Below are positions 1 through 49,575 of a stretch of DNA of 49,575 bases, piece after piece (positions within the stretch are counted from its first letter, which is position 1; each line of letters starts with the position of its first letter). The DNA is from Malacoraja senta (taxonomy: Eukaryota). The DNA is taken from contig CM075993.1 in assembly GCA_038087875.1 (NCBI GenBank), positions 12,340,001 through 12,389,575 of the forward strand, in the 5' to 3' direction. The notes under the pieces are model-generated. The model saw only the letters and a list, made by a program, of their open reading frames with translations. It was not told the DNA's origin and made no database searches. A program made the position numbers and the translations under genes.

Positions 1-2460
1 GGGCCTTCAACCCTCTAGGCTCCTTCCTTCCTTCCAACCTGCGAGGTACTGGGCTTCAGCACGTGTCCGCTTCGCGCTGGTGTTCAATGCCGATGCTTAT
101 GTGTGTTCACCATCCCCCCTGACCTCCCCCTCTCTGATACCGAATGGTCTGTCCTCAGCAGAGGCCTTACCTTTGTCCCCCTCCGTCCCCACCTCAATGA
201 GTTCTGCGCCCGCCACGACTTGGAGCACTTCTACCGTTGCCTCCGCCTCACAGCGTTCTTCCATGGGAATGAGTCCTCGCCCCCCATTGTTGATCCCTTG
301 TCCCATCTCCAACGGACCCCCTCCTCTTGGACCCCCCCTCAGGGCCATCTTCTGGCTTTAGACCTTTTTATTCAAAACTGCCGGCGGTACATCACCCGCC
401 TCGACTTCTCCACTCCCCTGTCTCACTCTAACCTCTCCCCCCCAAACGTACAGCCATCCACTCACTCCGCAACAACCCAGACTGGGTTATCAAACTCGCC
501 GACAAGGGAGGTGCCGTGGTAGTCTGGCGCGCTGATCTCTACAAAGCTGAAGCCACGCGCCAACTCTCGGACACCTCCTCCTACTTACCCCTGGACCATG
601 ACCCCACTGACGAGCACCAGGCCACTATCTCTAGCACCATCACCGACTTCATCAACTCCGGCTCCCTGCCCCCGCAAGCCTCCAACCTCATCGTTCCCCA
701 GCCCGATTTTACCTTCTCCCCAAAATCCACAAACCTGACTGTCCTGGTAGACCCATTGTCTCTGCCTGTTCGTGCCCTACCGAACCTATTTCTACCTACC
801 GCGACTCCATACTATCCCCCCTGGTTAAATCCCTCCCAACCTATGTTCAAGACACCTCAGACACTCTCCGTCGTCTCCGGGCATTCCAATCTCTTGGCCC
901 CCATCCCCTCATCTTCACCATGGACGTCCAGTCACTCTACACCTCCATCCCCCACCAGGATGGCCTCAAGGCCCTCCGGTTCTTCCTCGACCGGAGAACC
1001 AACCAATCCCCGTCTACAGATACTCTCCTCCGCCTAGCGGAGTTGGTCCTTACCCTCAATAACTTTTTGTTTGACTCCTCCCATTTCCTCCAAACACAAG
1101 GCGTAGCTATGGGCACGAGCATGGGCCCCAGCTATGCCTGCCTCTTTGAAGGGTACGTAGAACAATCCTTGTTCAATGTGTACCAGGGCCCCATCCCCGT
1201 CCTCTACCTCCACTACATCGACGATTGCATTGGTGCTACCTCCTGCACCCACACACAACTCACTGACCATCAACTTCGTCACTAACTTCCATCCGGCACT
1301 CAAATACACCTGGACCATTTCCCACAATCCCTACCATTTCTTGACCTCACTATCTCCATTGACCGACATCCACTATATACCCACTGACTCCCATGGCTAT
1401 CTAGACTACACGTCTTCCCACCCTGCTTCCTGTAAGGACTCCATCCCCTACTCCCAATTCCTCCGTCTACGCCGCATCTGCTCCCAGGATGAGGTGTTCC
1501 ACACCAGGGCATCGGAAATGTCCTCATTCTTCAGGGAACGAGTGTTCCCCTCCCCTACTATAGATGAGGCTCTCACCAGGGTCTCTTCAATACCCCGCAA
1601 CACTGCTCTCTCTCCCCATCCCCCCCACTCGGAACTAGGGCAGAGTCCCCCTAGTCCTCACCTTCCACCCCACTAGCCGTCACATACAACAAATACTCCT
1701 CCGTCATTTTCGCCACCTCCAACGTGACCCCACCACTCGCCACATCTTCCCATCTGCCCCCCTGTCTGCTTTCCGCAAAGACCGCTCCCTCCATAACTCC
1801 CTGGTCAATTCTTCCCTTCCCACCCACACCACCCCCTCCCCAGGTACTTACCCTTCCAACTGCAGGAGATGCTACACTTGTTGCTTTACCTCCCCCCTCG
1901 ACTCCATTCAAGGACCCAAGCAGTCGTTCCAGGTGCGGCAGAGGTTCACCTGCACCTCCTCCAACCTCATCTATTGCATCCGCTGCTCTAGATGTCAGCT
2001 GATCTACATCGGTGAGACCAAGCGTAGGCTTGGCGATCGTTTCGCCGAACACCTCCGCTCGGTCCACATTAACCAACCTGATCTCCCTGTGGCTCAACAC
2101 TTCAACTTCCCCTCCCATTTCGAATCCAACCTTTCTGTCCTGGGCCTCCTCCGAGGCCAGAGTGAGCGCCACCGAAAATTGGAGGAGCAGCACCTCATAT
2201 TCCGCTTGCGCAGTCTGCACCTCAGCGGCTTGAACATTGACTTCTCATATTTCCGGTAGCCCTTGCTGTCTCCTCCCCTTCTCAGTTCTCCCTCAACCCT
2301 CAACCCTTTGGCTCCTCCTCTTTCTTTCTTCTTCCCGCACCCCCCCCCCCCTCCACCCGGCATCAGTCTGAAGAAGGGTTTCGGCCCGAAACGTTGCCTA
2401 TTTCCTTCGCTCCATAGATGCTGCCTCACCCGCTGAGTTTCTCCAGCACTTTTGTCTATG
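1..2460 (+). mobile_element. Penelope-like element (Neptune-type), frameshifted RT + GIY-YIG endonuclease, 5' end outside window
   Basis: Fragmented ORFs give 'SVLSRGLTFVP', RT motifs 'MDVQSLYTSIPH', 'QTQGVAMGTSMGPSYACLF', 'YIDD', 'SIPYSQFLRLRRICS'; Cys linker (NCRRCYTC, ~1858-1881); GIY-YIG 'NLIYCIRCSRCQLIYIGETKRRLGDRFAEH' (1933-2259); 3' tail with hammerhead-like motif. Confidence 0.93.
2364..2399 (+). ncRNA. Minimal hammerhead ribozyme-like motif in Penelope tail
   Basis: CTGAAGA (2368-2374), stem II GGG-TTTCGG-CCC, GAAAC (2388-2392), GTT; palindromic AACGTT stem III as in PLE minimal/dimeric hammerheads. Confidence 0.7.
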
Positions 2461-3077
2461 CCGATCTTTAAAGTGCCTTTCCAATCACAAAGTATCCCAT
2501 TACGTTGTTTCCACAGAAGGTTCTAGTTGGAAGACAGTTCACCAAAGTAAAAAAACATTTCCCCAGGTAGCATAAACAATTTGAACAAGGCTCCATACTT
2601 TGACCAAACACAAGATAACAGTGCAAAGACTCTGCAACATAATTAACAATACTTTACAACACCCCATTCTATAACCAATCCTGATCATGCATTTACAACC
2701 CAGCTCAGCTCTTTCTGCAAAACCCTCATACATATTAACAATAGAGGGGACATCTGGACATCATCCTGTGCTTGACTTCCTCCCAGGGTCCAGACACCCT
2801 GGAGCCATGAGAGTCATGGCTTTGCAGCTTTTCACAGAAAGATGACAAGCAAGCTTTGCAAATGCAGAGATCCTCCATTTTGTGACATATTGATTTGGCC
2901 AATATTATCAAGGATATTGAACCCAGCTGCAAGGGATGGATGTGAGTAGTCTCAGCACTATGTTTGAGAACAGCAGAGGAATTTTCCCTCAGTTGCTCAC
3001 GAATATTTATCTTTCAACAAATGTTAGTAAAAAACAGATTAATTGATTATGCCAGGGGAGACATCAGCACCTCTTTG

Positions 3078-3210
3078 TGTAGGAAGGAACTGCAGATGCT
3101 GGGTTACACCGAAGATAGACACAAAATGCTGGAGCAACTCAGTGGGTCAGGCAGCATCTCTGGAAAAAAGGAATAGGTGATGTTTCAGGTTGAGACCATT
3201 CATCAGTCAA
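3078..3210 (-). mobile_element. Non-autonomous Penelope-tail repeat with degenerate hammerhead-like motif
   Basis: Reverse complement reads CTGATGA-ATGGTCTCAACCT-GAAACATCACC...GATGCTGCCTGACCCACTGAGTTGCTCCAGCA, homologous to 2364-2458. Confidence 0.8.
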
Positions 3211-3244
3211 AGGGAGGATTAGAATATTTTTTGCCAGCGTAGAA

Positions 3245-3530
3245 ATGTAAAAGGCTAGAGAACAGCTTTAAGGTGAGGGGTAAAGTTTACAGGAGATGTG
3301 CGGGTTTTTACACAGTGGGATGGTGAATGCCAGGAATGAGCTGCCACGAGTGGTGGAGGTAGATACAACAGTGATGTTTGAGTGGCTTTTAGATAGACAC
3401 ACGAATACGTAGGAAATGGAGGGATATGGATCACGCAGGCAGATAAGATTGTTATCTTTGCCATATGTTTGGCACAGACATTATGGGGCAACTGACCGGT
3501 TCCTGTGTTGTATATGCCCTATTTCCTGTG
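3245..3530 (+). mobile_element. Degraded CR1 LINE 3' fragment
   Basis: Similar to CR1 3' ends elsewhere in the window (TTTAAGGTGAGGGG...GGAATGAGCTGCCA...GGGATATGGA). Confidence 0.7.
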
Positions 3531-3689
3531 TAATTGGTTATCGCAAGATTGATTTGGGAACCAACTTGAAAATTGATTGAAATATTTCATATTTACAACC
3601 CTTCAAAAGCTGTGGAATGTGCTTTCTGGGATTAGCTTCACTGCGGCCTGTTCTAGTGAATAATGGACTCGTTTGTCTATCTGCAACAG

Positions 3690-4266
3690 GTACTATGTTT
3701 ACAATGAGAAGGGACGCCTGGTTAACTCTCCCTACGTGGATAGCTCCTACAAATGGGCTGGAGGCGGCTTTCTCTCCACGGTACAAGACCTGCTGAAATT
3801 TGGTAATGTGATGTTGTACAGCTCCCAGGTGGAAGAGGAGGGACAGCAGACGCTGCTCCTGGGCTACCTCAGGCCAGCCACCATGAGGATGATCTGGAGC
3901 CCTGTGGAGAGAACAGAACTGAGCTGGGAAAGGGACGGCAGCTACGCCATGGGCTGGGGCGTGGTGGAGGAGGGGCAGCAGTGGGGCCAGTGCCGGCGAC
4001 TGCGGCACTACCTCACCCACACGGGAGGCTCAGTGGGTGCCAGCAGTGTCCTGCTGATCCTCCCCAAGGACCGTCCAGGCCCCTCTGCTAGCTCTCCAGA
4101 GGCAGGTGTCCCTCCGCAAGGGGTAGTGGTAGCCATCCTCTGCAACCTGCAGTCTGTTAACCTCAACGCCACTGCTCTGAAAATCGCATTAGTGTTTGAC
4201 AGGGTCAGGAGAGCTGAACCCATTCTTCCACCATCTGAAACTGACGGCCCAGTCCCAGCCGGCTGA
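3690..4266 (+). CDS. LACTB: Serine beta-lactamase-like protein LACTB (mitochondrial), last coding exon
   Basis: Translation 'YYVYNEKGRLVNSPYVDSSYKWAGGGFLSTVQDLLKFGN...YAMGWGVV...HTGGSVGASSVLLILP...CNLQSVNLNATALKIALVFD' matches the vertebrate LACTB C-terminus including the HTG motif; acceptor TCTATCTGCAACAG ends at 3689; stop TGA 4264-4266. Upstream exons not seen in window. Confidence 0.96.
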
Positions 4267-4934
4267 CCTCTACAAGTCTGTCAAGGACCCAAATGTGAAG
4301 ACTGGTGGCTGGTGCCCCATAATGTCTGTGCCAAACATAAGGCAAAGATTTTGGGCTGGTGAATAGGATGTGCCCAATGGTTGGGACAGAAGATTAGTTT
4401 TATATTTGCTACCTCCAATTTGCCTATATCTCCACATCATCAATAACATAACTGTGTTCAAACCATTGGCTTATCAAAATAATGCTGGGTTTGATGTATT
4501 TGATTGAGGAGTGACTGGGGATTAATGATGAAAACTGTACTGATGAGCTGGCAGCACTGCCAAAACATCACCCTTGTGCACATCTTGCAGAATCGAACAT
4601 TTATATATTTAATTAATCAATTCCAGTGAACGATACAGTAATGTTGGTAAATGATTTTGAGCTGTATTTTTACAGACAAGAGTGACAAACTGGGATCTCA
4701 ACCAGGAGAAAATCTGTCCTCAGTGGCCATGTGTCCAGAGATGGGGAATCCACTCCTGAGATCTTGTTTGTCTTTCTATGATAACCACAAAAGAATTGTC
4801 TTTAAAAATATAAAAGCATTTAATACTTTGACATCGCATAATGCAAACATAGTGTACATTATCTGACGCAGGATTTGCCTACCTGACAAGCTGGGCCTGC
4901 TTCACCATTTATGTAGAGCATGGCTAATCACCCA

Positions 4935-5104
4935 TTTTCACGCAAAGGGTGGCGGGTGTATGGAAGGAAGGCTGGAGGAAGTAGTTTAGGCAGGTACTAT
5001 CACAATGTTTAAGAAACATTTTGACAGGAACATGGATTGACAGGTTTAGAGGAATATTAGCCAAATACAGGCACGTGGGACTAGTGTAGACGGGACATGT
5101 TGGC
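4935..5104 (+). mobile_element. CR1 LINE 3' fragment
   Basis: TTTTCACGCAAAGGGTGG...GGGACTAGTGTAGACGGGACATGTTGG, similar to 35950-36150. Confidence 0.75.
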
Positions 5105-5335
5105 CAAGGTTGCCAGATTGGCTTTTTTTAGTGTCAAATTCCAGAAATCTGGCTTTTTAAAATTTGTTTGGCGTCAGAAAATCTATTTGGCTTTTGGGCT
5201 TTTCCCTGTCTTTTTTACATGCTAAAATTATCTGCACAAAAATTACATACCATCCTTTTTCTAAAACATTTTCCTTTTAAGAGCCTAGTGCTTAGGGAAA
5301 TAGGTGATGGTGCTTTAAAAAGAGCTGACATTGTC

Positions 5336-6002
5336 TGTGTGGAGGTCAAGCTGCTTTGCTGAGGTGATAATATGATAATACACCAGGTGCAAGAGGCCCA
5401 AGTGACCTAGCTGGTGCCTTAGAGTCTGGATTTCTAGTGAAACAAGTAACCTGCTTTTTGTGACACCCTGGTCGCATTGAGACTGGGTTTCTGCCAGAAA
5501 CATTAGGTGTTTCTATGTTTGTGGCTTCTCTGAAGACATCAAGTCTAAACAGCTGCTGAGCCTAAGCCTGTGATTGAATAGAGGATTTTGTGTTTATACT
5601 TAGTAAAGTAAAGTAAAGTATCCTTTATTGTCATTCAGACTTTTCAGTCTGAACGAAATTTCGTGCCTTAGTATATGGGTGTTAAAAGGGTTTTGTATAC
5701 ATTGTTTGTAAGTAACCAAAGTAAGTGCCTCTTAATGTAATTTCTTGTGACTCTTAATGTGATCCGTGACATAAGTGTCCCCGCCTCCGTTAAGGGGTAT
5801 AAAAGTGTATGTAATTAGTTTGGGTGTGTCGTGTCGGTTGATTTTGCCTTCTGTTCTGTTTGTACGAGGATATTGTTGACTTGCGTGAGTGGATCTGCAA
5901 CCATCCCTGCAGTTTGTACAAATAAAGGGTTTGGACTTCAGTGTTCTACGCAGTGTCTTTTACTGAACCAGACTAGAGGTAAGATAGATCCGGGCATTCA
6001 CA
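5336..6002 (+). mobile_element. Probable solo LTR, containing a short antisense LINE/SINE tail at ~5603-5670
   Basis: TGTG...CACA ends, TATA box GGGTATAAAAG (~5795), AATAAA at 5921 about 80 bp before the end; TSD not clean. Confidence 0.45.
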
Positions 6003-6851
6003 TGTGAGTGGGTCAGGCATGTGCCGCGAGTAATTACTCAGGGTAGGCAGTCAGTCTGCTTTTTAAAAACTAACTTAAACCGCGCATGCGCAGATTGTTC
6101 TCCCAGTAAAAATGAAAATAAAGACAGTAACAATTCAATTTGCCCAAGGCTTCCAAGTCTCCTTCATTTTGAATTACTGAATGGGTGGGGGGTGAAGGGT
6201 GACTGCAGGTAGGAGAGATGGTGGGAAAAATAGGAGCACACAAAGGACAAGTTGAATCAGTTGTCATCTTATTGAATGACAATACTAGTTCAAGTGACCA
6301 ATTGGGGAGAGAGCTCCTTTCACAGTGTGTGGAAAGTCTGGCCAGGGGTTGAAGTTGCGGGGAGAGCAGGAGTGTTGAGAAGGAGGGGGTCAGGGATAAT
6401 GCCAGTAACTCACCCACTCACCGGACGCGGAGCCACCGCATTGTAGCCGGGGATAGAAGCAGCTCGGGTGGCTGCGAGCGTCCGCCGCGACCTGACAGCT
6501 GAACTGGCCGCCACTTCAGCGCCTTCTGCCGGCCCGCTCACCTTTGGTAGTGCTCTCCGTATCAACACCTCTCGCCGACTTCGCTCATGTCAGCCGCTTC
6601 CTGCAAATCCTTAAATTTCCACAGCCGAGTAACCTCAATCGCGCTGTCGGAATTTAAGGATTAAACATCAGCCCCATGTTCCTGCCTTTTCCTGGAACAT
6701 TTGAAGCACTTAATAATGAAACTAGCAATCTCCGCTTTACAACTATCCCATGACATGGCCTCCCCAACCGTCCACAGATTTACCACTCTGTGACTAAAGA
6801 AATTCTTCCTCATCTCTATGTCCTTTCATTCCGAGGCTGTGTCCTCTGGTC

Positions 6852-8700
6852 CCAAGTCAAGTCAAGTTTATTTGTCACATACACATACGAGATGTGTAGT
6901 GAAATGAAAAGTGGCAATGCTCACGGACTTTGTGCAAAAGTACCACAAACAAACAAACTACAAACAGAATGGAAGAATAGAATCACATATTCTTTTACAT
7001 ATTAAATATTGTGGGCGGATGGAAAAAGGGGGAAAAAACTGGGAAAACAAAAAACAGCAATTTTTTAAAACAGTAGAGTGGTCGAGTAAAGTGAGTCCCT
7101 GGTGAGATAGGAGTTTACAGTCCTAATGGCCTCTGGGAAGAAACTCCTTCTCAACCTCTCTGTTCTCACAGCATGGCAGTGGAGGCGTTTGCCTGACCAT
7201 AGCAGCTGGAACAGTCCGTTGCAGGGGTGGAAGGGGTCTCCCATGATCTTATTGGCTCTGGAGTTGCACCTCCTGATGTATAGTTCCTGCAGAGGGGCGA
7301 GTGAAGTTCCCATAGTGCGTTCGGCTGAACGCACTACTCTCTGCAGAGCCTTCTTGTCCTGGGCAGAGGAATTCCCAAACCAGATTGTAATATTTCCGGA
7401 CAAGATGCTTTCCACAGCCGCTGAGTAAAAGCACTGGAGGATCTTCGGAGACACTCTGAATGTCCTCAATTGCCTGAGGTGGTAAAAGCGCTGCCTTGCC
7501 TTACTCACGAGTGCTGCAGCGTGTGATGTCCATGTCATATCCTCAGAGATGTGGACTCCCAGGTATTTAAAGCAGCTCACCCTATCCACAGTATCCTCAT
7601 TTATCCTCAATGGTGTGTATGTCCTCGGATGATGTGCCCTCCTAAAGTCCACGATCAGCCCCTTAGTTTTTTTGAGGTTCAAGAGGAGGCTGTTGGCCTG
7701 ACACCAGAGTGCCAGATCAGCCACCTCCTCCCGGTAGGCCTTCTCATCGTTGTCTGAGATCAGGCCCACCACCACAGTGTCATCAGCACACTTGATGATC
7801 GAGTTGGAGCTGAACCTGGCCACACAGTCATGTGTGTACAGGGAGTACAGTAGGGGGCTGAGGACGCAACCCTGGGGGGATCATGTGCTCAGGGTGAGGG
7901 ACTTTGATGTATTCCCTCCCATCTTGACTACCTGGGGCCTGGCAGTGAGAAAGTCCAGGGTCCAGGCACACAGGGGGGTGTCGAGCCCTAATTCCAGTAG
8001 CTTTTCGGCCAGTCTGGTGGGGACTATCATGTTGAAGGCTGAACTGAAGTCTATGAACAGCATCCTCACGTAGCCCCCCTTCTGGCTGTCAAGATGAGAG
8101 AGAGCGGTGTGTAAAACCTGGGAGACCGCATCGTCCACGGATCTGTTCAGACGGTATGCGAATTGTAACTGGTCCATGTTGCGAGGGAGGAAGGCGCAGA
8201 TGCTTCACCAGCCTCTCAAAGCATTTCATGACTACCGAGGTGAGGGCCACCGGACGGTGGTCATTCAGACAGGCTGGAGGGGCATTTTTAGGTACCGGTA
8301 CAATGATGGATCTTTTGAAGCAGGCAGGGACCATGGACTTGTCCAGGGAGAGGTTGAATATTGTAGTGAGCACCGGAGCTAGCTGCGTAGCACAGGACTT
8401 AAGTACTCGCCTCGAGATGCCATCGGGGCCTGCAGCTTTCCTCGTGTTCACCCGTGTCAGAGCCCTCCTCACATCGTGCTCGGACAACGAGAATGTGTGC
8501 ACATTCCTCCCTTCAGCTTCGATAGCCAGCCCGCTGATGGTATTGTCGATAGTCGGCAGACCTGGGGTGGTGTTGCCCGTCTCGAAACGAGCGTAAAAGG
8601 AGTTCAGGTCATCAGCAAGGGAGGTGCCGGCACTTGCGGATGAGGGGGGGGGGGGGGGGGGTGGTAACCGGTAGTTGGTTACAGTCCGTAGCCCCTGCAC
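6852..8700 (-). mobile_element. Rex1/Babar-type LINE, 5'-truncated, frameshifted RT
   Basis: ORFs 'RPVALTSVVMKCFERLV', '[14 protein letters not shown]...[13 protein letters not shown]', 'IIKCADDTVVVGLI...KTKGLIVDFRR', 'RTERLRRSFFPEAIR'; 3' tail AATAAA-(CTTGA)n at 6852-6872. Confidence 0.9.
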
Positions 8701-8724
8701 AGACACTCCAACTACTGTATACAT

Positions 8725-9635
8725 CTCCACGTCCAGGCCTTTTATTATTCGGTAGGTTTCAATGACATCTTATCTCATATGTCTAAACTCCAGCGAGTAC
8801 AGGCACACAACCGTCAAACGTTCATCACACATTAACCCAATCATTCCTGGGATCATTCTCTTAAACCTCATTTGGACCCTCTCCAACGCCAGCACATCCC
8901 TCCTTAGATATGTGACTGAAAACTGCGCACGGTATTCAAAATGTGGTCTGAACTCCGTATAAAGCCTCCGTATTACATTCTTGCCTTTATATTCTAGTAC
9001 TGTCTTAAATAATGCTAACATTGCATTTGTCTTCTTTGCTACCAGCGCAACTTGAAAGTTAAGAGCTATGGAATCCCACTCCAGCACTCCCACGTCCCTT
9101 TGCACCTCCAATTTCTGAATCCTCTCTCCATTTAGAAAGTGGTCTAAGCCTTTAATCATCTACTAAAGTACATAACCACACACTTAGCGACACTGTACTC
9201 CACCTGTCACCTCTTTTCCCACTCTGCCAACCTGTCCAACTCCTTCACAAATGTCATCCTCCTTTAACACTTGCTGCCCTGCGACCTATTATCTTCAGAT
9301 CATCCACAACTTGGCCTTAATGCCATCAATTCTATCATGAAGTTCATTAACATACCATAAAAAGCAGCGGACCAAACACCGAACCCTGCGGTAACCAACC
9401 AGAAAATGCCATCTTTATTCCCACAGTTTGCCTTCTGCCAGTCAGTTAATCTTCTACCTATACTAGCACTTTGCCCCTAATACCATGGGCTCAAATATTG
9501 TTAAGCAGCCTCACAGTGCGGCAGCATGTCAAAGATCTTTTCAAAATGCAAATAAACAACTTCCACTTATCCTCATTTATCTATCCTGCGTGTTTTTACT
9601 TCCTCCGAAATCTTCAGATTTCTCAGGCAAGACCT
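8725..9635 (-). mobile_element. Degraded CR1 LINE RT fragment
   Basis: ORF 8770-9159 'RPHFEYRAQFSVTYLRRDVLALERVQMRFKRMIPGM'. Confidence 0.85.
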
Positions 9636-9898
9636 CCCCGTGGATTTTGAAGAAACAGGAAGAAAGAGAAGCTGGAAAAAGCACTGATTGGCTCTAGCCC
9701 GAGTGGGAGGAGAGTTAGAAGTGAGTCAGAGGGGGAAAACAGTTGAAAAGGAGAGGCAAAGCACAGGCAGACTTAACTCAGAGCTCCTGTGGATTTTGAA
9801 GAAACAGGAACAAAGAGAAGCAGGAAAAAGCACTGCTTGGCTCTAGCCCGAGTGGGACGAGAGTTAGAAGTGAGTCAGGGGGGAAAACAGTTGAAAAC
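9636..9898 (+). repeat. Two-copy ~150 bp-period direct repeat in CR1 5'UTR
   Basis: GTGGATTTTGAAGAAACAGGA...GGAAAACAGTTGAAAA at ~9639-9749 and ~9789-9897. Confidence 0.9.
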
Positions 9899-10087
9899 TG
9901 AGGAATTTGGTTTGTAAATTGGTAAATTAGGCAATTTATCAGTCAATATAAGCAAGAAGGCTCTTAGGGAGTGGCAGTGACGGAACGGCCTTGTGAGGGA
10001 AGTGCCCTGTGAGTAAAGTGTGAGTCTTTGGCTCGAGAGTCTTCGGCGAGGAGGCCGAGGAGATGAGGCCATGCAAAACGCTGGAGA

Positions 10088-11025
10088 GGGAGAGACGAAA
10101 GAAGGAGATGTCAAGCAAGCTGATTCAGTGTGATGCTTGCAGTATGTGGGAGGTCAAGGACACTGCTGGTGCCTCTGGCTGCTACAAATGTGAGAAGTGC
10201 ATCCAGGTACAGCTCCTGAAGGACCGTGTTGAGGAACTGGAGAAGCAAGTGGATGACCTCAGGTTCGTCCGAGAAACGGAGTCATTCCTCAACAAGTAAG
10301 ATTGTTACACCTAAGGTACTGGAAGAGAGAAGGTGGGTGATGGTGAGAAAGGGAGGGAAACATGGAATGCAAATGTCCCCGGCTGCTGTACCTCTTGTGA
10401 ACAGGTTCACCCACTTAGAAGCTGTCGGGACAGAAGACGTTAACACACTGAGTGACGGAATGGCTTGCGAAGCAAAGAGGGCTGTTGAGCCAAAACCAAA
10501 GAGGCCAACGTCAGGCATCGCCATTGTAGTTGGAGACTCCATTGTGAGAGGTACGGACAGGGGTTTCTGCGGCAACAGATGGGATTCGAGGATGGTGTGC
10601 TGCCTTCCTGGTGCCAGGATCCAGGATGTCACGGACAGAGTGCAGAAAATCCTCAAGGGCGAAGGTGAACAGCCGGAGGTGGTAGTGCATGTCGGCACAA
10701 ACAATGTCGGAAAGATGGGGGTGAATATTCTGCAGCGTGACTTTAGAGAGCTCGGAAAAATGCTGAAAGCAGGACCTCCAGGGTGGTTATCTCCGGTTTG
10801 CTTACAGTTCCTCATGCTTGCGAGAGCAGGAACAGGGAGATACGGGACCTGAATGTGTGGCTGAGGAACTGGTGCAGGGGGCAGGGATTTAGATTCTTAG
10901 ATCACTAGGATCTGATTTGGAGTAAGGGGGAACTGTACAAAAGGGACGGATTGCATCTTAACAGGTGGGGGACCAGCATTCTGGCAGGCAGGTTTGCCAC
11001 TGCTACACGGGTGGTTTTAAACTGA
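10088..11025 (+). pseudogene. CR1 ORF1: Zn finger/leucine zipper + SGNH/GDSL esterase, frameshifted
   Basis: 'CDACSMW..CEKCIQVQLLKDRVEELEKQVDDL', 'VVGDSIVRG', 'CLPGA', 'VHVGTN', and GACGGATTGCATCTT (DGLHL) near 10945. Confidence 0.88.
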
Positions 11026-11246
11026 ATAAGGGGGGTGGGGTGTCAAATGGGATAGTCGAGTATGGAGTTAAAGGGAAAGAGAGTAAAGGGATAGTTAATG
11101 ACCCCCAGAATTAACGGGAAAGGAAGCTCACAAAGGGATAGGAGAGTATGGCCAAGTGTAATAGGCATCGATCTGAAAGGTGAGATGCGGAAGGAATTAA
11201 AAGTATTGTATATGAATGCGCGAAGTATAAGAAGTAAAGTAGATGA

Positions 11247-11708
11247 TTCCTGACTGATCCCTGGGATGGCAGGACTTTCATATGAAGAAAGACTGGATAG
11301 ACTCGGCTTGTACTCGCTAGAATTTAGAAGATTGAGGAGGGGATCTTATAGAAACTTACAAAATTCTTCAGGGGTTGGACAGGCTAGATGCAGGAATATT
11401 GTTCCCGATGTTGGGGAAGTCCAGGACAAGGGGTCACAGTTTAAGGATAAGGGGGAAGTCTTTTAGGACCGAGATGTGAAATTCTTTTTTCACACAGAGA
11501 GTGGTGAATCTGTGGAATTCTCTGCCACAGAAGGTAGTTGAGGCCAGTTCATTGGCTATATTTAAGAGGGAGTTAGATGTGGCCCTTGTGGCTAAAAGGA
11601 TCAGGGGGTATGGAGAGAAGGCAGATACAGGATACTGAGTTGGATAATCAGCCATGATCATATTGAATGGCCTAATGGCCTACTCCTGCACCTATTTTCT
11701 ATGTTTCT
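11247..11708 (+). mobile_element. CR1 3' fragment (TTTCTATG-tail family) inserted in the CR1 endonuclease domain
   Basis: 'LSYEERLDRLGLYSLEFRRL', tail TTTCTATGTTTCTAT; ATGA repeated at both junctions; host frame SKVD|ELEAQ resumes. Confidence 0.9.
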
Positions 11709-12019
11709 ATGAGCTTGAGGCTCAGTTAGAGGTTGGTAGATATGACATTGTGGGGATTACTGAGACGTGGCTGCAGGAGGATCGGGCCTGGGAACTTAAT
11801 ATTCAGGGTTATACATCCTATAGAAAGGACAGGCAGGTGGGCAGAGGAGGGGGGGGGTAGCTCTGCTGGTGAGGAATGGAATTCAGTCCCTTGCGAGGGA
11901 AGACATAGGGACTGACGAGGTAGAGTCACTGTGGATTGAGTTGAGGAATTGTAAAGGCAAGAAGACACTAATTGGTGTATCTACAAACCCCCAAATAGTA
12001 GCCCGGATGTAGGGTGTAA

Positions 12020-14936
12020 AGGGCCTGTCCCACCAGCATGCGATTGCATGCGTCTAGCGCGACCAAACTTGGTCGCTTGAGGCGTACGGCCGCACGGGGC
12101 TGGTCCCACTTCGTACCGCGGAGGCTGGTCCCGACATCATACTCAACAATCAGCTGGGCAGGAGGTGGGCCGACTGAATTAGGACGTTGCACGGTGTCGG
12201 GCGATGACGTCATCACGCAACGACACGCCGCGCAATGACGTCATCGCGCAACACCACGCGCTAGGCGTACGCCATCAAGACGCGTACGACGTCAAAACGC
12301 TGCGTACGCCGTCAAGATAGTCGGGATAGTTTTCTAAATCAACATGTAGAGGAACGAACGAGAGAGCAGGCTATTCTAGACTGGGTATTGAGTAATGAGG
12401 AAGGGTTAGTTTGCAGTCTTGTTGTGCGTGGCCCCTTGGGCAAGAGTAACCATAATATGGTTGAGTTCCTCAGGATGGAGAGTGACATAAATAATTCAGA
12501 AACAAGGGTTCTGAACTTAAACAAAAGTAACTTTGAGGGTATGAGACGTGAATTGGCCAAGATAGACTGGCAATTGATTCTTAAAGGGTTGACGGTGGAT
12601 ATGCAATGGAAGGCATTTAAAGGCTGCATGGATGAACTACAACAATTGTTCATCCCAGTTTGACAAAAGAATAAATCAGGGAAGGTAGTGCATCCGTGGA
12701 TAACAAGGGAAATCAGGGATAGTATCAAAACAAAAGATGAAGCATAAATGAGCTAGAAAAAGCAGCCTACCAGAGGACTGGGAGAAATTCAGTCCAGCAG
12801 AGGAGGACAAAGGGTTTAATTAGGAAAGGGGAAATAGATTATGAAAGAAAACTGGCAGGAAACATAAAAACTGACTGCAAAAGTTGTTATAGATATGTGA
12901 AGAGAAAAAGATTAGTTAAAACAAATGTAGGTCCCTTGCAGTCAGAAACAGGTGAATTGATCATGGGGAACAAGGACATGGCAGACCAATTGAATAACTA
13001 CTTTGGTTCTGTCTTCACTAAGCAAGATTTAATTAATCTGCCGGAAATAGCAGGGGACCGGGGGTCAAATGAGATGGAGGACCTGAGTGAAATCCAGGTT
13101 AGCCGGGAAGTGGTGTTAGGTTAATTGAATGGATTAAAGGCCAATAAATCCCCAGGGCCAGATAGGCTGCATCCCAGAGTACTTAAGGAAGTAGCCCCAG
13201 AAATAGTGGATGCGTTAGTGATAATTTTTCAAAAATCTTTAGATTCTAGAGTAGTTCCTGAGGATTGGAGGGTAGCTAATGTAACCCCACTTTTTTAAAA
13301 GGCAGGGAGAGAGAAAACCGGGAATTACAGACCAGTTACATCGATAGTGGGGAAACTGCTAGAGCCAGTTATTAAAGATGGGATAGCAGCACATTTGGAA
13401 AATGGTTAAATCATTGGACAAAGTCAGCATGGATTTATGAAAGGTAAATCATGTCTGACGAATCCTATAGAATTTTTCGAGGATGTAACTAGTAGAGTGG
13501 ATAAGGGAGAACCAGTGGATGTGTTATATCTGGACTTTCAGAAGGCTTTCGACAAGGTCCCACATAAGAGATTAATATACAAACTTAAAGCACACGGTAT
13601 TCGGGGTTCAGTATTGATGTGGGTAGAGAACTGGCTGGCAGACAGGAAGCAAAGAGTAGGAGTAAACGTGTCCTTTTCAGAATGGCAGGCAGTGACTAGT
13701 GGGATACCGCAAGGCTCAGTGCTGGGACCCCAGCTATTTACAATATATATTAATGATTTGGACGAGGGAATTGAATGCAACATCTCCAAGTTTGCGGATG
13801 ACATGAAGCTGGGGGGCAGTGTTAGCTGTGAGGAGGATGCTAGGAGGCTGCAAGATGACTTGGATAGGCTGGGTGAGTGGGCAAATGAATGGCAGATGCA
13901 GTATAATGTGGATAAATGTGAGGTTATCCACTTTGGTGGCAAAAACAGGAAAGTAGACTATTACCTGAATGGTGGCCGATTAGGAAAAGGGGAGATGCAA
14001 CGAGACCTGGGTGTCATGGTACACCAGTCATTGAAAGTAGGCATGCAGGTGCAGCAGGCAGTGAAGAAAGCGAATGGTAGGTTAGCATTCATAGCAAAAG
14101 GATTTGAGTATAGGAGCAGGGAGGTTCTACTGCAGTTGTACAGGGTCTTGGTGAGACCACACCTGGAGTATTGCGTACAGTTTTGGTCTCCAAATCTGAG
14201 GAAAGACATTCTTGCCATAGAGGGAGTACAGAGAAGGTTCACCAGATTGATTCCTGGGATGTCAGGACTTTCACATGAAGAAAGACTGGATAGACTCGGC
14301 TTGTACTCGCTAGAATTTAGAAGATTGAGGGGGGTTCTTATAGAAACTTACAAAATTCTTAAGGGGTTGGACAGGCTAGATGCAGGAAGATTGTTCCCGA
14401 TGTTGGGGAAGTCCAGAACAAGGGGTCACAGTTTAAGGATAAAGGGGAAATCTTTTGGGACAGATGAGAAAAACATTTTTTACACATAGAGTGGTGAATC
14501 TCTGGAATTCTCTGCCACAGAATGTAGTTGAGGCCAGTTCATTGGCTATATTTAAGAGGGAGTTAAATGTGGCCCTTGTGGCTAAAGGGATCAGGGGGTA
14601 TGGAGAGAAGGCAGGTACGGGATACTGAGTTGGATGATCAGCCATGATCATATTGAATGGCGGTGCAGGCTCGAAGGGCCGAATGGTCCACTGCACCTAT
14701 TTTCTATGTTTCTATGTGCGCCCTCAATGTGCCTGCGGGCAGACAAGCCGTTGGCGCGTGGAATATTCGGACAGTGCGGGATTTTTGGAGCCCCACGCAA
14801 TGTCGGGACCAGCCCCGCACAACTCCATACGCCTCCACGGTTTGAAGTGGGACCGGCCCCGCGCGGCCGTACGCCTCAAGCGAGCACGTTTGGTCGCGTT
14901 AGACGCATGCAATCGCATGCTGGTGGGATAGGCCCT
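12020..14936. mobile_element. PIF/Harbinger-type non-autonomous element (MITE) carrying a CR1 insertion
   Basis: Long TIR AGGGCCTGTCCCACCAGCATGCGATTGCATGCGTCT... / ...AGACGCATGCAATCGCATGCTGGTGGGATAGGCCCT; TAA TSD at 12017-12019 and 14937-14939. Confidence 0.9.
12322..14716 (+). mobile_element. CR1 LINE, 5'-truncated, RT largely intact
   Basis: ORF 13437-14489 'YLDFQKAFDKVPH', 'GIPQGSVLGP', 'KFADD'; (TTTCTATG)n tail. Confidence 0.95.
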
Positions 14937-15262
14937 TAAGTTACAGCAGGAGTTAAAACTGGCATGTAACAAAGGTAATGCCACTATGGTGATGGGGGAT
15001 TTCAATATACAGGTAGACTGGGAAAATCAGGTTGGTTCAGGACCCCAAGAAAGAGAGTTTGTAGAATGCCTCCGAGATGGATTCTTCGAGCAGCTTGTAA
15101 TGGAGCCGACCAGAGAAAAGGTAATTCTCGATTTAATGTTGTCCAATGAACCAGATATGATAAAGAGAACTCGAGGTAAAGGAACCGCTTGCAGGTAGTG
15201 ATCATAATATGATTAGTTTTAATCTGCAATTTGAGAAGGAGAAGGTTAAATCGGAAGTGTCA

Positions 15263-18200
15263 GGGCGGAGTCACAGACAAATTAATAGAGTTAAAGGTAA
15301 ATCCCAATAATCAATAATTTTGATGTTTTAATTTTTTATTAGAGGTATCTGCATATCATAGTCCAACCCAATACAAACTTTGTATAACGATTACATATTA
15401 AGTATCCAGGGTTCTGGGTACCCAGTTACCAAAGTAGCTGGGGTCCTCCTTTATCGGTTACATATTAACGTTGCCTCTAATTATTTATTTATATTTATAG
15501 ATAAGAAAAATAAAGAAATAAAGAAAAGAAATTAGAAAAGTAAGATAAACTATCAATAATACAACTTAGGAGAGGTCCATAGGTCAGAAAACGTAACTAT
15601 TCATCTAGTCCTGGGTTCAGGTTTCAGTCAGGCCTCCGCGCCGGCCCAGTCTACCCCTTCAGATCATCTATAAATGGAGACCATATTTTAGTAAATAAGT
15701 CTGGTTTGTCAATTAAGACATATCTAATTTTTTCCAAATGTAAGGTCTCTGACATCTCCATATTCCACATCATAATTGTGGGGGTAGCAGGATTTTTCCA
15801 AAGTTTTAATATTAATTTTTTCCCAATTATTATACTGTAGTCAAGGAAATTTCTTTGGCTTGTTGTAAGTTTTAGATATTGTTCTGATATGCCCAATATT
15901 ATTAATTTAGGATCGGGATCCAGTTGAGTATTAACAACTACAGAAATTATTTTAAAAATATCCATCCAGTAATTTTTAATTTTATACAATTTACAAAGGT
16001 ATGGGTTAAATTAGCCGATGAGTATTGGCATTTATCACAAATAGGAGAGATATTAGGAAAGATTCTATTTAATTTTGTTTTTGAATAATGCCGTCTATGT
16101 AGTACTTTAAATTGTATTAACCATATTAAAGAATGTCTGGCATTTATATGTTGTAAACTTTCATCCCAATTATCTTTTGTTATAGGTTGGGATAATTCCT
16201 TTTCCCATGCTAATCTATATAATTCCGTTGACGGAGTCTCACTGTCTAAAAAAATATTATAAATATAAGATATTAATTTACCTGTATTAGGGTGTTTATT
16301 CAAACATTCATCTATAATCTCTGGTTCTCTAGTTCTGTATTCTTGTGTATGTGATTTAACATAATCTTTAAGTTGTAAGTATCTAAAAAAATTATTTGAA
16401 TGTGATCCATAATTCTGTTGTAGTTCCTGAAACGAAAGAAAAATACCGTTTCTATAAAGATGTCCCATCTTTTTAATTCCATGATTTTTCCATTGTACAA
16501 AACCTTTATCCAACACTGAGGGTTTAAATGAAGGATTATTTGCAATGGGGAGAGAAAATGATAAATTATCCAATTTTAATGTCTTTTTTAGTTGTTTCCA
16601 AATTCGAATTCCACTATATATTATAGGGTTTTCACTATGGATTTTTTAATTCAATTTTTTACGAGCTAACAGGATCAGACCAATTTCAAAAGGTAAACAA
16701 TCTTGCTTTTCCATCTTTAACCAGTCTGGTTGTTGATCCATATCTTCCAACCAAAAATTCATATTTTTGACATTGACTGCCCAAAAATAAAATAAAAAAT
16801 TTGGTAAAACTAATCCTCCTTTGGTCTTGGGTTTACATAGGTGTTTTTTGCTTATTCTGTGATTCTTATAATCCCAAATAAAACTTGTCACAATGGAGTC
16901 ACAAAAAAAATAATAATAATAATAATAATCAATAATTTTAGTTGGTATCAACTTAAATTTAACTGGATGGATGAGAAACCCCAATTTCTCAAATATAGTT
17001 TTGCGGCTGAAACAGCTAATTTAGCAAAATACAGCGTTTAGAATATCATCCAGTTAGGCCATAACAAGTGTTTTTGAGCTCTGAGCAGCCAAAGCACCGG
17101 TTTTAGTAATTTGGTAAATAACCTGGGAGCTGAAGTTAACCCATTTTGCAATGCTTTAACTGTTATCATTGCCCCATCTAGCTAAATTTCAAATATCTCC
17201 GGTGATCCCTGTGAATGGAAACTGAATAGTATGTATCTTTGACATCGATGCATGCCATAAAGATCCTATGGAAATCAGTTCTTAGACAGTAACGAAGTTT
17301 CCTATTCTGAAATGTCTATACTGCACATGCAAGTTGAATCAAGGATGAACCGACATCCTCCACTTTGACAATGAACAGGCCACGCCTGCCATAATTCCGA
17401 GCCTGTCTCAAAGGCAATCCTGGCCATAATACTGAGCCTGCCTCGAAAGACAACTCTGGCCACAATTCCAAGCCTACTTGGAACCCTTGTATACTGTGCA
17501 GTATAAACTAATCTCATGTTATCATTTTTATTTGTACAAAAAACAAGTGTAAATATTACCAACTTGTAAATGGTCCACATACCTCATGTTTCGGAACGAA
17601 CCAGACCCACCTGCCTTCACGGTTACCAGTGGTCTTATGGTAAGCCCAAAGGCCCCTGATGCGGATTCTATTTCCGTCCTTGATTTGGAGAGTAGGACTG
17701 CTGGGGTGCGTGGATCCCATATTTCTCCTGAGGACCGGCTTACTGCCGATGGAGGCGTGGGGTGTGTTATCGCCGAAACAATGAAGCTTTGCTTGTCGTT
17801 GGTACCTTGATTAGTCCGACAGCTTTTGTTTCCTCATCCAGGTCTTACCTGTTTGGACAGGTTTTCCCTGAAGAGAAGATTCGGCAGCTGGACATTGCTG
17901 GCCTTACATGAGCCTGCAAATTTGGAATTTAAGGCTGGTCTGATGGCGTTCTTCTGAAAGCAGTTCATTTTGAAGTGTGCATTGCACATCAACACCAGGC
18001 CAGTAATCTTTAAAATTTGTTGGAGTTTCATTTCCTGGGTTTTCATGCCTCCTCCCATGTCACCCCAGATAGCGCTGTTCACTGCCGGCACTTTCAGGAA
18101 CAATTTACAGGTGCATGGTATCTTACAGCCGGCACCTGTTCCTGTAATGATGTAACGTGAGGTAGCTGCTGTTTGCAAAGCTTGTAACTGAGGGGAACTC

Positions 18201-19048
18201 TGGCCCCCTCTGGGTTTTCTGCCAATGGCTGGAAGCCAACTCTTCCTGCAGCAGCTCCTTCGTTTGCGAGGATATCGCAACCCTTGATGCCATGACAGAC
18301 ATTTATGGAACATTTATGGAACCTCACGCATGTACTCCATCCAGTATGTTCCCTGGACATACTTCCGAGTTTGGAGTCAGTTACCCACTGGCCCCTCGCA
18401 CTCCCCTCCACAGAGAGGGAGATTTGTAAGCAGCCCAGAAACAGGTGCTGCCGCAGGCCTCCGAGGATACCTGCGCTGATATGGCCCCGTTCCATGGACC
18501 ATATCAGGATGGAGCATCACATTTGTGGGATAAATGCCTGAGGGCGCTATCCATGCTTAATCTGGGTTAAACGTCCGAGGACGTACCCATGTATGTCGGA
18601 GGGGTCCCCTCTGGCCTGACTCGTCCGAGTCCACCGGCCTTAACCGACTTACTCTTGGCCTTACCCCCTTTCTGGGGAACCACAGCGGTCTGGAAGCTGC
18701 TGATCGCACTGTCAGCGACTCGGGTGACGAACCCGACGGCCGGCGGCTACCCGCACTTCCGTATCTCCGTAGCCGGTTCCCCCGCGGTCCGTAGCCGGTT
18801 TCCCCGCGGCCCGTCCGGACTTTGCCCCGTATATTATATGCAGCAGGAAGCTCTGTAAAAGAGATTCCTGCAAGCAAAAAACAGAACCTGGAGATAAGTT
18901 CAAAAACTTACCTGCAGGGTTTGAAACTTACCGCTGGAGGAGCGACGCACCTGCCAGCCAGTCATTGCGCAATGCGTTAGACAATAATGACATGCATGCG
19001 GGCTGGCGGGCTCTTCACGTAGTCACTCACGTGACTCCGAAGTAAAAT
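15263..19048 (-). mobile_element. DIRS retrotransposon copy C (left terminus, ORF1, RT), 3'-truncated, interrupted by L1
   Basis: Left terminus ATTTTACTTCGGAGTCACGTGAGTGACTACGTGAAGA at 19048; ORF1 'CNAHFKMNCFQKNAIRPALNSKFA'; RT 'GFLIHPVKFKLIPTKIIDY' continues past the L1 at 15263-15321 (GFTFNSINLSVT). Confidence 0.85.
15322..16923 (-). mobile_element. L1-clade LINE 3' portion
   Basis: 'KPKTKGGLVLPNF', 'IQFKVLHRRHYSKTKL..ICDKC..LTHTF..C' C-terminal Cys domain; AATAAA/poly(A) remnant ~15325-15340; 16-bp TSD AATAATCAATAATTTT at 15306-15321 and 16924-16939; target CT/AAAA. Confidence 0.9.
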
Positions 19049-19369
19049 TAGAAGATGAGTTACAATGGCCAGAAATGGGGATATCATGATGACCAGACAA
19101 CTACACAAAAGGCTTGGCACAATGCAAAGTAGAAGCCTAATCTCCACTTGGTCTCGTAGATAGAGAGGCCACATCGGGAGAGGCAAACAGAATAGACTAG
19201 TTTGGACAGTGGGCATGTGAATCTTTGTCACGCCGGCATTGACTACTAGGACACTAGATGGTGGTGAGGAAGTGTTGAAGTCATCCTTTAGTACTCAGGG
19301 AGAGGTGGGTAGGGAGGGAGGAGCAGAAATGGGAGTGATCTATGCTGAAAATGAGGTGGCAATGTTTAT

Positions 19370-19551
19370 GAAGATAAACATAAAATGTTGGAATAACAGC
19401 AGACCGGCTATTATATCTCTGGATATAAGGAATGGGTGACATTTCGTGTCGAGACCCTTCATCAGACACAGAGTGAGGGGAGAGGGAGAAGGTGTGAAAA
19501 CGATATATCAAAGGGGACGTGTTCAAGGAAAATGTAGAATAGATCATTATT
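19370..19551 (-). mobile_element. Penelope 3' tail with hammerhead-like motif (left half of element split by CR1/DIRS nest)
   Basis: Reverse complement GTCTGATGAAGGGTCTCGACACGAAATGTCACC at 19435-19467; appears to continue at 33075-33310. Confidence 0.7.
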
Positions 19552-20834
19552 GCAAGGTGATTATTGCAAGGCTGCATGGTGACTTAGATAGGTTGGGTGA
19601 GTGGGCAAATGCATGGCAGATGCAGTATAATGTGGATAAATGTGAGGTTATCCACTTTGGTGGCAAAAACAGGAAAGTAGACTATTATCTGAATGGTGGT
19701 CGATTAGGAAAAGGGGAGATGCAACGAGACCTGGGTGTCATGATACACCAGTCATTGAAAGTAGGCATGCAGGTGCAGCAGGTAGTGAAGAAAGCGAATA
19801 GTATGTTAGCATTCATAGCAAAAGGATTTGAGTATAGGAGCAGGGAGGTTCTACTGCAGTTGTACAGGGTCTTGGTGAGACCACACCTGGAGTATTGCGT
19901 ACAATTTTGGTCTCCAAATCTGAGGAAAGACATTCTTGCCATAGAGGGAGTACAGAGAAGGTTCACCAGACTGATTCCTGGGATGTCAGGACTTTCATAT
20001 GAAGAAAGACTGGATAGACTTGGCTTGTACTCGCTAGAATTTAGAAGATTGAAGGGGGATCTTATAGAAACTTACAAAATTCTTAAGGGGTTGGACAGGC
20101 TAGATGCAGGAAGATTGTTCCCGATGTTGGGGAAGGCCAGAACAAGGGGTCACAGTTTAAGGATAAGGGGGAAATATTTTAGGACCGAGATGAGAAAAAC
20201 ATTTTTCACACAGAGAGTGGTGAATCTCTTGAATTTTACTTCGGAGTCACGCGAGTGACTACGTGAAGAAGACCCGTCAGGGCGCCTGCGCGTCATTACG
20301 TCAGACGCATTGGCGCGAACGGACGTGAGGAGCAGCACTCTAGTGGAAATGTAGTTTGAACTACAAGGTAAATTAAAAAAAATTCAGAAGTTTCCGGGTC
20401 CGTTTCCACAGGCGCCATGGAAAAAACGGGCAAGGGGAAGAGGCGATCGGCAAAGCCGGTGGAAAGTCATGAGATTGCGGTCGGCGAACAGCTGCCTGAG
20501 ACCCCTGTACAGTCGCTGGCTGGGAGCGTAGCGACCGTGGACTTGTGTCTTAAAAGAACACAGTCAGCGCCAGTGGGGCGCAGAGCTAAGTATAAGTCCG
20601 CCAGGCCCACGGAGGAGGAGTCTGATCAGGAGGATTCGACTCCAGGGCTGGATCCCGCTTTTGAGCGGATTTCTCAAATGGAGAGCCTGTTACACAGGTT
20701 ACTCGAGCAACGCACACTCAGGAAGAGTGTAGCCAAAGCCAGGCTCCAGAAGCTAGGTCAGCAGCACCTAGCAAAGGGCTATTTGAGAGCACCCTCATTG
20801 ATGAGGCGCGTGCACAGGGTCAGCAAAGTTCTCT

Positions 20835-20988
20835 GATACAAGCGAAGACGGCAGCTGCCAGATGTTCTATGTCTGGCAGTACGATTCGCTGCTCTGTGAG
20901 AGTTCTGACCCTGACTCTGACGGTGAGGCCGATACAAGCGAAGACGGCAGCTGCCAGATGTTCTATTCCTGGCAGTACGATTCGCTGC
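20835..20988 (+). repeat. Internal tandem duplication (~96 bp period) in DIRS A ORF1
   Basis: GATACAAGCGAAGACGGCAGCTGCCAGATGTTCTAT at 20835 and 20931; single copy in related DIRS D. Confidence 0.85.
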
Positions 20989-23900
20989 CCCGTCAGAGTC
21001 AGGAGAGCCACTGGGAGAAGAAGTGGCCTCTACGATCAACTATTTTGTCTTCCATCAGCTGCAGTAGCTTACGATGGATCAAAATGCCAAAAAAGCACGA
21101 GACCCCAAGGAACTGCGTATTGCTGAAAGTACTAGCAGTGAACCAAGATATAAGGGGTCAGATGGGCGAGGGCATGTGAGCCTAAGAAATATAACTGCAG
21201 AGAATATTGAAGCTGCTGGGTTGAGGAACAACTGCATTTTTGCAAGAACAATGGATGGAGGCCAGGAATGAGATGCATCAAGAGGCACTAGGGTTGCTAT
21301 GTAGCGCCCACTTCGAGATGAATTGTTTCAGGAAGTATGCCATTCGGCCCACCATCAACCCCAAGTTGCAGCAACTCTGTAAAGCCCAGCAATGTGCAGT
21401 CATTCAACTTACTCTTCGGAGAAAAAACCTCACGAAACGTGAGAAAGAGTTGGATGATGAGGCAAAAATAGCAAGGTTGATCAAAACATCGATGGTCGGC
21501 AAGTCTGTAAAGAGGAGGTATCCTTTCAGACATCATACAGAATCCTGGGCCTACACCAGGAACAAGTCAACCATTGAAGCAGGGGCGCAGTTGGCGTCCT
21601 GCAGCGGGAACACGAAAAAGCGTGGGTTTTCCTGCCAGGAGCCAGGGACCACAGGTCACTCAGGTGACAAAGGAGGTAGGTGGACCTGGTTCTCATGGGA
21701 ACATATTAAGGTAAAAACAGCCAAATATTGGAAGCAAATTATTCTGAGTATTATTCAAAGGTTTCGAATTGATTCGATCCAAATAGTGATTTGCCATCCA
21801 GCATGTTCCTAGCAGAACACTCCAATTTCACAAAAAGAAGTGATGGAGGTTCAAGCTGAATTTGAAAACTTGTCTATAAACAAGTAATTGAAAGGTTGGT
21901 TTATCAAAACCACCAAATTGTGTTTAAATTTTCTCGACCTGAAAAGATGAGGAGTATTTTAGATCTGACAAGTCTTTAAAATTTTGTGAAGTATAGACAC
22001 TTCAAAATGGAGACTTTGAGACTACAAACAACTTATTTCAAAAGAGGTTATATGGCACCTATAGATCTGAAAGATGTATATTACTCATTTTCTGTTCATT
22101 TGTAACATAAAAATATTTGAAATTTATCTGAATGAAACAATTATGGCAATTCAAAGTTCTGTCTAATGGGTTAACTTCAGTTCCTAGAATTTCACTAAAT
22201 TGGTAAAACCAATTTTGGTGCTAATTAGAGTCCAAGGACAGATGTTGATGGCTTAACTGGATGATGTCCTAATTAGGACGAACAAGAGAATAGTACGATT
22301 AAACGAGAACTTACCAGTTTGAAGTTTGATCTTTATTTTATGAGGAGTTACGTTGAGGGATTACGTGAAGAAGAGCCCGTCCAGCCGCACACGCGTCAAT
22401 CTTCAAAGCAGCGGCGTGAAATCACAGACGACAATTACTGAAGTATGATAGTAAGATACATAAAGACTAGAACTACCAGCTCGATCTTTTATGAGGGTGG
22501 GAGCGGAGGGCACGTAATCCCTCAACGTAACTCCTCATTAAATAAAGATCAAACTTCAAACTGGTAAGTTCTCATTTAATCTTACTATTTTACTTCGAAG
22601 TCACGTGAGTGACTATGTGAAGATTTCAATGCTCTGTGATTTCAGGCCATAGATTCAATCCAGGCGCTCACTACATTGATTGAATCTAAATAAGTAAAAT
22701 AATCAATAATGCACAACCATAACATGGATGCAACCAATTAATGGTTAATTTATCACCATAATAGTAACCCCTTTATCACAAGAGGAATATTTAATACTAA
22801 ATCCCAAAATAACACCACCAAATAACCACAGGCATTATAATCTCCTTATGGTAATAGGTGAATTATTTCACTTATGCCTGCAGCCACGAGGATATGTTTT
22901 ATTAGAACATCCAATTCATTGGCCGTCAAACTTGATGGTGCCCTGGTGAAATAAGATTAAAATTTGTCAGTATCCATACTTGCATCAAGCAACACGTGCT
23001 TTAGCCATTTTTTAAATAGTCTAAACCGACACTTTCCTATGCAGCTATTTATGGCTAATAAAATACTCATACTGAACCTTTTTAAGGTTCTGATAGCTTC
23101 AATCTAACATTGTAAATGTGATACCACACATAGACGTGGATCCGTAGGATATGCTGAAACCCCAACTTACATCCTGTGATTCCACATCTACTCTGTTTAA
23201 GCAATTCATAGACATAGAGCACAATAGTAACTGTTGCTCTTTCCATCATGTCTATTCTTACTTTCTGCAATAGTTGCACTCTCTGTGCATAAACCAGTCC
23301 CCTGAACTTGACTTCCTTAATGATAATTCAAGCCAAGGACAGCACTATAATAGGTCCATAAACAAACAATATAGCATATCTCTTACATTCCAGATTATTG
23401 TATACTTGTGTCTAAGAGGTTTTAGAATTAAAATCCTTTCATAAATTTGCAGACCAAAGGGTGTAACCCTACCACATTTTGTTTTGATTCCTCCATAGAT
23501 ATGCAGTAATGGCACTCCTTGCAGTATTCATATCATTATAGCTTAACTGCTAATAAATAACGAGTTTACAGAACTCTAACACTACTGATATGTCTATAGT
23601 GTGATATGTAATAGTCAGCTTAAACAAAACATATCCCATTTCTTTATGTAAGAAATGTACTACTTCTGGGTACATCCTTCCAGATTGCAATAATATCCAC
23701 AGTACAATCTGATAGTCCTCTTCCAATAAATGTCACTCCTTAAAATCTGTAAATCAACAACCAATATGATTATGTAAAGGATGTGAATCATCAGTTATAG
23801 AGTGCACAAACAGATTAATTCTGTTTGGAAATCATAAGAGGCTTTTGTGATCATTTAAAACACCTCAGGGTACCATGGTTTTGTAGATCCAATCTAGTAC

Positions 23901-24540
23901 CACCAATACTCCCGAAACGGAATCCTGTTTGCTCATCTGTTAAATGAGAAAAATGGAAAATGTATACAAACATTTTACCCCAATGCAGCAAAAAACATTC
24001 ACCACTACTGACCCAGTATCAGACTTTATAACATATATTTAGGTAATTGGTGGTTAAATCTGGATACAAACAAGTCATTAATCGTGCTATAATATTGTTA
24101 AATTTCTTACGATTCTATATTCTATATTATCATTGATTTACATGACTTTTGAGTCTTCAACTATATTGAATCTACCTCATAGGTAGATTGCCAATCAAAT
24201 ATTTCTGGTAAATACCAGATCCAGATCACATTAGTCAGTCTATTACAAGATACTGACTTAAACCACTCGAATGATTGACATACGTTCTATTCCGTAGTCT
24301 CAAACTATGTCTAAACATGCAACTTTGCATATAAGAGCAAATAAGCTTTAGGTCATAAATGTTCCTAAAACTTACATAATGATCCCTTGTTATTTGATCA
24401 AAAGGTACTTTCTCCATATTCCATGTACCTCCACAGCTGAAAATACTTATAAGTATGACCTCAACTTAGAGCACTACCATTAGTGTGTAGCATAATGGAA
24501 GGTGTTTAGCCAGAATCCCCCTGGAGGCATTTGAGACCTA

Positions 24541-24997
24541 AGGTTGAACAAGTTAGGTCTTTATTCTTTGGAGCATAGAAGGTTAAGAGGGGACTTGATA
24601 GAGGTCTTTAAAATTATGAGCGGGTTAGACAGAGTTGACGTGGATAAGCTTTTTCCATTGGGAGTAGGGAAGATTCAAACAAGGGGACATGACTTGAGAA
24701 TTAAGGGACAGAAGTTTAGGGGTAACATTAGGGGGAACTTCTTTACTCAGAGAGTGGTAGCTGTGTGGAATGAGCTCCCAGTGGAAGTGGTGGAGGCTGG
24801 TTCGATTTTATCCTTTAAAAATAGATTGGATGGGTATATGGACGGGAAAGGAATGGAGGGTTATGGTCTGAGTGCAGGTAGATGGGACTAGGGGGGAGTA
24901 TTTATTTAAAAAAAAAAAAAATGTTCGGCACGGAAATGAAGGGCCGAGATGGCCTGTTTCCGTGCTGTAATGGTTATATGGTTATATGGTTATATGG
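24541..24997 (+). mobile_element. CR1 3' fragment ((ATGGTTAT)n-tail family) inside DIRS B
   Basis: ORF 24544-24891 'LGLYSLEHRRLRGDLIEVFKI...FTQRVVAVWNELP'; nearly identical to 43477-43885. Confidence 0.92.
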
Positions 24998-26805
24998 AGA
25001 CACTCCTGATTCATTAATATTCCAGTAATAACTGTAACTGGTAAATACATGGCCTGGCAAACGTACCATAAATTGTATTATCCGTGCCTACTATAAACTT
25101 TGATAATGCCGCAATCTAAATTCTACAGTTGAAAATAAGCAAAATTTGTAACATAGGCTTGTTTCCTGCCTAATTGAAGGTTGGTGCTCTATAATGAGCT
25201 TAATACCACTTCCAATTAAATGCCTAATTAAGAATTAGTGCTCCATATTGACCTTTATAATGCTCTATAATGAGCTACGTACAAATTCCACATAAATGCA
25301 GCCTTAATCCTGCATTCAAATCATGACCATGTGTTCTCATTTAATAATGGAACCCAAATAATCAATAACTGTGTTTGGAAACTGTTTTAGATTTATCTCG
25401 ATGGTTAACAAATCTCCAAAATGAGCTTTATTCTAACACTCATGGTTCTGTTGTAGTCCGAATGTTTCCTACAATCAGAATATGGCAATAGACCATTACC
25501 AAATGGCCCTGAGTCCTTAGTAAAGCAAATATTAAATCCAACTACCTGTCAAATAGTCTCAAGGCTGAGACTAAATATTAATACAATGCTTTAAATTGCC
25601 ATCATTGGCTTATCCAGGTAAAATAGAAAAATCTATTATACCATACACAGTCACATAGTAAAATGCTTACTTGTGAAATTGGCAGCATAACATTAACAAA
25701 TGTTATCCACTGTTTATACTGTACAAAATAGATTTATAATTTGTCAGATCTAGAATAAATCTACACCCACCATCCTTATTTGCTCTCATAACATATTTGG
25801 CATTAATTGATGGTAATGGTGAACTGACCTCTTAATCATCTCCTTCCCACAATATTTCATGTATTGTCTGAATCTACATATTCTCTTATTTTGAGAAAAT
25901 ATGTGTCTGGTTTCAAATACCTTAGTAAGAGAAACCAAATATGGGTAGAACTACATTCTAAACCCCACAATACTATATAGTATAATGTCAATTTGCCATT
26001 TTTTAGCAAGAAATGTAATCTTCCTCAACTTGTAAGTGTAAAACATTTAATATGTTTCTTACAGAACCTGACCTCCTCCTCAGGGTTTGCTTATGGCAAT
26101 TGTTATCCCCTGATCTTAGTGGAATATTATAACTTCCATATAACTCGGGAGGAGTGCGCCTATAACGCACATATGGGAAAGACAGAATTGATACTTTACT
26201 ATCCCCAGTCACCACATATTGGGAGGGAAAACTGCCTTAATTTTATCTGTTAATCACACAGGATCATATCTTTTTTGGCTAGATCTTTCTAAAAACAGAT
26301 TAATAGACAATTTAAATATTAGATGGTGTACAGAGCCCCCAAACTTAGGGTATATATTAGGTTTTATAGCACTTTTATAAAACAATTATTTGAAAGTGCG
26401 CACTACACATGAGTGCTAATTCAACCTTGTTGTGATATAAACACATGCTCTCCATCCACCTTTGGTCAAAAAAGCCTTAACGCCTGACCTGTAATTTCAA
26501 TACCCTCTCCCCCGCTGAGACTTGCTTATCATACTCAATACTGCGGGTTTATTTTTGTAGACAGCTCATACCTGGTTAGAACCTGGAGCTGCTGGGAGAG
26601 TAAGTATTTTATTGACATAGTTTATTTATCTCCCAATGGTTCCCTCATCTTTTTGGAACCACAACTTTAATATATTGTGCCAACTCTGGTCCTTTGGCTC
26701 TGTATTGGGCTCTAGGCCTCATATGATCCGTTTACTTGAATCTTTGTATGAAATAATCCTCCTCATGGAGGAGCGAATTTACATCCTGCTTCGGGTATCT
26801 CTAGC

Positions 26806-27380
26806 GCTGGATCTCCCATAGGCCTATGCATAACAACCCTTCCAGTTGCTCTCCATGCGGGCACTCCTGTAGGCCCATCATAGGCAGCCCTCTTTCAGGT
26901 GCTGCTGGCGCTGGCTCACCTGTAGGCCAACGCTAACTTCCAGATATAGTTGGTGCTGGCTCTCCTGTAGACCAACGTACCTTACCAACCATTTGCTCAC
27001 ACTGGCTCACCTGTAGGCCAGCGCTGAACCGGATTTTTCCCCCAAATATTTCCTATGCTGGCTCTCCCTTTAGGCCAACATTGAGCCGGACCTTATAAAG
27101 CACTCCATGCGCTGGCTCTCCTCTAGGCCAATGCTAAACCTGGACCTCCATCAGGTACCCCTGCACTGGCCCTGTAGGGACAATGTTAAAACAGACCTTC
27201 CCTAGGCACTTCATAAGCTGGCTCTAATTTAGACCAAATAGTTAACCTGGACATTCCCCAGACATTCCCTGCATTGCCCTGCAACTAGGTTTTTAAAATA
27301 TAATAAACCAGTTACCTGACTCAGGCATTCCCTGCATTGCCTTGTAACTAGGTTTTAAATATAACCAACTAGTTACCTGA
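26806..27380. repeat. Degenerate tandem array (~45-56 bp units) in the 5'/ORF1 region of DIRS B
   Basis: Core GCTGGCTCWCCTGTAGGCCAA at 26806, ~26858, 26910, 26955, 27001, 27057, 27111, 27165, 27217, then two ~63 bp units. Confidence 0.85.
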
Positions 27381-28770
27381 AACGGGGATCTCCGGTCTGA
27401 CTTCTTTAACGGCAACCTCTTATCTATGCGATCTATATAGCGCTAAACGGCAGCCGTTTTTTAATTTTAATTTTAATTTTAAAAAAAATTAAATTTAAAT
27501 TTTTTTAAAGGGCGCCCGCTACTCACAGACCCGCGGTCTGTCTGAGCACTCTGCGGTACACCTCCACAATTTCCTTTATTATGACTTGTATTTTATTACT
27601 ACAAGTCTTTTAAATCGCCTAAACTTACCTTCAGGTTTTTTACTTACCGGTTTGGAGGAGCACTGCTCGCTCCAAACATCGGCACTTTGCTATGTGTCTG
27701 TACGATATGACGCGTGTGCGGCTGGGCAGGCTCTTCATGTAGTCACTCACGTGAGTCCGAAGTAAAATTAGTGAGTTATCTCTCTCAATTGTTCAATCCA
27801 CTTTTGGAAGTTTGGGGTTAATTCATCCAGAGAAATCAAGGTTAATGCCACTTACAACAATTGATTATTTTAATTTCACAATTGATTCAATTGACATGGT
27901 AGTAATTTTACCCAGGGTAAAGGGTAGAGCTGATTGATGGTTGCATTAAGCTGTTGAAAAAGCAACAATCTTCAATTAAGACAGGTGGCCAGCTTGCTAG
28001 GAAAATTAGTGTTAATTCCAGCAATACAATATGGGCCATTGCACTACCAGCAGCTACAGACGGCAAAAAGAAAAGGCACTGAAATGGTATCCATCTGTGG
28101 ACAGATGGAATATGGAAGAGGCATTATTTTTTGCAGACATGGAGAATCAACGTTTTACAACTGTTGGGAGGCTTATGAGCTCCAAGCTTGTTGTTAATAC
28201 AACTAATCTGCATGTTCAGCTTCAAATTAACAATACTACAGCAATGGCATGTATTAATCGTATGGGTGGAATTAAGTCGATGACATGTGACAAATTGGCT
28301 AATCAAATCTGGACTTGGTGTGTTGATAAATATTTGGTTTCAGCTATTTATCTACCAGGTAGATTCAATATAGTAGCAGACACCAGGTTATGGGAATTTC
28401 CATGATAACAAAGAATGGATGTTGAATCTTAAGATTTTAATGATATAGTAGTCAGATTTGGGAAGCCAGATACGACTTGTTTCCATCCAGACTCAATCAC
28501 CAGTTACAGAGATATGTGTTATAGGAACTACATCGGGAGACAGTAGCGATTTATGTTTTCTCACTACATTAGGGTGGTATGTTTTTATATGCATTTTCCA
28601 TCATTCTGTCTCATAAACCGGTGTCTGTTTAAAATGAAGCAGGATGCTGCCTCTGGGGTACTGGTGGTACCGGACTGGTCTACGCAGCCATGGTTCCCTT
28701 TGATATTGGAATTAATGACACAGTTTCTGATAAAGGTTCCCAAAAGAAGGTATTTACTGGTGTATCCAAT

Positions 28771-31337
28771 AAATAAATACACCTAACAGTAGTAGTGGAG
28801 TTGGGGATGGCATCAAACAGGAAATTAGAAATGCGTGCAACAAATGTAAAACGGTTATAATGGGTGACTTCAATCTACATATAGATTGGGTGAATCAAAT
28901 TGGCAGAGGTGCTGAGGAAGAGGATTTCTTGGAATGTATGCGTGATGGTTTTCTAAATCAACATGTAGAGGAACCAACGAGAGAGCAGGCTATTCTAGAC
29001 TGGGTATTGAGTAATGAGGAAGGGTTAGTTAGCAGGCTTGTTGTGCGTGGCCCCTTGGGCAAGAGTGACCATAATATGGTTGAGTTCTTCATTAGGATGG
29101 AGAGTGACATAATTAATTCAGAAACAAGGGTTCTGAACTTAAAGAAAGGTAACTTTGAGGGTATGAGACGTGAATTGGCCAAGATAGACTGGCAATTGAT
29201 TCCTAAAGGGTTGACGGTGGATATGCAATGGAAGGCTGCATGGATAAACTACAACAATTGTTCATCCCAGTTTGGCAAAAGAATAAATCAGGGAAGTTAG
29301 TGCATCTGTGGATAACAAGGGAAATCAGGGATAGTATCAAAACAAAAGATGAAGCATACAAATTAGCCAGAAAATGCAGGCTACCAGAGGACTGGGAGAA
29401 ATTCAGTCCAGCAGAGGAGGACAAAGGGTTTAATTAGGAAAGGGGATATAGATTATGAAAGAAAACTGGCAGGGAACATAAAAACTGACTGCAAAAGTTT
29501 TTATGGATATGTCAAGAGAAAAAGATTAGTTAAAACAAATGTAGGTCCCTTGCAGTTAGAAACAGGCGAACTGATCATTGGGAACAAGGACATGGCAGAC
29601 CAATTGAATAACTACTTTGGTTCTGTCTTCACTAAGGAAGACTTAATTAATCTGCTGGAAATAGCAGGGGACCGGGGGTCAAATGAGATGGAGGAATTGA
29701 GGGAAATCCAGGTTAGCCGGGAAGTGGTGTTAGGTTAATTGAATGGATTAAAGGCCGATAAATCCCCAGGGCCAGATAGGCTGCAACCCAGAGTACATAA
29801 GGAAGTAGCCCCAGAAATAGTGGATGCATTAGTGATAATTTTTCAAAACTCTTTAGATTCTGGATTAGTTCCTGATGATCGGAGGGTAGCTAATGTAACC
29901 CCACTTTTTAAAAAGGGAGGGAGAGAGAAAATGGGGAATTATAGACCAGTTAGTCTAACATCGGTAGTGGGGAAACTGCTAGTCAGTTATTAAAGATGGG
30001 ATAGCAACACATTTGGAAAATGGTGAAATCATTGCACAAAGTCAGCATGGATTCATCATGTCTGACGAATCTTAAAGCATTTTTCGAGGATGTAACTAGT
30101 AGAGTGGATAAGGGAGAACCAGTGGATGTGGTATATCTGGACTTTCAGAAGGCTTTCGACAACATCCCACATAAGAGATTAATATACAAACTTAAAGCAC
30201 ACGGTATTGGGGGTTCAGTATTGATGTGGATAGAGAACTGGCTGGCAGACAGGAACCAAAGAGTAGGAGTAAACGGGTCCTTTTCAGAATGGCAGGCAGT
30301 GACTAGTGGGGTACCGCAAGGCTCAGTGCTGGGACCTCAGCTATTTACAATATATATTAATGAACTGGATGAGGCAATTGAATGCAACATCTCCAAGTTT
30401 GCGGATGACACAAAGCTGGGGGGCAGTGTTAGCTGTGAGGAGGGTTCTAGGAGGCTGGAAGATGACTTGGATAGGCTGGGTGAGTGGGCAAATACATGGC
30501 AGATGCAGTATACTGTATATAAATGTGAGGTTATCCACTTTGGTGGCAAAAACAGGAAAGTAGACTATTACCTGAATGGTGGCCGATTAGGAAAAGGGGA
30601 GATGCAACGAGACCTGGGTGTCATGGTACACCAGTCATTGAAAGTGGGCATGCAGGTGCTGCAGGCAGTGAAGAAAGCTAATGGTATGTTAGCATTAATA
30701 GCAAAAGGATTTGAGTATAGGAGCAGGGAGGTTCTAATGCAGTTGTATAGGGTCTTGGTGAGACCACACCTGGAGTATTGCGTACAGTTTTGGTCTCCTA
30801 ATCTGAGGAAGGACATTCTTGCCATAGAGGGAGTACAGAGAAGGTTCACCAGACTGATTCCTGGGATGTCAGGAATTTCATATGATTAAAGACTGGATAG
30901 ACTCGGCTTGTACTCGCTGGAATTTAGAAGACTGAGGGGGGATCTTATAGAAACTTACAAAATTCTTAAGGGGTTGGACAGGCTAGATGCAGGAAGATTG
31001 TTCCCGATGTTGGGGGAGTCCAGAACAAGGTCACAGTTTAAGGATAAAGGGGAAATCTTTTAGGACTGAGATGAGAAAACATTTTTTACACAGAGAGTGG
31101 TGAATCACTGGAATTCTCTGCCACAGAATGTAGTTGAGGCCAGTTCATTGGCTATAATTAAGAGGGAGTTAGATGTGGCCCTTGTGGCTAAAGGGATCAG
31201 TGGGTATGGAGAGAAGGCAGGTACAGGATACTGAGTTGGATGATTAGCCATGATCATATTGAATGGCGGTGCAGGCTCGAAGGGCCGAATGGCCTACTCC
31301 TGCACCTATTTTCTATGTTTCTATGTCTATGTTTCTA
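28771..31337 (+). mobile_element. CR1 LINE (partial EN + RT), 5'-truncated, inserted in DIRS A
   Basis: 'MGDFNLHIDW', 'SDHNMVEF', ORF 30020-30889 RT 'KFADDTKL'; TTTCTATG tail. Confidence 0.95.
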
Positions 31338-33074
31338 ATTGGAGAGTAACACCAGTTTTATGCCTGAATGGATCCGTTAATTTGCAGGTTTTAAAAAGAG
31401 GATTGTCTGGGCATACTGTGGACATGCTTACAGCAGTCTGGCGGAAGAGCACTCAAAAGCAGTACATTTGCGAATCTGAGGTTGTGATTCTGTAAATGCT
31501 GCTTTCCCATTATGTAAAGAATGGAAAAAATTTCTGTGTACAAAAGAGTATTGAATGTTGTACGGCACATGTCTCAAATGTCTTCGGTTTTCTCAACACT
31601 CTATTATGAGAGGTTGAGTTATATTGTGCGATTTATTCAGCCAGAAGTACATTGTCCTCGTTTTTTATTGATGGGGTCAGAAAGACATCCTGTTGTGTCT
31701 CGTTCTTTCATTTCCAGATTAATGAAAGGAATTTTAATTCCAGACCTACTAAACCTAGGTATGGCAATCTGGAATATAGAGTGGTTTTAAGCTACTTCAT
31801 CAATGGACTCTTGGTACGATTCTGATTTTGGCCAAATTCAGCATGAAGGTAGTCATGCTTATGGCACTTGTAACAAGCACAGAGAGTGCAGACATTACAA
31901 AAGTTACAGATACACAGGATGGAAATACCTCGGGATAATGTTATGTTTTACATTTATGACCTACTCAAATGAAGTAGGGTCAGGTGTGACAGGATTCAAG
32001 AGTGTTTTATTAGCGTATTCCATGGATCCATGTCTATGTGTTAAGACATATTGGTTGCAATACATTGAGGCTACAAAGGTCTTATGAAATATGAAAACAA
32101 GATTGTTTATCATTCACGAAAAACCATACAAGATAGTGTCAGTTCAGACTATTTCAAGATGGTTAAAACAAGTCTTGGTTGCTGCAGGTGTTAACAGTGA
32201 TGTTTTTACATCCCATTCGATTTAGCAGCAACATCGGCGGCCAGGGCGAAGGAAGTCCCGTCGACCATATTTTCGCAGCCGCCGGGTGATCTAATAAGTT
32301 GGTGTATTGCCAATACGGGGCTGTTTGCAGATACTTTATTAAGTTCTGCTTAAATTCCCCAGGGTTAAAGGGGATACTGTTAATTCTATTATTCAAATAA
32401 ATGAATTACTGCATTTTTTCATGCAAATGTCATTAATGCATTATTGATTATTTCTCATTCCGAGTCAATGCAGTGAGAAGCCGGGATTTGAATCTGCGGC
32501 ATGAAATCACAAAGCTTTAAAGTCTTCACGTGGTCACTCACGTGACTCCGAAGTAAAACAGTAAGATTAAACGAGAACTTACCAGTTTGAAGTTTGATCT
32601 TTATTTTATAAGGAGTTACGTTGGTGATTACGTGCCCACCACGCTCAACCCTCTTTCATAAAGATCAGATGGAAGTTCTAAAATTTACTCGTTTTTACTA
32701 TGTTACTATGTTACTTAATTATTGGTGTTTTGTGATTTCACACCGCTGCTTTGAAGATTGACGCGCAGGCGCCCTGACGGGTCTTCTTCACGTAATCACC
32801 AGCGTAACTCCTCATAAAATAAAGATCAAACTTCAAACTGTTAAGTTCTCGTTTAATCTTACTATTCTCTGCCACAGAAGGTAGTTGAGGCCAGTTCATT
32901 GGCTATATTTAAGAGGGAATTGGATGTGGCCCTTGTGGCTAAAGGGATCAGGGGGTATGGAGAGAAGGCAGGTACAGGATACTGAGTAGGATGATCAGCC
33001 ATGATCATATTGAATGGCTCGATGGGCCAAATGGCCTACTCCTGCACCTATTTTCTATGTTTCTATGTTTCTAT

Positions 33075-33310
33075 TAGCTAGTGGAAGCTGACAACGAAGC
33101 ATACAAAGAACAGGAAGACACTGGTTGGAGAACTCGGATGGGGTAGGATGGAGAGAAAGGGAAAGCAAATGTTACTTGAAGTTAGAAAAGTCGATATAAA
33201 GCTGGGTTGTAAGCTACCCAAGCGAAATGTGAGGTAATGTTCTTCCAATTTGCATTGTGCCTCAATCTGATAGTGGAGGAGGCCCTGGACAGAAACGTCA
33301 GCATGGGAAT
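33075..33310 (-). mobile_element. Penelope 3' end remnant (GIY-YIG C-terminus)
   Basis: Reverse complement resembles 2130-2290 (GGGCCTCCTCCAC...AAATTGGAAGAACA...TTTCGCTTGGGTAGCTTACAACCCAG...GACTTTTCTAACTTCAAGTAA). Confidence 0.8.
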
Positions 33311-33584
33311 ATCAGGCCCGTACGAAGCTTTTCAAAAAGGGGGTGGCATGACAGGATTACAAAAAAATGTATGTGAAATAATGTGCGCGCTGCGCACATC
33401 ACGAGCGCGAAGTGTGAAGTCCCTCTATGTCAGTGTCCAGGGTCCAGGGTCCAGGGCCCGCTTAAGGGTCCTGGAAGCTCAGGGGATTTAGATGCTCTCT
33501 GATGCATTCTGAGCATTTTTGCACCATTTTTATTTTAGAGCATTTTTTCACCAACTTTATGACCAATATTTCAGAAATTAACAG

Positions 33585-33830
33585 GAATCTGAGGTAGCTT
33601 TTTCACACAAAGGGTGGTGGGTGTATGGAACGAGCTGCCAGAGGAGGTAGTTAAGGCTGGGACTATCCTAATGTTTAAGAGACATTTGGACACGTACATG
33701 GATAGGATAGGTTTAGATGGATAAGGGCCAAACGCGTGTGAGTGAGACTAGTGTAGATGGGACATGTTGGTCAGTGTGGGCAAGTTGGGCTGAAGGGCCT
33801 GTTTCCACACTGCATCACTCTATGACTAAA
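33585..33830 (+). mobile_element. CR1 3' fragment
   Basis: Matches 35935-36182. Confidence 0.85.
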
Positions 33831-33974
33831 AAGTTAAGAAGAAAAATGCATGTAGATAAGTAGAGCAGATTGGACGGAGGAGTGAAATGTAAAGGCAGAG
33901 AGAGGTTTATGGTTGGAAAGGAACATAGGAAAGGAGGGGGGAGGGTGGGCTTGGGCAGATGGGTGAAGGGAAAA

Positions 33975-34198
33975 TAGACACAAAGTGCTGGAGTAACTCA
34001 GCGGGTCAGGCAGCATCTGTGGAGAACATGGATAGGTGACGTTTCACACAGTGCTGGAGTAACTCAGCAGGTCAGGCAGCATCTCTGGAGAACATGGATA
34101 GGTGACATGTCACAGAGTGCTGGAGTAACTCAGTGGGTCAGGCAGCATCTCTGGAGAAAAGGTATAGATTATATTTCGGGTTATGACCCTTCTTCAGT
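33975..34198 (-). repeat. Three tandem 66-bp Penelope-tail units ending in a hammerhead-like core
   Basis: GTGCTGGAGTAACTCAG at 33985, 34051, 34117; reverse complement CTGAAGAAGGGTCATAACCCGAAA at 34174-34197. Confidence 0.85.
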
Positions 34199-34374
34199 TA
34201 TATGCATGATGTGACATGCATAGACATTCCTGAATGTTACCGAAACCATCGTGAGCTACTTTGTGACGGTGCTTGCCCTCTCCTATAATGTCTCTGCTGC
34301 CTTGGGTGATGCAGTTACAGGACACAAGCTTTGGGACCCGGTGTGAAGTTGTTGCCGTCTGTCCCAGCTTGGTA

Positions 34375-36182
34375 AAAGCTGGATGGAGTGGATGTGGAGA
34401 GGATGTTTCCACTAGTGGGAGAGTCTAGGACCAGTAGCCACAGCCTCAGAATTAAAAGATGTTCCTTTAGGAAAGAGATGAGCAGGAATTTCTTAAGTCA
34501 GAGAGGGTGGTGAACTGTGGAATTCATTGCCACAGACAGCTATGGAGGCCAAGCCAATGGACATTTTTCAGGAGGAGATTGATAGATTCTTGATTGATAC
34601 GGGTGTCAGGGGTAATGGGGAGAAGGCAGGAGAGGGAAAGATAGATAGTCATAGAGTGATACAGTGTGGAAACAGGTCCTCCTGCCCAGCATGTCCTATC
34701 TACACTAGTCCCATCTGCCCGCGTTTGATCCATATCCCTCCAAACCTGTCCATCCATTTACCTGTCTAACTGTTTCTTAAATGTTGCGATAGTCCCTGCC
34801 TCAACTACCTCCTCCGGCAGCTTGTTCCATACACCCACCACCCTTTGTGTGAAAAGATACCCCTCAGATTCCTATTAAATCTTTTCCGCTTCACCTTAAA
34901 CCTATGTCCTCTGCTCCTCGATTCACCTACTCTGGGCAAAAGACTGATCTATTCAAATCATGATTTTATACACCTCTATTAGATCACCCCTCATCCTCCT
35001 ATGCTCCATGAAATAGTCCCAGCCTACTCAACCTCCCTATAGCTCAGGCCCTCTAGTCCTGGCAACATCCTCGTAAATCTTCTCTGTACACTTTCCAGTT
35101 TGATGAAATCTTTCCTATAACATGGTGCCCAGAACTGAACACAATACTCTAAATGCAACCTCACCAACTTATACAACTGCAACGTGACCTCCCAACATCT
35201 ATACTCAGCCTGACCCACTGAGTTACTCCAGCACTCTATGAAAAGTCACAGAACAGGGCAAGATTAGCAAGTTTGCTGATGATACAAAAGTTATTGTTTT
35301 GCAGATAGTGAAGATGGTTGTGAACGATTGCAGCAGGATCTGGATCGATTGGCCAGGTGGGCGGAGAAATGGTTGATTGATTTTAATAGATAGAAGTGTG
35401 AGGTGTTGCATTTTGGGATGTCGAACAAGGGCAGGATCTACACAGTAAATGGTAGGCCTCTGGGTAGTGTTGTAGAGCAGAGGGATCCAGGAGTACAGGT
35501 GCATGGTTCCTTGAAGGTCGAGTCGCAGGTAGATCAGCTGATCAAAAGGTCTTTTGGCACTTTGGCCTTCATCAGTCAGAGTATTGAGTATAGAAGTTGG
35601 GGGGTCATGTTGCAGTTGTATGAGACGTTGGTGAGTCCGCATATAGTATATTGTATTCAGTTCTGGGCACCATGTTATAGGAAAGATGTCAAACTGGAAA
35701 GGGTACAGAAAAGATTTATGAGGATGTTGGCAGGACTAGAGGGTGTGAGCCCTCGGGAGAGGTTGAGTAGGCTGGGACTCTATTCCATGGAGCACAGGAG
35801 GATGAGGGGAGATCTTATAGAGGTGTACAAAATCATTAGAATAGATCGGGTAGATGCATAGAATCTTTTGCCCAGAGTAGGGGAATCGAGGACCAGAGAA
35901 CATAGGTTCAAGGTGAAGGGGAAAAGATATTATAGGAATCCGAGGGGTAACTTTTGCACACAAAGGGTGGTGGGTGTATGGAACGAGCTGCCAGAGGAGG
36001 TAGTTAAGATTGGGACTATCCCATTGTTTAAGAAACAGTTAGACAGGTACATGGATAGGACAGGTTGGGAGGGATATGGACCAAACGCAGGCAAGTGGGA
36101 CTAGTGTAGCTGGGACATTATTAGCCGGTGTGGGCAAGTTGGGCCGGAGAGCCTGCTTCCACACTGTGTCACTCTATGACTC
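34375..36182. mobile_element. Cluster of CR1 fragments (34375-34632 +, 34640-35207 -, 35255-36182 +)
   Basis: RT C-terminal ORFs 35024-35218(-), 35403-35861(+), 35868-36104(+) and CR1 3'UTR similarity. Confidence 0.88.
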
Positions 36183-37537
36183 TATCCATGTTCTCCAGAG
36201 ATGCTACCTGACCCATTGAGTTATTCCAACACTTTGTGTCTATTTTCCCTTCACCCAGGCTTTGTTTGAGGCTGGATCAGATGGGAACATCAGGGAGGTG
36301 ATGGCGTCCAGAGAATGGATCTGATTTTCAACTAAAGCAGAGTTGTGTGCTAACCCCAAGGCTCTTCTTGGATGGGCTCCTCGGGTCAATCAGTCAAAAA
36401 GTGAACAACATGAGGAGTAAGAACTGGTTAATTGAGACCTGGAGTGAAAGTCCTCTGGACCTGACATGCTACTTAATACAATAACTAGACGTGAGAGGGT
36501 GGGACATGGGAGACAATTTAAACCATGGTGACGTCAGGCAGCGGCAGCAATAATAAATTATTTTAATTGCCGCTAATGAGCTGAAGGGAACGGTGCAGGA
36601 GGTGACATTTCCAGCTCAGCCACATGTCATCAATCGGTAAACGTGACATCATCACATCACGCACCCTGTCTCATTTCATCTTCTGTGACCGATTGTTAGC
36701 TGTGGTGGTGGCTGGGGCTGTGGCCGCGTCCTACCCAAACCCAAACCCTAACCACACTCGATATTCCCCCGTCACCTCACTGCTACCGACGTAGAGGCAC
36801 ACCTCAAAAATCCCAGTGTGCAAAACCTACAAAGTGGTTTCCCTAAACACCAATTTTTTTTTTACTCTAGGGGAAAAAAAGCACCTTCAACAGTTTTGGG
36901 ATTTCCACAGATTACAAGATACCTTTATACAGCAATGATGTTAAGGACATTAATAGTAAGATTAAATGAGAACTTACCTAAGTTTGAAGTTTGATCTTTA
37001 TTTTATGAGGAGATACGTAGGTGATTACGTGAAGAACCCCGCCAGTGCGCCTGCGCGTCAATCTTCAAAGCAGCGGTGTGAAATCACAAAAAACAACAAC
37101 CGAAGTAATATAGTCTCATAATAAAACGAGTAATACAAGAACTTCCATCTGACCTTTATGATAGAGGGTATGGTCGTGGTGGGCACGTAATCACCTACGT
37201 AACTCTTCATAAAATAAAGATCAAACTTCAAACTTAGGTAAGTTCTCGTTTAATCTTACTATTTTACTTCGGAGTCACGTGAGTGACTATGTGAAGATTT
37301 TAAAGCTTTGTGATTTCATGCCGTAGATCAATCCCGGCTTCTCACTGCATTGATTGACTCGGAACGAGAATAATCAATCATGCATTCATAATAACATTTG
37401 TACCACAAATGCAGCAATTCATTTTAATAATGAAATTAATCAGATCCCTTTAACCATATAACCATATAACCATAACAGCACGGAAACAGGCCATCTCGGC
37501 CCTTCAAGTCCGTGCCGAACATTTAAACCAGAGGAAT

Positions 37538-38460
37538 TTATACAGAACTTAAAATAGTTGCTGCAAACAATCCCGCATTAACAATAGGCCGATGGTAAAA
37601 ATGTTGCGAGGATATGGTCGACGGGGAGGTCTTTCGCCCTGGCCGCCGACGTTGCTGCTGCCCTAGTCGAGTGAGACGTAAAAACATCAGTGTTAATACC
37701 AGCAGCTGTTAAGACTTCTTTTATCCATCTGGAAATGGTCTGTACTGAAACTCTCTTGTGTGGTTTCTTGTGTGATCAACAACCCAGTTTCCATATTTCT
37801 CAAATTCTTTGTGATCTCAATGTATTTTAACAAATATGTCTTAACACAGAGACAAGGATCATTTGGATATGCTGCTAGCACAATTTTAAATCCTGTCACA
37901 CCTGGCCTACTTTGCTTTAGTAGGTCATAGATATAGAATGTAACCTTGTCTTCAGTTACTTCCATCCTGTCTATTTGTAATTTTCCAAGTGTTTGCACTC
38001 GTTGTGCTGTCACTAATGCCATATGCATGACTACTTTCATACTGAGCTTGGCCAAAGGTAAAGACACACTTGGTGACCATTCACGAAGTAGTTTCAGTAC
38101 CACACTTACATCTCAGATTGTCATGTACCTAGGTTTCGGAGGTTTGGAATTAAAGATTCCTTTCGTTAGTCTGGAAACAAGTGGGTGTGACCCAATTGGG
38201 TTTCTTTCTGAATCCAGAACCAAATACGAGGACAATGCACTTCTGGCTGAATTAATTGCACTATAACTCAAACCTTCATCATAATAAAGTTTTGACAGAA
38301 ATTCTAAAACATTTGAAATATCTGCAGTACTATATTCCACATTCTTTTGTACACAGAACGCTTCCCATTTCTTAATATAAGAAAGGTACTGTTTTTGAGT
38401 GTTCTTCCTCCAGGCTGCCGTAAGCATGTCCACAGTACGCTCAGACAGTCCTCACCCCAG
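37538..38460 (-). pseudogene. DIRS tyrosine recombinase (frameshifted)
   Basis: 'AWRKNTQKQYLSYIKKW', 'LSYSAINSARSALS', 'ALVTAQRVQTL' (catalytic R), TCTCACTCGACTAGG = SHSTR (HxxR), 'FYHRPI' (Tyr); a short deletion precedes the Tyr. Confidence 0.9.
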
Positions 38461-40370
38461 AAAAGGCCTTCTTAAAACCTGCAAATCAACAAATCCAAAC
38501 GATGGATGTTGTTCCCCTGTTACAGGGTGCAGCAATAGATTACTCCTTTTTGGGACTTTCATCAACGTTTGTGTTGTAAATTCTAATATTAACGGATACC
38601 ATGGCTGTGTAGGCCAATCTGGTACTACTAATACCCCTGAAGCAGCATCTTGCCTGATTTTAAGCAAACATCAGCTTATGAGGCAGAAAGGTGGAAATAT
38701 ATATGAAAACATACCACCCCAATGTAGCGAGAAAGCATCAATCGCCACTGCTCCTGGATCTGGTTCCCATGAGACATATCTCGATAGCTGATGATTCAGT
38801 CTAGATGTGAACAAGTCGATGTCTGGTATTCCAAATCTGATTACTATGTCATTGAATTCCTCTCGATTCAACATCCATTCTTTATTATCATGGAACTTTT
38901 CATGACCTTGTGTCTGCTACCGTATTCATTCTACCTGGTAGATGGATAGCTGAAATCCAAATGTTATTTTCAACACACCAAGACCAAATTTGATTAGCCA
39001 TTTTGTCACATGACACCGACTTGATTCCACCCATATGATTAATATAGGCAACTGCTGTTGTGTTTATCAATTTGAACTTGAACATGCTTATTAGTTGTGT
39101 TAGAACAGTAAGCTTGGAGTCCATAGAAACATCCTAAAAGCTCCAAATTGTTAATTCCACATGTCTGCAGTAACAATGACTCTTCCTGATTCCATCTGCC
39201 TCCGCAGCTAGATGCTAAGTCAGTTGCACCCTATCCTAGTGCACTGGCATCAGTTTGTAATATCATGGAAGGTTGTTCAATCAGCACTTTGCTGGAACTG
39301 CTTGAGATGTAGAATCCACCACTGCAGATCAGAAACAGCATTTGTTGTTAGTTGCATGGTTCTATCAAAATGACCAACATGCATTCTCAGTGCCTGTTCT
39401 TTAACTCTCTGTTGATAATGTAATGGTCCGTATTGGACTGCTGGGAATGCTGCTACTAATTTTCCCAGTACTCGAGCCACCTGTCTGATTGAGGGTTTTT
39501 GCTCGTTTAACAGATTACTGCAATCTTTAATCAACTCCACTCTTTTTCCCTGGGCAACGTAATTTTCATTTGGACTTAATCAATTGTGAACCCCAAATAA
39601 TCAATTGAGGTACATGGTGTTAACCTTGATTTCTTTGGATGAATTAGAAACCCCAAATTTTCAAAAGTTGATTTCACAACTGCAACAGATGCTTCTGTAG
39701 ACTGTTTTGTCTTTCCTATAATCAAGACATCATCCAAGTATGCCATTAGTACATGCCCCTGGCTTCTCAGCAACCCCAGAATTGGTTTTAACAATTTTGT
39801 GAATATTCTGGGAGCGGACGTTAACCCATTAGCCAGGGCTTTGAACTGCCATAACTGGTTCATCCATTTAAATTTAAGATACTTCCTATCTTCCGAGTGA
39901 ACAGACACTGAATAATATGCATCTTTTAAATCTATAGTTGCCATATAACATGCTTCTGAGATAAGTTGTTTGGCAGTCACAAATGTCGCCATTTTAAAAT
40001 GTCTAAATTGAACAAAAGGATTCAGACTTGTCAAGTCTAGAATAATCCTACATCCATCCTTTTTTGATCGAGGGAATACATTTGACACAAATTGGTGAAT
40101 TTGGTAGACTGATTCTTCAATAACACCTTTTATATATAGGATTTCAATTGCAGCTTGAACCTCCATCACTTCTTTTTGTGCAAAGTGGAGAGTTCTGCTA
40201 GGAACATGCTGGACAGGCAAATCATAATTTGGATTGAATTCAATTCGAAATCCTTGTATACTATTCAGAATTACCACATCTGAAGTAATCTTCTTCCAAT
40301 TGTTATAGTCCAAATGCCTCCAACATTTGGACTTAATCCAGTAGTATGTTCCCATGAGAACCAGGTCCAC
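38452..40370 (-). pseudogene. DIRS RT - RNase H - DNA N6-adenine methyltransferase-like polyprotein (frameshifted)
   Basis: 'RIILDL', 'IDLKDAYYSV', 'YLDDVLI', TDAS (ACTGATGCCAGT ~39243-39254), 'NTTAVAYINHMGG', 'IDLFTSRLNHQL..YVSW.PDP.A.AIDAF', 'FPPF', 'VVPDWPTQPWYP'. Confidence 0.92.
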
Positions 40371-41536
40371 CTACCTCTTGAGTCATTTGAGTACCCTGAG
40401 ATCCCTGGGTTCTCCCGGAAGCACCCCCACCGGTTCTTGCTCCCGCTGCAGGCCGCGAACTACGTCCCTGCGTTGATGAGCGACTTGGTCCTGGTCCAGG
40501 ATCCGTATGATGTCTGAAAGGATACTTCCTCTTTACAGACTTTACAACCATTGATGTTTTCATCAATCCTGTTTTCGCTTCATCTTCCAACTCTTTAATA
40601 CGTCTCCCGAGATCCTCTCCAAAGAGCAAGTTGGGTAATTGTATATTACTTGGTTTGCAGAGTGCTGCGAATTTTGGATTCATAGTAGGCCGTATAGCAC
40701 CTTTCCTCAGACAATTGATCTCGAAGTGGGTGCTGCATAGCAACCCCAGTGCTTCCTGATGCAACTCCGTCAACTCTTGGCTTTTATCCGCTATTCTGGC
40801 AAAAGCAGTTATTCCAGAACCCAGCAGCTTTAATATTCTCTGCAATTTTAATTCTTGAGTTCTCATAGTCATACTCAACTGATTCCAGATAATTTGATTC
40901 ACTGCAACACGCAGTTACTTGGGGTCTCATGCTTTCTTGCAGTCTCATCCATCTCCTGCTGTTCCAGCTGATGGGAAACCAAGTAATTTATTAAGGAGGC
41001 CAGTTCTTCTCCTAACGGGTCTCCTGACCCTGACGGGGCAGCGAATCGTACTGCCAGTGGTGGAATATCTGCCAGCTGCCGTTCTTCACCTTGTATAGCC
41101 TCACCGTCAGAGTCGGGGTCAGAACTCTCATGACCCATAGCACGCTCCTCATCCCCGAGGGTGCATTCCATCAGCCCTGTACCAGGAGCTGTTGAGCTGC
41201 TTCCAGCAGCTTGGATTTCAGTACACTCCTCTCTGAGTGTACTTTGCTCCAACAGCCTATGTAAAAGGCTTTCCATTTGGGTAATACGCTCAAAAGCAGT
41301 ATCTAGCCCTGGAGCTACTTCCGTTGGCTGGGACTCCTCCTCCGTGGGCTGTCGGGATTTAAACTTCGCCTTTCGCCCGACAGGCGCTGACTGTGTTTTA
41401 ATCAGCCCAGGTCCACAGTCGTTATGCTCACCGCTGGCGACTGTACCGGGATTAGAGGCGGTTGGTCGCTACCCGCAGCCTCCCGACTTTCTGTCGGCTG
41501 AGTCGCTCGCCTCTTCCCCCTGCCAGTTTTTATCAT
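40333..41536 (-). pseudogene. DIRS ORF1 (gag-like), frameshifted
   Basis: ORFs 41402-41590, 40899-41276 and 40333-40902 are homologous to DIRS A ORF1 ('MESLLHRLLEQ', 'LHQEALGLLCSTHFEINC'). Confidence 0.8.
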
Positions 41537-41651
41537 GGCGTCTGTGGAAAAAATTCCCACAGACCCACAATAAACGGACCTGGAAAACATGAAAAAAGTT
41601 TCTACTTGTAGTTAAAAAACTACAAATCCACTAGCTCCTCACGTCCGTTTC

Positions 41652-43885
41652 CATCAAGGATATGGAATTAGGTGAGGTAAGGGAAACAAGCAGAGTAGCA
41701 ATGGAAACTATGAGATTCAAAGAAGAGGAGGTGCGGACACTTTTGAAAAATATGAAAACGGATAAGTCTCCAGGTCCTGACAGGATATTCCCGAGGACAT
41801 TGGGGGGAGTTAGTGTAGAAATAGCAGGGGCTATGACAGAAATATTTCAAATGTCATTAGCAACGGGAATAGTGCCAGAGGATTGGCGTACTGCGCATGT
41901 TGTTCCGTTGTTTAAAAAGGGTTCTAAGAGTAAACCTAGCAATTATAGACATGTTTGTTTGACGTCAGTGGTGGGCAAATTAATGGAAAGGATACTTAAA
42001 GATAATATATATAAGCATCTGGATAAGCAGGGTCTGATTAGGAACAGTCAACATGGATTTGTGCCTGGAAGGTCATGTTTGACTAATCTTCTAGAATTTT
42101 TCGAAGAGGTTACTAGGGAAATTGATGATGGTAAAGCAGTGGATGTTGTCTATATGGACTTCAGTAAGGCCTTTGACAAGGTTCCTCATGGAAGGTTGGT
42201 TAAGAAGATTCAATTGTTGGGTATTAATGGTGGAGCAGCAAGATGGATTCAACAGTGGCTGAATGGGAGATGCCAGAGAGTAATGGTGGATGGCTGTTTG
42301 TCAGGTTGGAGGCCGGTGTCTAGTGGGGTGCCTCAGGGATCTGTGTTGGGTCCACTGTTGTTTGTCATGTACATCAATGATCTGGATGATGGTGTGGAAA
42401 ATTGGATTAGTAAGTATGCAGATGATACTAAGATAGGTGGTGTGGTGGATAATGAAGTAGATATTCAAAGTCTACAGAGAGATTTAGGCCATTTGGAAGA
42501 GTGGGCTGAAAGATGGCAGATGGAGTTTAATGCTGATAAATGTGAGGTACTACATCTCAACAGGACAAATCAAAATAGGACGTACATGGTAAACTGTAGA
42601 GAATTGAGGAATGCAGTTGAACAGAGGGATCTAGGAATAACTGTGCATAGTTCCCTGAAGGTGGAATCTCATGTAGATAGGGTGGTAAAGAAAGCTTTTG
42701 GTGTGCTGGCCTTTATAAATCAGAGCATTGAATATAGAAGTTGGGATGTAATGTTAAAATTGTACAGGGCATTGGTGAGGCCAATTCTGGAGTATGGAGT
42801 ACAATTTTGGTCACCTAATTATAGGAAGGATGTCAACAAAATAGAGAGAGTACGGAGGAGATTTACTAGAATGTTGCCTGGGTTTCAGCAACTAAGTTAC
42901 AGAGAAAGGTTGAACAAGTTAGGTCTTTATTCTTTGGAGCGCAGAAGGTTAAAGGCTCTGTCTTACCTGTTTGCGGTCATCGGCGGTGAAGTGCGGCGTC
43001 GCCGGTAGCGGGGACCGCACGGCAACGGGGAGAGCGGCGAGCCTATCCACCGGAGCGCCGCACGGATGCTGCGCGGGGGCCGAGTAATTCAAACACGGCG
43101 GGTCCCACGTGCTTGCGGTAAGTAAAAAAAAGGGCGGGCCGACTGCGATGACGTCCTGTAGCGGTGGCTGTGCCTGCGGCCGTGCAGCACACGTGCCTCA
43201 CTGGCGGAGGCTGTGGCAGTGGAGGTTTGACGCACGGCGCTCGAGCCACACTGGCGGCGGCCCGTGTGGGCGGCCGTGCCGCACTCGTGCATCACTGGTG
43301 GAGGTTGTGCGGTGAGTATATAGTTTTCGACATTGTCGATTTTATTTTAGCACCGCCGCACGGGAACACCGCCGCACGGCCCCGGAATTGTACGTTCTCA
43401 CGAGTGCGCGGTCTATGGCGGCAGATTCTCCCCGTTTCGCCGCCAATGACCGCAGACTCGTGAGACAGGCCTTTAAGAGGGGACTTCATAGAGGTCTTTA
43501 AAATTATGAGCGGGTTAGACAGAGTTGACTTGGATAAGCTTTTTCCATTGAGAGTAGGGAAGATTCAAACAAGGGGACATGACTTGAGAATTAAGGGACA
43601 GAAGTTTAGGGGGAACATTAGGGGGAACCTCTTTACTCAGAGAGTGGTAGCTGTGTGGAATGAGCTTCCAGTGGAAGTGGTGGAGGCTGGTTCGATTTTA
43701 TCCTTTAAAAATAGATTGGATGGGTATATGGATGGGAAAGGAATGGAGGGTTATGGTCTGAGTGCAGGTAGATGGGACTAGGGGGGAGTATTTATTTACA
43801 AAAAAAAACACACAAAAAAATGTTCGGCACGGACTTGAAGGCCGAGATGGCCTGTTTCCGTGCTGCAATGGTTATATGGTTACAT
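41652..43885 (+). mobile_element. CR1 LINE (RT), 5'-truncated, interrupted by MITE
   Basis: 448-aa ORF 41662-43008 'KSPGPD', 'YMDFSKAFDKVPH', 'KYADDTK'; resumes at 43477; ATGGTTAT tail. Confidence 0.95.
42953..43473. mobile_element. PIF/Harbinger-type MITE
   Basis: Imperfect TIR AGGCTCTGTCTTAC..TGCGGTCATCGGCGG / CCGCCAATGACCGCA..GTGAGACAGGCCTT; TAA TSD 42950-42952 and 43474-43476; uninterrupted host site AGGTTAAGAGGGG seen at ~24580. Confidence 0.88.
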
Positions 43886-44096
43886 GGTTTGTATCATCTG
43901 CAAACTTGCTAAACTTGCTCTGTAAGTTCTCATCCAAATCATTGATGTAGATGACAAACAGTAACGGGCCCAGCACTGAACACTGAGGCACACCACTAGT
44001 CACAGGCCTCCAGTCTGAGAAGCAACCTTCCTTCCACCATGACCCTCTGCTTCCTTCCCTGAAGCCAAATTTCAATCCATTCAGCTATCTCTCCCT
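43886..44096 (-). mobile_element. CR1 RT fragment
   Basis: '[33 protein letters not shown]'. Confidence 0.88.
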
Positions 44097-44390
44097 GTAA
44101 CTATATAAAGGTATGAACTAAAAAGTACTACGGGAAACTTTAAGGAACATTTCGACAGGTGCATGGACAGACAGACAGGCCATTTATAGGAATATGGGGA
44201 TGGGACATGTTGGCCGGTGTGGGCAGGCAGGCAGGCAGGCTGGGCTGAAGATGTTGTGAGAGTCTATGTCTCTATGGCTCTATAACTGGAGGGTGTGTGT
44301 GTGCACAAATTGTGCAGTAAGATATTCCTCACTTGGCCATGGATCTCTGCGCTGGGATGGTAGAACAGATTCATTTTAAGACAAACCCGG

Positions 44391-45396
44391 TTAATCACAC
44401 TTTTTAACATTATTATTACAGCAGTTTGTCCAATGGTCACACATGGATAGGGAACCTGCAAACATGTCCAATCTTCTACAGTGGGCCAGCACAAGGCAAA
44501 TGTTGTCAGTGTTGCCACTGGTGAAAATATATCTGGGTAGTGGGCGACGGAACTGGGAACTGGTTGTTATTTCAAATGTTTGACTATAAAGCGTTAACTG
44601 AAGTCCTGTGTCCATAATTAATCTCATCTGTAATGAGCACTAACTCCATCTTGCTGCTCTATCCACGCTGGTAAACACGGCATGTGAAGATGCATTCATT
44701 TATTTTCATCTTAATTAACAATGGTTTGAAATACTAATTGCCTCTCTCCAGGATACAATTGAAAGAAAAACACAAAATGGTGAAAAAAATAAAATGCAGC
44801 TTCAGATCTGAGAAAGGGTGGGTTGGGAAACTGTTCCCTTCACCCAGTGTGGCATATTAGTTCCAGCCGGTGAACACTAGGCGAGGCTGTGTTCAATCTG
44901 CAGTTCATATTGTCGTAAACTACTTCAGACCAGTCGACAGGTAGATGTGACTTCAAACCCACGGATCAAAGAGCAAGGTCGGTCTGAGTATAAATGACCA
45001 ACTCTGCCACCTAGGCTGTCCACACAACGGTACAGAGAAAGCTGCCACACACACACGCTGACTTTATTGATGTGCTTGTTTATCAAGTAATTCAAGAGAG
45101 CATATCTCCCATCATGCAGTGTAAAGCTGGTACCGGTAGAAAGTGAAATCAACACTTCAATGAGGAGCAGGGACTGTTATTAAAAATTACCAATTTATTG
45201 GACAGGCAATTCTATGATGTTTTCCTCTTAATCTGTATCTTTGAGAAATGTGGACACCTGTTGAAGTTTCATTCATCTGATTCACGGTGAGAGTTTAGTG
45301 GTGACTAAATATCCAAACAGTTGTCAGGTCACCGTTTAAAAGCAGTTTATTTGTTAGTGCTGTACCTGGCGCAAACTTCACACACAGGTGTTTCAT
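44391..45396 (-). pseudogene. Putative degraded 4-exon gene for an unrecognised secreted protein
   Basis: GT-AG bounded segments 45396-45366, 45173-45063, 44983-44844, 44627-44391; hydrophobic signal-like stretch; exon 3 has TGA and -1 nt relative to its paralogue at 47682-47822. No family recognised. Confidence 0.3.
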
Positions 45397-45473
45397 AGAG
45401 AGGGATAGTGCACTTTAGTTCATCTGATCTATTCCCATTGGCCAGCATAGCTCCTAACATATGGAATCTCTGT

Positions 45474-45983
45474 GTGGTATCTCAGCTGCACGGAGGCGGA
45501 GAGGAGAGCTCTTCAGCGGGTCGTCCACAGAGCGCAGAAGATAATTGGGACACAGCTACCAGCCTTGGAGGGCATCTACCACACACGGTGCCTCAGGAAG
45601 GCCGTCAGCATTCACAAAGATTCCTCACACCCTTGCAATAGTCTGTTCGAACTTCTACCTTCCGGCAGACGTTACAAGGCCTTCTATGCCCGCACCTCCA
45701 GACTCAGGAACAGCTTCATCCCCAGAGCTATAGCTGCTCTGAACCGGCCCTGCTGAGTGCCCCGAACCCCATGAACTGTCTCCCTCGGATGGTCACGTCA
45801 CACATCGACCCGGCACAGACACATTTGCACTTTAGACTGTTTACTGTTTTTTAAAAAATCTTGTTTCTCTGGGTGTCTAAATTTTTAGCTAATTAAGTTA
45901 TTACATCGGTTGGAAGCTGCATACCAAATCTCATTGTACCTCTGTGCAATGACAATAAAATATATTATTATTATTATTATTAT
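45474..45983 (+). mobile_element. Rex1-type LINE 3' fragment
   Basis: 'RRALQRVVHRAQKIIG..LFELLPSGRRY..RTSRLRNSFIPRAI'; AATAAA + (TTA)n tail. Confidence 0.85.
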
Positions 45984-46001
45984 ATGGTAAGCAGTGACAT
46001 G

Positions 46002-46231
46002 AGGAGAGAGAGAAGGGGGAGAGAGGGGGGGAGAGAGAGAGTGGGGAGAGAGAGAGTGGGAGAGAGAGAGAGAGAGGGCAAGAGAGAGAGGGTGAGTGAG
46101 AGAGGGGGAGAAAGAGAGGGGGAAGAGAGAGAGGGGGAGAGAGAGAGAGAGAGGGAGATAGAAAGAGGGGGAGGGAGAGGGAGAGAGAGAGAGGGGGGAA
46201 GAGAGAGAGGGGGGGAGAGAGAGAGAGAGAG
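46002..46231. repeat. (GA)n/G-rich polypurine microsatellite
   Basis: Seen directly. Confidence 0.97.
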
Positions 46232-46288
46232 GAACCCGGGTCTCTGGCTCTGTGAGGCAGCAACTCTACCGCTACACCACCGTGCCGC
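46232..46288 (-). mobile_element. tRNA-derived SINE head (HE1/V-SINE-like), truncated
   Basis: Reverse complement GCGGCACGGTGGTGTAGCGGTAGAGTTGCTGCCTCACAGAGCCAGAGACCCGGGTTC with A box and start of B box. Confidence 0.8.
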
Positions 46289-46334
46289 ACTAGTGTGTGA
46301 ATGGGCGATCGCTGGTCACAAGCTCCAGCAGCAG

Positions 46335-47340
46335 AATTAGGCCATTCAGCCCATCAAGCCAACTCCGCCATTCCATCATGGCTGATCTATCTCTCCCTCC
46401 TAACCCCATTTTCTTGCCTTCTCCCCATAACCCCTGACACCCGTACTAATCAACAATCCATGTATCTCTGCCTTAACTATGTCCACTGACTAAGCCTCCA
46501 TCGTCGTCTGTGGCATCGAATCCCACAGATTCACCACCCTCTGGCTAAAGAAATTCCTCCTCATCTCCTTCCTAAAGGAACGTCCTTTAATTCTGATGCT
46601 GTGAGCTCTGGTCCTAGACTCCCCCTTTAGTGGAAACATCCTCTCCACATCCACTCTATCCAGGCCTTTCAAAATTCGGTGAAGTATTAGTGAGCCCCCC
46701 CCCCTCGTTCTCTCCCCTCTCTGTCTCCCCAATTTCTCAACGATTGCCAACTTTCTCACTGTCTTGTGGAAGAAGTAGAATGGATAAGGGAGAGCCAGTG
46801 GATGTGGTGGATCTAGACTTTCAAAAGCCTTTGACCAGGTCCCACACAAGAGATTAGTGTGCAAAACTAGAGCACATGGTATTGGGACAAGGGTATTTAC
46901 ATGGATAGAGAACTGGTTGGCAGACAGGAAGCAAAGAGTAGGAATGAACGGGTCCTTTTCAGAATGGCAGGCAGGAACTAGTGGGGTGCCGGAAGACTTA
47001 GTGATGGGACCCCAGATACTTATAATATTTATTGACGATTTAGATGAAGGATTTACAACTGGGCTGGCGGGCAGGCCGATGACAGAGCACATGAGTGATG
47101 ACGGAACCGGTGATTCCTGTGCTGTGCAAATGTTCATGAGAACAACAAGGAAATAGGCCCTTCGGCCCTTTTCATCCATGCAGATTGAGATGCCTATGAG
47201 GCATGATGTCCATGATGTGAATGAGATTAAAAGTGATCTCATCCACGTGTATTTGTCTCATATCCCTCCATTCCTATCCGAGACAAACGGCTGTCCAAAT
47301 GCTGTTTATTTGCCCATCTGTACTTCACCCTGGATTTCTC
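46335..47340. mobile_element. CR1 fragments (46335-46680 -, 46773-47055 +, 47135-47340 - degraded)
   Basis: 'KGLDRVDVERMFPL..FFSQRVVNLW' on -; 'WIENWLADRKQRVG' on +. Confidence 0.82.
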
Positions 47341-47359
47341 CATGCTCAGTTCGCACTTG

Positions 47360-47556
47360 AAACTCTGTAATCAAGATTTTACCGAACAAACACGACCCCA
47401 GAATAAGTTTCACACTTACCTGTAGGGTTTTTAAACTTACCGCTGGAGGAGCGACACGCCTCCCAGCCAGTCATGCGCAATGCGTTAGAGGTATTAATGT
47501 GCATGCGGGCTGGCAGGCTTCTTCACGTAGTCACTCACGTGACTCCGAAATAAAAC
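47360..47556 (-). mobile_element. DIRS left-terminus fragment (copy E, same family as C)
   Basis: Highly similar to 18890-19048, including TCTTCACGTAGTCACTCACGTGACTCCGAA. Confidence 0.88.
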
Positions 47557-47869
47557 AGTAGTTTAGTGCCTCTCTCTCTCCGGCATTCAATGTAAAGAAT
47601 AACACATAATGCTGAAAATTAAAATGTAGCTTCATATCTGAGAAAGGGCAGTTGGGGTAACTGTGATGCTGTGCCCTTCACCCCCAGTGGGAATATTAGT
47701 TCAAGCCGGTGAACACTAGCTGTAGCTCTGTTCAATCTGCAGTTTATTTTGTAGTCAACTACTTCAGACCAGTCGACAGGTAGATGTGAATTCAAACCCA
47801 CAGACCAGACAGCAAGGTCAGTCTGCTGAGAGTAAACATACAACTCATCAGAATTCCCTTATATTCTTC

Positions 47870-49575
47870 CCGCTAGATTCCTCTCATCATCATATACACC
47901 TCTATAAGATCACCCTTCTTCCTCCTGCCCGCGCTTCAAGGAATAGGGTCCCTGCCTACTCAACCACTCCACACAGGCCAGACCCTGGCTGCTGCATCCT
48001 TGTAAAAATGTATCTGTAAAGTTTCTAGTTTCGCAAAATCTTTCCAATAACACAGTACCCAGAACTGAATACAATACTTCAAATGCGGCCTCACTAAGGT
48101 CTTATACAACTGCAACATGACCTGCCAACCTCTATACTCAATACTCTGCCTGGTAAAGGCCAATGTGCCAAAAGCATTTTTGACCATCCGATCTACAGCA
48201 ACTGCGATTCCACCTTCAAGGAACTGTGCACCGGCACTCCAAGATAGAAACATAGAAACATAGAAAATAGGTGCAGGAGGAGGCCATTCGACCCTTCGAG
48301 TCAGCACCGCCATTCATTGTGATCATTGCTGATCGTCCCCTATCAATAACCCGTGCCTGCCTTCTCCCCATTTCCCTTGACTCCACTAGCCCCTAGAGCT
48401 TTATCTAACTCTCTCTTAAATCCATCCAGTGACTTGGCCTCCACTGCCCTCTGTGGCAGGGAATTCCATAAATTCACAACTCTCTGGTGAAAAAGTTTTT
48501 TCTCACCTCAGTCTTAAATGACCTCCCCTTTATTCTAAGACTGTGGCCCCTGGTTCTGGATTCTCCCAACATTGGGAACATTTTTCCTGCAACTAGCTTG
48601 TCCAGTCCTTTTATAATTTTATATGTTTCTATAAGATACCTCTCATCCTTCTAAACTCCAGTGAATACAAGCCTAGTGTTTTCAATCTTTCCTCATATGA
48701 CAGTCCCGCCATCCCAGGGATCAATCTCGTGAACCTATTGCTGCACTGCTTCAATCACAAGGATGTCCTTCCTCAAATTAGGAGACCAAAGCTGTACACA
48801 ATACTCCAGATGTGGTCTCACCAGAGCCTTATACAACTGCAGAAGAACCTCTTTACTCCTATACTGAAATCCTCTTGTTATGAAGGCCAACATTCCATTA
48901 GCTTTCTTCACTGCCTGCTGGACCTGTAAGCCAACTTTCAGTGACCGGTGTACAAGGACGCCCAGGTCTCGCTGCACCTCCCCCTTACCTAACCTAACCC
49001 CATTGAGTTAATAATCTGCCCCCTTGTTTTTGCTGCCAAAGTGGATAACCTCACATTTATCTATATTATACTGCATCTGCCACGCATCTGCCCACTCACT
49101 CAACCTGTCCAGGTCACCCTGCAACCTCCTAACATTATGTTCACAGTTCACACTGCCACCTAGCTTTGTGTCATCCACAAACTTGCTAGTGTTGCTCCTA
49201 ATTCCCTCTTCCAAATCCCTCTGCTCTACAATTGTACCTCGAGCCCTACCATTCACTGTGTAGATCCTCCCCATGTTAGACTTCCCAAAATGCAATACCT
49301 CACAATTCTCTGCATTAAATTCCATCAACCAGTCCCCAGCACACTTGGCCAATCGATTAAGATCCTACTGCAATAAATCACAACCATCATCACTATCTGT
49401 AAAACCACCCACTTTTGTATCATCTGCAAACTTGCTAAACTTGCTATTTAAATTCTCATCGAAATCATTGATGTAGATGACAAACAGTAACGGGCCCAGC
49501 ATTGAACACTGAGGCACACCACTAGTCACAGGCTTCCAGTCTGAGAAGCAACCTTCTTTCCACCATCACCCTCTG
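47870..49575 (-). mobile_element. CR1 fragment with nested younger CR1 (~48243-49215)
   Basis: RT ORFs 47960-48313, 48735-48977, 49008-49352; (CATAGAAA)n tail at 48243-48268. Confidence 0.9.

Follow-up and report, generated by a model that had tools for sequence, protein, structure and literature searches.

LARD and TRIM elements have intact ends and no coding capacity. Within the DIRS order, TOC1 carries split direct repeats (PAT type) and is not known to contain recognisable RT or tyrosine recombinase (YR) genes. TOC1 of Chlamydomonas reinhardtii is described as a non-autonomous DIRS retrotransposon in PMC9940879. For DIRS-1, PMC7192593 reports that its RT acts in trans, that truncated DIRS-1 is reverse-transcribed in trans with no complete detectable cycle, that action of the YR in trans was beyond the reach of the assay, and that DIRS-1 can insert into another DIRS copy. 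Non-autonomous DIRS (TOC1) and a trans-acting DIRS-1 RT are already in print, and the full cycle in trans was left open there. A scan of titles and abstract openings, with subscription papers and Repbase outside its scope, yielded non-autonomous DIRS for Chlamydomonas only and none for cartilaginous fish; absence of such families from print is not established by that scan.

The window analysed here, i.e. the whole stretch of 49,575 nt from Malacoraja senta contig CM075993.1 (forward strand, 12,340,001–12,389,575; GCA_038087875.1), harbours the DIRS1-like elements A, B, C and D (Table 1). As judged from sequence comparison, A and B probably represent two full-length non-autonomous DIRS1-like families that were already largely broken when they were copied and integrated in trans. 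Directly supported are the ATT-to-ATT junctions, the nesting order, the young ends, the old coding regions and the existence of lesion-sharing copies.

Structure, nesting and classification of the elements

A and B resemble DIRS-1 of Dictyostelium and the mollusc elements AcaDIRS1/2 and LgDIRS1/3 in the order of gag, RT/RH/MT and YR as well as in non-identical inverted termini, an ICR and ATT at the ends and the circle junction; the ITR core of A, with 36 nt, compares to 31–36 nt in the mollusc elements (PMC3266345). The elements of that study were chosen for recognisable domains and highly degenerate copies were excluded, whereas in A and B all ORFs are destroyed and the ends are young. Both elements possess the terminus traits of DIRS1-like elements, namely non-identical ITRs and an ICR complementary to both extremities. 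Both align with a profile built from 98 intact pol ORFs of the DIRS type, and their sister C matches RVT_1. A methyltransferase-like domain follows RNase H: A and B align through its DLFA and FPPF columns, and several profile members carry PF05869. Each contains remains of a tyrosine recombinase, not of a DDE integrase; in frameshift-aware alignments to the PF00589-bearing YR part of P0010, 116 of 286 (A) and 101 of 281 (B) positions are identical, and both genes are broken.

Assignment to PAT/TOC1-type or Ngaro elements was ruled out, since the termini are inverted with an ICR and split direct repeats are missing, and so was a deleted derivative of the LARD/TRIM type, since remains of gag, RT, RH, MT and YR can all be aligned over almost their whole length. 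A and B would resemble TOC1 as DIRS-order elements moving without enzymes of their own (PMC9940879), and differ from it in their ITR/ICR ends, full-length degenerate genes and vertebrate host. Intact ends without coding capacity also characterize LARD, TRIM and mini-Ty1, yet A and B are still near full length, with 4587 and 5017 nt, respectively. A further likeness would be to trans-complemented defective ERVs and the Ty1 helper-donor system, where templates with cis signals only are copied by another element's proteins (PMC5029938 and PMC7192593); these use LTRs and a DDE integrase, whereas integration of A and B would require a tyrosine recombinase that works on a circle junction.

A lies within a CR1 LINE fragment. 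A single ATT at its empty site is present in two sister CR1s; ATT is found at each end of A and, as the same trinucleotide, at each end of B, corresponding to one ATT per empty site, and it also occurs at the circle junction of both elements, as in other DIRS1-like elements. The initial annotation had described the host CR1 as having an open RT frame and being nearly identical to sister copies. Both points were borne out, with identities of 96.4 % and 94.3 % to the two sisters; the open host frame (19440–20258) amounts to only about 220 codons, an event of about 19 % probability at the assumed CR1 lesion rate, and is thus weak evidence alone. B was likewise correctly recognized as the later insertion: it is located in inverted orientation inside the RT of A, and a joint from 22288 to 27766, i.e. 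A without B, skips 5477 nt in contigs of the sequencing runs X1 and X2 (see below).

Table 1. Features of the DIRS1-like elements and associated CR1 sequences (positions within the window)
Feature	Position	Strand	Basis and remarks
DIRS1-like element A, full-length	20233..32866	+	junctions; 78–83 % DNA identity to C over three segments; 4587 nt without nested inserts; ATT at both ends
A left terminus	20233..20295	+	divergent left end and 36-nt ITR core (20260–20295)
A gag (ORF1) remains	20417..21700	+	tblastn to N-terminal part of P0010; alignment to C; many indels
A RT, 5' part	21730..22288	+	7 frameshifts, 4 stops; catalytic YLDD motif interrupted by stop
A RT end, RNase H, methyltransferase	27769..28772	+	12 frameshifts, 2 stops
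A tyrosine recombinase remains	31369..32300	+	14 lesions in 920 nt; HSTR motif broken by frameshift
A ICR, complementary to both ends	32523..32634	+	34/37 to left end, 74/78 to right end; one mismatch counted twice
A right ITR core and right extension	32759..32866	+	core 32759–32794; extension ends in ATT
DIRS1-like element B, full-length	22289..27768	-	inverted in RT of A; 5017 nt without CR1 insert; ATT at both ends
B right ITR and right extension	22289..22398	-	
B ICR	22511..22623	-	76/79 and 33/37 to ends; reads as circle junction of the two ends of B
B tyrosine recombinase remains	22850..23720	-	frameshift-aware alignment to YR of P0010; 17 lesions in 880 nt
B RT/RH/MT remains	23760..26024	-	interrupted by CR1 piece; 1.28 kb aligned, with 20 frameshifts, 11 stops
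B 5' region	26795..27380	-	repeat families, TRF; degenerate array of ~50-nt repeats and 63-nt tandem pair
B left terminus	27707..27768	-	left end and ITR core
DIRS1-like element C	36952..41634	-	RVT_1 E 8e-23; Phage_int_SAM_4 E 6e-7; least decayed copy in window, 5' end lost at CR1; internal control
DIRS1-like element D	16930..19048	-	only the 5' fragment (left end, gag and a portion of RT), heavily broken
Host CR1 LINE fragment, left part	19569..20235	+	sister CR1 alignment; RT 3' end, open frame
Host CR1 resumption	32864..33068	+	sister CR1 alignment; 3' end and tail
CR1 of host's family inside A	~28773..31338 (approximate)	+	95.4 % to 12322–14717; between MT and YR, ~2.5 kb
CR1 3' fragment inside B	24535..24998	+	97.1 % to 43473–43889; 464 nt, inserted later than B itself

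Age of the insertions and decay of the coding regions

The matched termini reported initially hold for the ITR core of A (36/36 identical). They do not hold throughout: ICR and ends disagree at 6 distinct positions out of ~112 in A and at 7 out of ~113 in B, and the ITR core of B displays 3 substitutions and a 3-nt gap; the outer parts of the ITRs are divergent in both elements. Read as clocks, the ICR-versus-end mismatches correspond to ~2.7 % (A) and ~3.1 % (B), and the host CR1, where 17 of 662 columns carry private changes, to 2.6 % (95 % CI 1.5–4.1). The three clocks place both insertions at ~2.6–3.1 % divergence. The CR1 nested in A shows 20 private changes in 662 columns.

Decay of pol was gauged by alignment to the 98-member profile, scoring invariant columns and lesions; decay levels of A and B were obtained as best fits of simulations, frameshift excess was assessed by Poisson and invariant columns by Fisher tests. 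The claim that the RT and YR of A carry many stops and frameshifts proved accurate: in 1.52 kb of RT/RH/MT, A has 19 frameshifts plus 6 stops (25 pol lesions), and its YR region has 14 lesions in 920 nt. B is more decayed, as stated before, with 31 pol lesions, and also more AT-rich (GC content 37.4 % versus 41.7 % in A). The invariant pol columns retained amount to 77/99 in A and 50/87 in B versus 104/110 in C (Fisher, A vs C P 4e-4; B vs C P 4e-10), the mean of intact proteins being 97.3 %. Frameshift density is 12–16/kb in pol of A and B, versus ~1.5/kb in the neighbouring sister CR1s (7 frameshifts in 2 × 2.37 kb) and 2.7/kb in C; even at a generous 4 frameshifts/kb, Poisson probabilities are ≤2e-5 (A) and ≤5e-7 (B). 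Neutral decay fitting the coding regions is ~8–10 % for A and ~20 % for B. Coding decay of both elements hence appears older than their insertions, and the earlier judgement that decay after insertion is a poor explanation agrees with these values. The largest loss found is a deletion of ~160 nt in RNase H of A near 28066–28100; gag of A contains a 69-nt internal duplication (20835–20903 / 20931–20999).

Element C served as internal control. Its pol has 8 lesions in 1.83 kb, 5 of them frameshifts; the ends of C match those of the A/B type, yet C itself is broken. In D, 30 of 38 invariant pol columns are kept, and 4 of its 7 lesions in 0.44 kb are frameshifts. The last 420 nt of B are 81–91 % identical to C, versus 56–76 % in the interior of B. 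All seven copies of the 37-nt left end or ICR in the window are within two substitutions of one sequence; conserved termini would likewise be expected in autonomous families. A and C have a +1 shift in common (28388 / 38902) and shifts near the same place at ~27920 / 39540; such coincidences are possible by chance at the lesion density of A and were not used as evidence. The dN/dS of A versus C is 0.26, a value that blends functional and dead phases and was kept out of the argument.

Copies in public sequencing runs

Copies elsewhere were sought in contigs (not reads) of public sequencing runs. X1, X2, X3 and X24 were compared in detail, X3 being the only one included among the runs with exact 31-mer shares of 0.05–0.08; the species of X1, X2 and X3 may differ from that of the window, and these runs may partly contain this very locus. 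Details rest on 40 of 390 substitution entries, 12 of 60 indel entries and 32 of 124,486 contig pieces. No RNA run was listed among the holders of A/B 31-mers (type of X24 unrecorded).

Contigs of X1, X2 and X3 cover 30/30 bins of A/B with an overall match of ~97 %. An alternative letter reaches ≥30 % of depth at 244 (X1) and 265 (X2) of 8801 positions, counts that are biased low because short contigs were placed only where they fit; 229–273 differing positions are expected from the independent clocks (2.6–3.1 %) and ~1190 if decay were private. The share of exact 31-mers present is 0.49 (X1) and 0.42 (X2), with 0.38–0.54 expected for shared and ≤0.17 for private lesions. Individual pieces traverse broken interiors: X3 record 32 (A, 28328–28618, 291 nt; 13 substitutions, 0 gaps) spans three frameshifts with >31 nt on each side, X24 record 22 (A, 21841–22064; 7 substitutions, 1 gap letter) covers 13 letters missing from A versus C, and X3 record 31 (B, 25764–25993; 8 substitutions, 0 gaps) covers the frameshift near 25850. 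The chance of matches to broken interiors under private decay is 6e-5, 1e-4 and 4e-15. Among the pieces listed, 21 lie in or reach non-terminal sequence of A/B, 5 of them gap-free and the rest with 1–14 gap letters.

Since contigs of other runs match A/B and cross several frameshifts gap-free, much of the damage probably predates insertion and is common to many copies. Sharing by independent copies apparently applies to part of the lesions, and some are private: the B stop at 23855–23857 differs in 98–100 % of depth, and extra letters are present behind A position 22023 in 37–43 % of depth (X1/X2) and behind 28195 in 17–35 %. CpG-type decay accounts for only 7 of 39 listed private substitutions and thus does not alone describe the private changes. 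"Dead on arrival", as the elements had been called, describes most of the damage but does not apply to every single lesion. Joints 24532 to 24997 and 24535 to 25002 (B without the CR1 piece) were found in X1. By coordinate reading, X2 record 9 departs from the left end of A exactly at 20233 into 866 nt of foreign flank; this is the one candidate for a distinct-locus junction of an A-like left end among the pieces listed, which include none for B.

Mobilisation in trans and competing explanations

Several other histories were weighed. Local assembly errors as the source of the indels, raised initially as a possible objection, can practically be dismissed: 1-nt deletions are frequent among the lesions and some of them fall in short runs, but CR1s of the same contig have a low frameshift density, the CR1 nested in A shows only 10 indels in 2.37 kb against its sister, frames of 264–457 codons are open near the A/B locus, independent contigs traverse the frameshifts gap-free, and 157 of the 244 differing X1 positions are transitions. 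Ordinary decay at the age of the host CR1, or a single hypermutation burst (through editing or an error-prone RT) in the round that made this copy, with private lesions, is hardly credible for A and B. It does fit C, whose 5 frameshifts in 1.83 kb have P 0.14–0.85, and the upper confidence limit of the host clock is 4.1 %; at 4 % decay, however, simulation gives P 0.006 for the damage observed in A and 0/1000 runs for B. Differences between A and C show no strand bias (C>T 44, G>A 36, A>G 43, T>C 28) and indel-rich, unlike editing, and sharing was seen in other copies for at least 3 pol spans.

It is very unlikely that A and B arrived in intact form long ago and degenerated at their present site, with gene conversion rejuvenating CR1 and termini. 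Templates would have been abundant (X1 depth is 0.8–4 million in CR1 and DIRS-end bins), and some lesions are private, but separate events would be needed for both host flanks and four termini, and the gap-free 95–97 % matches to broken interiors and the 31-mer shares would stay unexplained. Spread of defective copies as DNA without RT, i.e. by segmental duplication or by recombinase excision and re-integration, is improbable. Against it, the two elements vary independently of each other (ratio of A to B in mean depth 3.2–4.0 in three runs; joints of A without B and of B without CR1), an A-like left end occurs with a different flank in X2, and the ICR of a moved old copy would diverge from the ends to the same extent as the interior, whereas only 5–6 % pairwise is seen; shared lesions and many copies would also fit this explanation, and ATT junctions prove action of a recombinase, not of an RT.

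As the ends are too young for the broken genes and breaks are shared by other copies, A and B were likely copied and inserted by the enzymes of an intact relative. The earlier proposal of defective templates mobilised in trans withstood, to the extent covered here, the refuting conditions set with it and is supported by shared lesions and excess decay; the search for its helper gave no hit, and some lesions are private. In such a process, Gag, RT and YR of a candidate helper would act on A/B transcripts in a cycle of transcription, reverse transcription and integration. In each round, the ends would be rebuilt from ICR and right ITR, following the DIRS-1 model given in PMC7192593. End-versus-ICR mismatch would then date the insertion, and the interior would keep all damage since loss of autonomy. 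Over several rounds, selection would act on ~400 nt of terminal cis sequence only; alternatively, fresh ends may have been acquired from the helper by template switching. Candidate helpers are a high-depth homogeneous family in X2, 12–14 % from A (records 11–12), and the lineage of C. In the searched protein sets, the best long pol relative is 54 % and the best partial one (144–461 aa) 73 % identical to C, the gag-region ORF of A had no match, and a 26-nt terminal motif retrieved 0 loci each in metagenome_contigs and viral_contigs; the species seems unrepresented in these protein and contig sets, so that such blanks say little about the helper.

Tentatively, and with somewhat less than even probability, the mobilisation in trans may extend to a guild: DIRS families with 60–80 % alike interiors would share a near-invariant 37-nt left end/ICR, RT and tyrosine recombinase of one intact family would serve all, and dead lineages such as B would have ridden many rounds (~17 % neutral divergence) without shrinking. 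If true, this would be natural evidence of the whole ICR-type DIRS cycle working in trans, across families. Dead families of high copy number, joined to their targets by fresh ATT junctions, would settle for a vertebrate the question left open in PMC7192593, namely whether the other proteins act in trans, and such families would constitute ready donor-helper pairs for testing. Ages of DIRS copies estimated from their divergence to an intact consensus can be three to seven times too high, and end-versus-ICR mismatch may be usable as an insertion clock, like paired LTRs.

Architecture of the DIRS nest

The window is repeat-rich vertebrate DNA which, outside one LACTB-like exon, consists mostly of LINE and DIRS debris; the DIRS nest lies ~16 kb downstream of this exon. 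Judged by its CR1 types, the host is probably a cartilaginous fish. ATT is present at the start and end of A, a DIRS1-like element within a host CR1, and a single ATT marks the empty site in sister CR1s. A has a divergent left end, 36-nt cores of the left and right inverted terminal repeats (ITRs) that are identical (36/36), and a right extension. The layout of A and of B, the element nested in its reverse transcriptase (RT), agrees with that of DIRS1-like elements as tabulated in PMC3266345. B harbours a 464-nt CR1 piece and A a 2.5-kb CR1 of the host CR1 family. At both insertion sites ATT is followed by CTC in each element's own orientation (20233/32867 for A; 27768/22288 for B; n = 2).

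Features of the window and their coordinates
Feature	Position	Strand	Remarks
Broken RT, then GIY-YIG-like stretch (translations)	19-2259	+	taken by us to be probably a Penelope-like element
Last coding exon, LACTB-like gene	3664-4266	+	Beta-lactamase Pfam; mitochondrial LACTB structures at E 1e-69
L1-like ORF2 remains (presumed)	15651-17020	-	adjoin D at ~16930
D	16930-19048	-	5' fragment
Host CR1 fragment	19569-20235, resumes 32864-33068		flanks A
A	20233-32866	+	DIRS1-like
B	22289-27768	-	inverted within A's RT; end structure same as A's
Degenerate ~50-nt repeat array and 63-nt tandem pair	26795-27380		5' region of B
36-nt insertion relative to C	31466-31501		in A's YR
A ICR	32523-32634		
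66-nt unit, 2.7 tandem copies	33979-34158		recurs at 3111-3207, 2368-2459, 36182-36257; possibly SINE head
C	36952-41634	-	DIRS1-like
73-nt CR1 3' tail	37452-37524		in C just after YR; matches tail of B's CR1 piece
Isolated DIRS left end, 145 nt	47414-47557	-	88% identical to D's left end

A joint going back 73 nt in two sequencing runs (X1 and X2) suggests that the number of units in B's 5' array varies. Of the further DIRS1-like elements, E is, like D, a 5' fragment, and the 3' half of D was not found within the window. A +1 shift occurs at the same place before the methyltransferase domain in A (28388) and C (38902), and downstream of RT both are shifted at roughly matching positions (27920 and 39540, respectively); these matches may reflect chance or shared history.

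Insertion age and coding decay

The host CR1 carries 17 private changes in 662 columns (2.6%, CI 1.5-4.1) against two close sisters, the CR1 nested in A carries 20, and the piece of CR1 inside B shares 97.1% identity with a sister CR1. According to the DIRS-1 model as outlined in PMC7192593, element ends are rebuilt each round from the internal complementary region (ICR) and the right repeat, so that mismatch between end and ICR should date the insertion. Distinct mismatches of this kind number 6 over ~112 nt in A (2.7% per copy) and 7 over ~113 nt in B (3.1%). All clocks, i.e. host CR1, nested CR1s and ICR versus end, read near 1.5-3%; gene conversion is a less likely source of this young look.

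Coding decay was assessed by frameshift-tolerant alignment of each element against a profile built from 98 pol ORFs (600-730 aa) drawn from 120 proteins listed as matches, with columns conserved in 90% of the 98 regarded as invariant. In 1.52 kb of pol, A contains 19 frameshifts along with 6 stops; the 1.28 kb aligned for B has 20 and 11, respectively, whereas C, used as control and far better preserved, has 5 and 3 in 1.83 kb. Lesions in the tyrosine recombinase (YR) number 14, 17 and 5 per ~0.9 kb, respectively. The share of invariant columns kept is 77/99 for A, 50/87 for B, 104/110 for C and 30/38 for D (mean for intact proteins, 97.3%). As a yardstick, 10 indels separate two sister CR1s over 2.37 kb, and 7 of these shift the frame (~1.5 per kb per copy). 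Neutral-decay simulation fitted A best at ~8-10% and B at ~20%; at 4% decay A's count was reached with P 0.006 and B's in 0/1000 runs. Intact termini and ruined ORFs in a young host, the paradox raised by the initial annotation, are therefore real: decay of A and B exceeds the divergence of the host CR1, and B is necessarily younger than A, yet twice as decayed.

The ends of C match those of A and B. C is itself broken, its losses including ~10 codons near the end of YR, and its damage can be accounted for by post-insertion decay (P 0.14-0.85). D has a near-perfect left end, no ICR and no dated host, and the 0.44 kb aligned of its RT carries 7 lesions; it may represent a third dead-on-arrival lineage.

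Related copies in sequencing runs

Among 24 public runs listed, X1 contains 0.49 and X2 0.42 of the 31-mers from 20100-28800; private change of 2.0-3.1% predicts a share of 0.38-0.54, private decay one no higher than 0.17. Contigs of X1, X2, X3 and X24 were aligned to 20100-28900 at 85% likeness and covered 30/30 bins in the first three and 13 in X24; mean depth over A's interior was 3.2-4.0 times that over B's in those first three runs. A different letter at ≥30% of depth was found at 244 (X1) and 265 (X2) of 8801 positions, a count biased downwards since short contigs align only where they fit; independent clocks predict 229-273 such positions, and ~1190 would be expected had an intact parent's sequence decayed privately. 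Private decay or editing is less likely. Up to tens of distinct contigs span the differing positions listed, and at 20 of 40 of these the window's letter occurs in no X1 or X2 contig, so much of the signal stems from other copies. Assembly error is a less likely explanation of the indels.

Of 124,486 aligned pieces, 32 were listed; 21 of these 32 lie in or reach non-terminal A or B, 5 being gap-free and the others having 1-14 gap letters. One X3 contig piece (record 32, 28328-28618; 13 substitutions, 0 gaps) crosses the frameshifts at 28388, 28434 and 28472 with >31 nt on each side, and another (record 31, 25764-25993; 8 substitutions, 0 gaps) crosses B's frameshift near 25850, called by four alignments. 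Where A is 13 letters short of C in 7 events, X24 record 22 (21841-22064) shows 7 substitutions and 1 gap letter; X3 record 27 (21738-21965) has most losses in common with A, not all (4 gap letters versus 13). In 10/10 A spans compared, aligning the contig to A leaves fewer gap letters than aligning C to A. X3 is very thin (186 contigs aligned versus 67,610 for X1) with similar CR1:A:B ratios, and we therefore take its contigs to be a mixture of several copies. Should they instead come from the orthologous locus in a related species, a date close to insertion would still be needed for the lesions. Empty-site joints were observed for A without B (X1, X2) and for B without its CR1 piece (X1), and X2 record 9, aligned up to A's first base (20233) and continuing for 866 nt at low depth, reads as another insertion site.

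The earlier expectation that disabling lesions are common to other copies thus holds for the frameshifts crossed by gap-free contigs; others are private, as the B stop at 23855-23857, or partly shared, with extra letters in 37-43% of X1/X2 depth behind 22023 and 17-35% behind 28195 (indel differences: 12 of 60 positions listed). The A and B families are therefore graded sets of sublineages, as expected of several copying rounds.

Proposed mobilisation in trans

The data show junctions of the recombinase type, the order of nesting, ends that are young around interiors that are old, and lesions common to several copies. DNA-level duplication is a less likely route by which the defective copies spread. 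Under mobilisation in trans, the likely explanation, dead elements would be transcribed from their left end, their transcripts packaged and reverse-transcribed by a helper, the ends rebuilt through the ICR, and integration at ATT performed by the helper's recombinase. No intact helper was found by protein searches, by the terminal motif in metagenome and viral contigs, or by the ORF of A's gag region. X2 records 11 and 12 (depth 273) differ from A by 12-14%, where C differs by 20-21%; judged by sequence, they resemble a homogeneous, younger family that lies roughly as far from A as its parent would be expected to.

B is 81-91% identical to C in the last 420 nt and 56-76% in the interior, and none of the 7 copies of the left end or ICR, which come from five elements, departs from one 37-nt sequence by more than 2 substitutions. 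That a fossil with 20% decay was revived in a single event is unlikely, since such a sequence would rarely keep these ends (≤3 changes in 67 nt, P 3e-4); recurrent selection for the termini, or the acquisition of fresh ones, is more probable.

For DIRS-1, the ICR is required and RT is able to act in trans; PMC7192593 leaves trans action of the other proteins unanswered. TOC1 is described as a non-autonomous DIRS element (PMC9940879), and ERVs are known to be complemented in trans (PMC5029938). Listings of the open-access literature searched gave no account of vertebrate families of the ITR/ICR type that are full-length but degenerate. A and B constitute a real, well-supported case of such families, probably mobilised in trans, and are of value for the question of DIRS action in trans and for the dating of elements.
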